A DNA stretch of 63,002 nt, the filler included, from Basidiobolus ranarum (lineage: Eukaryota), in assembly GCA_040143965.1 (NCBI GenBank). It is 47 parts of 47 records of this genome, joined end to end, with 100 filler letters (N's around TTAATTAATTAA, not from the genome) between each part and the next. Parts side by side here need not be neighbours in the genome. Positions count along the whole stretch, not along the records: positions 56,408 to 57,646 come from JASJQH010005866.1; 46 more parts are not named here. The stretch is one strand, 5' to 3'. The position numbers were made by a program, and so were the translations under genes. The first letter of the stretch is position 1, and each line of letters begins with the position of its first letter. Below the pieces are notes generated by a model, which saw nothing but the letters and a program-made list of their open reading frames with translations, did no database searches and had not been told where the DNA came from. Positions 1 to 63,002 of this stretch are shown here, in pieces.

Positions 1-516
1 CTGGACTCCCATCAATAGCCACTCATCTAGGAGTTTATTTAAATGCAAAGACTGGAAGTATTGAATTTGTATACATTCAAGTGGAATTTTGAAAAGATTT
101 CTGCCTAATAAGTATTGGCAACATTGGGAGTTGTTTGTGGATATTGTTAATATATTCTTATGGCATCAATTCACATTGGCAGATCTCAGGCAGATACAGT
201 AACTGTGCAAAGATTTTGTAATTGGATATGAAAAACTTTAATACAGGTTTAAAGAAGATAGACTGAATCTATGCCAGTATTCAGTACATTCCCTGCTGCA
301 TCTTTCACAATGCTTAGAGATTTTAGGTCCTTGCTATACATTCTGGGAGTTCCCAATGGAGTGCACCTGTGGTGAAATGATGCTCTGTGTGAAATTGTCA
401 GTATTGCCATATGCTAATCTGATTAACAATGTATCAGCAAAATCAGTGATGGATGTAATGCAATGGGTTAAGGAGACTCCAGAGTATATTAACTTGCCAA
501 CAGAGGGCTCTTTTCA
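1..516 (+). pseudogene. CACTA/CMC-type (Transposase_21/DUF4218-like) transposase fragment, degenerate
   Basis: Translates to ...VHSLLHLSQCLEILGPCYTFWEFPMECTCG, the HxxxH..LGP...W.FPME motif of this family. Several stops; interrupted at 517 by another element. Confidence 0.75.
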
Positions 517-1248
517 CCCAAACAAAAATAAAATTGATTTGATCCGGATTGGATCCACCCTCCAAAATAGCAAAACTGTCAGAGAACCATTGTAATATTG
601 TTGGCTTGCATTCTGCCAGGGATTTTGATGGTGTGATGGCAGCTTCTTGACGGTATCTTAATGGTATTCATACATGTTAAAATATTGATCTACAAATTTG
701 GCATGCATTATTCAATATCCAGCAATTTTTGCAAAAATATAATTTTCAAATAGCAAATTACTGGGTTTACTGCTGTTGGAATTCAAATTAATATGCATGC
801 CTTTATTTATATATTTTAGGCTTTGTATTCCAGCCATAATGAGGATCAAAAAATACAAGAATCTTGTTGTGTTTAGTCTCTACATATGCACATATTTGAC
901 TGATTAGACATAACTTAACAACATCAATATGCTTTACCAGCAAACTAATGGTGGAAAAATTGCTAAACATCTGAAATTTGGAATAGCACTGACACTTGGC
1001 AAGTAGCTGACTCTTGTTGCCATTCACAATGAGAATAAGCTCTTGGATTTTGGCAAATTTCCGTAAAGAAATCAGCCAATAAATTCCCAACTTGCAGTCA
1101 ACAAATGTCCTGCCACAAGTAGATGTGTCATTGTTTGAATAGATTACCCCATGGCTAAAACAATAATACTGCATATCTTCATCTGTCTCACCAAGAAGTC
1201 TGTCTTGCAGCTTTCCTAAAAATATCACTAGATTTTCACTCAAGCAAA
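517..1248 (-). mobile_element. Right end of the CCCTAAC-terminated DNA transposon, containing ORF remnant 803..1243
   Basis: Starts CCCAAACAAAAATAAAATTGATTTGATCCGG, the reverse complement of the ends at 7093 and 28361. Internal sequence is shared with 6735-7093, 31430-31735 and 42449-42903. Confidence 0.75.
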
Positions 1249-1348
1249 NNNNNNNNNNNNNNNNNNNNNNNNNNNNNNNNNNNNNNNNNNNNTTAATTAA
1301 TTAANNNNNNNNNNNNNNNNNNNNNNNNNNNNNNNNNNNNNNNNNNNN
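1249..1348. other. Artificial contig spacer (44 N + TTAATTAATTAA + 44 N); first of 46 identical spacers
   Basis: The same 100-bp spacer recurs about every 1.34 kb. The 12-mer gives stops in all six frames. Contig lengths fall steadily from 1248 to 1239 bp. Confidence 0.99.
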
Positions 1349-2595
1349 AGATCAATCTTTGTAAACACCTTGGCTGAAGCAAGCTGATCCAAGAGTTAGT
1401 TGATTAATGGCAAGGGGTACCAATTTTTGACTGTAATGCTATTTAGGCCATGATAATCAACACAGAGATGAAGAGATCCATCCTTTTTCTTAACAAACAA
1501 GATTGGAGAGCCTGCTGGGGACTTTGAATGTTGGATGAACTCTTTCTCTAAATTTTCTTCAATGTACTCCAGAATTTTGAGTTCTGGCTGGGTCAGCCAA
1601 TATATAGGCCCAAATGGTGGTTGTTTTCCTTCTTGTAGATCCATAGGGCCTTCATATTGGTGGCGAGCTGGGAGTATATCAGATTTCTTCTTGTCAAAGA
1701 CATCAGCAAAGGCTTGGTATTTGGGTGGGAGCTTATAAACCATAGATTTTGTTAGTTTCAACTCTTCAGCAATACTGTCAACAGATATTGGCTTTATAGA
1801 TGTTTTTAGGAGTTGGGCTGGTGATGAGTTGGATACTTTGCAGATTGGCAAATATGGACTAGGAGGTAGAGTTTGCTTGAACATCATAATCTTCTTCTCC
1901 CAATTGATTACTGGATTGTGCTGCATGAGCCATGAGATACCAAGGATAACTGGGTGGTGAGGTGAAGATATGATATTGAAGGCTATTTCTTCTTGATGAG
2001 CAGTGGACATGAGTGTTGTAAAGGTTGTTGCATGTGTTACAGCACCTGATGATAGTAGCCTTCCATCAACTACTTCTATAAGGATGGGACTAGATTTCTT
2101 GATTGTTGGGATAGAGTGGAATTTTACAAAGGCAGAGTCAATAAAACAGGAGGAAGCACCTGAATCAACAAGTGCAGTTGTTTTTATTGACTTGGAACTT
2201 GGTAGCAGGAGTGCAATGGGCAGCTTTAATGATTCATATGACTGCAGAGATTGCAATGTATGGTGAAGATACACTTTTAAAGATGTTTACCCAACTGCAT
2301 GCCCATTATTACAGCTGGGCACTGAAGTTTTCCAACAGTTGGGAAAAGTTCTCTTGTACTTGCATATTGTGATCTTATATCCAGGATTCTTTTTTGGACA
2401 GGTTTTTGCTACATGTCCAGGAGCTCCACAATAGATGCAGACATTCTCTTGTTGGTGTCAATATTTCTCCTGAGGGCTAAGCTTTCTGAAGCAAGTTCCA
2501 TCAATTTGCATTGGGTCATCAGCTTGCACTGTATTTTGTGTGTGATGGAAGGGGGGTGTGAAAGTAGATGATGAAGGAGAGAAGAAAGCAACCAT
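1349..2595 (-). mobile_element. Ty3/gypsy retrotransposon: gag zinc knuckle, protease, start of RT
   Basis: CIYCGAPGHVAKTC (CCHC knuckle), [13 protein letters not shown] (protease), [23 protein letters not shown] (RT). Confidence 0.93.
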
Positions 2596-2695
2596 NNNNN
2601 NNNNNNNNNNNNNNNNNNNNNNNNNNNNNNNNNNNNNNNTTAATTAATTAANNNNNNNNNNNNNNNNNNNNNNNNNNNNNNNNNNNNNNNNNNNN

Positions 2696-3942
2696 CCACT
2701 TGAATATATACCAATCCAATACTTCCAGTCATTACATTTGAATAAATGCCTAGATGAGTGGACATTGATGGGAGTCCTGGTTAAATATGATGGTATCTTG
2801 ACATTTTCAAGCATTTTCCCAATCAATTCAAGCTTTGATCCTATCTCAAATGGCTCATTCAAATTAAATTTTCCACTGTATAGCTGAGTAAGTAGTATTG
2901 GAATGTTGTTGAATAGTAAGTGCATGGTGCCTAATGGGAAGCTCTAGCTCCAACTGATCCCCTTTAGCATTATAATCTTAGGCTTAGGGCTAATACCAAG
3001 TGAGATGTTAGACTGGCTATTTGGTGAACTGATATCAGTGATGATATTGAAATCTGACTGGGCTCTTGATAGTAAAATTATGAAGTTTAGTGTTGTATTT
3101 GGATAGTAGTGATGCGTATGCCTGTTAGAGTAAACTCAATTAATTCAACAAAATCTACAGCAAGATAGTGCATTGTGCCCACAAAATCTCCAAGTTTACT
3201 GATGGCTGGAGTATCACCAATACATACATTGATACTAGCTTTAATAAAAGATTCACCCATCTGAACCCTATAAGAAAACAATTCAAATTCCACAATCAAA
3301 GGCTCCATGAGGCATTCTATAAGCATCAGTGATTTAGGGCCAGATATGATAGATAGTACCAAAATATTATGACTTGTATACCATTCAGAAGGAGCAAGAT
3401 TTAAGTTGATTAAAATTATTGGCCAGCTAGCCTTTCTAATGGTGTATTTGTTTAGCAAGAAACCATCCAGGGCCAATGGAAATGCATGATCAAACATGTT
3501 CTTAAAGAAACCTTGACTTTTCAAATTCTGGTAGTGATATCCAACAATTATATTGGTAATACCATTAGCTTTATGAAGAGTACACTGGTATTGGTTCAAC
3601 AATCTATATTTGGGCAATTTCAGCAAGACTTTAAGACAGGGAATCAATGGTATGTATGGCAAATATGAACAATATTTCCCTGATTCTGTGATTGCCAATT
3701 GTTTGCAAGCAGTACATGACTTCAGGTTCTTCAGATCACCAGTGAAAGCCATGGGCAAAACCAAAGTCAATTTAGTGTACTTATTACTGTTGTTATCCAT
3801 CAGGCTTTGTGCAGCTGGTGGCTTTGTACAGTGACTGTGCTTGTGTTTATTTTTTCTATGGAGCCTCTGCCTTTCATAGCACAAGAATTTGTGACAATAA
3901 TAGCAGGGCTTCTTTAAACATTTGTGCTGTGGCATGAGAAGG
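2696..3942 (-). pseudogene. CACTA/CMC-type transposase, internally deleted and degenerate
   Basis: LDGF...SWPIILINLNLAPSEWY...IISGPK...IGDTPAISKLG and MHLLFNNIP motifs. Same family as 12117-12756, 26990-27830, 48540-49575 and 52389-53067. Confidence 0.82.
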
Positions 3943-4956
3943 NNNNNNNNNNNNNNNNNNNNNNNNNNNNNNNNNNNNNNNNNNNNTTAATTAATTAANN
4001 NNNNNNNNNNNNNNNNNNNNNNNNNNNNNNNNNNNNNNNNNNTCAGTTAATCGCGCATCAAACATATCCAATACAAGAGGTAAGTATGAATGTATAGACA
4101 AAGTAATACCTGTATAAGTGGAATGCAACATAGCGTTCTTAAAAAGCAGAATTCCAATGCGTCAAGGATAATCTATCCTCACCAATATTTCAAGCGAGAT
4201 ATTTTACAACGATTAGAAACTCGATAGAAGTCATAGCTCTATCCGAAAGATTAATGAAATGCCCCGTTAAAGCAACTACAACTATTATAACTTTCGTTTA
4301 TTGGTGGAAGAATAAAGCATGCTCATTAGTTTGATAGTATAGGGAGTACGTTAAAGGCAAAATTAATAGGGTTTTTAGTAGTAAATCTGATGCCCGACCG
4401 CTCCGAAGCTATCATATGAGAGTAACTTGTTTCTGAAAGTATTATAGTAGATGAAGCTATTTTGTAAGCATATGCCATATGGGTGAATTGGTGAAAGGAT
4501 GTGAAAGAAATTCATAAAGAGAGACATATATATATTGAATTTATCAGCATTTCCTTCTATGATCCTTATCAAGCCTGAAAACTTTATTTCGACTCTCCTC
4601 TTATACAGTAAAATTTAAATGTCGATACGCCAAATGTCAATACCACTCTACGGATACTCTGTTATACCTTTATAGCCTGCTTACCAGTAGTTTTATATTG
4701 TTGAGAGTAAAATCTGAAGGCATGATTGAAATAGCTAAATGTTTATGTAGCATCAAAGGTAATTCAGGATATTCTATTAGGGAAATAAAATCAAGTGCGA
4801 ATAATACCTCTATCAGGTATATTATCTGATATTAGTCATATCTTACTCACTTCAACAGGTGTGACAGTTTTGGATACACCTACTTACTTTAATATTATGT
4901 GCTGATCATTCCAAAAAGTATATACAATACTTCTATGTGACAAGACGTCTACATTT

Positions 4957-5130
4957 TGTTGAAATTAGCATTGCCTAAACACCTATATAGTCATATATAG
5001 CTTAGTATTTGGTTATCTTATATTTTACTAAGATATTACCCATTATTTTCAATTGGAATTTACTTAAAACATTTTTACTAACTTTGAAGTTCTCAGATAT
5101 ATAGATTTTTCAAACGTGTGCTAGAAGCCC
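4957..5130 (+). mobile_element. Copia LTR family A fragment
   Basis: Starts TGTTGAAATTAGCATTGCC and matches 9813-10159. Confidence 0.8.
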
Positions 5131-5388
5131 CTAATGCCATACGTGGTGCATCTGGACTTAACACAAAAATAAAAGTCATTGGTTTGACAACATTGATTAG
5201 TTCTAAAACAACCAAGCAATAGTTGAATTATTATATTGACCCATAGGTTAACATGTCTTGGCTAGATCCTCCTCTATCTTGTATATATNNNNNNNNNNNN
5301 NNNNNNNNNNNNNNNNNNNNNNNNNNNNNNNNTTAATTAATTAANNNNNNNNNNNNNNNNNNNNNNNNNNNNNNNNNNNNNNNNNNNN

Positions 5389-5664
5389 TTATTGAGTACA
5401 GAGTTGACATTTATAGTTTGTCAAGATGTAAACAAACTAACATGTAGAATATGTTAAGGAAGGTCCCAGGAACATGGGTGTAAAGTTTGGGGCTTCTAGC
5501 TCAAGTTTGAAAAACTCTGTATATCTGAGAACTTCTAAGTTGGTAAAAATTTTCTAAGTAAATTCTGATTAAGAATAATTGATAATATCTTAGTGAGTTA
5601 TAAGATAACTAAGTACTAAGTTATATATGACTATATAGGTGTTTAGGCAATGCTAATTTCAACA
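5389..5664 (-). mobile_element. Copia LTR family A (partial)
   Basis: Reverse-complement match to 9813-10159; ends GCTAATTTCAACA. Confidence 0.85.
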
Positions 5665-5822
5665 GTAGCCACCAATTTAGGCAGGAGCTGATCACATAAA
5701 TCTTCACATCAAAGTACTATGCTTGTCAGATCTCAAACAGATCTGTAAACATTTTTGCTAGTCCATTTGGCTACACAAGTTTTAATAGACTATTACAAAT
5801 CTATTTCTTTTTGCTAGATTTT

Positions 5823-6182
5823 TGTGGAATTGAGCATTAACTAAACACCTATATGATCATGTATTGCTTAGTACTTTTTTATCTGATATTTCACAAAGGT
5901 ATTATCAATTATTCCCAATTGGAACTAACTTGGAATATTTACACCAACTTTGAAGTTCCCAGATATATAGAATTTTTAAACTTGTAATAGAAGCCCAAAA
6001 CTTTGCACACATGTTCCTGGGATCCTCCTTAACACAATCTAAACATTAGTTTATTTACATCATGACAAGATTATAAATGTCAACTTTCTACTCAATCAAT
6101 CAATAAGTGAAAAGCATGAATTTTCTATTTTTTCCAAACCACCTGCAACAGGCTCCCAAATCCCTCAACAGGTTTTGAGCCA
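5823..6182 (+). mobile_element. Copia 5' LTR family A plus PBS
   Basis: TG...TCAACA followed by GGTTTTGAGCC, a degenerate GGTTATGAGCCC. Confidence 0.85.
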
Positions 6183-6212
6183 CAAGCTTGCACTCTCCAT
6201 CATCTCTACTTC

Positions 6213-6634
6213 TGTGGAATAATTAATCTTTATTCAATATTTTGGTAAACTTTAGTTATGATACATATATCCAAAACAAAAAGCAATATTTTGATAGCTC
6301 CCATATTACAAAAAGAAGTATCTCTATATCTATATAACAAGTAGTCTTATTAGCCCCACTTGTCTATTATATCTTATTAGACAAACTCCTGAATATCTCA
6401 AACAATTGATTCACTATTTCACTATATAAGTCACCATACACTCTGAATAATAAAGTAACTAAAACACACTATCATAAGATGATTCTAATACTCAAAGTCT
6501 ACCACCATTAAGTCAAGAGCCTCCATCATGGTAGCAGCAGGTGACTTAGAGTTTTCTTCCCAAAAAGAGATTACTGATATTCAAACATTCAATGGGGAAG
6601 ATTCCCATGAATGGAAATTTAAGATACAACGCCT
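6213..6634 (+). mobile_element. Second LTR and copia gag start, inserted into the family A gag start
   Basis: TG-starting AT-rich segment similar to about 16820-17080, followed by IQTFNGEDSHEWKFK (copia gag N-terminus). Confidence 0.55.
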
Positions 6635-6734
6635 NNNNNNNNNNNNNNNNNNNNNNNNNNNNNNNNNNNNNNNNNNNNTTAATTAATTAANNNNNNNNNN
6701 NNNNNNNNNNNNNNNNNNNNNNNNNNNNNNNNNN

Positions 6735-7093
6735 TAAACACAACAAGATTCTTGTATTTTTTGATTCTCATTATGGCTGGAATACAAAGCCTAAAATATC
6801 TAAATAAAGGCATGCATATTAATTCAAATTCCTACAGCAGTAAACACAGTAATTGGCCATTTGTAAATTGTATTTTTGCAAAAATTGCCAGGTATTGAAA
6901 AACGCATGCCAAATTTGAGGATCAATATTTTAACATGCATGAATACCATAAAGATACCATCAAGAAACCACCGTCACACCATCAAAATCCCTGGCAGAAT
7001 GCAAGCCAGCGATATTGTGACGGTTCTCTGACGGTTTTGCTATTTCGGAGGGTGGATCCAATCCGGATCAAATCAATTTTATTTTTGTTAGGG
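6735..7093 (+). mobile_element. Right end of the CCCTAAC-terminated DNA transposon
   Basis: Ends ...GGATCAAATCAATTTTATTTTTGTTAGGG, directly abutting a copia integrase. Confidence 0.8.
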
Positions 7094-7980
7094 TGTGCTT
7101 TCTCTACTAAAGTCCTATTCATACTTTCTGCAACTCCATTTTGTTCTGCACTATATGGAATAGTAAATTGCTGCAGGTTTCCCTTTTCTTGACAAATGCT
7201 AGTCATGGCTTCATTGCAAAATTCAGTTCCATTATCACTGCATAGGTATTTGATTTTTCTTCCTGTTATGTTTGTGTCCATTGCTTCATATATCTTGAAG
7301 TATTGAAACACTTCTCCTTTGCTCAACAGAAGATATGATACTGTGAAGTGAGATTTATCATCAATAAAGATGAGTAAATATTGTCACTTACTTGGTGTCA
7401 GAGTTTGCATTGGGCCACATAAGTCTGTATGAATAAGATCCAATAAATCTTTGGCTTTGCTAGCTCCTTCTTTTGGAAATGGTTTTCTGGTGATTTTCCC
7501 TTGAATACAGCTTCCACATTTAGTAATATCTGAGGGCTTAAGATCCATTCCAGTACATAGGCTATTTTTATATAATAGTTTCACACTATTATAGTTTAGA
7601 TGACTCAAGCACTGATGCCAAGTAATCAAGTTTCCAAAAGTAATTGTTGCAAAGTTAGAAACAGTGTCAGTTATTGGTGCAATATCCAGGTGATATAGAT
7701 TCCCAATTCTTGTCCAGTTGCTACTATCAAGTCCTTTGATTGGTATATGATTGCTTTTCCTTGGCTGAATTAGACATCATAATGTTTCTTTTCAATTGCA
7801 CCAATTGAAAACAGATTTGTTGTAAATGATGGAATATATAAGACATCTTCCAATGTTACCATTACACTCTTGGTTTTACTTATTTGTAAGTCAAGTGTGA
7901 CCTTTCCCATTCCATATGCAACCAGTTTGTTTCTTCCAGCTACCATGATGTCCAGAGGTTCTATTTCCTTATAGTCATGC
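7094..7980 (-). mobile_element. Ty1/copia pol fragment (GAG-pre-integrase, integrase)
   Basis: WHQCLSHLN, DLIHTDLCGPM, SDNGTEF, PYSAEQNGVAE. Closely related to 17496-18739. Confidence 0.92.
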
Positions 7981-8080
7981 NNNNNNNNNNNNNNNNNNNN
8001 NNNNNNNNNNNNNNNNNNNNNNNNTTAATTAATTAANNNNNNNNNNNNNNNNNNNNNNNNNNNNNNNNNNNNNNNNNNNN

Positions 8081-8560
8081 CATCCATCAACAGTTGCTGC
8101 AAAGTCTCATTGAGTAGTGGTAGATATCTATTTAGAACATCTTTTGTCTCTAAAGTTGAGGCTGCAACAGTTGCTTCCAGTCCATACAAGCAAAAACATG
8201 TTTGGAATTGTGTCTTTTGTGGACTCAAAATCAAAATTCCTATTTCTTAATTCATGCTTTCTATCCTCATGAGTCTTATTGTATATTTTCTTGCAGACAT
8301 CTGAAGGCATGAAGATATAGTATTCTCTCCAAAGCAGAGTTGAAAGTTGCTTCCACTTTTTTCTAATGCCCCCTTCCCCAGCTTCTGTCAACTTTATCAA
8401 TAACTCCCATATATCCAAGCAAAAATTCATAGTGGATACCTGGGCATCTGTAAAATCATTAGGCATGCACTGCTTTGCATCACTAACACCTTCATTCAAC
8501 TGCACATGTGAAATTTTGGAAGTGGTGGTTTCTTGTACCAAAGTAAATTGTTAATTAGGA
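8081..8560 (-). pseudogene. Accessory ORF remnant of the CACTA-like element
   Basis: Homologous to 49709-49960 (ASTLETK.VLNRYLPLLNE). The same ORF is joined to the transposase in contig 26900-28142. Confidence 0.5.
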
Positions 8561-9426
8561 AGAATCTGTTTGGACTTGATATGTTACTACCTTATATATC
8601 AATGATGTTAGACTTTATTGGTTTCAATCAGAATTTGAGATATTTTTGAATTAATACTTAAAATGTCAAAGTTAGTTCCCTATAGTGTGATCAAGCATAA
8701 TGCATTCTGCTTTGAGCCATTTTGATATGTATGCTAAATGATTTGATTTGATTTAAACTATGATTAACTTTGCTGATACAGTTTTTTATACAATTTCCAT
8801 GCAATTACACATAATTGAAATAATTAGGATGATAAACACAAACAGAAATTTTATTATACCAAATGTAGGGAATTTTACCATGATAAATGAAATTCTTAGA
8901 AAAATAACTTGCATGCACCAGATCAATCACTATTATGCCAGCCCAATACAAGATTAATATAATGCTCTCCATCTACTCTACATGGTCATTCCTCATTAAA
9001 CCAAAAGCAACTACTGGCTTTGCTATCACCACCCTAGAAGCTCTATTTGAAAAATACTGTGCCTCATTTATTCCATTACCAACCAAAAAGCAGCTAGTCA
9101 ATTTGTTTTGTTACTACAAGACTATGGTCCAATCAGATTTCAGTGCACTATTAATGGTAGCGAAAGTGGGAGAAGCTTCCATACCAGGCTTCAAGTAGGT
9201 GAGAATTATCTAGCTTCAGTGATGAATGACATTGAAGGTGCCTAGGACAAAAGATTTTGAGACTCTAATTTCCTTCCATTTGCTGGAGTATTTCCCAATA
9301 GAGTTCAAATCAGAAGTATTCTTGACNNNNNNNNNNNNNNNNNNNNNNNNNNNNNNNNNNNNNNNNNNNNTTAATTAATTAANNNNNNNNNNNNNNNNNN
9401 NNNNNNNNNNNNNNNNNNNNNNNNNN

Positions 9427-9812
9427 TGTACAATCTGTTTAGGAAGGTCCTAGGAGCATGTGTGCAAAGTTTGGGGCTTCAAGCACAAGTTTGAGAATAT
9501 TTATATATCTGGGAACTTCTAGATAGTCAACAATGTTCTAAGTAAATTCCAATTGAGAATAGTGGCTAATGTTTAAGTAAAATATAAGATAACTAAATGC
9601 TAAGCTATATATGACTATATTGGTGCTTAGCAATGTGAATTTCAACACTCTCCCTCAACTAAATAGTCATATAAACTAATCCTAAGGAAGGTCTAATTTT
9701 CTCAAATTTCTGTCTAGCCAATGGTTCAGTAATATATCAGCAATCATGTCTTCTGTAGAGCTATACATTAAGGTAATAAGCTTATTTTCTAGAGTCTCTC
9801 TAATGAAATGAT
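9427..9812 (-). mobile_element. Copia family A 3' end: RNase H, polypurine tract (PPT), LTR
   Basis: Minus strand reads RNase H tail (..STEDMIAD..), then GTTGAGGGAGAG (PPT, about 9648-9659), then TGTTGAA LTR start at 9647. Confidence 0.88.
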
Positions 9813-10671
9813 TGTTGAAATTAACATTGCTTAAGCACCTATATAGTCATATATAGCTTAGTACTTAGTTATCTTATAGTTCAATAAGACATTGTCCATT
9901 ATTCTCAATCAGAATTTACTTCAGATATTTTTACCAACTTAGAAGTTCTCAGGTATAAAGATTTTCAAACTTGATCTAGAAGCCCCAAACTTTGCACACA
10001 TGTTCCTGGGACCTTGCTTAACACATTCTACATGTCAGTTTGTCTACATCTTGACAAAACTATAAATGTCAACTTTCTACTCAATAAATCAACAAGCAAA
10101 AACCACCAATTCCTCTAATTCTCCAAATCACTTCCAACAGGCTCCCAAATACTTTAACAGGTCATGAGCCCCAAGCTTGCACTCTCTGTAATGTCTACTT
10201 CTCAGATTTATGGAACTCTCCTCTCTTCTCAAAAATTGGATGGAACCAATTATCAAGGTTAGTATATTAACATGAAAATGCTGCTGCAAGAAAAGGGACT
10301 TTGGGACACTGTTTTAAGAGAAGGAAACAATGCAAAACTATCTGAAAACAAAGTCTTACTCTTGTCTACAAAAGAACAAAGTGCCTATAACACAATTTGT
10401 CTTAATATTAAAGACAAATTGCTAATTCAATGTTCAAGAGCTAAAGCTGCCAGGAAGGTATGGAAATCCTTGGAAGACACCTACCAAACAAGTTCTGCTG
10501 CCAACAAGATGTTTCTAAGAAGACAGTTCTTTTACTTAAAGATGAAGCCAGGAGAACACATTAAATCACTAATTAATAGAGTCACTATTTTAGTGGATGA
10601 AATAGAATGCATTGGAGTACGTACTACTGATCAAGCTATCATAGTTACAGTCATGAATTGCCTGCTACAGG
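9813..10671 (+). mobile_element. Copia family A 5' end: LTR (9813-10159), PBS (10160-10171), gag
   Basis: TGTTGAAATT...TTTAACA, GGTCATGAGCCC, then KLDGTNYQG*..MKMLLQEKGLW and NKMFLRRQFF (UBN2-type gag). Confidence 0.92.
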
Positions 10672-10771
10672 NNNNNNNNNNNNNNNNNNNNNNNNNNNNN
10701 NNNNNNNNNNNNNNNTTAATTAATTAANNNNNNNNNNNNNNNNNNNNNNNNNNNNNNNNNNNNNNNNNNNN

Positions 10772-11000
10772 CAGGTGACCTTCCATGGAAGGTCTTGGTG
10801 GAAATACACTATGTGTGGGATGACATGATTGGTTAGGTTTCATGGAATGTTCCAAAGAACATGACTTCCATATAAGATAATCTGGATGAACTAACACCAG
10901 ATTGCCAAGAAGGGATGGCACAGCAGATATGATGTCATAATCTAATAATAGAAGAGTTCTATTTGTAGTGGATCAGTATGCCAAGATCAGAATCATGACA
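10772..11000 (-). mobile_element. LTR family B (TGTCATGATTCTG start; probably gypsy)
   Basis: Near-identical to 31736-32170 and 50638-50948, with the same sharp TGTCA terminus in three different contexts. Confidence 0.75.
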
Positions 11001-11542
11001 ATTTCAAGTATATTCCAATTGAGGATAATGGATAATATCCTGGTGAAATATAAGATAACCAAGTAGTTAGCTATATATGACTATATAGGTGCTTAGGCAA
11101 TGCTATTTCAACCCTCTCTCTCAACTAAATAGTCATATAAACTAATACTAATAAAGGTCTAAATTTCTCAAATTTCTGTCTATCTACTGGTGTGGTTAAT
11201 ATATCAGTAATCATGTTTTCTGTAGAACAATAAGTTAAGTCAATAAATGTATTCTCTACAGTCTCTCTAATGCACTGAATCTTAATATCTATATGTTTGC
11301 TTCTATTAGGAAATGTGGGATTTTTAGCTAACTTTATACAACTTTGATTATAGTGAAATCTTGTGGTTGGTGAATTTTGAGAGTAACCTAAATCTGTTAA
11401 GAGTTTTCTTAACCATATTACTTCTTTTGTTGCTCCACAGGCAGCCATATATTCTGCTTTTGTTGTTAAAAGTGCTATGGTAGATTGTTTCTTTGAATTC
11501 CAAGAAATAGCTCCATTATAGCAAAGAAATAAGTAACCTATT
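11001..11542 (-). mobile_element. Copia family A RNase H, PPT and partial LTR
   Basis: EVIWLRKLL...RSKHIDIK...NMITDILT, then a purine tract and TTGAAATAGC. Confidence 0.9.
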
Positions 11543-11836
11543 CCCTGACAGAATTTTGAGGATTGTTATTGTTGGAAAACCATCACAGTTTTAATCCATT
11601 TGGGATTGACCATTTACTTACCATCATAAAATTGTCAAGTTAGATGTGATTTTAATCAATTTTTTAAGATTCACAAGTGACATTTCAAGATCTCACAAAA
11701 TAGTTACAAATGATTGGCTAAAATCTCACAGAACTAAGGATCAACATGTGTGTGAAAAACATAACTCAAATTTTACACAATTACCACTTGAATGCTAATT
11801 TGTCACCTTCAAAATCCCTAGTCTCTTTGACATATT
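11543..11836 (+). mobile_element. Left end of the CCCTAAC-terminated DNA transposon
   Basis: CCCTGACAGAATTTTGAGGATTG matches 29031 and the reverse complement at 55121. Confidence 0.8.
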
Positions 11837-11862
11837 TGTTGAAATTATATAGGGAGAAATAT

Positions 11863-11935
11863 TGGTCTGACCAGGAATTGAACCTGGGACCTCCTTCACT
11901 CTAGTAAGGTGCTCTAACCACTGAGCTACCAGTCC
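11863..11935 (-). tRNA. tRNA-like sequence inside LTR family T (LTR fragment 11837-12016)
   Basis: 73-nt cloverleaf with A box TAGCTCAGTGG and B box GGTTCAATTCC. Flanks are shared with three other copies. Confidence 0.7.
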
Positions 11936-12116
11936 TTGTATGCTATGCCTATATTGCTAGGGAACCTTAACCTAGTCTGTCAATGTATGGTACTTTGGCA
12001 TTTCAGCTTTACAAGCNNNNNNNNNNNNNNNNNNNNNNNNNNNNNNNNNNNNNNNNNNNNTTAATTAATTAANNNNNNNNNNNNNNNNNNNNNNNNNNNN
12101 NNNNNNNNNNNNNNNN

Positions 12117-12756
12117 GAAGGATTATAAGTCATACAATTGACAAATGTTTTCCACTTGTACCAGGTCTGTGGCAAGCAACAGTTGCCTATCAACTGTGGT
12201 AAAAGTGTAAGAAAACCAATAAACATCTGGCTGCCAAGATTGAACTGAACTCTCCACTCCTCAATAATAAAGCTGCTTTCTTTACAGTAAGTGTGATGAG
12301 TGGACCAATGCTTGTGAATAATAAAGAGTCAATAACAAAACTATTGTCTTCATCTTTAACTTCTGATATATTACCATTAGCACTGGAATAACCAAGGTCA
12401 ACATCTAGCAGCAAGTCCTCAAAGTTGTCCGGACTTACTGGTTTGACCAAAGTTTCTTTTCTATCTACATCATTCTGGTCATATGACTGTGCTAACTCCA
12501 CAATATCTTGACTTTTGGCAGTGTTACCAAGACATAGAGGCAAAGTACAGTCAGTGGACTCAGTGGACTCAGTGGGCAAAACTAAAGTTGATTTTGTGCA
12601 CTTATTACTGTTGATATTCACCAGGCTTTGTGCAGCTGGTGGCTTTGTACAGTGACCATGCATGTGATTATTTTTTCTATGGAGCCTCCAGCTTTCATAG
12701 CCCAATAACTTTTGACAATAATAGCAGGGCTTCTTTAAACATTTGGGTTGTAGCAT
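12117..12756 (-). pseudogene. CACTA/CMC-type transposase N-terminal region
   Basis: KCLKKPCYYC... start, homologous to ORFs 3087..3935 and 48540..49334. Confidence 0.75.
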
Positions 12757-13461
12757 GAGAAGGATCTCCTACATAAGGGTGGTATTCTAGGTAGAGCCCA
12801 TCAATATCATCAGCTGATTCTGAGTCAGTGTCACATAAGAGTTATCATGGGATCTACATGATATTTCCAGCAACAGATGGCAATTTTAGCTTATTATAAG
12901 CTGTTTCTAAGCAATTTCATTACACCATGTTTACCATCTGAAAATTTCTATGCAATTCAAAAAGCATTCAAAATCTAAATCAAAATTGGATTGCAAGCCA
13001 AAGTCTGTTAGCATGAAAGGAAAAAAACCAGCAAGAACAGAGGACTTAACTGATGAGCAGTCTAGCAATCCACTATCTACTTTGGAAGGCATTAACATGC
13101 CCAAAACAAACTCAAGTAATGATGAAGCATAAATCAATTTACCAGATGTGTTCCTTTGCAGTGTTATTGCAAGTGAAGAGATTGTTATCCCCCAATTAGG
13201 TGGCAAATCAATAGTTGAGCAAAGTTCAAACAAAACACCATCAAGACCATCAACTTCCAAAATGGCTATGAATGTCACCATGACAATCTAGCAGAGCTGA
13301 ATATGTGTTGGACCATTAAGCCCACACAATAACCCAAAATTGATTGGGCACAGGAAAGTAGNNNNNNNNNNNNNNNNNNNNNNNNNNNNNNNNNNNNNNN
13401 NNNNNTTAATTAATTAANNNNNNNNNNNNNNNNNNNNNNNNNNNNNNNNNNNNNNNNNNNN

Positions 13462-14706
13462 TTGGCATAAAGGTACTACAAGTTCTGTCATTTTATTGGG
13501 CACTTCATTAGGCAGAATTTTAGTTAAAGGGTCCACAGGAATGCTATTTTCTTCATTGCATTGATATGAATCAGGAGAAAATTAATTTTTGTCAACATTG
13601 GAGGTCATTTTGGCTGATTATTTTTTGTTTTATTAAACAAAAATCCCTAGACTCGAATGACTTTGAACCTTTGGTATCATGGAGTCTGTAGGCCTTAGTT
13701 TGAGTACAATAACCCAAAAATATGCATTTCTTACTTTTTGGATTAAATTTAGACTGATTTTAGGTCACAATTTTGACATCAGCAATGCATCCAAAGAACT
13801 TCAAATGTTTGACATCAGGTTTAACTCCAAACCAAGCTTGATATGGTGTAGAGTTAGAAAGACTTCTAGTAAAGCTCCTATTCTTCAGATACACAGCTGT
13901 AGCTACAGATTCTGCACAAAAGTTATGAGATATATTTTGTGCATTTATCTTAGATCTAACCATTTCTATTATTATCCTGTTAGTTCTTTGGGCCACTCCA
14001 TTTTGTTGAGGTGAATAGGGGGCAGTAGTTTCTTGCTTAATTTTATGAACTTTGCAAAAGTGCTTAAGTAGTGTTGAATTATATTCTTCACCATTATCAG
14101 TGTGCATTTTCTGGATTTTAGTTCCAGTTTGAGTCTCCACAAGTGTTATAAAATCTCTAAAGATAAAGAGAGCTTCTTTTTTTCCGTCAAGTAGACCCAA
14201 ATGTTTGTTATACAATCATCAATATATATGATTCAATATCTTTTTCCACCTAAAGGTAAATTTTGCATAGATCCACACAAATCTGAATGAATTAGATCCA
14301 ATTTTTTGACAGATTCAAGTGGAACAGAGCTCTTGAATGGTTGCCTGACTTGTTTTCCATATACATAACCCTCACAAATTTCCACTTTGGTTGGGGGTTA
14401 ATATGAATTCCTGTAATCAGGCAATTTCTGATCATTTTGCTCAAATAATCAAATATCATATGGCCAAATCTCTTTTGCCATAATTGAATAGGTTCTTGAT
14501 TGGAATAACTCATCTTTACACATTGGTCTCTTGAACTATCTGTAAGTTTTTATAAGTTCTGATCCTTTTCTCCCAAAGCTAAATAATTCCCATTTTGATC
14601 AGTGATGGTGCATCCTGACTTGTCAAAAATTGAATTTTAGCCCTTCTGAGGTGGCCTTGCATACTGATATTAAACTCTTGGCAGTATCTGGAACATGCAG
14701 TACATC
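13462..14706 (-). mobile_element. Ty1/copia integrase region, degenerate
   Basis: LWQKRFGH, TDNGEEY, PYSPQQNGVAQRTNR, HLKFFGC. Confidence 0.9.
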
Positions 14707-14806
14707 NNNNNNNNNNNNNNNNNNNNNNNNNNNNNNNNNNNNNNNNNNNNTTAATTAATTAANNNNNNNNNNNNNNNNNNNNNNNNNNNNNNNNNNNNNN
14801 NNNNNN

Positions 14807-14916
14807 GCCACTAGCGGGAGTCTACCTTTTGACTACTCTCTTAGCTGAAGCCTCTCGGGGATGGAAGCTTTGAGAGCGGTTATTTGTACCTGATTGTGTC
14901 AAGATAGCTGAGCGTG
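14807..14916 (+). ncRNA. Box C/D snoRNA candidate, copy 1 (5' end cut by contig start)
   Basis: Matches 15872-15981 with 2 substitutions in 110 nt. Identity stops just after box D and the terminal stem. Confidence 0.65.
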
Positions 14917-15848
14917 CTTTATTGTATTATCCTAGGTATATCTCAAAACGCTTTAGGAATCACCAGTCATGGTATCAACTTGTTAACAGTATTTAATAGA
15001 AATTTTCATATCGTTATTAATGTAGTAAGAGCTTGTCACAATTAAGTTGTATCACTCGAATCCACACAACAAGTACTGAATATAAGGTTGCAAGCTGCGA
15101 AAAAATTTACAATGTTCATCAGATAAACAACGTAAAATGCGGGAGAGATATGTTTTTAATCTTGCACGAAACAGTAAACAGCTGTAAGATGCATTCATAC
15201 AAACAGCATTTATTCAACCACCAAATTAGGAATCAAAGCTTAATCATTCATGCGGAAGAGGTTTCAAAACATGTTCTAATCAATATATTGTACTAATAGT
15301 ATATTTACAAAATTGAAGATGGTTTATTATGAAAATACATACTCTTTGGATAGCAAACTGATGCTGATAAAACTGAACTAATGTGATACTGTTGAGTACT
15401 CAAGGTCAAATACACAAATTCATGATATGTTTCTGAACTGTTTGAGTGTCCAGTTTTTTTCATTTACCTGCACTGGAGTTTGATTCAAACCTTGTTTATT
15501 TAACCTTCTCAAATTTCCAGTAAAAAAACCATTTCAAGCAGTGGGTTTTGTAATATGACCACACTATCACAAGCGTACTCTCGGGTAATATGACTTCATG
15601 ATATCCAATAATCCTCGGTGTCAATAAGTGGAATTTTAAAAGAGAGCCAGGCATGGATGTCACTTGCACTAGGTACGAATCCGGATCTCTGATCTGTTGT
15701 GGATGATCAAACTTCAGATAAAGGAAAACAAAAGGATTATTCGCATCTCCCATAGATGCACACAATCCATAAATAGTTGACCACCAACATTGTTGAATCC
15801 TCACGTCTTAGTTATAACCTAAGACTGCAATTACAAATAATATACATA

Positions 15849-15982
15849 TCACGCGCTGATGATATTGTGATGCCACTAGCGGGAGTCTAACTTTTGACTA
15901 CTCTCTTAGCTGAAGCCTCTCGGGGATGGAAGCTTTGAGTGCGGTTATTTGTACCTGATTGTGTCAAGATAGCTGAGCGTGA
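15849..15982 (+). ncRNA. Box C/D snoRNA candidate, copy 2 (about 134 nt)
   Basis: Terminal stem TCACGC/GCGTGA, box C TGATGA at 15857-15862, box D CTGA at 15973-15976 in kink-turn spacing, and internal CTGA motifs. Confidence 0.72.
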
Positions 15983-16151
15983 ATTACTATATTATTCTAT
16001 TCAAATTAATCCTCAACTCAAAAAGACCAAAGTACAGTTAGTAGAGTTTCTNNNNNNNNNNNNNNNNNNNNNNNNNNNNNNNNNNNNNNNNNNNNTTAAT
16101 TAATTAANNNNNNNNNNNNNNNNNNNNNNNNNNNNNNNNNNNNNNNNNNNN

Positions 16152-16398
16152 ATGCCTGAGGGTGATGGATAGTGCCAAATTGTGCCGCATAAATTTTAGA
16201 ATACTTTATCCAATATGATATATACAGCACAATCTGGCACTATCACAGAGAACAAGTCCATTAGGGGAAATGTGCTTGAAATTGATCATGCCAGAGGGTG
16301 CTGGATAGTGCCAAATTGTGCCACATGAATTTTAGAATACATAGTGCAACATGATAAATACAGCACTATCTGGCACTATCACCAAGAACAAGTCCAAT
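16152..16398. repeat. About 136-bp tandem repeat (2 units) with an internal GATAGTGCCA/TGGCACTATC inverted motif
   Basis: Units start at 16152 and 16288. Related sequence occurs at about 26920-26975 and 59230-59320. Confidence 0.75.
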
Positions 16399-17495
16399 GA
16401 TGGTGGTATTTATATCACCAAAGATTATGAGCATCACTCCAGAATGAAATATGTTGACATAAGACACCATTTAATTCAAGAGAAAGTTATATACAAAGTA
16501 GTGAGCTTTATTTATTTTCATATCAAAAACATGCTGGCAGGTAAACTAACAGAGCCACTGAAAACTTCCAGCTTCAAGAAGTTAAGAGTAGTCATAGGTA
16601 TCCCTAAAAAAAAATTCAAACTTGTATTTCATATTATTTTGTGACTGCTTTATAATGGTGTTGTGCTGGTATTGCAACAATTTTCTTACGGTTTCTCTAC
16701 CAGTCTTTTTTTCCTCTCATTTTCTTATGGTATTCCTACCCCTACATTTGTGTTTTGTCTAGTTTTCCTCTGGTATTCATTTGCATATTTTTCATAGGGT
16801 TTCTTTGTTGATATAACCACAATGTGCAATTGGAATAAAGGGAATTGCTTGATAATTACTATTGTTTCAACATCTTAGTTGCCTGCAACTGTTGTATATC
16901 TTTCAGAAACAGAAAGCAACATACCTATTGCCCCTATATTTTGTTTAGGAATATCTCTATATCTAAATAATGAGTATATCTTATTACCCCCCCTTATCTA
17001 CTAAATTTTATCACACAAGCTCCAGATTGTAACTCAAACAAATGATTTACCTCTCAATTTTGTAAGTTACCATATTATCTTGACTATGGTTCAACACATG
17101 TGCAAAAAATGTAACTCAAATTTTATACATTTACCACTCAAATGCTTATTTGTCACCTTCAAAATTCCTAGTTTCTTTGATATATTCTCCTGAATATTTT
17201 TATAGAGTTCTTCTTACCCAAGGTTTAGCTCATATCCAACATGAGTTTGTATCAATATCTCCATCAAAGCCCACCATTTTATTAATGTTGCTGAATCAAC
17301 ATTCTTCCAGCTATCTGGCAGATGCCCTGCAATATTGTGCCACTCTGTATTAAGTTCTGCCCAGATAGCTGCATGGTCAACACCACACTGAATGTNNNNN
17401 NNNNNNNNNNNNNNNNNNNNNNNNNNNNNNNNNNNNNNNTTAATTAATTAANNNNNNNNNNNNNNNNNNNNNNNNNNNNNNNNNNNNNNNNNNNN

Positions 17496-18739
17496 TTGTA
17501 TGTGCTTTCTCTACTAAAGTCCTATTCATCCTTTCTGCAACTCCATTTTGTTCTGCACTATATGGAATAGGATATTGCTGCTGAATTCCCTTTTCTTGAC
17601 AAAAGCTAGTCATGGCTTCATTGCTAAATTCAGTGCCATTATCACTGCATAGGTATTTGATTTTTCTTTGTGTTATGGTTGTGACCATTGCTTCATATAT
17701 CTTGAAATAATGAAACACTTCTCCTTTGCTTGACAGAAGATATGAAACTGTGAAGTGAGATTTATATTCAATAAAGATGAGTAAATATTGTCACTTACTT
17801 GGTGTCAGAATTTGCATTGGGCTACATTAGTCTGTATGAATAAGATCCAATAAATCTTTGGCTTTGCTAGCTACTTCTTTTGGAAATTGTTTTCTGGTGA
17901 TTTTCCCTTGAATACAGCTTTCACATTTAGTAATATCTGAGTGCTTAAGATCTATTCCAGTACATAGGCTATTTTTATATAATAGTTTCACACTATTATA
18001 GTTTAGATGACCCAAGTGCTGATGCCAAGTCATCAAGTTTCCAGAAGTAATTGTTGCAAAGTTAGAGACAGTCTCAGTTATTGGTGCAATGTCCAGGTGA
18101 TAAAGATTCCCTATTCTTGTTCCAGTTGCTACTATCAAGTCCTTTGATTTGTATATGGTTGCTTTTCCTTGGCTGAATTGGACATTGTAATGTTTCTTTT
18201 CAATTGCTCCAATTGAAAACAGATTTGTTGTAGATGATGGAATATATAGGACATCTTCCAAGGTTACTGTTACACTTTTGGTGTAACTTATTTGTAAGTC
18301 AAGTGTGACCTTTCCCATTCCATATGTAACCAGTTTGTTTCTTCCAGCTACCATGATGTCCAGAGGTTCTATTTCCTTATAGTCATGCATTATGTTTCTA
18401 TTGTGATACGTATGATCCCTTGCACCAGAATATAGAATCCATACATCAGCAGTCTTTTCCTGATTTAGAGGTTGCCATAAGTACATAGTGTTCATTTCCT
18501 CTTTCAGTGGTGTTATATGCTTCCTTTTTCTTTGAAACCCATTTCTTCTTTGATCTGCAACAATGTGCTATTTGTCCCAGTTTTACACATTTGTAATATT
18601 TCACAGTGCTCCTTTCTGGTTGGAGATGGTGATAATACAATGCTTGGGTAGGTTTTGTTGCATCTGCAAGCTGCCTTTTGTCTTTCCTTTCAAATTCTTC
18701 TTGACATAGATGAGTGATCAGATAATGCTGAGTAAGCTT
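17496..18739 (-). mobile_element. Ty1/copia gag-protease-integrase, degenerate
   Basis: Decayed knuckle, WILYSGARDH (DSGA protease), WHQHLGHLN, SDNGTEF, QNGVAERMNRTL. Confidence 0.93.
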
Positions 18740-18839
18740 NNNNNNNNNNNNNNNNNNNNNNNNNNNNNNNNNNNNNNNNNNNNTTAATTAATTAANNNNN
18801 NNNNNNNNNNNNNNNNNNNNNNNNNNNNNNNNNNNNNNN

Positions 18840-20083
18840 CAGATCTGAGTGTATCAGGCCCAATTTTTGATCAATTTTGCTCATTCCAGAGCCCACAAAT
18901 GGCTGTCTATGTTGCCTACCATATAGGCAACCTTCACATAGCTCCAGATCTGGTGGAATTATAATTTTTGTCCCAAAACCATCTGGTTTTTGATTAAATT
19001 TCTCTTATTTTCAGCTCCTAGATGACCCAGTCTCCTATGCCAGATTTTCCAGTTTATCTCTTTAGCTGTGGCAGTATTAACATGTTCATATATTGGCCTA
19101 ATATAATGAAGTTTATACAAGTTATTTTGCTTAGCTCCAGAAGCTATGTCATGCATTTATGATCCCTGATTGTACAGCCATTTTGATCGAAATTAAACCT
19201 ATATCCCTCTGATGTAGCTTTACTTACTGATAACAAATTTTTTTGCTATCTCAGGCACATATAGCACATTTTCCAGTGTCAAATACATGTCCCCAGCAAT
19301 GCTCCCAAGATCCACTTCAATTTCTCCCACTCCCAGAGCTTCTAGTAGCTGGTCATCTCCCATATAAACCTTCTTGTTTATGTCAGTTTTGAGTGTTTTA
19401 AAGCAGTTTTTTGGATTAGAGAAATGTTGAGGGGCTCCAGAATCAATTTACTACAACCTACAGTCTTGATCAGAGGTCACTGATAGGGCATAAATGAATA
19501 AAAACTCCTCTTTGGTTGAAACCTCATTTGCTTGTTCTGACTTCTCATTTTTGTTGTAATTTCTTGGTTTGTTACAACCATAGCATAAACCTGGTTTCCT
19601 TCTGTTGTAACCTTTGTACTTGTCAAATCTAAGTTTTCCAGCTCCAAAAAGAGCCACTTCCTAAGATTCTGTTTCCAAGTTGTTACTTCTGAGATGTTGA
19701 TCCATTAGCCTTGCCACCACAAACTCCAAAGACAACTTGTCAGATCTTGCTTCCAATGCTGTGACCAAGTTTGAGTACTGTTCTGGTAGACTACTTTGAA
19801 GAGTCATAATGACATCTTCTTTCTGTAAAGTTGCATCAATATTTTTAGTTGTTTTGCCAAAGATCTCACATTTGCAATATGAGCAACCATGCTTTCAGAC
19901 TTTTCCATCTTTATATTGAAAAATATTTGTCTGAGAAAGAGTCTATTAGCAAGACTCTTTGCTTCATAACACTCTTCCAATATTGTCCAAGCTTGATGGG
20001 AAGTCTTTGCATATTGAATATTCACAAGTTGTGAATCCTTCAAACTTTGACAAATGACATTAAAGGCCTTCTTGTCTCTTTTC
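18840..20083 (-). mobile_element. Ty1/copia gag-protease-pre-integrase, degenerate
   Basis: NRLFLRQIFF, IDSGAPQHF, IWHRRLGHLG. Confidence 0.9.
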
Positions 20084-20183
20084 NNNNNNNNNNNNNNNNN
20101 NNNNNNNNNNNNNNNNNNNNNNNNNNNTTAATTAATTAANNNNNNNNNNNNNNNNNNNNNNNNNNNNNNNNNNNNNNNNNNNN

Positions 20184-21320
20184 ATGGTCCAACCATTGTA
20201 TGCATTAAAGTACCTACCATGGAGTGATAAGGGAATTTCTGACCTTGATTTGAGTCATTTTGGGCCATATTTTATGAAATCTTGATTAACTTCATATTGG
20301 GATCCATTGGTGTTGATACAGGCTTGATATACTCCATATTGAAGCATTTTAGGATATCTAGAATCTATCTAGATTGATTTAGCAAGATTTTCTGATTAGG
20401 TTAATCTCTCTTGATTTGAATTCCTAGAAAATAACTTAATTCACACATATCAGACATCTAGAACCGGTTTGATAAGCTACTTTTCCTCATATTAAGTGCT
20501 TCTAGATTATTTGCAGACATGACCAAGTCATCCACATATAGTGCCAAGATGAGGATCATATTTCTGGTTGTTTTATTATAAACACTGTGATCTGCAGTAC
20601 TTGTTAGGAATTCTAGGGATTCCAATCGGAAGCTATCTTGTTGGACCATGCCCTGGGAGCTTGCTTGAGTTCATACATCAATTTATGCAGCAAACAGACC
20701 ATATCAGGGTGTTTTTGGTCAACTTGTCCATCTTTTAGCTCCCTATAGATCTCTTCTTCTAGATTTCCATTCAGAAAGGCTGTTTTTACCTCCATTTGAT
20801 GTAAATCAAGGTTATAGACAGCTGAGAGTGCTAGGATTGATCAAAAAGTGCTAAACTTAGCTACTGGAGCAGATGTTTCATGAAAATTCTCTCCTGGAGT
20901 CTGAAAATAACCACTTGCAACTAATCCTGCTATGAATTCATCAGCTTGGTTTGTGACTTTGTAGACCCATGGCTTTTTTGCATCAATTTGATTCTGGACA
21001 CTTCAGAGCTTGATTTATAGTCTGTGGCTTATTACAGAGTGCTGCATAAACATATACATTGTTTTTGGAAGTATTCTGCAAGTTTCCTTGCTTATTTCTA
21101 CTTCTGGACAATCTTCTGAGGCCCAAATCATCAACCAATGTAATTGGGACTTGAATAGACCGCAGTTACAGCAGAGTTTCTGTCAGGAAACTCCTGAATG
21201 GTGCGGATTATATTATCTGGATCAAGAACTATAAGTAGAGGCAAAAAATTTGCTTTTGATCAAAAACCACATCTTTGCACTTAATGAACTTTTGATTTTG
21301 GTTATCAAACAGTCTGTAGT
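20184..21320 (-). mobile_element. Ty1/copia reverse transcriptase, degenerate
   Basis: QMEVKTAFLNG, YELKQAPRAW, LYVDDL. An LTR (family D, TGTTGAAATTAGG) starts at 21321. Confidence 0.92.
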
Positions 21321-21527
21321 GTTGAAATTAGGTAAATAGCAACTCATTATTTAGTAGTTAGTTTATTCATATTCTGATTATTTAGCACTCAATTCTGTTA
21401 TTCAAAAACGTGTGTTTATTGCTCTAANNNNNNNNNNNNNNNNNNNNNNNNNNNNNNNNNNNNNNNNNNNNTTAATTAATTAANNNNNNNNNNNNNNNNN
21501 NNNNNNNNNNNNNNNNNNNNNNNNNNN

Positions 21528-22770
21528 GAGATACTCCCAAGAATGTGAAGGATGTCCAATCTTTCCATGGATTTCCAAGTTTTTACCAATGGTATGTTAG
21601 GAACCACATCAAAATATCTGCCCTACTAACAAACCTTACCAAGAAAGAACTCCAATTTGACTGCAACCATTCATGCTAATAAACATTTGTAACTTTAAAG
21701 AATGCTTTTACTTCAGCATCAAACCTGGAACACCATAAACTAGACAAATCCATCACTGTTGAAACTGATGCATTGGACTTTGCTCTAGGTGCAGTACTAT
21801 CACAGTATAGTGATGACAACTTACCACACCCTTTTACTCAAGAAAGTTCTCTGCAGCAGGAATCAACTATGACAACTATAACTAGGAACTGTTTGCAATT
21901 ATGGCTGCATTTGAGCAATAGCTACAATACTTGGATGGAGCAAATCATGCAATTATAGCCTTTTGTGATCCTAAGAATCTTCAACACCTAAGTAAAAACA
22001 AAGTTTTTGACTGCCATTAAGCAAGATGGTATTTATTTCTTGCCAGTTTTAATTTTTTGATTACAAATTGATGAGGTAGCCAGCAAGGAAAACCTGATGC
22101 CTTATTACATAGAGCAGAATACCAGTGTAAAGACAGGAGTGAGGCCTTTAGCCAATAAAACACAACACTACTGAAGCCCCATCAACTTTGAATTTGTGCA
22201 ACTGCTCTTTCTCTGCCAAGTTCATATTCATTTTGTGAACAAGTCTGCAAAATTCAATTGGAAGACCCATTGGTAATATCATTCAAAAAGGCCCAGGATA
22301 CACCCAAAGGCCTCACAATATTGAACATGTGCTACCATTTTGCCATCACCAATGATCTCTTGTTTTATAAGAAGCTCCTTTACATTCCAGACATAAGATT
22401 ATGCAGGAAAGACACTACTCACCACTTGCAACTCATTTTGGTATTGCTAAAGCATATATGTTAGCATCCAGGGATTATTGGTTGCACAGAATGTTTTTAT
22501 TTGTCAAGACTTATGTTTCCCTGAGATATTTGTGCTCAAGCAAAGACTCCAAGACATCAGCCCTATGGCCTCTTACAGCCACTTGTATTCCCTGATCAGC
22601 AGTGGAAATCCATATCCCTGGATTTCATCACTGACCTACCCTTGTCTGCCAAATATGATTCAATTTGGGTTTTGGTGACCATATAACAAGGATGGGCCAC
22701 TTTGGCCCTGCATCAAGTCAATTGAAACAAAAGAAACAGCCAAATTGGTAACTTCAAATATCATCCAACT
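21528..22770 (+). mobile_element. Ty3/gypsy RNase H and integrase N-terminus, degenerate
   Basis: ETDALDFALGAVLSQ, YSRKFSAAGINY, WKSISLDFITDLP. Parallels 54453-54968. Confidence 0.9.
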
Positions 22771-22871
22771 NNNNNNNNNNNNNNNNNNNNNNNNNNNNNN
22801 NNNNNNNNNNNNNNTTAATTAATTAANNNNNNNNNNNNNNNNNNNNNNNNNNNNNNNNNNNNNNNNNNNNT

Positions 22872-23048
22872 AATGTAGTGGTTGAAGGTCGTTACAGTGA
22901 GACTGAGAAGCTCTACGATATGGAGGAGAGCTCCATGGATGTCCAAGGAGGATTCAGTCCTGAGGACTCTGAAGGCTTCATTAAGATCCAAAGCATTCGT
23001 CTCAAGAAATTCGGACAATCAGTCGCCCGTAATGGCGGAAAGTTTTAA
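22872..23048 (+). CDS. ARG1: Argininosuccinate synthase, C-terminal 58 aa (not in the ORF track)
   Basis: NVVVEGRYSETEKLYDMEESSMDVQGGFSPEDSEGFIKIQSIRLKKFGQ...KF* matches the fungal Arg1 C-terminus (EKLYD..ESSMD...F.P.D..GFI.IQ.IR.KK). Confidence 0.88.
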   Translation, partial: NVVVEGRYSETEKLYDMEESSMDVQGGFSPEDSEGFIKIQSIRLKKFGQSVARNGGKF

Positions 23049-23623
23049 TGCAAATCGCATTTATTGGTAGTATAGTCTGTTGACTATCCACATATTGGCT
23101 ATATAGTTTCATGTGTCGAACTTCCTTTACTTGGTTGTTCCGAAAACTTGTTTATACTTCATTCTAATTCTCAGCAATAGCACTGATAGTAATTTCTTTC
23201 CATATCATACGCAGTAAATAAACTCTATAATCATCACTTTTTAGTATTTTAATACTTGGTGGCTTGTAACAATATTGAGTCCAACTTGCACCGAAAGAAA
23301 TCCCCATAATATCCTGAGCATTTTCTTGTTATAAGTACTTTCGCGGCTCTTCATCTTCACTTACGCAATATTGATACCAAGAACGGTTTATTGGTGGAAG
23401 GGGGTTAGCGTCAAAGCATTAGACATATCTCGCAAGCATTTCATCTTGATATCTTATCGCATTGGTAGCACTATCATTTCCTGATGTGCTTACGAATTAC
23501 CATTTTCCTAGCCAATGAAGAGATTTTCCGACTGCCCATTTAGTCCCGTTTTATTGATGAGATTCATAAAATATCAAAGTCTTGGTTAATCTATTAGTAC
23601 CTCCATGATATATCATCTGCTTA

Positions 23624-23869
23624 TGACTCACCAAACGATGTTCACCTCGGTTGGTCTTTTATTGGTAAGTGTAGAAAATGTGATCTGAAATTCGTAGACA
23701 AATCGACAAATTGGTTGTTGAAAGCATAGCTATTTAGATAAATAAGGGTAAGAACACTTCAATGCCGAAATAAACTACGAGTGTTGTAACACTAATGGAA
23801 AGATCCGGTCCTCTCGAACACCATTCTATATTTTACACCAATCAGTGACCATTTTGAACATATATAAAA
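23624..23869 (+). promoter_or_regulatory. ARG1 promoter motifs: TGACTCA (Gcn4/CpcA-type), CCAAT, TATA
   Basis: TGACTCA at 23624-23630, CCAAT at 23838-23842 and TATATAAAA at 23861-23869, upstream of the ATG at 23952. Confidence 0.55.
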
Positions 23870-23951
23870 TATGTGTTAGGGCCCCTTACTGAAGTATCAT
23901 CGGTTGAATCATCTTTCGATATTACCTCTGAACCTTACCTCATTCTCAATT

Positions 23952-24113
23952 ATGTCTCAAGGAAAAGTTTTATTAGCTTACTCCGGTGGTCTTGATACCT
24001 CCTGCATTCTCGTTTGGCTCATAGAACAAGGATACGAAGTCCTTGCTTACCTTGCCAACGTCGGCCAAGAAGAAGACTTCGACGCTGCCCGTGAAAAGGC
24101 TCTCAAGATTGGT
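23952..24113 (+). CDS. ARG1: Argininosuccinate synthase, N-terminus (runs off the contig)
   Basis: [23 protein letters not shown]...ANVGQEEDF, containing the PP-loop signature AYSGGLDTS. Confidence 0.96.
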
Positions 24114-24639
24114 NNNNNNNNNNNNNNNNNNNNNNNNNNNNNNNNNNNNNNNNNNNNTTAATTAATTAANNNNNNNNNNNNNNNNNNNNNNNNNNNNNNN
24201 NNNNNNNNNNNNNGATGCTTCAGTAACTCCTTCAATTGATGTGCTTGCAGAGAGCTTTGCAGGCCACAAGACCACCAATACTCACAGTTGACTCTAGTTT
24301 CCTATTATGCTTGATTCATCATTTTTAGATCAGCAAATTATTCATTCAATCATGTAAGCTTCTAATTGGGTGAAAATGTGAACGGATTGAGCCATATTGA
24401 GCCAATATGGCTGTGCAAGCTTTTTATTGACAGACATTTTTCATTTGATTGTAGTGAAATTGCTTGTATCAATAGGCTATCATTGATTTTTTTGATATAT
24501 GACAATTTCATGCTATCAGTGTTTCATAAATACATAAGCAATCATGATCTAATTAATGCAATTTATGCTATACTTAACTGCAATCCATATCAATTTTGCA
24601 TGATGTACTAAACAGTAAAGATAGGATAATGTAAGTATT

Positions 24640-25456
24640 AACAAGAGTATTCAGCAGTTGCCTAGGTTTGAAGCAGTACATGCTGATTTGCTTCTGTTAC
24701 TTTTGTTGTCTCCTTGATATTTCCATGGAAGGAACTTTGCTTGAACTTCTGCACTGAGTTGATCAGTTTAATTCTGCTGAAGTTCCTTTACCTCAGCCAG
24801 CATGAGTTGTGGCTTGAGATCAACGCACTGTGGTATGCCTTGGCTCATCCAGTCTAGTTTGTGGTTTGTTTGTATCTACAGTCTCTTCTTCAGATGTGGA
24901 GCCTTCACTTAATGGGTCAACCAGCCATTGCTGCTGGCACACAGCTCTACACATTGACCTGGAATGTCTCACTTGAGGTTTGTGCTCGACAGCTACTGCT
25001 TCTTCAGCCACGGTGGAATCTTCATCTCTTTCAACTAGCTGTGACTGTGGTCACATGGCAGTACTTGTTGAAGCAAGCTTCACTATCTATCTCAAACACC
25101 GGTTGTCTTGGTCTTGTGAGGGTACATGTTGTCATGGATTGCTGTCTTAGTAGATTGCTCTCACGTGTCAGATCTTTATCTAACAAAGTAGAAGGTTCAA
25201 TAATTCTTGTGGCTGGCCTTTGTTGCTGTGCCGTGGTTGTATGCATTAAACCAGTATGTCTTTCTGGTGGCATGCTGCTTGGGGCTGACTCTTCTCCAGA
25301 TATAAAAAGCTCACTGGTTGGTTTGGTTGAATCAGGTAAAATGCACACTACAATGCATGAGAAAGTGGGCCATCCTCTTGCCGGTTCTTCATCAACTGCT
25401 TGCTCTTCATCAAAAACGGGAGAAACATCACAGACTCTTCCAAGCTGTCATTGCTG
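24640..25456 (-). pseudogene. S/T/Q-rich accessory ORF remnant of the CACTA-like element
   Basis: Homologous to 27840-28142 and 50100-50637. Confidence 0.5.
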
Positions 25457-25917
25457 NNNNNNNNNNNNNNNNNNNNNNNNNNNNNNNNNNNNNNNNNNNN
25501 TTAATTAATTAANNNNNNNNNNNNNNNNNNNNNNNNNNNNNNNNNNNNNNNNNNNNAGCGATAATAATTCTCATTGTGTCAAAGTTCGGAGTGTACTATC
25601 GAATAACTGTTCAGTGAAAGTCTAGAATGTTAGAGGCTAGTAGACTGGCAATGTTGTGTATCTCACGAAGCAATGAAAGAGACTTTATATTGATATTGGT
25701 TTTTATTATTTAGATAAGTCATCTTGCATAGGCGGACATTAATATCATTTGAATAGATTTACATCATTATTGATTATGTTAGTTCGCTGCTAGTATCCTT
25801 GCACTTATGTAGATTGTACTTATGTAGATTGTATTAAATGTGGTGATTGTTTAGTGTAATTGTAATAGTAAGTGTTAGAAGTAGGTTATACTTTTGCCCC
25901 CAGCTTTTTATTAGCCA

Positions 25918-26700
25918 ACTTGCGCTGCCAGTATCTATAACAAACTGTTTCCATTCAACGATACTGCCAAAGAATTCGGTACACTAGGTCATTCTTCCAG
26001 TGAAGTGCGCTTGAAATATTGCCAGCTGACTCTGGCTGTAATCTACAGATATCGTGTCCTCAGCTATTCAAGGGTTACTACACCAATCCTGAGCCTAACA
26101 AACAAGCCGTCACTAAAGATGGATGGTTCAGAACAGGGGATACAGACAATCTTGTCAATGGGAACTTGCTAGAAGAACCAAGGATAGTAATATTCTTCGT
26201 GGTGTAAGTAATTACAGCAATGAACTCGAGGCTGCATTAAAAGATATAGACGGGATTTTTCCTTCATATGATGATGTTTGTCCTATCTGGCCAAAGGACT
26301 CTCAAACCGAACAAGTTACCATTTTCTATCTTCTTTCATTCTCGCTATCCGATACTCATTCCAGTATTCAACAATGCTCTCAGGCACCTCACGTAATACT
26401 GCCACTCTCCAAAAATATCTTGACTAAAGCTTCATTGGGCAAGTTGTCAAGAGGAAAGCTACGTCAACGATATGAAAAAGTATTAAGATTGTCGAACAAA
26501 TCGTCCAAACAAGAAAGCCTTGGAAATGTAAGAAGCCAATCTCCGATACCAAAATCGCTTTACGAAATCGCTTTAGCTTCCTTCTTGTGTAAAATATTTG
26601 ATGTATCTTCGGAGGATATGTGTGCAAAAGAGAACTTCTTCAGTGTGGGAGGCTCTTTTCTAGAAGTCGTACAGTAACTTGATTTTCATCAACCAATGAT
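25918..26700 (+). pseudogene. NRPS-like (A-T, probably A-T-TE) enzyme relic of the AtrA/TdiA/MicA/RalA type
   Basis: TCAASIYNKLFP, LFKGYYTN..., DGWFRTGD, ELEAAL, SQTEQV, LTKASLGKLSRGKL and a T-domain FFSVGGS. Frameshifts and a stop are present. Confidence 0.72.
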
Positions 26701-26899
26701 TTGATGGATTTATTAAGTAAGTTTCTAATGTATAGATACAAAGCAAGAATTATTGAACACTTCAATTTAGCCAAGGTAAGACTACAATTGTAATATGGAN
26801 NNNNNNNNNNNNNNNNNNNNNNNNNNNNNNNNNNNNNNNNNNNTTAATTAATTAANNNNNNNNNNNNNNNNNNNNNNNNNNNNNNNNNNNNNNNNNNNN

Positions 26900-28142
26900 T
26901 GTTTCCGAAATGGTAAATAACATCGTGCCGGATAGTGCCCAATCATGCCAATTTGTGCTGGCACACTTTTTAGCTGGCCTGATCTGGCTCAATAAAATGG
27001 AACAAGTCTACTGTAAGTACTTGGGTATTGGATTGATGATCTATATTTGGCTGATTTCATCAAAACTTTAAGACAGGGAATCAATGGTATCTAAGCCAAA
27101 TTTGAGCAATATTTACCTAGTTTACTGATTGCTAATTGTGGGCAAACAGTACATGACTTCAGGCTTTTCACATCACCAGTGAAAGCCAAACAACCATTTA
27201 GACATCAAGGTAGTTCATTTATTGAAGGATTATAAGTCATATGATTGACCAGTCTTTTCCACTTGTACCAGGTCAGTGCCAAGAAATAGTTGCTAATCTG
27301 CTCTGGTATAAGTGTAAGAAAACCAATAAACTCCTGGTTGCTAAGATTGGATTGAACTCTCCACCCCTCTATAATCAAACCTGCTTCCTTTACTGTAAGT
27401 GTTGTGAGTGGATTAATGCTTGCAGATAACAAAGAGTTGGTAACAAAACCATTGTCTTCTTGTTCAACTTCTAATATGCTAGCATCAGTACTGGAATAAC
27501 CAAGGTCAGCATCTAGTATCATGTCTTCAAAGTTGTCTGGACTTGCTGGTTTAAACAAAGTTGAATTTATAGGTACATCATTCTAATTAAATAACTGTGG
27601 TAACTCCATAGTATCTTATCTTTTGGCAGTGTTACCAAAACATTGAGGCAAAGCTCAGCCAGTAGACTCAGTGGTCAAAACTAAACTCAATATTGTGTGC
27701 TTATTACTGTTGAAATTCACCAGGCTTTGTGCAGCTGGTGGCTTTGTGCAGTGACAATGCTTGTGATTATTTTTTCTATGAAGCCTCCAGCTTACATTGC
27801 ACAAGAGTAGCAATAATAGCAGGGCTTTTGACCGCTCCTTGGAGCTGACTCTTCTCCAGATGTAAAAAGCTCACTGGTTGGTTTGGTTGAATCAGGTAAA
27901 TTGCGCGCTACGATGCGTGAATATGCGGGCCATCCTCTTTCTGGTTCTTCATTGACTGCTTGCTCTTCATCAAAAATGGGAGAAACATCATGGACTCTTC
28001 CAGGCTGGCATTGCTGTCAATGTGTACTACTAGCTGATGAACCAACTTGTTGGGCTCTTGCCCTTGTTGGAGGTGTTACCTCAATTCTAGTGGTGAGTTG
28101 TGTAGATTCTTCTTGTGAAATAGATACCTTGTCAGGAGTCTC
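26900..28142 (-). mobile_element. CACTA-like element: accessory ORF joined by deletion to the transposase N-terminus
   Basis: 27840-28142 matches the accessory ORF and 26990-27830 matches the transposase; both are on the minus strand. Confidence 0.7.
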
Positions 28143-28242
28143 NNNNNNNNNNNNNNNNNNNNNNNNNNNNNNNNNNNNNNNNNNNNTTAATTAATTAANN
28201 NNNNNNNNNNNNNNNNNNNNNNNNNNNNNNNNNNNNNNNNNN

Positions 28243-28361
28243 TCACACCATCAAAATCCCTGGCAGAATGCAAGCCAACAATATTGTGACGGTTCTCTGA
28301 CGGTTTTGCTATTTTGGAGGGTGGATCCGATCCGGATCAAATCGATTTTATTTCGTTAGGG
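28243..28361 (+). mobile_element. Right end of the CCCTAAC transposon (best-preserved copy, retains CpG)
   Basis: ...GGATCCGATCCGGATCAAATCGATTTTATTTCGTTAGGG. Confidence 0.82.
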
Positions 28362-29030
28362 AGCTTGGTGTATGACTTTGTAGACCCATTTGTAACCTAT
28401 TGGCTTTTTCCCTGATTGAAGAGGACTTAAGAACAACATTTTATTGTCCTGAAGTAAAGAAAACTCATCTGATATTGCTTTTTTCCCATAATTTTGATTC
28501 TAGACACTTCAGAGCTTGATCCACAGTCTGTGGCTTGTCACAGAATGCTGCATAAGCATATACATTATCATTGGAAGTGTTCCACCAGCTTCCTGGCTTT
28601 TTTCTCCTTCTGGATGAGCTTCTGGGCCCTGAATCATCCTTTAATATAATTGGTACTGAAATTTTGGTTGAATAGGGCTCAGATACAGCTGCAATTTTGT
28701 CAGACACCTCTTGAATAGTGCTGATTGTGTTTTCTGGATCAAGACCTGTGATTTGGGGTGAAAAATTTGCTTTTTCATCAAAAATCACATCTCTTCATTG
28801 ATTAACTTCTCATTTTTGGTATCAAACAGTCTGTAGGCATTGGATCCATCACAGTAACCAAGAAATATGCATTTCCTGATTTTGGGTTCCAATTTTGAGC
28901 GTTTTTGCACTGGAATTAGGCAACATGCTGTGCAACCAAAGATCCTGAGATGATCCACACTTGGTTTTGATCCATATAGGGCTTCAAATTGAGTAGAATT
29001 TTGTAGCAATCTTGTTGGGTATCTGTTTTT
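28362..29030 (-). mobile_element. Ty1/copia integrase C-terminus to RT start
   Basis: HLRIFGCTA, KCIFLGYC, IGYKWVYKV. Confidence 0.9.
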
Positions 29031-29485
29031 CCCTAACAGAAATTTGAGGATTGTTATCGTAGGAAAACCGTCACAATTTTAATTCATATGGGATTGACCA
29101 TTTACTTACTGTCAAAATATTGTCAAGTTAGATTTGATTTTAATCAATTTTTTCTGTTTCAGGAGTGAAATTTCAAGATTTTGCAAATTAGTTGCAAATG
29201 TTTGGCTAAAATCTCAGAGAACTATGGATCAACACATGTGCAAAAAATGTAACTCAAATTTAACATAATTACTAATTGAATGCTAATTTGTCACCTTCAA
29301 AATCCCTAGTCTCTTTGATATATTCTCCTGAGTATTTTTATAGAGTTCTTCATACCCAAGGTTAAGCTCATACGCAACACAAGTTTGTGTCAATATCTCC
29401 ATCAAAGCCCACCATTGTATCAACATTGCTGAATCAACATTCTTCCAGCTATCTGGCGGATACCCTGCAATATTGTGCCACTCTG
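29031..29485 (+). mobile_element. Left end of the CCCTAAC transposon, with a decayed minus-strand ORF
   Basis: CCCTAACAGAAATTTGAGG terminus. Homologous to 11543-11836, about 17085-17395 and about 58240-58985. Confidence 0.82.
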
Positions 29486-29585
29486 NNNNNNNNNNNNNNN
29501 NNNNNNNNNNNNNNNNNNNNNNNNNNNNNTTAATTAATTAANNNNNNNNNNNNNNNNNNNNNNNNNNNNNNNNNNNNNNNNNNNN

Positions 29586-30800
29586 GTGTTGACTATGCAC
29601 TAGATGCAGTTGGTAAGGGCGCAGTTTTACTCATTTTAGACCAAAATTCAACTACATCATCTGCCAAATTGGATGATGTACTCTATATACCAAATATAGC
29701 CAAGAATCTACTCTCAGTATACCAAGCAACAACTCAAGGACTAAATTTCATGTTCAGCAAGACTGGATGCACTATCACAGATTAGAATAATACCAAATCA
29801 GCTACTGAGATCAAAACCCAGAACTTATATGAGCTAGGAATCAACTGATTGCATTCTGAGCAAGCCAACTTGGCCAAAACCAGTGAAATAAGTTGTCAAA
29901 TATGGCATAAAAGATTAGGCCACATTGGGGAAAAAAACGGACCCAAATGATTCAAAAGCAACTTGCTTCAGGCTTGGAAATTGAAAATATCACTAAGTTT
30001 GATCTATGTGAAGGTTGCATATATGGAGAACATCCACAGATAGCTGTTTTGAAACTCTGTAGGGATCAAATCCACTCAGAATTTTGCCTTGATTCATTCT
30101 GACCTATGTGTGCCTATGAAAAACCTCTCACCATGTCTCACAAGATGGGAAAGTGTACTTTATGAACTTTACTGATGACAAAACAACATATACTTGGGTA
30201 TTCTTGCTCAAATCAGAATCCAAAGCCTTAGCTACATTCAAGCACTACAAAGCAATTGTAGAGAAAGAAGCAGCACCAAAAATAAGGGTACTCAGGAGTG
30301 AAAATGGTGGTGAAATACTGCTTTGCAGACTTTGCCAGTTTTTGCTCTAAATCTGGAATTTAGCAACAAACTACTGTAACTTATACTCCACAGCAAAATG
30401 GAGTTGCAGAATATGCTAATAAGATCATATTGGAGATGGCAAGATCAATGTTACATGATCAAAAGTTACAATACTAATTTTGGGCTGAATCTGTTGCAAC
30501 TGCATTCTATATTTAAAAATAGATGCCCAACATGATAGTTACAAAATTCTACTGCATTTGAAGCCCTAAATGGATCAAAGCCAAGTGTGGATCATCTCAG
30601 GATCTTTGGTTGAACAGTATACTGCCAGATTTCAGCTCAAAAATGCTCTAAATTGGAACCTGAAAGCAGAAAATGCATATTTCAAGGCTACTGTGATGGA
30701 TCTAAGGCCTAGAGAGTGTTTATACCACCAATCAGAAGTTAATTAAGTGCAAAGATGTGATATTTGATGAAAAAGCAAATTTTCACATCCAATCACTACC
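29586..30800 (+). mobile_element. Ty1/copia pre-integrase and integrase, degenerate
   Basis: WHKRLGH, IHSDLC, RSENGGE, PQQNGVAE, HLRIFG. Confidence 0.9.
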
Positions 30801-31735
30801 GGAATGAGTGCTAGAGAATTATGTTGTGNNNNNNNNNNNNNNNNNNNNNNNNNNNNNNNNNNNNNNNNNNNNTTAATTAATTAANNNNNNNNNNNNNNNN
30901 NNNNNNNNNNNNNNNNNNNNNNNNNNNNAACCAGGATGATTTTTATGTGATAAGATATGGCTCCGATTTATACTTTTCTGAAGGGAAATATTATGTATAT
31001 TTCTAATGAGAATTTCAGGAAAGTTCCTGATAATTTTGTTGGTGGGGATCTGGGTTATGGTTTTATCATAAATTATAAGATCAGTAATCCATGGAATGTT
31101 CCGGAAGATTGTATAATAATCCAGAAAGTCATGCAATGCTCTGGCAAATTCAAGTTTTAATTGTTCAAAACTCAATCAGTCATCAAATATTCCAAGAATC
31201 TGGTGGAATGTTCTGGAAGATTGTAGAATTTTCCAGAAAACAATAGGGCTAATGTGAGTTAACACAGTTAAATCTGAAGTAATTGGAGATAATACTATTG
31301 GTGTGATATGTTTGGATTGAAAATATAGGCAAGTCAAATTTAGATGATAAAATAGAAATAGTGCTATAGTAATGATATGAGCTTGGAGTGGAAATAAGTC
31401 AACCTGCCAGTGGATAGCAATGCTTCCCCACAACAGCAGATTCTTGATGGTATTTTGATAGTTTTCATACATGTTAAAATATTGATCCTCATATTTGGCA
31501 TATGTTATTTAATATCTGGCAATTTGAGCAAAAATCTAATTTTCAAATAGCAAACTACTGGGTTTACTGCTGTAGGAATATGAATAAATATGCATGCCTT
31601 TATTTTGATATTTTAGGCTTTGTATTCCAGCCATAATCAGAATCAAAAAATACAAGAATCTTGTTGTGTTTAGTCCCTACATATATGCATACTTGACCAG
31701 TTAGACATTATACAACAACATCAACATGCTTTATC

Positions 31736-32170
31736 TGTCATGATTCTGATCTTGGCATACTGATCCACTACAAATAGAACTTCTCTATTATTAGATTATG
31801 ATATCATATCTGCTGTGCCATCCCTTCTCGGCAATCTGGTGTCAGTTCATTCAGATTACCTTATATGGAAATCATATTCTTTGCAACATTCCATGAAACC
31901 TAACCAAACATGTCATCCCACACATAGTGTATTTCCACCAAGACCTTCCATGGAAGGTCAGCTGATCATCCTTACATCTTCTTTATATCATCCCTCTTTA
32001 TATTGGGCCTTGTAGTCCCCAACACCCCAACTCTCAAACTTGCCACAGCTTATTCCCTATTCAGTATGTTATGTTTCACCTTGCAATATCATATAATCCC
32101 CATGTATTCCTTGATCAGACCTCAGTCTGATCAATGCCAGTTATCAATAAAGATTCTTGCCACAGTATCT
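31736..32170 (+). mobile_element. LTR family B inserted into a CCCTAAC-element right arm (about 31430-31735)
   Basis: TGTCATGATTCTGATC start; matches 50638-50948. Confidence 0.75.
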
Positions 32171-32829
32171 NNNNNNNNNNNNNNNNNNNNNNNNNNNNNN
32201 NNNNNNNNNNNNNNTTAATTAATTAANNNNNNNNNNNNNNNNNNNNNNNNNNNNNNNNNNNNNNNNNNNNTGGGAAATCAAAGTGCAGATGTTTTCCTTC
32301 AGACTCTGAAAGCTTTTAAGTATTATAATTTTACCATAAGTAAACTGGCTACTTTTTAGCTTAATAATTCATAAATTACTTATTGAGAATATCCTTTATA
32401 TACTATTGAGAGTAATGAGGAAACTTGATTAACATTATGAATTAGTAATATTTGTAAGAACTTTGTGAGGTTTACAAAATTAAATAAAGAAGAAGGTGAA
32501 TATTGGATATATCATAATTTTATTACTAATCTAGAAATATCGAAAGTGTTGATAAAAGCTTTCTACTCATGTTTTACAAATATTGACATACTACTAGCAC
32601 TAAGCTCCATATATGTTTATTTATATACAAAACAACAACATAGTCATTAAAATAAACTTTTGGGCTATGTAACCTGCACAGCACAAAGGTGCTACAAATT
32701 TAAAAAGTTGTATAAAATGCAATGCATATGTAACTAAGGTATTCCAAATAATATAAATAAAAGCAACATGAACTACAGAACCCTCTATAATTTCAAAAAC
32801 ATACTGACTTTCAAGCTTCATAGTACTGG

Positions 32830-33401
32830 AAACATGCCTTTATGCATTGCCTCTGATTTTATAGGGGCTACATTGGTGGTAGACTGTCAACGCACACTAC
32901 AAATGTGAGCCTCTTTCTAAAAACTTGTTTACTTCCATAGTGCATATAACTGTTACCACATCATTATATTGTATCTCTGACTTTACAGGAGTCACAAAGA
33001 CTGCTCATCCCTTGACGCGCACTACAAATGTGAGTCTCTTTTTAAAAACATATTTACTTTTGGCATGCATATAACTGATACCATGAGATTATTTTTTACC
33101 TTTGACTTTATAGGAGTTACAAAGACCACTCATCCCTTGATGTGCACTACAAATGTGAGCCTCTCTTTAAAAACATATTTACTTTTGGTGTGTATAACTG
33201 ATACCATGTCATTATTTTTCCCCTATGCTTTTAAAGGAGTTACAAAGACCGCTCATCCCTTGACACGCACTACAAACTTGAGCCTCTTTTTAAAAACACA
33301 TTTACTTTTTGTGTGCATATAACTTAGACCATGTTATGATATTTTTTACTTTTGAATTTAAAGGAGTTATGAACACTTCTCTTCCCTTGACATGCACTAC
33401 A
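32830..33401. repeat. About 125-bp tandem repeat, about 4.5 diverged units
   Basis: CACTACA anchor at 32895, 33020, 33145, 33268 and 33395. Confidence 0.88.
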
Positions 33402-33512
33402 TGTTGAAGTTTATTGTCTTTATCATATATGTTATCCCTATCTTTATACACCCAACTATTTCATATATCACATATTAGTTAGTCAACATTATTTAGTCAA
33501 ATATCACTTAGC
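33402..33512 (+). mobile_element. Copia LTR family C start
   Basis: TGTTGAAGTTTATTGTC; reverse-complement match to 59086-59221, about 43930-44054 and about 53330-53440. Confidence 0.75.
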
Positions 33513-34144
33513 NNNNNNNNNNNNNNNNNNNNNNNNNNNNNNNNNNNNNNNNNNNNTTAATTAATTAANNNNNNNNNNNNNNNNNNNNNNNNNNNNNNNN
33601 NNNNNNNNNNNNATACTAATAGTGTGATATGATTGGCTAGAAAATATGGGTAAGTCAAATAAGGATAATAAAATAGAAATTGTGCAATAGTAATGATATG
33701 AGCTCGGAGTGGAAATAAGTCAATCTGCCAGTGGGTAGCAATGCTACCCCACTACATTGCTGAATGCTTTTGTTAATACTTACATTAACCTGTCTTTACT
33801 GTTTAATGCTTCACATGTAATTGATATGGATTGTAGTTTAATATAGCATAAATAGCTTCAGTTGGAACATGATCACTTATACCTTTATGAAATATTGATA
33901 TTGTGAAATCATCAGGTATCAGAAAAATCGATGATAACCAATTTATACAAGCAATTTCACTAAAATTAAATGAAAAATGTCCATCAATAAAAAGCTTGTG
34001 CAGCCATATTGGCTCAATATGGCTCAATCCATTCACATTCTCATCAAATTTGAAGCCTACAAAATTGAATAAACAATTTGCTGATCTAAAAATGATGAAT
34101 CAATCAATTCTGAGCAATAATATCATAATACATATCAATTGATG

Positions 34145-34854
34145 ATTTAATAATTTATTGATTTGAATAACCTATATTTAGACATAAACCTATTGGAATA
34201 TATGTAAGTTTGTATAAGTACTGATCTTTTTCTCCCAAAACTAAATTATTCTCCTTTTGACCAGTGATGATGAATCCTGACTTATCAAAATTGAATTTTG
34301 GACCTTCAGAGGTGGCCTTGTATACAGATATTAATTTCTTGGTAGTATCTGGAACATCTAGTTCATCTTTAAAAGCATACACTTTCTCTTGAGATGCTCC
34401 AGTTAAGTTGACTTTGATTGTTCCCATTCAAATGGCATCCAATTTACAATTATATCCCATGAAAACCTTTCTAATTGGAATTTCTTCATAATCCACAAAC
34501 CAATGTTCTTCATTGGTGAAATGTAGGGATGCGCCAGAATCAATACACCACATCTGAAAATTCTTGTTGGTAGTCATAGATAGAGCAGATATGAGCAAGT
34601 GTTCCTTTATTGTAACTGTTAAAGTATTTGGGAGCCTGTTGGAAGTAGTTTGGAGTATTCAAGGAATGGGTGGTATTCACTTATTGATATATTGAGCGCA
34701 GAGTTGACATTTATGGTTTTGTCAAGATGTAAACCAACTAATGTGTAGAATGTGTTAAGGAAGGTCCCAGGAACATGTGTGCAAAGTCTGGGGCTTCTAG
34801 CACAAGTTTGAAAAAACTATATATCTGAGAACTTCTAAGTTGGTAAAAATATTT
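34145..34854 (-). mobile_element. Copia protease region interrupted by LTR family A (34617-34854)
   Basis: WCIDSGASLHFT motif; the LTR matches family A. Confidence 0.85.
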
Positions 34855-35268
34855 NNNNNNNNNNNNNNNNNNNNNNNNNNNNNNNNNNNNNNNNNNNNTT
34901 AATTAATTAANNNNNNNNNNNNNNNNNNNNNNNNNNNNNNNNNNNNNNNNNNNNTACCTGTTTCATCGACTTGTAAGCGAGATGATCCAGGCCATACAGG
35001 TATATGCTCTTTCGGATTAAATTATCCATCGCATGCTATTTATAGATGAGTTACAGTCCAAGCACTATGATAATGTGATGTACAGCCTAGCAAATGCTAT
35101 TGTTTGATGGGCCACTGATTTGATTGTTAGATTTTTATATTCTCAAGCATTGAACATCTTCAAATAAGTAACTGATAGATACAACTTAATACTGAACTTC
35201 AGCTAATCTATAATACCCTTCAATTTCATTTTATTGGTACCTATTAGGGATAATGATGGCATAACTCT

Positions 35269-35868
35269 TCAGCATGAGATGCCGGAACAAAATAAATCAC
35301 GCTCCGCCTTACGTCTTCTAACTAAGCCAGGGAGAACCTTTCCTCCACCACGTACCAAGAGACCGAATTCTGCAGCTGCAGCACCGTTGTTTCCTTGATT
35401 GATAAATCTACGCATATCAGAGTTACGAAGAGCACCGCAACCAACATTAAAGGAGAATGATACTAAAGCTGAAAATTGGTTTGAAGTAAGAGAAGCCGAA
35501 ATAAGACCGTTAACACAACTTTCGAATTCTACCATGTCGCGACGTAGTAAATCTTCACCTTGAGCGACAGATAAGGGAGCACAGATATTGGCACATCCAG
35601 TAGGATCAGAATGACAGGCATGATCATAACCAATAGTTTAGATACCTACTGGGTCAATATAGAAATTGGGAAACCAGCCTTCAAAACTCTTGACCAAATC
35701 CAATCCAGCCTGGTTAATATGACCATTATTAGTTCCTGGACCAGCACGAAGGTTGACACCATCATTAAGTGGGAAGGACTTTGCGGTTACTGATGAAGCA
35801 AAGGAAAGGATGGAAGGGAGTACCAGGAGTAAGACCTTAGCTGAGATGGCGGAGTTTGTAAGCTGCAT
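35269..35868 (-). pseudogene. Secreted GH24 (phage-type) lysozyme with an SH3b-like remnant and an in-frame TAA
   Basis: Signal peptide, VNLRAGPGT, GLDLVKSFEG...YIDPVGI*TIGYDH, NQFSALVSFSFNVG, LPGLVRRRKAERDLF. ORFs 35638..35868 and 35269..35535 share one frame, split by the stop at 35638-35640. Confidence 0.88.
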
Positions 35869-37919
35869 GTTGCTGTTGATAAGAAGGGTTGACTCTATAT
35901 TGCTTATTTATGTCCTGTTTAGTGTTTTGCGAGTGGCTGACATCAAATTTGGTGCAACATAAATCACAGAACATAACGGTCCTAAACTCCAGCCTTTCAA
36001 TGCATAGTTTAGCCGAAGTGATACTACTATCCCGATATTTTACATAGTAACATCACTGAGCTTATACTTTTAGATCAACCGAATTAATTTCACCCTAACG
36101 TAACCTGATTTATGGAATGTGTACTAAAATCCTATCTGGCGGCATGCAACGATAATCAACATAAGCGTTAACATGTAGTTATTAACCGAAGTGTTANNNN
36201 NNNNNNNNNNNNNNNNNNNNNNNNNNNNNNNNNNNNNNNNTTAATTAATTAANNNNNNNNNNNNNNNNNNNNNNNNNNNNNNNNNNNNNNNNNNNNACTT
36301 TATGAGACCAGTTTCACAAACACAAAGACTCCTAGAGTCTCTGACTGAGTAGAAATTGATTCATGTTCATTAACTAAACCAGCTTTTACGTCTGACCCTT
36401 GAATAATTAGAGACACTTTATGTGTTTACCAAGTTTAGCCAGCAAGTAACCACTCGTCCCTGGGAATGCGAGCATGAGATTTTGTATCTGATTATATAGA
36501 TTTATCGGAAATCATTGGAAGGCCATTCTTGTAGAGTCAATCACCTTATGCCATTAACAATCGATGTTCCTTACCTTTCATATCAATCAGTTTTGAGGAA
36601 CTGTATTCAAGTTCAACCTTTTTTGGAAGAAGATACTCAAGAACAAAATACTTATTCGTGAGTCAAATAGGCAAAATCAATATACGCCTTTTTCTTATCT
36701 AGAGCTTTGGTAAGACCGCTTATATTAGTTGTGTCCCCTTAGGATACAATACGACTATTAAATAACCCAATGATAATCTCATTATTAGAAGCTGATTGAA
36801 TTCTTGATCCAATACCATATATACCCATTACGTAAAGAATTTATAATCTTTAACATCATGCTTGCTGCGATAACGGGCTGCGGTTCTTTGGTAGCGTATC
36901 TATTATGGCGAGTCTGGTATATACGTGCTGGGTTGAGGTCGGGAGCGCAGAGAAGAGTCAATCAATGACGTTCAGAGCATCATCAGAAGTATATTATTAT
37001 TTCATTTTGGAAATGCCATAGTTATAAGATGTTGTGTGATAGATAGGTCATGTGATGCGTCTGATCACATTATATCTTCAATCCCACGATCTGGAAGTAC
37101 TTTCTTTCAGTATTGAAACACCAATGAGACCAAAACACTGTAGCACTATTATCTCATGAAACGCACTAGCCAACGCATTGGACACACCAGCGCTCATTAT
37201 TGATTCATTTTTTGTGCATACATTTTCCACCTAACAATATCGCATTCACTCCATGATTCAACTTGATATTTGTCACATAGACCAACCAGAGCTCAGTCTT
37301 TGATATTATGAAGGTGATTCCACTACTCGTGGTGATTTTACGTATGTATTCATTTCAGTTAGTTTGTTAGTTTTGAGCCCAAAATATCATTTTCACTGTA
37401 TAAATTTGATTTACCAGCGTCAATTAAGTCTCTCGGAATCAAACAAATGTAGATGTGAGTGCCAAGTTAGCACTATTTCAATATAGTAAATTCTTTCATA
37501 TCAACAATTGTCTAATATCTCCTAGATAATAAATTGATNNNNNNNNNNNNNNNNNNNNNNNNNNNNNNNNNNNNNNNNNNNNTTAATTAATTAANNNNNN
37601 NNNNNNNNNNNNNNNNNNNNNNNNNNNNNNNNNNNNNNTAGCCTGTATTAGATATTCAGTGGAAAGTGAAGCACATTGCTATGTCCCTGACTCTTGAAAA
37701 TATTAGTTCCAATGGGATAAGTGTAGTGGAGTTGAAGTATTAGATCCATATAGAGCATGTGGATTATTATTGTAAATCAGGACATAAGCATGGGCAAGGT
37801 TTGTTCATTGAAAGAGACTTCTAGGCTTAAACAATGGGTTTAATTAACAGAGCTAATATTAGTATATGGGGTTATTGTCAGGAGGGTCTGAGAGATATAT
37901 ATTTCAAGAAGTGAGTGTT

Positions 37920-38249
37920 AGTATGTTTGGAGCTCATCACAAGTGGCTAGGAGAACTAGAAGAATTGATAGTTTTTCACTTATGGATTTCTTGACTTGAA
38001 AGCTCACATTTATAGTTTTGTAATGACTAGAAGCAAAAAACATGTAGAATATCTTAAGGAATGTTCAGGAGCTTGGGTGAAGAGTTTGGGACTTCTAGCA
38101 CAAGGTTGAAAAAGATCAGTATATCAGAGTACTTCTAAGTGTTAAAGTATTTTGGCAGCCTGTGGGAAGTGGTTTGGAGAGTTAGTGAAAACCACTAATT
38201 CTTTTTGTTCTCCAAGCCACTTCCAACCAACTCCCAAAATGCTTCAATA
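37920..38249. mobile_element. Nested, decayed LTR family A remnants
   Basis: Matches to family A in both orientations. Confidence 0.6.
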
Positions 38250-39122
38250 ATACCTTACTTTGTGAACATAGAATTATTTGAAATCATATTAAAGGGAATA
38301 ATCATTAACATGAAAGCTAGGGACCTACACTTTGGGTATTAAGCTATGAAGGAAAAGGTGGTCAGAGGGATGATTATAAAATGAAGAAATTACACTACAT
38401 ACTTCTTCAGAGATAATGATATATATAATAAAGCTACTCTTAGAATATTTATGTTAAATGAGCAATTCTGGAGCTGACCTAAACAACTTTGATAAATTTT
38501 GTTCAAATCATAACATTTCCAAAGCTTCCCACATACAGACAACCAAAGCTATATTGGCCTTAAAGTTTACTTATGCACACTAACACTCTCCTATTCGAAA
38601 TCAACCAAGATATTGAAATTTGGATTATATCAATAAATATGGAATTGACTTTCCCATTAATAGCTAAATATAGCATGAATAAAAGTAATGATGTAGAAAG
38701 AATTAAGGTATGTAAGAATTAGTTCATGCACACTATATATAGCACAAGTATTCCATTATGAAACATGAAGAGTACAACAATGCACAGCCCTTGGTGATAT
38801 AAATACATCCACTATCCGCCATTAGGAACTAATGAGCAATAGAGATGAATCGGAGATGGTTCGGTGCTATTTAGTAATTTNNNNNNNNNNNNNNNNNNNN
38901 NNNNNNNNNNNNNNNNNNNNNNNNTTAATTAATTAANNNNNNNNNNNNNNNNNNNNNNNNNNNNNNNNNNNNNNNNNNNNTGCATTATTTTGCTGAGAAT
39001 TAGGTCTCCTTTAGTCCTAATTTAGAAGCTTAGCACAAACATATTTCATTGGCAATGGCACTGGTCTTGTTCCCTAGGGCAATTAAAAGGTTCCCCAATT
39101 TGTCTGACTGGTTCCACAGTAG

Positions 39123-40221
39123 TGTTATACTTAATGAAATTTGGTAAATAGCAAATCATTCTATAGTAGTTTACTTATTAATATTCTGATTATTCAGCAC
39201 TCAATTCTGCTATTTAAAATGTGTGTTTATTGCTCTACCTTATAGGAATATCAATTAGATCACTGTTACCATTCTGATTATTTTCTCAAATCTTCCTCAA
39301 ATCACCACAAATCTCCACCCATGCTCAACAGGCATGTTTGTTATGATTTAAGCCTATGCAACAGTCCTACTTTATAGTACACTCTCACTGGGACATATTC
39401 AATTCAATAAAACTTAAGTGTCTACTTTTCAAATCCAAATCTTGTCCAATACACTTCTTAATCCCCCAAAACACTTTTATTGGGTTATGAGCCCCAAGTC
39501 AACTGTTTAAGGAATGTCTACCAGTAATATTACCAATGTTTTGCATCCACAGATAAGTTTGATGGTGAGGACTTTCCTCTTTGGAAGTTCAAGATGCAAA
39601 TAGTGCTAGAAGATAAAGATCATTGAGGATTTGTTGTGCGAGAAGAAATAGAGCTAACAGGCTCACCAGAAGCTATCCTTGCCTTTGACAAGGATCTGTG
39701 GTAATTTGTTGCACAAGGAAAAATAGAGCCTAATGGACCACCAGAAGTTTATCTTGCCTTTCACAAGAAGCAGAGGAAAGTACTCTCAGCACTTTGTCTA
39801 TATCTCCAAGACTCACAATTGAAGCACATGAAATCTGCAAGAAAATTCCAAAATGTTTGGGAAACATTTGAGGGACTATGTATGAATGAAATTCTGGCCA
39901 AAAGGCTATATCTTTGACAAAAAATATACTTTGTTGAGCTATATGCTGATGATTGTACAGCAAATGTTTTTAATTGGATGAAAACAATGTCAGATCCATT
40001 CTCATCCATTTGAGCACTTCTGATTGAAAATGACTTAGTTGTGACACTACTTGGGAGCCTGGCAGACAAGGTTAGGAATCAAGATCAGAGCCATTAACAA
40101 CAGAATATGTTGGTAATAGGCTTTTGAATAAGGAATCAATTAGAAATAATTCTCTGCAAAGTAATGCAGATCAGGCTTTTGTTAGAGCTGTTCAACATCC
40201 AAAAGTCTTCAATAATGGAGC
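39123..40221 (+). mobile_element. Copia LTR family D, PBS and decayed gag
   Basis: LTR similar to 21321-21427; GGTTATGAGCCCC at about 39483; KFDGEDFPLWKFKMQIVLEDK. Confidence 0.82.
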
Positions 40222-40445
40222 NNNNNNNNNNNNNNNNNNNNNNNNNNNNNNNNNNNNNNNNNNNNTTAATTAATTAANNNNNNNNNNNNNNNNNNNNNNN
40301 NNNNNNNNNNNNNNNNNNNNNATATAAGACTGCATCTGAACACAAAATCTAAGGCCAATTAGTTGCATTTATAGCTGAAATGCAAAAGTACCATATGTTG
40401 ACAGACTAGGTTAAGGTTCCCTAGCAATATAGGCATAGCATACAA

Positions 40446-40518
40446 GGACTGGTAGCTCAGTGGTTAGATCACCTTGCTAGAGTGAAGGAGGTCCCAGGTT
40501 CAAATCCTAGCCAGACCA
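40446..40518 (+). tRNA. tRNA-like sequence inside LTR family T (LTR fragment 40322 to about 40542)
   Basis: 73 nt with A and B boxes; near-identical to 57545-57617. Confidence 0.7.
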
Positions 40519-40542
40519 ATATTTCTCCCTAAATAATTTCAA

Positions 40543-41415
40543 TCAAAATGTCACTTTATTGGATCTGTGTGAAGATGGCATATATGGAAAACATCACAGA
40601 CAGCCATTTTCAGGCTATGAAGAGATCATATGCACTCAGAATTTTGCCTTGATTCACTCTGACCTATGTGGGCCCATAAAAAATGTCTCACTAGGAGGGA
40701 AAAGATACTTTACGACCTTTGTTGATGAAAAAACAAGATATACTTGGGTATTCTTTCTCAAATCAAAATCACAATCATTAACTAAGTTCAAGCACTACAA
40801 TGCAATGGTAGAGAAAGAATCAGCACAAGAACAACGGTACAAAGGAGTGATAATGGTGGAAAATACTGCTCAAAAGACTTTGCGAATTTTTGTTCTAAAC
40901 ATGGAATTAAGCAACAAATACTGTACCTTATGTTCAACAGCAAAATGGAGTTTCACAACATGCTAATAAGTCCACAGTGGAGATGGCAAGATCAATGTTA
41001 AATGTTTGAAAGTTAGATTCCAATATTGGGTTGAATCTGTCTCCACTGAAGTCTATATCAAAAACAGATGCCCAACAAGATTGCTACAAATTTATACTTC
41101 ATTGGAAGCCCTATATGGATCAAAACTAAGTGTGGATCATCTCAGGATCTTTGGTTGCACAGCATATTGCCTAATTCCAGCTCAAAAATGCTCTAAATTG
41201 AAACCCAACAGCAGAAATGCATATTTCTTGGTTACTATAATGGATCCAAGGCCTGCAGACTTTTTGCTACCAAAAATTAGAAGTTAATCAAGTTCAGAGT
41301 TGTGATTTTTGATGAAAAAGCAAACATTTCACCTCAAATCACCATTCTCAATCCAGAAAACACAATCAGCACTATTCTGGCAGTGTCTGATGAATTTCCA
41401 GCTGCATCTGAGCCC
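40543..41415 (+). mobile_element. Ty1/copia integrase, degenerate
   Basis: LIHSDLCGPI, FTTFVDEKTRYTWVFFLK, HLRIFGCTAY. Confidence 0.92.
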
Positions 41416-41662
41416 TGTTATGCACCAACATACAAAGTTGTTTAACTTACGCCATATCTATACAACTTGCATGAATATCTGTTTAGTTTATCATTCTCAC
41501 TAACTAGTCATCTGACCTTATCCAGTGACTTTATCATGTGACCTATCACCTGACTAACTATCNNNNNNNNNNNNNNNNNNNNNNNNNNNNNNNNNNNNNN
41601 NNNNNNTTAATTAATTAANNNNNNNNNNNNNNNNNNNNNNNNNNNNNNNNNNNNNNNNNNNN

Positions 41663-42380
41663 AATCTTTATCTAGAATATAGCCAATTAGCTAGGCTTTC
41701 AGTCTCATAGAGTCCCTTAAGTGTTTTCCAAGTATTCAGGATGTTTTTGGTTGAGTGTATGTGCCTCAATTGAGAGTCTCTGAGATGTAGGCAAAGCTCA
41801 AAGAGTGCTTTCCTGTGCTTCTTGTAAAAGACATGGATAATTCTGGTGGTCTCTTTGACTTGATTTCTGCTCCTTTAACAAATCCTCAAAGGCCTTTGTC
41901 TTCTAGCACCACTTGCATCTTGATCTTCCAAAATATGAAAACCTTCACCATCAAGCTTCTTTTAGATGTAAAAATACTTGTAAAATATCTGGTAGAAATT
42001 CCATAAACAGCCAGCTGGGGGTTATACCCAACATAACTGTTCAGGGGATTTGGAAGTGTTTTGGGCAAGTTTTGGATTTGGATTCAGAAACTTATGTTTT
42101 ATTGAATTGAATGTGTACTATTTACAGTTTGCTATAAAATAGAGCTATCTGATGTGCTTAGATCATCACAAACATTCTTTTAGAGTATGGGTAAGAATTT
42201 GAGGTGAGTTGGAGAAGTTATGAGACAACACTGAAATTTGGTAAAAGTGATTTATTTAATTATTCTATCAGTTGAAGCAGTAAACACATGTTTTTCAACA
42301 ACAGAGGTGACTGCTAAATAAACAGAATATAAATAAACTAACCACTAAATAATGAGTGGCTATTCACCTAATTTTAAAAT
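41663..42380 (-). mobile_element. Copia gag start and LTR family D
   Basis: WKIKMQVVLEDKGL; reverse-complement similarity to 39123-39650. Confidence 0.75.
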
Positions 42381-42448
42381 ACATTGTTCTAATTGATATA
42401 TATCAATTAGATTACTTTTATCAAAATTCACTACTTTCGCAAAACATC

Positions 42449-42903
42449 TCCTAACAAAAATTAAATCAATTTGATCCAAATTGGATCCATCCTTCTGGAT
42501 TGCAAAACCATCAGAGAACTGTTACAATATTGGTGGCTTTCATTCTGCCAGAGATTTTGATGATGAGAGAGTGGCATTTTGATGGTATTTTCATGGTATT
42601 TATACATGGTAAATATTGATTCTCATATTTGGAATGTGTTATATAATCTCTGACAATTTAAAAAAAAAACTAATTGTCAAATGGCAAGTTACTGGGTTTA
42701 CTGCTGTAGGAATTTGAAATAACAAACAGACTTTTATTTAGATATCTTAGGCTTTGTACTCCAGCCATAATATGAATCAAAAATACAAGAATCTTGTTAT
42801 GTTTAGTCTCTACCTATCCACATATTTGACTGATCAGACAAAACTCTACAACATCTATATGCCTAACCAGCAAATTGCTGGTGGAAAAATCATGACACAT
42901 CCA
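42449..42903 (-). mobile_element. Right end of the CCCTAAC transposon (older copy)
   Basis: TCCTAACAAAAATTAAATC..., colinear with 517-960. Confidence 0.75.
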
Positions 42904-43003
42904 NNNNNNNNNNNNNNNNNNNNNNNNNNNNNNNNNNNNNNNNNNNNTTAATTAATTAANNNNNNNNNNNNNNNNNNNNNNNNNNNNNNNNNNNNNNNNN
43001 NNN

Positions 43004-44054
43004 CTTGCAAAAGATATGTTTTCCAACTCCAAAAAGAGACACTTTCTCAGAATTCTTTTCCAAATTCTTACTTCTGAGGTGTTGATCCATTAGTCTTCCC
43101 ATCACAAACTCCAAAGATAACTTGTCAAATCTTGCTTCCAAAGCTGCAACCAAGTATGAATACAGCTCTGGTAGACTACTTAGAAGTATAATATTGCCAT
43201 CTTCTTCTTGTAAAGTTGCTCCAATATTTTCCAGATGTTTTGCCAAAGATCTCACATTTGCAATATGAGTAATCATGCTCTCAGACTTTTCCATATCTGT
43301 ATTGAAGAATTTTTGTCTGAGAAAGAGTCAATTAGCAAGACTCTTTGCTTCATAACACTCTTCCAATATAGTCCAAGCTTGAAGGGAAGTCTTAGAATAT
43401 TGAATATTCACAAGTTGTGAATCCTTCAAACTTTGACAAATGACATTAATGGCCTTCTTGTCTCTTTTCTTGGAAGCTTCCAATAAAGAAGGGTCATAAG
43501 GTTCCTTTTCATCTCCAGAGACTACATCCCAAACTCCCTGTCTTCCAGCACAATATTCATCTTGAACTTTCAGAAATTGTAATTTTCTCCATCAAGCTTT
43601 TCAACACTTGAGTTGCTAAAATTGATAGTGGTGGTTTCTGGCATGCTGTAAAGTTTAGAACCTGGGCTCACAACCTATTGGGAAATTATGGGCTGTTTGG
43701 AGGATCTTTAGAAAAGTGGAGTTATTAATAGCTTTTGTAAGACGATTATTTATTGTCCCGAAATGAAGAATTTATACATTTTGGTGGAAATGCAGAGAAC
43801 TAACATTGGGTTTGTGTGCAGAACATCTGTGGGAGTAAGATGATCTACTTTTGGAGCAATTTGGATGTGAATAAAATTTTCAATATGGAAATGTTAATAC
43901 TCACATTATTCACATATATAAAAGATATATGTTCTAATATCCAGTGAGGTGATATTTGATTTAGTATTCTTAACTAACTTATATGTGATATATGAAATAG
44001 TAAGTTGTATAAAGATAGAGATAACAAATATGATAAAGATAATTGATTTCAACA
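43004..44054 (-). mobile_element. Copia family C 5' end: LTR, PBS, gag
   Basis: Minus strand reads TGTTGAAATC LTR, GGTTGTGAGCCC, KLDGENYNF*KFKM, LLSSLPELY. Confidence 0.88.
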
Positions 44055-44244
44055 GATCTCTCCATCACTGTGTTGATTATCAATGCCTGAATAGCATTAC
44101 AGTGAAAACTTGGTACCCCATGCCATTAATCAACTCTCTCTTGGATCATGTGGGTTCAGCCAAGAAATTTGCAAAAATTGATTTAGGAGATGCTTACAAC
44201 CTTGTAAGAATCAAGCCAGGAGACCAGTGGAATACTGCCTTTTG
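44055..44244 (+). mobile_element. Ty3/gypsy RT fragment (target of the copia insertion)
   Basis: CVDYQCLNSITVKTWYPMPLI...FAKIDLGDAYNLVRI...WNTAF. Confidence 0.9.
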
Positions 44245-44364
44245 NNNNNNNNNNNNNNNNNNNNNNNNNNNNNNNNNNNNNNNNNNNNTTAATTAATTAA
44301 NNNNNNNNNNNNNNNNNNNNNNNNNNNNNNNNNNNNNNNNNNNNCTGCCTGTGTGTCAGAATAC

Positions 44365-45585
44365 TTACAAAGACGCGCTAGAACCAAAATATAGTGACAA
44401 ACAGGAATGCATATTCACACAGATAGGTTCGGGCTGAATATGAGGAGTTCCAAAAGTGCTAACACTAGGCGTGGGATATTCATTGGAATAGTCGCATCCT
44501 TCTTGATGCATTCCTAATTTGAGCAATCTACTGAACGCACTAACTGTGCGTCTTCTGGCCGAATGGGATGCCGAGTTGTACCCAGGGGTGGGAGATATAG
44601 CATTCGAACAGTTAGTGATATTAGTATGTCCGGTCATATTGGTAGTGGCTGTGTTGGCAGTTGTTTGGGTGTCAGTTGACATATGTGAAGTGGTAGACTT
44701 TATTGTAGTGACTGATCCACTTCGCACCTTTCGTTTACGCCTAGTACACTTGAGCTTCATATCGGTTTCTTTTTTGACTTCAATGCCTATAGCAGAGAGG
44801 GTTTGTTTAATATTGTGGAAAATTTCGATGGGTGCCCGTGAGGTAACAGCATTTTGATCAATGGCTCCTCTATGCATACGCAGTGTTGATTCCTGAAACA
44901 TGGAGATACTGCCGCGGTGTCCAGAGATAGGTAAGGAGTTGTGCTGATACGTCGCACCATGCTGACTACCGAGTGATTTTTTGCGGAACCAATCCATGAC
45001 CTTTTTAGCAGCGTTAGAACTCATTGATTTGTGTTTGGCGGATGCATCTTGATTATCAAAATTCCCAACGAGAGTGGAAGGGAACGCACTCTTCACCACC
45101 TTGCGTTTTTCAACTCTGGCAGTAATTTCATCCATTTTGGGAGTGATATCTAAAGCCACAAGGGTTTGAGAATTAACTGCAGGACTATTCCTGGCCTCAT
45201 GATTTCTATGTGAGTTAGAGTCAATAAAACGACCACGACTTTCTTCATATGAGGTGATTGCTGAAGGTGAATCTGCAGACATTTGGTTTGTGTTTTGTGA
45301 GAAATGAATTGTAGTGGGCCGAATACGGCTATGACTTTTAGGCTTTCGAATTGAACTGTAAGGGGTATCAGTAATATAATTTTCATCAAATGCAGAAAAT
45401 ATCTTCATAGGAGTTTTTTGGGGTTCTCGAGATTTAAACTCAATAGCCGTTGAACCATCGCTTTCGTCCTCATTAGCCTCTACAATATTGTTGAGCTGTA
45501 CCTCTGTCATCTCTGGACTCGACCGATTGTGTGCTGGAGCTTGATCATACTCAACTTGAATCGTATGTCTTTTTGGTGGTCTGGC
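44365..45585 (-). CDS. C-terminal region of a fungal Kin4/KfsA-like Ser/Thr kinase (KA1-like tail); partial
   Basis: Open from the contig edge: KRHTIQVEY, AKKVMDWFRKKS, LRMHRGAIDQNAVTSRAP.EIF...L..IGI.V...KLKCTR. CpG is retained. The catalytic domain is not in the contig, and the 3' end may be spliced near 44420. Confidence 0.65.
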   Translation of the reverse strand, partial: ARPPKRHTIQVEYDQAPAHNRSSPEMTEVQLNNIVEANEDESDGSTAIEFKSREPQKTPMKIFSAFDENYITDTPYSSIRKPKSHSRIRPTTIHFSQNTNQMSADSPSAITSYEESRGRFIDSNSHRNHEARNSPAVNSQTLVALDITPKMDEITARVEKRKVVKSAFPSTLVGNFDNQDASAKHKSMSSNAAKKVMDWFRKKSLGSQHGATYQHNSLPISGHRGSISMFQESTLRMHRGAIDQNAVTSRAPIEIFHNIKQTLSAIGIEVKKETDMKLKCTRRKRKVRSGSVTTIKSTTSHMSTDTQTTANTATTNMTGHTNITNCSNAISPTPGYNSASHSARRRTVSAFSRLLKLGMHQEGCDYSNEYPTPSVSTFGTPHIQPEPICVNMHSCLSLYFGSSASL

Positions 45586-45719
45586 NNNNNNNNNNNNNNN
45601 NNNNNNNNNNNNNNNNNNNNNNNNNNNNNTTAATTAATTAANNNNNNNNNNNNNNNNNNNNNNNNNNNNNNNNNNNNNNNNNNNNCCACGCCGATCTTCC
45701 GCACTCACAACCAACGATG

Positions 45720-46926
45720 CCCACTTTGTTCCCTGCAACAAGTCAATTGATGCAAAACAAACAGCAGAATTGGTAACTCAAAACATTTTCCTCCTACATG
45801 GACTCCCTCAAACTATCATATCTGACCAAGGACCTCAGTTTGCCTCCAAGTTTGGGAAAAGTCTCCTTCATACCTTAGGTATCTATGCCAATCACTTGAC
45901 CGCCTTCCATCCCCAATCTGATGGCCAAACAGAAAGAGTCAATCAAGTTTTGGAACAATATTTGCAATGCACTATTAACTATGATCCTGATAATTGGACA
46001 CAACTCTTACCTCTTGCTGAATTTGCTTACAACTCTTATCATATCTCAACAAGGCAAACCCCTTTCTTTGCAAATTATTGATTCCATCCTTATTTCACAA
46101 TTCACCCACCATTAACAAATATGGCCCACTTTGTGCCCTGGAACAAGTCAATTGATGCAAAGCAAACAGCAGAATTGATAACTCAAAACATCTTCTGCCA
46201 ACATGGACTCCCTGAAAGTATCGTCTCTGACCAAGGACCTCAGTTTGCTTCCAAATTCCGGAACAGTCTCCTCCATACCTTGGGTATGTCTGCCAATCTC
46301 TCCACTGCTCTCCATCCTGAATTGGATTGCTAAACAGAAAGAGTTAATCAAGTTTTGGAACAATGTTTGAGATGCACTATCAACTATGATCAGGATAATT
46401 GAATACAACTCTTACCTCTTGCTGAATTTGCTTACAACAACTCTTATCATATCTCAACAAAGCAAACTTCTTTCCTTGCAAATTATGGATCCCATCCATG
46501 TTTCACAGTTCCCCCACCATCCAATCTATGTTGCCATGCTGTCTCAGTCCATGCCATTTTCCTTAAGGATATCCATAAGCAATTACTATCTTAGTTGGAG
46601 CATGCTCAATCCCAATACAAGAACTTTGCTGATAAGAAAAGAAAGCCAAGCCAGGTCTTAAGCCAGGAGATTATGTTTGGCTACTCCAGAAAAATATCAA
46701 AACTACTAGACCTTGTGATAAACTTGATCATAAAAGACTAGGGCCTTTCAAGATTATTGTGCAAATTACTTCAGTAGCCTTCTGCCAAGAACTTCCAGCC
46801 CATTTCAAAGTCCACAATGTATTCCATGTGTCTCTCTTAGAACCACATGCCAGAATCACCTTCCAGGGCAAATCCATTGACCCACCCCCAGCAATTCACG
46901 TTGAAGAACACCCTGAATATGAAGTT
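45720..46926 (+). mobile_element. Ty3/gypsy (chromovirus-type) integrase with an internal duplication
   Basis: HGLPQTIISDQGPQF, FHPQSDGQTERVNQVLE, LGPF, VHNVFHVSLL and EYEV (chromodomain start). Confidence 0.92.
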
Positions 46927-47026
46927 NNNNNNNNNNNNNNNNNNNNNNNNNNNNNNNNNNNNNNNNNNNNTTAATTAATTAANNNNNNNNNNNNNNNNNN
47001 NNNNNNNNNNNNNNNNNNNNNNNNNN

Positions 47027-48267
47027 TTGTCTTTCTCGGCTAATGCAAGGCGAGCACCAGATGTTCAGGTAGGAAAGATCTCCAATACTGATGCATCGAA
47101 AGTATAGTTGGCGAATTGCAATACTACATCTTGTGTGGTCAAATTCCATGTACCTTGTAAGCCAAATAACAGGTTAACTACTGCATAATGCTCGATCATC
47201 ACACCCTTTGGCGTTCCCGTGGAGCCAGAAGTATACAATACATAGCATAAATTCGACTCGGTATGTTCATTAACAACTGGATTATTGGTAGGGTTACATT
47301 CAATACTCTCCGCGTCTTCATCCATCAGTATCAATGAAACTCCATTAAATGTCTGCTTGTATTGTGAAATGGTAACCACCACCTGAGCATTTGTCTCCTC
47401 CATAATGAAGTCATTTCTTACTGATGGGTTGTTTGGATCCAGTGGAACATAAGCACCACCAGCTTTAAGAACAGCCAGGATAGCAACAATCATGAAGACT
47501 GACTTGTCGAGGCAAAGTGGCACCATTGTTTCTGGACCAACTCCGAGAATGATCAAATGGTGAGCCAATTGATTGGCACGTTGATTGAGTTCAGCGTAGG
47601 TGACATATTCTGATGTTTCAAATTGTACGGCTATGTTGTTGGGGTGAAGCGCAACTGCTTGTTCAAACATAGTGTGTAAGCATATTGGATTTGGTTGAGA
47701 ATGTTTGATGCTGCTCCAACTTTGAACCAATTGCTCTTCATTTGATGTAATGATACTCAAGTCATCGACCAAAACACTGGGATCCTGTACTACCCTTTTC
47801 ATAGCAGTCACAAAGTGATTTAGTAGCCAACCAGATTCATCTTGGTCGATTTCATTAGAGTTGTATCTAAGGGATATTTCATGACTTGTTCCATCGGAAG
47901 ATAATTCAATCACTACAGGAAACTCCATATTCATCGTAGATTGGTAGCTCTTTAACCCTACAGAACTGAATTTTCCGGTAGAGTCCGTGGATGCCAAATT
48001 CTGAATAGCTAAAAGAGTATCGAAAGGCATTTTGGATCCAACGGTACTGCAGGATTGTATAATATCTTTCATACCGATAGCTTGATGTTCATATTGTCCT
48101 AGTTGAGCTCTGTGAATGCCAATCATCGAATCTAGGATAGACGCGGTATCATTCAGTGTTACCCGTATCGGAAGTGTGTTTATACAAGGCCCACATATTT
48201 CGTGAATATGATTGAGAGGAATGCTTCTACCAGAATCAACAATGCCAAATAGCACATCTGAATTTCC
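47027..48267 (-). CDS. Multimodular NRPS fragment (end of C domain + A domain), intronless, with an in-frame TGA at 47065-47067
   Basis: FGIVDSGR, GPCINTLP, TYAELNQRANQLA (A1), LKAGGAYVPLD (A2), YTSGSTGTPKG (A3), FDASVLEIF (A4). The frame continues TSGARLALAEKD after the stop. Confidence 0.92.
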
Positions 48268-48539
48268 NNNNNNNNNNNNNNNNNNNNNNNNNNNNNNNNN
48301 NNNNNNNNNNNTTAATTAATTAANNNNNNNNNNNNNNNNNNNNNNNNNNNNNNNNNNNNNNNNNNNNTAGAAACAGCTTATAATAAACCAAAATTGCCAT
48401 CCATTACCGGAAATATCTTGTAAATCCCCTGATGACTCATCTGTGACACCATCTCAGAATCAGCTGATGATATTGATGGGCTATACCTAAAATACCACCC
48501 TTATGTGGGAGGTGTTCTTTTTTCTACAATATCCTTCTC

Positions 48540-49575
48540 ATGCCACAACACAAATGTTTAAAGAAGCCCTGCTATTATTGTTGCAAATTCTTGTGCTATG
48601 AAAGCCAGAGGCTTCATAGAAAAAATAATCACAAGCATGGTCACTGTACAAAGCCACCAGCTGCACAAAGCCTGGTGTATAACAACAGTAATAAGTGCAC
48701 TAAATCAACTTTAGTTTTGCCTATTGAGTCCACTGACTGTAGTTTGCCTCAAAGTTTTGGTAACACTGCCAAAAGTCAAGATACCATGGAGTTACCACAG
48801 TTATATGACCAGAATGATGTAGGTCAAAATGCAACTTTGGTCAAACCAGTAAGTCCAGACAACTTTGAGGACTTGCTGCTAGATGTTGACCTTGGTTATT
48901 CCAGTACCAATGGTAGTATATCAGAAGTTGAGGAAGATGATGATGGTTTTATTACAGACTCTTTGTTATTGGCAAAAATTAGTCCACTCATAACACTTAC
49001 TGTAATGGAAGCAGCTTTGATTATTGAGGAGTGGAGAGTTCAATCTAATCTTAGCAACCAGGTGTTTATTGGTTTTCTTACACTTTTACCACAGTTGATT
49101 GGCAACTGTTGCTTGCCACAGACCTGGTACAAGTGGAAAACACTTGTCAACCATATGACTTATAATCCTTCAGTTACCAAACTACCTCTGTGTCCAAATG
49201 GTTTTTTGGCTTTCACCGGTGATCTGAAAAACCTGAAGTCCTGTACTGTTAGGACACAATTGGCAATCACCAAATCAGGTAAATACTATTCATACTTGGC
49301 TTACATACCATTGATACCCATCTTAAAGTTTTGATGAAATCACCCAAATATAGATCATCAATCCAATACCAAAGTACTCACTTTAAAGCTGATGGTATTA
49401 CTGAGATACTTGATGGATATCACTACCAGAATTGGAAAAGTCAAGGTTTCTTTGAGAACACATATGATCATGCATTTGCATTGGTCTGGATGGTTTCTCA
49501 CTAAGCAAATATACCATTGGAAAGGCTTGCTGGCCAATAATTTTAACAACTTGAATCTTCCTCCTTCTGAAAGGT
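48540..49575 (+). pseudogene. CACTA/CMC-type transposase 5' half, degenerate
   Basis: Same N-terminus as 3087..3935; LCPNGFLAFTG...SCTV, YIPLIP, and LDGF after a frameshift. Confidence 0.8.
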
Positions 49576-49708
49576 GTAGTTGGCTTAGGGGGTAAGCAGC
49601 AGCTATATNNNNNNNNNNNNNNNNNNNNNNNNNNNNNNNNNNNNNNNNNNNNTTAATTAATTAANNNNNNNNNNNNNNNNNNNNNNNNNNNNNNNNNNNN
49701 NNNNNNNN

Positions 49709-50637
49709 TGGCTTCAGAAGTCTGCAAGAAAATATACAATAAGACTCATGAGGATAGAAAGCATGAATTGAGAAATAGGAATTTGATTTTGAGCCCACAA
49801 AGACACAATTCCAATGGTTTTTTTGCTTGTATGAACTAGAAGCAACCAATGCAGCCTCAACTTTAGAGACAAAAGTTGTTCTAAATAGATATCTACCACT
49901 ACTCAATGAGAGTTTGCAGCACCTTTTGATGGAGGTAGCAGAGTTCAAAACAACATTTCAGGACACTATGGCAACAGTAATGAACAGAGGTGTAAAGAGA
50001 AAAGCAAGACAATTAATAGAATCAGAAGATATTCCCAAAGGCAAATTGGAGCAGTCTAGACTATTGCAGAGACATAATAGATCACTCCAAATCAAAGAGA
50101 CTCCTGATGAGGTCTCTATTTCACAAGAAGAATCTACATAAGTCACCACTAGAATTGAGATAACACCTCCAACAAGGGCAAGAGCCCAACAAGTGGCTTT
50201 GTCACCTAGTGGTACAAATTGACAGTAATGCCAGCTTGGAAGAGTCCATGATATTTCTCCCATTTTTGATGAGGTGCAAGCAGTTGATGAAGAACCAGCA
50301 AGAGGACAGCCCACATTCTCACACATTGTAGCACATGATTTACCTGATTCAACCAAAGAAACTAGTGAACTTTTTACATGTGGAGAAGAGTCAGCTCCAA
50401 GGAGCATGCCACAAGAAAGACATACCGGTTTAATGCATACTACTGCACAACAGCAACAAAGGCCAACTGCAAGAATTAATGAACCTTCCACTTTGTTTGA
50501 TGAAGATCTGACACCTGAGTGCAATCTACTAAGATAGTGATGCGTTACAATGCATACCCCCACAAGAACAAGACAACAGGTGTTTGAGAGAGATAGTGAA
50601 GCTCTTACTGAGCTTGGAGAAGCCACAACAGTCAAAC
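49709..50637 (+). pseudogene. Accessory ORF remnant of the CACTA-like element
   Basis: Links the homologies to 8081-8300, 25040-25456 and 27840-28142. Confidence 0.5.
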
Positions 50638-50948
50638 TGTCATGATTCTGATCTTGGCATACTAATCCACTACAAATAGAACTTCTCTATTATTAGAATA
50701 TGACATCATATCTGCTGTGCCATCCCTTCTTGGCAATTTAGTGTCAGTTCATCCAGATTACCTTATATTGAAATCATGTTCTTTGGAACATTCCATGAAA
50801 CCTAACCAATCATGTCATCTCACACATAGTGTATTTACGCCAAGACCTTCCATGGAAGGTCACCTGATCATCCTTACATCATCCTTACATCATCCCTCTT
50901 TGTATTGGTCCTTGTAGTCCCTAACACCCCAACTCTCAAACTTGCCAC
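50638..50948 (+). mobile_element. LTR family B
   Basis: TGTCATGATTCTGATC start; matches 31736 onward. Confidence 0.75.
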
Positions 50949-51048
50949 NNNNNNNNNNNNNNNNNNNNNNNNNNNNNNNNNNNNNNNNNNNNTTAATTAA
51001 TTAANNNNNNNNNNNNNNNNNNNNNNNNNNNNNNNNNNNNNNNNNNNN

Positions 51049-52288
51049 TAGCATTATTTTCATTTTAATTATCCAAACTTTATAATTGGTTCCATCCAAT
51101 TTTTCAGAAGAAGGAAAGTTCCATAAATTTGAGAAGTGGACATTACAGAGAGTGCAAGCTCAGGGCTCATAACCTGTTAAAGTGAAATCGGTGGTTTTCA
51201 CCTATTGATTTATTGAGTACAAAGTTGACATTTATAGTTTTGTCAAGATGTAAACAAACTAACATGTAGAATGTGTTAAGGAAGGTCCCAGGAACATGTG
51301 TGCAAAGTTTGGGGCTTCTAGCATAAGTTTGAAAAATCTATATATCTGAGAACTAAGTTGGTAAAAATATTCTAAGTAAATTCCAATTGAGAATAATTGA
51401 TAATATCTTGGTAAATTATAAGATAACTAATTACTAAGTTATATATGACTCTACAGGTGTTTAGGCAATGCTAAATTCAACAAATTGTTCCAATTCCAAT
51501 AGCATCCAATGTGCAGTCATCTCCTATGAGAACCTTTCCAATTTGGATTTCTTCATATTCCACAAACCAATGTTTTTCATTTGTGAAATGTTGGGAAGCT
51601 CTAGAATCAATGCACCATACCTGAGAATCCTGGTTGGTAGTCATAGATAGAGCAGAAATGAACCAGTGATCTTCTGTTGTAATTACATTTCCAGATTCCA
51701 TATGTTTTTCTTCTTTTGCAATTCTTTTAAAGCAATCTTTGCTTAAATGGCTAGTTCTATTACAGTAATCACAGAATGTGTTACTTTTCTTCTTAAAGTA
51801 CTTTTGATCTTTATAGGAAGGTTTCCTATAGCGTATTAAAGCAATTTCCTCATTCTTTTGGTAGAGTCCTGATTTGCATAAATCTTCATCTAGAAGTCTG
51901 CCAAATACATAATTTAAGGTCAAATTTTCAGTTTTTGATTCTAGAGCCATTACTAGGCTCTGAAACCTGTGTGGCAGGCTATTCAGGACTGTAACTATGA
52001 TATCTTGATCAGCGGTAGGTACTCCAATGCATTCCATTTCATTGACTAAAATAATGACTTTATTGATTAGTGATTCAATATCTTCTCCTGGCTTCATCTT
52101 TAAGTTGAAGAATTGTCTTCTTAGAAACATCTTGTTGGCAGTAGAACTTGTTTGGTAGGTGTCTTCCAAGACTTTTGATACCTTCTTGGCAGTTTTAGCT
52201 CTTGAACATTGAATTAGCAATTTGTCTTTGACATTAAGACAAATTGTGTTAAAGGCACTTTGTTCTTTTTTAACCTGGAGTAAAACTT
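51049..52288 (-). mobile_element. Copia family A 5' end (LTR 51175-51482, PBS 51163-51174) nested in the gag-protease of another family A copy
   Basis: GGTTATGAGCCC follows the LTR. The host ORF has a decayed knuckle CDYCNRTSHLSKDC and WCIDSRASQH. Confidence 0.9.
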
Positions 52289-52388
52289 NNNNNNNNNNNN
52301 NNNNNNNNNNNNNNNNNNNNNNNNNNNNNNNNTTAATTAATTAANNNNNNNNNNNNNNNNNNNNNNNNNNNNNNNNNNNNNNNNNNNN

Positions 52389-53067
52389 ACTAAAAATTTC
52401 ATGCAAGGCATCATTTCACCACAGGTGTGCTCTTATGGGGACTCCCAGAATATATAGCAAGGGCCTATAATCCCTAAGCATTGTGAAAGATACAGCAGGG
52501 AATGTATTGAATACTGGAATAGATTTAATCTACCTTCTCTAAACCTATAATGAAGTTTTCCATATCATATTACAAAATCTTTGCACAGTTGCTGAATTTG
52601 CCTGATATTTATTAAAGTGAGTTGATGCTATAAGAATATATTAACAATATTCTCAAACAACAACCTCCAATGTTGCCAATGCTTACCAGGCAGAAATCGT
52701 TTCATGATTCCACTTGAATATATACATATCAAATTTTTCCAGTCTTTACATTTGAATAAATGCCTAGATGAGAGGATATTGATGGGAGTCCTGGTAAAAT
52801 ATGATGGTATCTTGACATTTTCAAGCATTTTCCCAATCAATTCAAACTTTGCTGCTATCTCTAATAGCTCATTCTTATTGAATTTTCTACCATATAGCTG
52901 AGTAAGTAGTATTGGAATGTTGTTGAATAGTAAGTGCATAGTACCTAATGGAAGCTCTAGTTCAAGCTGATCCCCTTTAGCAATAGAATCTTAGGCTTAC
53001 AGCTATTACCAAGTTTGATATTAGACTGACTACTTGGTGAATTGATATCAGTGAGCATGTTGAAATT
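52389..53067 (-). pseudogene. CACTA/CMC-type transposase central and C-terminal fragment
   Basis: MHLLFNNIP...FKCKDWK...HWQHWRLLF; overlaps the homologies at 1-350 and 2696-3050. Confidence 0.78.
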
Positions 53068-53628
53068 ACTGGGAAAATATGAGCTGTTTGGAGGAACTTT
53101 AGAAAAGTGGAGTTGTGAATAGCTTTGGGAGAGATAATTATTTCTTGTCCAGAAATGAAGCATTTATACATTTTGGTGGAAATACAGAAAACTAACACTG
53201 GGGTTGTGTTTGGACATCTGTGGGAGTAAAATGAGCTATCTTTGGGGCAACTTGGATGAGTTTGAAATTTCCAATATGGAATTGCTAATTCTCACATTAT
53301 TCATATATATATAATACATGTTCCAATTTAGCTAAGTGATATTTGACTAAGTACTGTTAACTAACTTATATGTGATATATGAAATAGTTAGGTGTATAAA
53401 GATATATATAACAAATATGTAAAGACAATGATCTTCAACACTCCCACTCAACTAAATATTCATATATCTTGTCCTAACTTAAATCTTAATAGTTCAAACT
53501 TTGGCTTTGGTAATGGTTTGGTAAGGATGTCAGCAATCATGTCCTCAGTTGGACAGTACTCCAGTTGGACATGCTTATTCTCCACAGCTTCCCTGACAAA
53601 GTGTTGTTGAATATCAATGTGCTTACTT
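53068..53628 (-). mobile_element. Copia family C 3' end: RNase H, PPT (TGAGTGGGAG), LTR
   Basis: SKHIDIQQHFVRE...DMIADILTKP, then the purine tract and TGTTGAAG at 53440. Confidence 0.88.
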
Positions 53629-53728
53629 NNNNNNNNNNNNNNNNNNNNNNNNNNNNNNNNNNNNNNNNNNNNTTAATTAATTAANNNNNNNNNNNNNNNN
53701 NNNNNNNNNNNNNNNNNNNNNNNNNNNN

Positions 53729-54968
53729 TAGCCTTTGCTGATGTCTTTGACAAGAAGAAATCTGATATACTCCCTGCTCACCACCCATATGATTGCTGTA
53801 TAGATCTACAAGAAGGAAAACAACCACCATTTGGGCCTATATATGGGCTGCCCCCGCCAGAACTCAACATTCTGAAAGAGTACATTGCAGAATGTCTGGA
53901 GAAAGGACTTATCCAACATTCTAAGTCCCTATTAGGCTCTTCAATTTTATTTGTTAAGAAAAAGGATGGATCCCTCCATTTCTGTGTTGATTAAAGCAGC
54001 CTAAATACCATTACAGTCATAAATTGGTACCCCTTACCATTAATCAACTCACTGTTGAATCAGCTTGCTTCAGCAAAGGCTTTTGCAAAGATTGATTTAG
54101 GAGGGGCTTACAATCTTGTAAGAATCAAACCAGGAGACCAATGGAAAACTGCCTTTAGAACTTGCTATGGACACTTGAATATAATGTCATGCCATTTGGA
54201 CCTACCAATGCCTCTGCAGTCTTTCAATGCATGATGAGTGATATCTTGGGAGAGTATCTTGACCATTTTGTGGTAATCTACCTTGACAATATCTTTGTCT
54301 TATCAAGCTCTTAAGAAGAACATAATATTTATGTTTGCCAAGTCCTAGAAAAGTGAAAAACCTCTGGTCTCTATGCTCAACTTGAGGAATGTGAATTTGA
54401 TCATGCTCAAGTTGAGTTCCTTAGATATAATATCAGCCCATCAGGCATCTCCATGGACCCTAAGAAGGTGGAATCTGTTCTATCTTGGTATACTCTTAAG
54501 AATATGAAGGATGTCCAATCTTTCCTTGGATTTGCAAACTTTGACCAATGGTTTGTCATGAACTACTCCAAAATATCTGCTGCATTAACAAACCATACAA
54601 GGAATGAACTCCCATTTGACTGGAACCCATCTTGCCAACAAGCATTTGCAACTTTAGAGAATGTTTTACCTCAGCACCAATCCTGGCATACCCCAAGCTA
54701 GATAAGCCATTTATTGTTGAAACTGATGCCTCTGACTTTGCTCTAGGAGCATTACTATCACAGATTGATGATGACAACTTACTGCACCCTGTTGCCTTTT
54801 ACTCAAGAAAGTTCTCTGCAGCAGAAATCAACTATGACATCTATGACAAGGAACTATTAGCCTTTATTGCCGCATTTGAACAATGGTGACAATACTTGGA
54901 TGGAGCAAATCACAAAATCATAGTTTATTGTGTTCATAAGAATCTCCAGTATTTTAGCACAACCAAAG
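53729..54968 (+). mobile_element. Ty3/gypsy RT-RNase H, degenerate
   Basis: [23 protein letters not shown] (decayed YLDD), VETDASDFALGALLSQ, YDKELLA. Confidence 0.94.
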
Positions 54969-55121
54969 NNNNNNNNNNNNNNNNNNNNNNNNNNNNNNNN
55001 NNNNNNNNNNNNTTAATTAATTAANNNNNNNNNNNNNNNNNNNNNNNNNNNNNNNNNNNNNNNNNNNNATTTAAATTGTGATGGTTTTCCTACAATAACA
55101 ATCCTCAAATATCTGTTAGGG

Positions 55122-55985
55122 TATAGAGAAAGGTATATTGAGTGAAAGATCTTCTGTCCTGAATATCTGATCCCCAATCTGCATCACTAAACTCAATTAG
55201 ATTCTTGTTCTCATAAGAATATGTGTATCTAAATCCCAGATTAGTTGTCCCCTTCAAATATCTGAAAATCTGCTTAACTATGGCATAGGGCTCAGATTCT
55301 GATTTTTGCACATGTTGGCCAACTACTCCAACTGCAAAATAGATATCTGGCTGGGTTCCAGTTATAGCATAGATCAAACTACCTACCTTAGATTGATAAG
55401 GGTACTCAGGGCTTTCAAATGATGTATTTTGAGCCATATTTGGCCAATGTTCATCATTTTTGATGGGCTTTTGGACTAGTTTAACACCTGGATCCATGGG
55501 GGTTGCTACTGGCTAGCAACTCTCTATCCTGCAACATCTGAGTATGTCTGAGATGTATTGATACGGATTCATAGTGAAGGATTTGCTTAATATATATGTA
55601 TGGACCTGCAGGCCTAAAAATATATAAATTCACCTCTATTCATTGTCTTGAATTGGACTGATAGATTACTTTTGGTGTTCCTGAGAGCTTCATCATTATT
55701 GGTAGCTATAATCATATTATGCACATATAAGGCAAGTATCACCTTAATGTCCTTATCTGTCTTAAAGTAGATCCCAAGATCCGCCTTACTATATTGGAAA
55801 TCTAGTGATTTGAAGTATGTGTCTATCTTAGTTTACCAGGCCCTGAGTGATTGTTTAAGTCCATAAAGTGATTTTTGTAGCTTGCACACATCTTCAGGGT
55901 GCTCAGGATCCATCAAATCATCTGGTTGATCCATGAATAAAACCACTTCCAAGTCCCCTTTCAAAAAAACAGTTTTAACATCCAT
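55122..55985 (-). mobile_element. Ty1/copia RT to RNase H start; CCCTAAC-element left end inserted at 55069-55121
   Basis: MDVKTVF, LYGLKQS, YQSKVGSLIY, FSDADWG; terminus ...TCTGTTAGGG at 55121. Confidence 0.9.
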
Positions 55986-56407
55986 AAGCATGACATAGAC
56001 ATCACCCACGTTGTATTATCATGTGATCCAGCAAAAACAGTTTACGTATCTAACATGTCCGTAACTTTATTGGCCATACTGTACCACCAAGAAAGAGAAA
56101 TATCTAATGTTTCAAACAAAATTATTATTCATGAACGTACAACTTTATATATATCGGTCATATATACTTACAGATGGTATGTTCCAAGGAGCAACATTAT
56201 TTGTAATATGAATCCTGTTGCCCAAGAAAAAGCCCAAATTTTTTTGGACACTAATTATCATATTTTGCCTAAACAGTAACTTTATAGCACATAAAAAAAT
56301 GCAGCTANNNNNNNNNNNNNNNNNNNNNNNNNNNNNNNNNNNNNNNNNNNNTTAATTAATTAANNNNNNNNNNNNNNNNNNNNNNNNNNNNNNNNNNNNN
56401 NNNNNNN

Positions 56408-57361
56408 AAGTTAGCTTGTCTACATCTTGACAAAACTATAAATGTCAACTGAATACTCAATAAATTAACAAGTGAAAACCACCAATTCCTCTAATTCTCC
56501 AAACCACTTCCAAGAGGCTCCCAAATACTTTAACAGGTTATGCGCCCCAAGCTTGCACTCTCTGTAGTGTCTACTTCTAAAATCTATGGAACTTTTCCCT
56601 CTTCTGAATAGTTGGATGGAACCAATTATCAAGTTTGGAAAATTTAAATGAAAATGCTGCTGCAAGAAAAAGGACTTTGGGACACTGTGGTTGGAGAAGA
56701 AAACAATGCAAAACTACCTGAAACCAAAGTTTCACTCTAGGTTAATAAAGAACAAAGTTTGTCTAACTTAATTTATCTCAATGTTAAAGACAAATTGATA
56801 ATTCAACATTCAGGTGCTAAAACTACCAAGAAGGCATGAAAAGCCTTGGAAGACCCCTAACAAACAAGTTCTGCTGCCAACAAGATGTTTCTAAGAAGAC
56901 AAATCTTTAACTTAATGATGAAGCCAGGAGAAGACATTAAATCACTAATTAATAGAGTCACTATTTTAGTAGATGAAATGGAATGCATTGAAGTACCTAC
57001 TACTGATCAAGATATCATAGTTACAGTCCTGAATAGCCTGCCACACAAGTTTCAGAGCCTAGTATTGGCCCTAGAATCAAGAACTGAAAGTTTGACCTTA
57101 AATAATATATTTGGCAGACTTCCACATGAAGATTTACACAAATTAGGATCCCACTAAAAGAATGAAGCAAATGCTTTAATAGGCTATGGGAAACCTTCCT
57201 ATAAAGGTCAAAGCACTTTAAAAAGAAAAGAAACACATTCTGTGATTACTGTAAAAGAACTGACCATTTAAGCAAAGATTGCTTTAAAAGAATTGCAAAA
57301 GAAGAAAAATATACTGAATCTGGAAATGTGGTTGCAACATAAGAGCACTTGTGCATATCTG
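56408..57361 (+). mobile_element. Copia family A: LTR end (56535), PBS, gag
   Basis: TTTAACA GGTTATGCGCCC; gag colinear with 10191-10671 and 51660-52288. Confidence 0.9.
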
Positions 57362-57643
57362 TGTTGAGAGGCTGGTGACTTGTGGTACAAGCAGTAATTC
57401 CAAAAGAGGAAAATATGGCGTATGGTGACTGCATCTGAACACAAAGTCTAAGGCCAATCAGTTGCTTGTATAGCTGAAATGCCATAGTACCATACATTGA
57501 CAGACTAGGTTAAGGTTCCCTAGCAATATAGGCAAAGCATACAAGGACTGGTAGCTCAGTGGTTAGAGCACCTTGCTAGAGTGAAGGAGGTCCCAGGTTC
57601 AAATCCTGGCCAGACCAATATTTCTCCCTAAATAATTTCAACA
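57362..57643. mobile_element. Complete LTR of family T (282 bp, TGTTGA...TCAACA) containing a tRNA-like gene
   Basis: 6-bp inverted termini; interrupts a copia ORF. Homologous partial copies at 11837, 40322 and 60212. Confidence 0.72.
57545..57617 (+). tRNA. tRNA-like cloverleaf (nominal anticodon AGA, short variable loop), probably a pseudo-tRNA or Pol III promoter
   Basis: GGACTGG TA GCTC AGTGGTTA GAGC A CCTTG CTAGAGT GAAGG AGGTC CCAGG TTCAAAT CCTGG CCAGACC A. D and T arms pair fully; mismatches at A3.A70 and G31.G39. Confidence 0.75.
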
Positions 57644-58239
57644 TTTNNNNNNNNNNNNNNNNNNNNNNNNNNNNNNNNNNNNNNNNNNNNTTAATTAATT
57701 AANNNNNNNNNNNNNNNNNNNNNNNNNNNNNNNNNNNNNNNNNNNNCACAGAGATGCAACAATAATAGATACTAACATGTTCAAAGTTTCAAGGCCACAT
57801 CAGCGATGTTTGTGATCTTAATGGCATTTGATTCAACCCCCCACTCATGGCAATTATACTCAGCCACCAATTCTTAGCATTTAATCTAAGCTATTTCTTT
57901 ATATAAGCAACCCTTCCTCTTAGTGAAAAAAAAGCTTCTAGCCTTAGCACATTCCAAAACTGCACCATATGTGTTATCCTCTCTTAAACTAGTTATTCTA
58001 TCACATATCATAGTACAATAAAAAAGATTCCTGATGCAACTCAACTAGGCTCAACTATTGCAGATTGCAGTTCAGATTCCTTCATAGTTATCTTCACTTT
58101 TAGAGCCACAGAATATACCTCACTCTTAATCAAAGTCTGTGCCAATCTTATAGATCTATAGCTTTTTCTTCAGACTTCAGGTTAGAGAAACCACCAGAGT
58201 TTTATCTCTCATTGTAGTATTGAAGATACTTGATAGTTC

Positions 58240-58985
58240 TATCAGCAGAAATAATGGATTGACTGTTTACTTACCATCATAAAATTATCAAGTTAGATTT
58301 GATTTTGCGCAATTTCTTCAGTTTCAAGAGTGAAATTTTAAGATCTCACAAAATAATTGCACATGATTGGCTACAATCTCAGAGAACTATGAATCAATAC
58401 ATGTGTGACAAATGTAACTCAAATCTTATACACTTACTGCTTGAATGCTAATTTGTCACCTTTGAAATCCCTAGTTTCTTTGCTATATTCTCCTGAATGT
58501 TTATATAGAGTTCTTCATACCCAAGGTTTGGTCCATATCCAACACAATTTTGTATCTATATCTTCATCAAAGCCCACCATTGTAATAATGTTGCTGAATC
58601 AACATTCTTCCAGCTATCTGGTGGACATCCTGCAACATTATACAACTCAATATCAACTTCTTCCCAGATATCTGCATAGTCAACATCAGACTGAATGTCA
58701 GGTTAAAATGTTCTTTTTCTGAAGCCACTTTCTGCATACTTTCATCTGATTTTTCCCTCAATACTGGTGAAAATACTCCTCAAGTACTTTTACTTTTTTA
58801 TATGTCCTTAAAGTGTGACACTACTGAGTGTGCTTTTTGGTGTTTGTGCAGCTTTTTGCTTGCCTTTAAATTTGGGCCTGATTTCTACGCTTTGAAAGAT
58901 ACCAGTTGAAGCTGGCAAGACAGGAGTTTTGTTTGTTGGTGTTTTGCCTGGTTGCAAGATGCCAGGTGTTGGATAATCCTCAGAA
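58240..58985 (+). mobile_element. Left arm of the CCCTAAC transposon, extending furthest into the interior
   Basis: Colinear with 29090-29485 and continues past it. Confidence 0.7.
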
Positions 58986-59085
58986 NNNNNNNNNNNNNNN
59001 NNNNNNNNNNNNNNNNNNNNNNNNNNNNNTTAATTAATTAANNNNNNNNNNNNNNNNNNNNNNNNNNNNNNNNNNNNNNNNNNNN

Positions 59086-59221
59086 TATAAAATATATGTT
59101 CCGATTTTCAGCTAAGTGATATTTGACTAAATAATGTTGACTAACTAATATGTGATATATGAAATAGTTAGGTGTATAAAGATAGGGATAACATATATGA
59201 TAAAGACAATAAACTTCAACA
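59086..59221 (-). mobile_element. Copia LTR family C fragment
   Basis: Reverse complement of 33402-33512; ends CTTCAACA. Confidence 0.75.
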
Positions 59222-60155
59222 GGTACTCTATGGTGCAAAATTGTGCTGCATAAGTTTGGGAATAACCTATCCAATATGCTATATACAGCACAGTCTGGCA
59301 CTTTGACAAGGAACCAGTCAGTAGAATGACTATATACCAAGATGTATATGACTATATAGGTGTATGGACTATGTTAACTCCAGCAGTATCAGCTGGTGGA
59401 TTGATCCAAAAATAAGCAACTGGTATGCCAAACATGATATATGAATATCTTGGTGCTTCTTTTTGTTTTGAAATCTGCAACCCTGAATATATATTCTATA
59501 TTTTAAATAATCCTCTACTAGTTAATGTTGAAAATGACATAGCTTAAGCATCTGTATAGTTGTATAACTAGCTACCTTGATTTTACTATGTTATCATTAG
59601 ATATCTTCATAATTGAGTTACTGAAAATATTTTTACATTATTGGAAGATCTCAGATTATGTGATTTTCATGGACATATCTGAAAGTCCCCAAGCTTTGTA
59701 CACACATTCCTTGCATCTTCCCAAACATATTCTACACATTGATTTAGTCATTTCTTGACAAATATACAATTGTCAAGTTAAACCTAATAAATCAATTAGT
59801 GGCAAACTATCATTGATTCTAGTTCTCCAAATCACTCTCTGTTGTGTACCAACATACAAAGTTATATGTTATTACATCATCTCTATACAACTTGCATCAA
59901 TATTGATTTAGTTTATCACCATTGCTAACTAGTCATCCAACATTTTCCGGTTACTCTTTCATGTGACTTATCACATGACTAACTAATTATTCTCTGATCC
60001 TTTCTATAATATCATATGGCCAGTCACATGATTATTGTTCAATCAATATTAATCTCTAAGTCATCTTCACAGACACATGTTAATATGAGTCACAAAAATC
60101 ATAACCAATGATCCTTCACAGCCAAGACTTCAGCTGATGCATGACTAACTTATCC

Positions 60156-60176
60156 ATCTATCTATCTATCTATCTA
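60156..60176. repeat. (ATCT)n microsatellite, about 5 units
   Basis: atctatctatctatctatcta. Confidence 0.8.
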
Positions 60177-60238
60177 ATCCCATTCTCCTTTTTCAGAGTT
60201 AGTCATCTATTTATTGAAATTATTTTAGGGATAAATGT

Positions 60239-60311
60239 TGGTCTGGCCAGGATTTGAACCTGAGGCCTCCTTCACTCTAGCAAGGTGCTCTAACCACTGA
60301 GCTACCAGTCC
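60239..60311 (-). tRNA. tRNA-like sequence inside LTR family T (LTR fragment 60212-60324)
   Basis: 73 nt, reverse-complement match to 57545-57617. Confidence 0.68.
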
Positions 60312-60746
60312 TAGTATGGTACGCNNNNNNNNNNNNNNNNNNNNNNNNNNNNNNNNNNNNNNNNNNNNTTAATTAATTAANNNNNNNNNNNNNNNNNNNN
60401 NNNNNNNNNNNNNNNNNNNNNNNNGCATTTGGCAATATCTCCAAATGGTTATGAAAATGATTTTCATGGGATACGCGTAGAGTATATTGACTGATACTAA
60501 CTTGACTGATACTAACTAACTTGACTGATACTAACCGGGAAATCATATTTACAGTCGACATTGATCAAACCCGTTTAAACTCAATTCCATGTACGGAACT
60601 TTGATATCCAGTATGTTGGTGCAAATCTAGCCACGCAATTGCCCTACTATACCCGAGAGATGTCAAGAGGATCTTGGTTACAACTATATAAACAAACCTT
60701 CTTTCTTCAATTACAATCAAGAATAGACTAACTCTACATATTAATA

Positions 60747-61663
60747 ATGTCTGGAGAATCCGAAAACCTGAACAATGCTACGGTTCAGTTTGACTCCGAA
60801 CAGCCTGCTACAGATAATGCCTCGAAGAATTTGAGTCCTACCAGCGCAATATCGAAAATCGATACACATCAATCTACAGCTGCAATCTCAATCATGAGTG
60901 ATTATGGCTGGAGTGATGAAGGTGGAGCAGCTGAGGAAGAAGGTGAGGAAGAAGGCGGAATGAGTAATGCTGCGGTTCCCGAAGAGCTCTTACAAACAGA
61001 CCCTAGACAGGGATTAACATCTTCTGAGGTTGAAACCCGTAGGAAGAAGTATGGTCTTAATCAACTTTCTATGGAGAGTGAGAGCAAGATCCTCAAGTTC
61101 TTCCTATTCTTCTGCGGCCCCATTCAGTACGTGATGTGGGTTGCAGTTTGTCTTGCTGGTGCTCTTCAGGATTGGGTAGATTTTGGTGTCATCATTGGTC
61201 TTCTCGCACTGAATGCTTTCGTTGGTTTCTTGCAAGAGTATCAAGCAGGAAATATTATTGATCAGTTGAAGAAAACATTGGCACTATCGGCTATAGCTGT
61301 AAGAGACGGAAAGGAGGTCCAAGTGGAGGCTAACTCCCTTGTCCCTGGTGATATTATTCTTGTTGAAGATGGTTGTGTTGTTCCAGCTGATTGTCGTATT
61401 CTTGGAGAAGACTCACGTCTACAAGTTGATCAGGCCGCATTGACTGGAGAGTCATTGGCCGCATCTAAGGGACCTGGTGATGATTTGTTCAGTAGTTCGG
61501 CCATTAAGCGTGGTAGTTGTTATGCTGTTGTTACTGCTACTGGTGAAAAAACCTTCGTTGGTCGTGCCGCTGCTCTTGCTGGTAAATCGAATGGTGTTGG
61601 TCACTTTACCGAGGTTATCAACAATATTGGTACTGTTCTTCTCGTGCTCGTCATCTTGTGGTT
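60747..61663 (+). CDS. PMA1: Plasma-membrane H+-ATPase (P-type IIIA), N-terminal part
   Basis: [82 protein letters not shown] at 60685. Confidence 0.95.
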
Positions 61664-61763
61664 NNNNNNNNNNNNNNNNNNNNNNNNNNNNNNNNNNNNN
61701 NNNNNNNTTAATTAATTAANNNNNNNNNNNNNNNNNNNNNNNNNNNNNNNNNNNNNNNNNNNN

Positions 61764-62173
61764 TACGACAACTCGAGGAGCGGGAGAAGCGAGAAGGGCG
61801 GGAGTCAATAATGCAGTCAGAGCAAAGTGACCCAAATTATTTGTACCAAATTGCATTTCAAATCCATCTTTTGTCAAAGTGCGAGTGGGAATAGCCATGA
61901 TTCCTACATTGTTAATAAGGAAATCAACTCTGCAAGAACTTCTTGGGAGAAATCATGTAAGGAGGCTAAATCAGAGAGATCAAGTTTTCCAACTTTAAAA
62001 TCTCCTTCAGGTACTTGCTCGCGAAGTTGAGTAAGAGCTTCTTTGGCTTTGCTGGGGTTGTGGCAGGCGAGCCATACTCTAGCGCCGACACGACCAAATT
62101 CGCGTGCAGTGCAGAATCCAAGACCACTGTTGGCGCCTGTAATAATTACAGTTTTTTCTTCAAGATTGGCCAT
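61764..62173 (-). pseudogene. Short-chain dehydrogenase/reductase (RDH/WWOX-like), frameshifted
   Basis: ITGANSGLG, LDLSDLAS, then a frame change near 61935 to [15 protein letters not shown]...[14 protein letters not shown]. Confidence 0.82.
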
Positions 62174-62359
62174 TTCGGTAGGAGTCTACTTCGACATTTT
62201 TGGTGAAAACAGTAAAGATGTGATAGATCGGAAATGAAAGATCAAAGTAAGAATGTGCTTGTTTGCTTGATTTTTGGACAAAACGCGTATTTATGCACCA
62301 ATATCATGTCTAAAGTTTGAACACTTAGCCAAATGTAGGATTGCGGCTTTTGAAAAGTG

Positions 62360-62667
62360 TGTTGAAAGTGGTTTGGAGAACTAGAAGAATTGGCGGTTTT
62401 CACCTATTGATTTATTGCATAGAAAGTTGAAATTTATAGTTTTGTCAAGATGTAAACAAATTGACATCTAGAATGTGTTAAGAAACATGTGTGCAAAGTT
62501 TGAGGCTTCTTTGAAAAATCAATATATCTTAGAACTTCTAACTTGGTAAAAATATTCTGGGTAAATTTCTCTTGAGAATAATGAGTAATACTTTAGTTCA
62601 ATATAGGATAACTAAATACTAAGCTATATATGACTATATAGGTGTTTAGGCAATGCTAATTTCAACA
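62360..62667 (-). mobile_element. Copia LTR family A, upstream of the SDR gene
   Basis: Reverse-complement match to 9813-10140; ends GCTAATTTCAACA. Confidence 0.85.
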
Positions 62668-63002
62668 ATATTACCACCTAATCTTTTGCTGAGCAGGGAT
62701 GTTTTGCCAAGCTTAAGTAAACTAAGATCATTGATACGCTCAATTCAACATTACTTCAAAACTTGTTTCTTCAAATATGGGAGTCATATTCTATGGGAAA
62801 GTATCTATTGGCCATCAGATTGCAGATGCTTGTATATTCTTACTTCTCAACAGTCAGTGTCCTCTACCATTTCCTCAGCCTTTCCGTAACTTAATTAGGA
62901 ATAAGTCAACAAGCTCATGATCAATTCTTTAGAAACACACATTTGGTTTATCTGATGTTCATGGGGATGGTGGCGACGTCACTGAATCACACCAAATGCT
63001 CC

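What the first reader, a model, noticed from the sequence alone, without database searches (positions are those of the whole stretch)
57362..57643. LTR family carrying a complete tRNA-like Pol III unit (4 copies)
Seen: a 282-bp unit bounded by TGTTGA...TCAACA contains a 73-nt cloverleaf with an A box (TAGCTCAGTGG) and a B box (GGTTCAAATCC). The same cassette with the same flanks occurs at 11863-11935 (-), 40446-40518 (+) and 60239-60311 (-). At least three copies are inserted inside other repeats. Read on the opposite strand, the unit starts TGTTGAAATTA, exactly like the 5' ends of copia LTR families A and D here. Inference: the tRNA lies antisense near the U3 end and points out of the element. 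Known precedent: plant Cassandra TRIMs carry 5S rRNA in their LTRs and use it as a Pol III promoter. A fungal copia-type LTR that captured a tRNA gene could gain Pol III transcription, a TFIIIC-type chromatin barrier against silencing, or its own primer. I do not know of a described fungal example.
Basis: partly seen in the sequence, partly recalled or inferred. Interest (0 to 1): 0.78.

Follow-up and report, generated by a model that had tools for sequence, protein, structure and literature searches.

The report
tRNA-bearing LTR, Helenus-type, Basidiobolus-like fungus
This is a short retrotransposon terminal repeat that carries a decayed tRNA copy, a kind of element already described in other fungi as Helenus, here apparently found in a fungal lineage where it had not been reported.

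Summary
A 282-bp unit (57362-57643, TGTTGA...TCAACA) contains a 73-nt tRNA-like cloverleaf with A and B boxes. Three further copies exist (Rfam tRNA 43-59 bits, threshold 29).

Only the 57362 copy is complete. The other three are cut by contig ends.

Both unit edges are precise insertion boundaries: three paralogous "empty sites" lack the unit. Its tRNA-proximal end is identical over 11 nt to the PPT-adjacent starts of genuine copia LTRs in this window. So an LTR moved by copia machinery is the best reading.

The kind is already in print. Kojima 2024 (PMC10886601) named TRIMs with tRNA-like LTR sequences "Helenus", with 113 families in rust fungi, copia-mobilised, 5-bp TSDs and many solo LTRs.

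Two protein markers place this window nearest Basidiobolus, outside the published fungal range.

Not testable here:
- paired LTRs
- PBS and PPT
- TSD
- orientation of the tRNA relative to the LTR
- transcription

Verdict: new member of a known kind, modest interest.

The parts
57362..57643 (+). Only complete copy of the 282-bp LTR-like unit (TGTTGA...TCAACA). The strand is given as that of the tRNA-like part.
   Evidence: Homology to a copia gag paralogue stops at 57361. The right edge coincides with the edge defined in two other copies.
57545..57617 (+). 73-nt tRNA-like module. A box at 57552-57562, B box at 57596-57606. Stem mismatches A3/A70 and G31/G39. Short 5-nt variable region despite the 'Ser' AGA anticodon.
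   Evidence: ARAGORN; Rfam tRNA 58.6 bits, alignment shown; fold.
40322..40544 (+). Partial copy, from about unit position 60 to 282, cut at the contig start. tRNA-like part at 40446-40518. Ends TCAATC.
   Evidence: Right edge precise against empty-site paralogue 29983|29984.
11837..12016 (-). Partial copy, unit positions 103-282, cut at the contig end. tRNA-like part at 11863-11935.
   Evidence: Right edge precise against empty-site paralogue 29325|29324.
60212..60324 (-). Partial copy, from about unit position 171 to 282, cut at the contig end. tRNA-like part at 60239-60311. Ends TCAATA.
56648..57361 (+). Degenerate copia gag (5 in-frame stops) that is interrupted by the unit. It is the host of the insertion, not part of the element.
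   Evidence: translation. (87.9% over 636 nt to contig 51049-52288, whose ORF has Retrotran_gag_2 at E 3.3e-31). (junction).
51600..51720 (-). Paralogous 'empty site' for the 57362 insertion. Copia gag continues uninterrupted across the point 51653|51652.
29300..29350 (-). Paralogous 'empty site' for the 11837 copy. The repeat continues across 29325|29324 without the unit.
29960..30010 (+). Paralogous 'empty site' for the 40544 copy. The repeat continues across 29983|29984 without the unit.
9813..10139 (+). Reference copia LTR ('family A', 327 bp). Starts TGTTGAAATTA and ends CTTCCAACA, followed by a PBS region and gag. Used to judge the unit's termini.

Best explanation
The unit is a long terminal repeat, present as solo LTRs and/or end LTRs, of a small LTR retrotransposon moved in trans by the copia-type elements that fill this genome. 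Its LTR has incorporated a tRNA-derived module. That is the architecture published as Helenus (TRIMp3).

The tRNA-like part is not a working tRNA. It has an AGA 'Ser' anticodon but no long variable arm, and two stem mismatches.

Most likely mechanism (inferred, not shown):
- The intact A and B boxes recruit TFIIIC/TFIIIB, so RNA polymerase III starts at the tRNA-like 5' end (57545) in the 5' LTR.
- Transcription reads through the last 26 nt of the LTR, which hold no T4 terminator, into a PBS and a short internal region.
- It re-enters the 3' LTR, which supplies the terminal redundancy needed for strand transfer.
- Copia Gag, RT and integrase supplied in trans then copy and insert it. The integrase recognises the TGTTGA...TCAACA ends.

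Shown here:
- discrete insertion boundaries
- copia-like termini
- the tRNA-derived module
- nesting in copia and other repeats

Inferred:
- paired-LTR structure
- sense orientation of the tRNA (about 60:40 in favour, given that it is an LTR)
- Pol III transcription

The host is a Basidiobolus-like fungus, outside the published fungal range of Helenus.
For: - Four copies, 94-96% identical over 105-215 nt, each with a tRNA-like part scoring 43-59 bits (threshold 29).
- The left edge is precise. Copia gag homology (87.9% over 636 nt) ends at 57361, and the paralogue continues with unrelated sequence.
- The right edge is precise, exactly 26 nt after the tRNA-like part, in 2 of 2 copies that have an empty-site paralogue.
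- The tRNA-proximal end, read on the other strand, is TGTTGAAATTA. This 11-mer has 16 matches at up to 1 mismatch in the window against 5.03 expected, and 0 of 100 shuffles reach 16.
- The same motif, or a variant sharing its first seven bases (TGTTGAA), heads other LTRs. Three of these sit directly after a polypurine tract: 9647, 44054 and 53440. One family is followed at its other end by a PBS region and gag.
- The far end...TCTCAACA, resembles copia family A's U5 ends...CTT[C/T]CAACA.
- The tRNA-like part differs from the reference copy at 7 of 219 positions. The rest of the unit differs at 23 of 293 (Fisher p = 0.035; p = 0.10 if the 13 contig-end bases of one copy are dropped).
- There is no T4+ run on the tRNA strand of the 282 bp, against two on the other strand.
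- The published class has the same anatomy, including copia mobilisation, solo LTRs and many copies predicted as 'tRNA-Ser-AGA'.
Against: - No copy shows two LTRs, a PBS, a PPT or a TSD. Contigs are only about 1.24 kb, and 3 of 4 copies are cut.
- In the one complete copy, the 3 nt after TCAACA (TTT) do not repeat the 5 nt before the unit (ATCTG). It is therefore not a clean solo LTR with a 5-bp TSD.
- Terminal similarity to copia family A is slightly better with the tRNA antisense: 11+7 = 18 of 22, against 7+8 = 15 of 22. An antisense tRNA could not drive the element's own RNA.
- The non-tRNA part of the unit has G slightly above C on the tRNA strand, whereas family A LTRs have C well above G on their sense strand.
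- The absence of T4 runs is weak evidence. My own estimate, not a tool result, is that only about 0.8 would be expected by chance.
- The cloverleaf is no more stable than shuffles (z = -0.40).
- One copy (40446) has decayed in the D stem and T stem (43.1 bits).
- No transcript data could be obtained.
- The Helenus consensus sequences are in supplements that were closed, so no sequence comparison with the published families was possible.
Confidence: 0.5

Rival explanations
1. The unit is a copia-type LTR, but the tRNA-like module lies antisense at the very start of U3 and points out of the element. It cannot make the element's genomic RNA. It would be a tolerated passenger, such as an old SINE or tRNA insertion. 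Alternatively it acts on chromatin or the flanks, as a TFIIIC barrier or through outward Pol III transcription.
For: - The end next to the tRNA-like part matches the U3 start of copia LTRs at 11 of 11 positions.
- The other end matches family A's U5 end at 7 of 11. The total is 18 of 22, against 15 of 22 for the opposite orientation.
- Position 7 is A in all six U3-start variants seen in the window, but G at the unit's other end.
- The G/C skew of the non-tRNA part fits this orientation weakly.
Against: - LTR ends are inverted repeats here (TGTTGAAA...TTTCAACA in one family A copy), so the tRNA-proximal end also fits a U5 end at 8-9 of 11 positions.
- U5 ends are known from one family only.
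- All published small-RNA-bearing TRIMs (Cassandra, Helenus, Ajax) are interpreted as using the module as their own promoter.
- The tRNA-like part is less diverged than the rest of the unit. A mere passenger would not predict that.
Confidence: 0.3
2. Not an LTR. The unit is a 282-bp non-autonomous element of another class: a MITE with 6-7-nt terminal inverted repeats, or a composite repeat that happens to contain a fragment of a tRNA-derived SINE.
For: - No paired LTRs, PBS, PPT or TSD were seen.
- The unit has short inverted ends, which a DNA transposon would also have.
- The right flank of the complete copy does not repeat the left flank.
Against: - The 11-nt identity with PPT-adjacent copia LTR starts, and the TG...CA ends, are specific to LTR elements here.
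- The right flanks begin AATAT, AAAAT, AATAG and TTT. This gives no sign of the TA or TTA/TAA duplications that I recall for Tc1/mariner and PIF-type MITEs (the class TSDs are recalled, not tested).
- It is not a classical SINE. The 183 nt upstream of the tRNA-like part belong to the unit, and there is no A-rich or simple-repeat tail.
Confidence: 0.12
3. Genuine tRNA genes sitting in a segmentally duplicated or LTR-targeted region. The tRNA would be the target of retrotransposon integration rather than part of the repeat.
For: The Rfam tRNA scores are in a respectable range (up to 58.6 bits). Some retrotransposons are known to integrate next to Pol III genes (recalled: Ty3, Dictyostelium TRE and DGLT-A).
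Against: - The tRNA-like part is flanked on both sides by sequence shared between copies. The shared block ends at precise edges inside three unrelated repeats.
- The AGA anticodon with a 5-nt variable region and A73 is not a serine tRNA design (established tRNA knowledge), and there are two stem mismatches.
Confidence: 0.03

Closest known systems
Helenus (TRIMp3), Kojima 2024, Biology 13:119, PMC10886601
   Same: - A tRNA-like sequence with conserved A and B boxes inside an LTR.
- Fungal members are linked to Copia elements.
- Many solo LTRs and multi-copy families.
- Predicted tRNAs whose anticodon and isotype disagree. 'tRNA-Ser-AGA' calls in Puccinia, Uromyces and Cronartium are mostly Helenus copies.
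- The 282-bp LTR length lies within the published range. The longest LTRs are 321-323 bp and one is 120 bp.
   Different: - The host appears to be Basidiobolus-like. The paper lists fungal Helenus only in Pucciniales and three Agaricomycetes.
- The defining TRIM features (two LTRs, PBS, PPT, total length under 1 kb, 5-bp TSD) could not be checked.
- The orientation of the tRNA-like part may be antisense.
- No sequence comparison with the published consensus sequences was possible because the supplements were closed.
Cassandra TRIMs of plants
   Same: A small Pol III gene module inside both LTRs of a non-autonomous LTR retrotransposon. As summarised in Kojima's introduction, transcription starts in the module of the 5' LTR and ends in that of the 3' LTR.
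   Different: Cassandra carries 5S rRNA with its terminator. Here the module is tRNA-like: Rfam finds tRNA and no 5S, and there is no T4 terminator. Cassandra is found in plants, not fungi.
tRNA-derived SINEs (SINE2)
   Same: A tRNA-derived head with A and B boxes. Kojima proposes a SINE2 insertion into an LTR as the origin of Helenus.
   Different: The tRNA-like part is not at the 5' end of the unit, because 183 nt upstream belong to it. There is no A-rich or LINE-derived tail. The ends are TG...CA, like LTRs.
Autonomous copia elements of the same window (for example 'family A', LTR 9813-10139)
   Same: The same first 11 nt (TGTTGAAATTA) and a similar last 6-8 nt (TCAACA).
   Different: There is no other similarity between the unit and any copia LTR in the window (sensitive BLAST). 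The copia LTRs carry no tRNA-like part.

Membership tests
Helenus (TRIM with tRNA-derived sequence in its LTRs) | tRNA-derived sequence with conserved A box (TRGCY...YGG) and B box (GGTTC) inside the repeat unit | tested here: met
   ARAGORN finds it in 4 of 4 copies. Rfam tRNA scores 43.1-58.6 bits against 29. A box TAGCTCAGTGG and B box GGTTCAAATCC. One copy has GGTTCAATTCC.
Helenus (TRIM with tRNA-derived sequence in its LTRs) | The unit is an LTR: TG...CA ends, short inverted termini, discrete insertion | tested here: met
   The unit reads TGTTGA...TCAACA. Its edges are precise against 3 empty-site paralogues. The 11-nt terminus is shared with PPT-adjacent copia LTR starts.
Helenus (TRIM with tRNA-derived sequence in its LTRs) | Two LTRs in direct orientation around a short non-coding internal part (element under 1 kb in the screen, up to 1263 bp reported) | not testable with these tools
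   Contigs are 1239-1248 bp. Three of 4 copies are cut by contig ends, and the fourth ends 3 nt after the unit. No genome or reads were available.
Helenus (TRIM with tRNA-derived sequence in its LTRs) | PBS after the 5' LTR and PPT before the 3' LTR | not testable with these tools
   No internal portion is present among the 47 contigs. Unit positions 1-65 occur in one contig only.
Helenus (TRIM with tRNA-derived sequence in its LTRs) | 5-bp target site duplication (fungal members) | tested here: inconclusive
   In the only complete copy, the left flank ends ATCTG and the right flank has just TTT before the contig end. There is no match, but only 3 nt are visible.
Helenus (TRIM with tRNA-derived sequence in its LTRs) | Dependence on Copia elements (fungal members) | tested here: inconclusive
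   Shared termini and an abundance of copia genes in the window fit this. No PBS or internal similarity could be examined.
Cassandra | 5S rRNA-derived sequence in the LTR | tested here: not met
   Rfam at gathering threshold on the window, and at E up to 1 on 57300-57646, finds tRNA and no 5S rRNA.
tRNA-derived SINE (SINE2) | tRNA-related head at the 5' end of the element, with a 3' tail that is A-rich, a simple repeat or LINE-derived | tested here: not met
   183 nt upstream of the tRNA-like part lie inside the unit's left boundary. The unit ends AATTTCAACA and is followed by unrelated flanks.
Functional tRNA-Ser gene | Long variable arm (class II tRNA) and fully paired stems | tested here: not met
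   The cmscan alignment shows a 5-nt variable region and non-canonical pairs in the acceptor and anticodon stems. The class II rule is established tRNA knowledge, not a tool result. tRNAscan-SE isotype scoring was not available.

The most novel reading that the evidence does not exclude
A Helenus-like lineage arose independently, or arrived by horizontal transfer, in an early-diverging fungus (Basidiobolus-like, Zoopagomycota). In it the tRNA module sits antisense at the extreme U3 edge and fires outward. It would therefore serve not as the element's own promoter but as a TFIIIC/Pol III landing pad that insulates the insertion or transcribes the flank. That would be a new functional variant of small-RNA-bearing LTR elements.
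Probability: 0.25. Interest if true: 0.55.

Novelty: new member of a known kind. Interest (0 to 1): 0.33.

Why it matters
If confirmed on a full assembly, this would extend tRNA-bearing LTR elements (Helenus/TRIMp3) from Basidiomycota to a deeply separate fungal lineage. That would support Kojima's view that such chimeras arise repeatedly.

It also has a practical side. Copies like these inflate tRNA gene counts: all four 'tRNA-Ser' calls in this window are such copies. They should be masked in tRNA annotation of such genomes.

The open orientation question bears on whether the tRNA module is always the element's promoter.

Tried and rejected
- Whole-genome access: none held.
- Earlier findings of this scan: three look-ups, by place, sequence and words, returned nothing.
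- Pattern scans with a family-specific 46-mer (2 N) gave 0 matches in metagenome, prokaryote-genome and viral collections. A 28-mer (2 N) gave 0 matches in the metagenome collection. None of these collections is expected to hold this eukaryote.
- Protein Atlas on the ATPase fragment gave no usable taxonomy.
- The copia gag search found a single unnamed 570-aa relative at 64% identity, which is uninformative on the host.
- Retrozyme or other RNA families in the unit: only tRNA, plus a sub-threshold Plastid-ycf2 hit on the antisense of the same 73 nt (29.6 bits against 65.7), which I regard as an echo of the tRNA shape.
- The idea that the encoded ...ACCA end marks a retro-copied mature tRNA, or an extended PBS, was rejected. 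The final A is the discriminator (position 73), no post-transcriptional CCA follows, and the unit edge lies 26 nt beyond.
- 'Own primer': the longest complementarity to the local copia PBS region is 6 nt.
- The similarity of the three right flanks (AATATGTCA, AAAATGTCA, AATAGATGA) at first suggested a shared internal region. It was rejected for two of them, because the empty-site paralogues carry the same bases without the unit.
- Tests of orientation were all weak and point in different directions: terminal matches, G/C skew, T-runs, and CCAAT/TATA-like motifs read by eye.
- Literature searches: Cassandra/TRIM/tRNA, Helenus/TRIMp3 and Basidiobolus with transposable elements. One search was a listing only. 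It showed no paper describing such an element in Basidiobolus, but it was dominated by unrelated papers.

Full report
**What the window is.**
The 63,002 bases are not one stretch of chromosome. A scan for N runs finds 46 identical 100-nt linkers (44 N, TTAATTAATTAA, 44 N). These cut the window into 47 pieces of 1248 down to 1239 bp, sorted by falling length. This is a concatenation of small leftover contigs, so nothing can be inferred from what lies across a linker. The four copies lie in contigs 10772-12016, 40322-41562, 56408-57646 and 59086-60324.

**The observation.**
- ARAGORN reports four tRNA-like genes and no others, at the four stated places. Each is 73 nt and called Ser (aga).
- Rfam's tRNA model gives 58.6, 55.3, 54.3 and 43.1 bits (gathering score 29). 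These are the only Rfam hits in the window.
- BLAST of contig 56408-57646 against all 47 contigs finds the unit in three others: 215 nt at 94.9%, 180 nt at 96.1%, and 105 nt at 94.3%.
- A more sensitive BLAST of the 282-bp unit finds no further copies and no relatives lacking the tRNA-like part.
- Three of the four copies are cut upstream of the tRNA-like part by their contig ends. Only the 57362 copy shows the left edge, and its contig stops 3 nt (TTT) after TCAACA.
- As a fold, the cloverleaf is not exceptional: -23 kcal/mol, z = -0.40, and 68 of 200 shuffles do as well. The case for tRNA descent rests on the covariance-model score and the boxes.

**It is a discrete inserted element.**
- Left of 57362, the contig carries a copia gag. 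It is 87.9% identical over 636 nt to contig 51049-52288, whose ORF matches Retrotran_gag_2 at E 3.3e-31. The local copy has 5 in-frame stops.
- That homology ends at 57361. The paralogue continues ...TTTCTG|CTCTATCTATG, where the window has ...ATCTG|TGTTGAGAGG.
- On the other side, the unit ends exactly 26 nt after the tRNA-like part in two copies for which a paralogous repeat without the unit exists:
  - ...TTTCAACA|AATATGTCAAAGAGAC against CTCAGGAG|AATATATCAAAGAGAC (empty site 29325|29324)
  - ...TTTCAATC|AAAATGTCAC against GGAAATTG|AAAATATCAC (empty site 29983|29984)
- So 3 of 4 copies are demonstrably nested in other repeats. One host is a copia gag. Another carries a weak integrase-core match, E 0.0017 and 19 bits, below Pfam's cut-off.
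- For the fourth copy (60212), the immediate flank has no paralogue in the window.

**Why an LTR.**
- The ends are TG...CA with a 6-7-nt inverted repeat.
- Read on the opposite strand, the tRNA-proximal end is TGTTGAAATTA. This 11-mer has 16 matches (up to 1 mismatch) in the window against 5.03 expected, and 0 of 100 shuffles reach 16. Eight matches are exact, two of them in the unit's copies.
- Elsewhere the motif heads other repeat families.
- A systematic list of internal BLAST break-points ending in ...AACA shows six variants of such starts: TGTTGAAATTA, ...ATTC, ...GATC, ...GTTT, ...ATCA, ...AATG.
- Three of these starts directly follow polypurine tracts: GAGGGAGAG at 9647, GGAGAGATC at 44054, and GAGTGGGAG at 53440.
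- One family ('A', 9813-10139) ends ...CTTCCAACA and is followed by a PBS region and gag.
- The unit therefore carries the recognition ends of the local copia elements but shares nothing else with their LTRs.

**Why not the alternatives.**
- A classical tRNA-SINE is excluded. The 183 nt upstream of the tRNA-like part lie inside the unit, and there is no A-rich tail.
- A genuine serine tRNA is excluded. The variable region has 5 nt, and the acceptor and anticodon stems each hold a mismatch (class II tRNA rule from general knowledge).

**What could not be shown.**
- No copy shows a second LTR, a PBS, a PPT or a target duplication.
- In the complete copy, the three bases after the unit (TTT) do not repeat the five before it (ATCTG). 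It is therefore either one LTR of a full element or a solo LTR with a decayed or mis-assembled flank.
- Pattern scans of the metagenome, prokaryote-genome and viral collections found nothing.

**Orientation.**
In favour of antisense:
The sense arrangement scores 7+8 = 15 of 22.
- The G/C skew of the non-tRNA part agrees weakly with antisense.

In favour of sense:
- Because LTR ends here are inverted repeats (one family A copy ends ...CTTTCAACA), the tRNA-proximal end also fits a U5 end well. U5 ends are known from a single family.
- The tRNA strand of the unit has no T4+ run, whereas the other strand has two.
- The tRNA-like part is less diverged than the rest: 7 of 219 against 23 of 293 differences from the reference copy (Fisher p = 0.035). 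Dropping the 13 bases next to one contig end gives p = 0.10. Six misaligned bases at the start of contig 40322 were also dropped.
- All published elements of this kind are read as using the module as their own promoter.

I put sense against antisense at about 60:40, given an LTR. Only a PBS or PPT will settle it.

**Comparison with what is known.**
A literature search led to Kojima 2024 (PMC10886601). I read the abstract, methods, results, discussion, figure legends and tables. The supplements were closed.
- It reports 113 families in Pucciniales, plus Agaricus, Coprinopsis and Amylostereum.
- Fungal members generate 5-bp TSDs and share PBS types with Copia elements. Some families survive only as fragments and solo LTRs.
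- Most predicted 'tRNA-Ser-AGA', 'Thr-AGT' and similar genes in rust genomes are Helenus copies.
- No complementarity exists between the tRNA-like part and the PBS.
- The paper itself states that promoter function is inferred from conservation, not tested.
- Two later papers merely cite it (passages only). A search for Helenus/TRIMp3 from 2023 onward lists no further primary description.

The kind is known.

**Host.**
- A plasma-membrane H+-ATPase fragment (60732-61661) has seven Basidiobolus meristosporus or B. ranarum proteins as its best hits, at 70-82% identity. The next best hit is at 65%, in yeasts.
- An NRPS fragment (47065-48267, minus strand) has Basidiobolus ranarum proteins at 64, 57, 53 and 51% identity as its top four hits. 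Three further B. ranarum proteins appear lower in the list, and bacterial proteins score about 35%.
- The window therefore comes from a Basidiobolus-like fungus, not identical to the sequenced ones at these loci.
- That lies outside the fungal range given for Helenus.
- My search for Basidiobolus with transposable-element terms (listing only) showed no description of such an element there. This is weak evidence of absence.

**Verdict.**
- The LTR reading is well supported, though the paired-LTR anatomy is unproven.
- The Cassandra-like idea is essentially the published Helenus/TRIMp3 concept.
- What may be new is the host lineage and, if the termini are telling the truth, an antisense placement.
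- Interest is modest.

Noticed in passing
window 1-63002 (linkers, for example 57647-57746): The window is 47 contigs of 1239-1248 bp in descending length order. They are joined by 46 identical 100-nt linkers (N44-TTAATTAATTAA-N44). It is an artificial concatenation of leftover contigs, so neighbourhood across linkers means nothing.
   Followed up: yes
47065-48267 (-): NRPS fragment (Condensation plus AMP-binding domains). Best relatives are Basidiobolus ranarum proteins at 64-50% identity, followed by bacterial NRPSs at about 35%.
   Followed up: partly
60732-61661 (+): N-terminal fragment of a plasma-membrane H+-ATPase, 70-82% identical to seven Basidiobolus proteins. Used as a host marker.
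   Followed up: partly
10140-10175 (+), also 56518-56555 (+): After the copia family A LTR comes GGCTCCCAAATAC..., and 21 nt later GGTCATGAGCCCC. By eye these look like complements of tRNA anticodon loops (Pro-like and initiator-Met-like, recalled and not tested). That would fit the half-tRNA priming Kojima describes for fungal Copia and Helenus.
   Followed up: no
29029-29030 (contig 28243-29485): This contig is itself a junction of two different repeat families. Each of them hosts one of the tRNA-bearing unit insertions elsewhere, which indicates dense nesting of repeats.
   Followed up: partly
about 60150-60176 (-): A short (GATA)n microsatellite lies about 35 nt beyond the edge of the 60212 copy.
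   Followed up: no
57545-57618 (-): A sub-threshold Rfam hit to Plastid-ycf2 5'UTR RNA (29.6 bits against 65.7) on the antisense of the tRNA-like part. Probably an echo of the tRNA shape.
   Followed up: no
3087-3941 (-), 1396-2286 (-), 17827-18567 (-), 6982-7776 (-), 13760-14215 (-): Other mobile-element genes among the contigs: a Transposase_21 (CACTA-type) fragment scoring just below Pfam's cut-off, a retroviral-type aspartyl protease, and several copia Pol/pre-integrase/integrase fragments.
   Followed up: no
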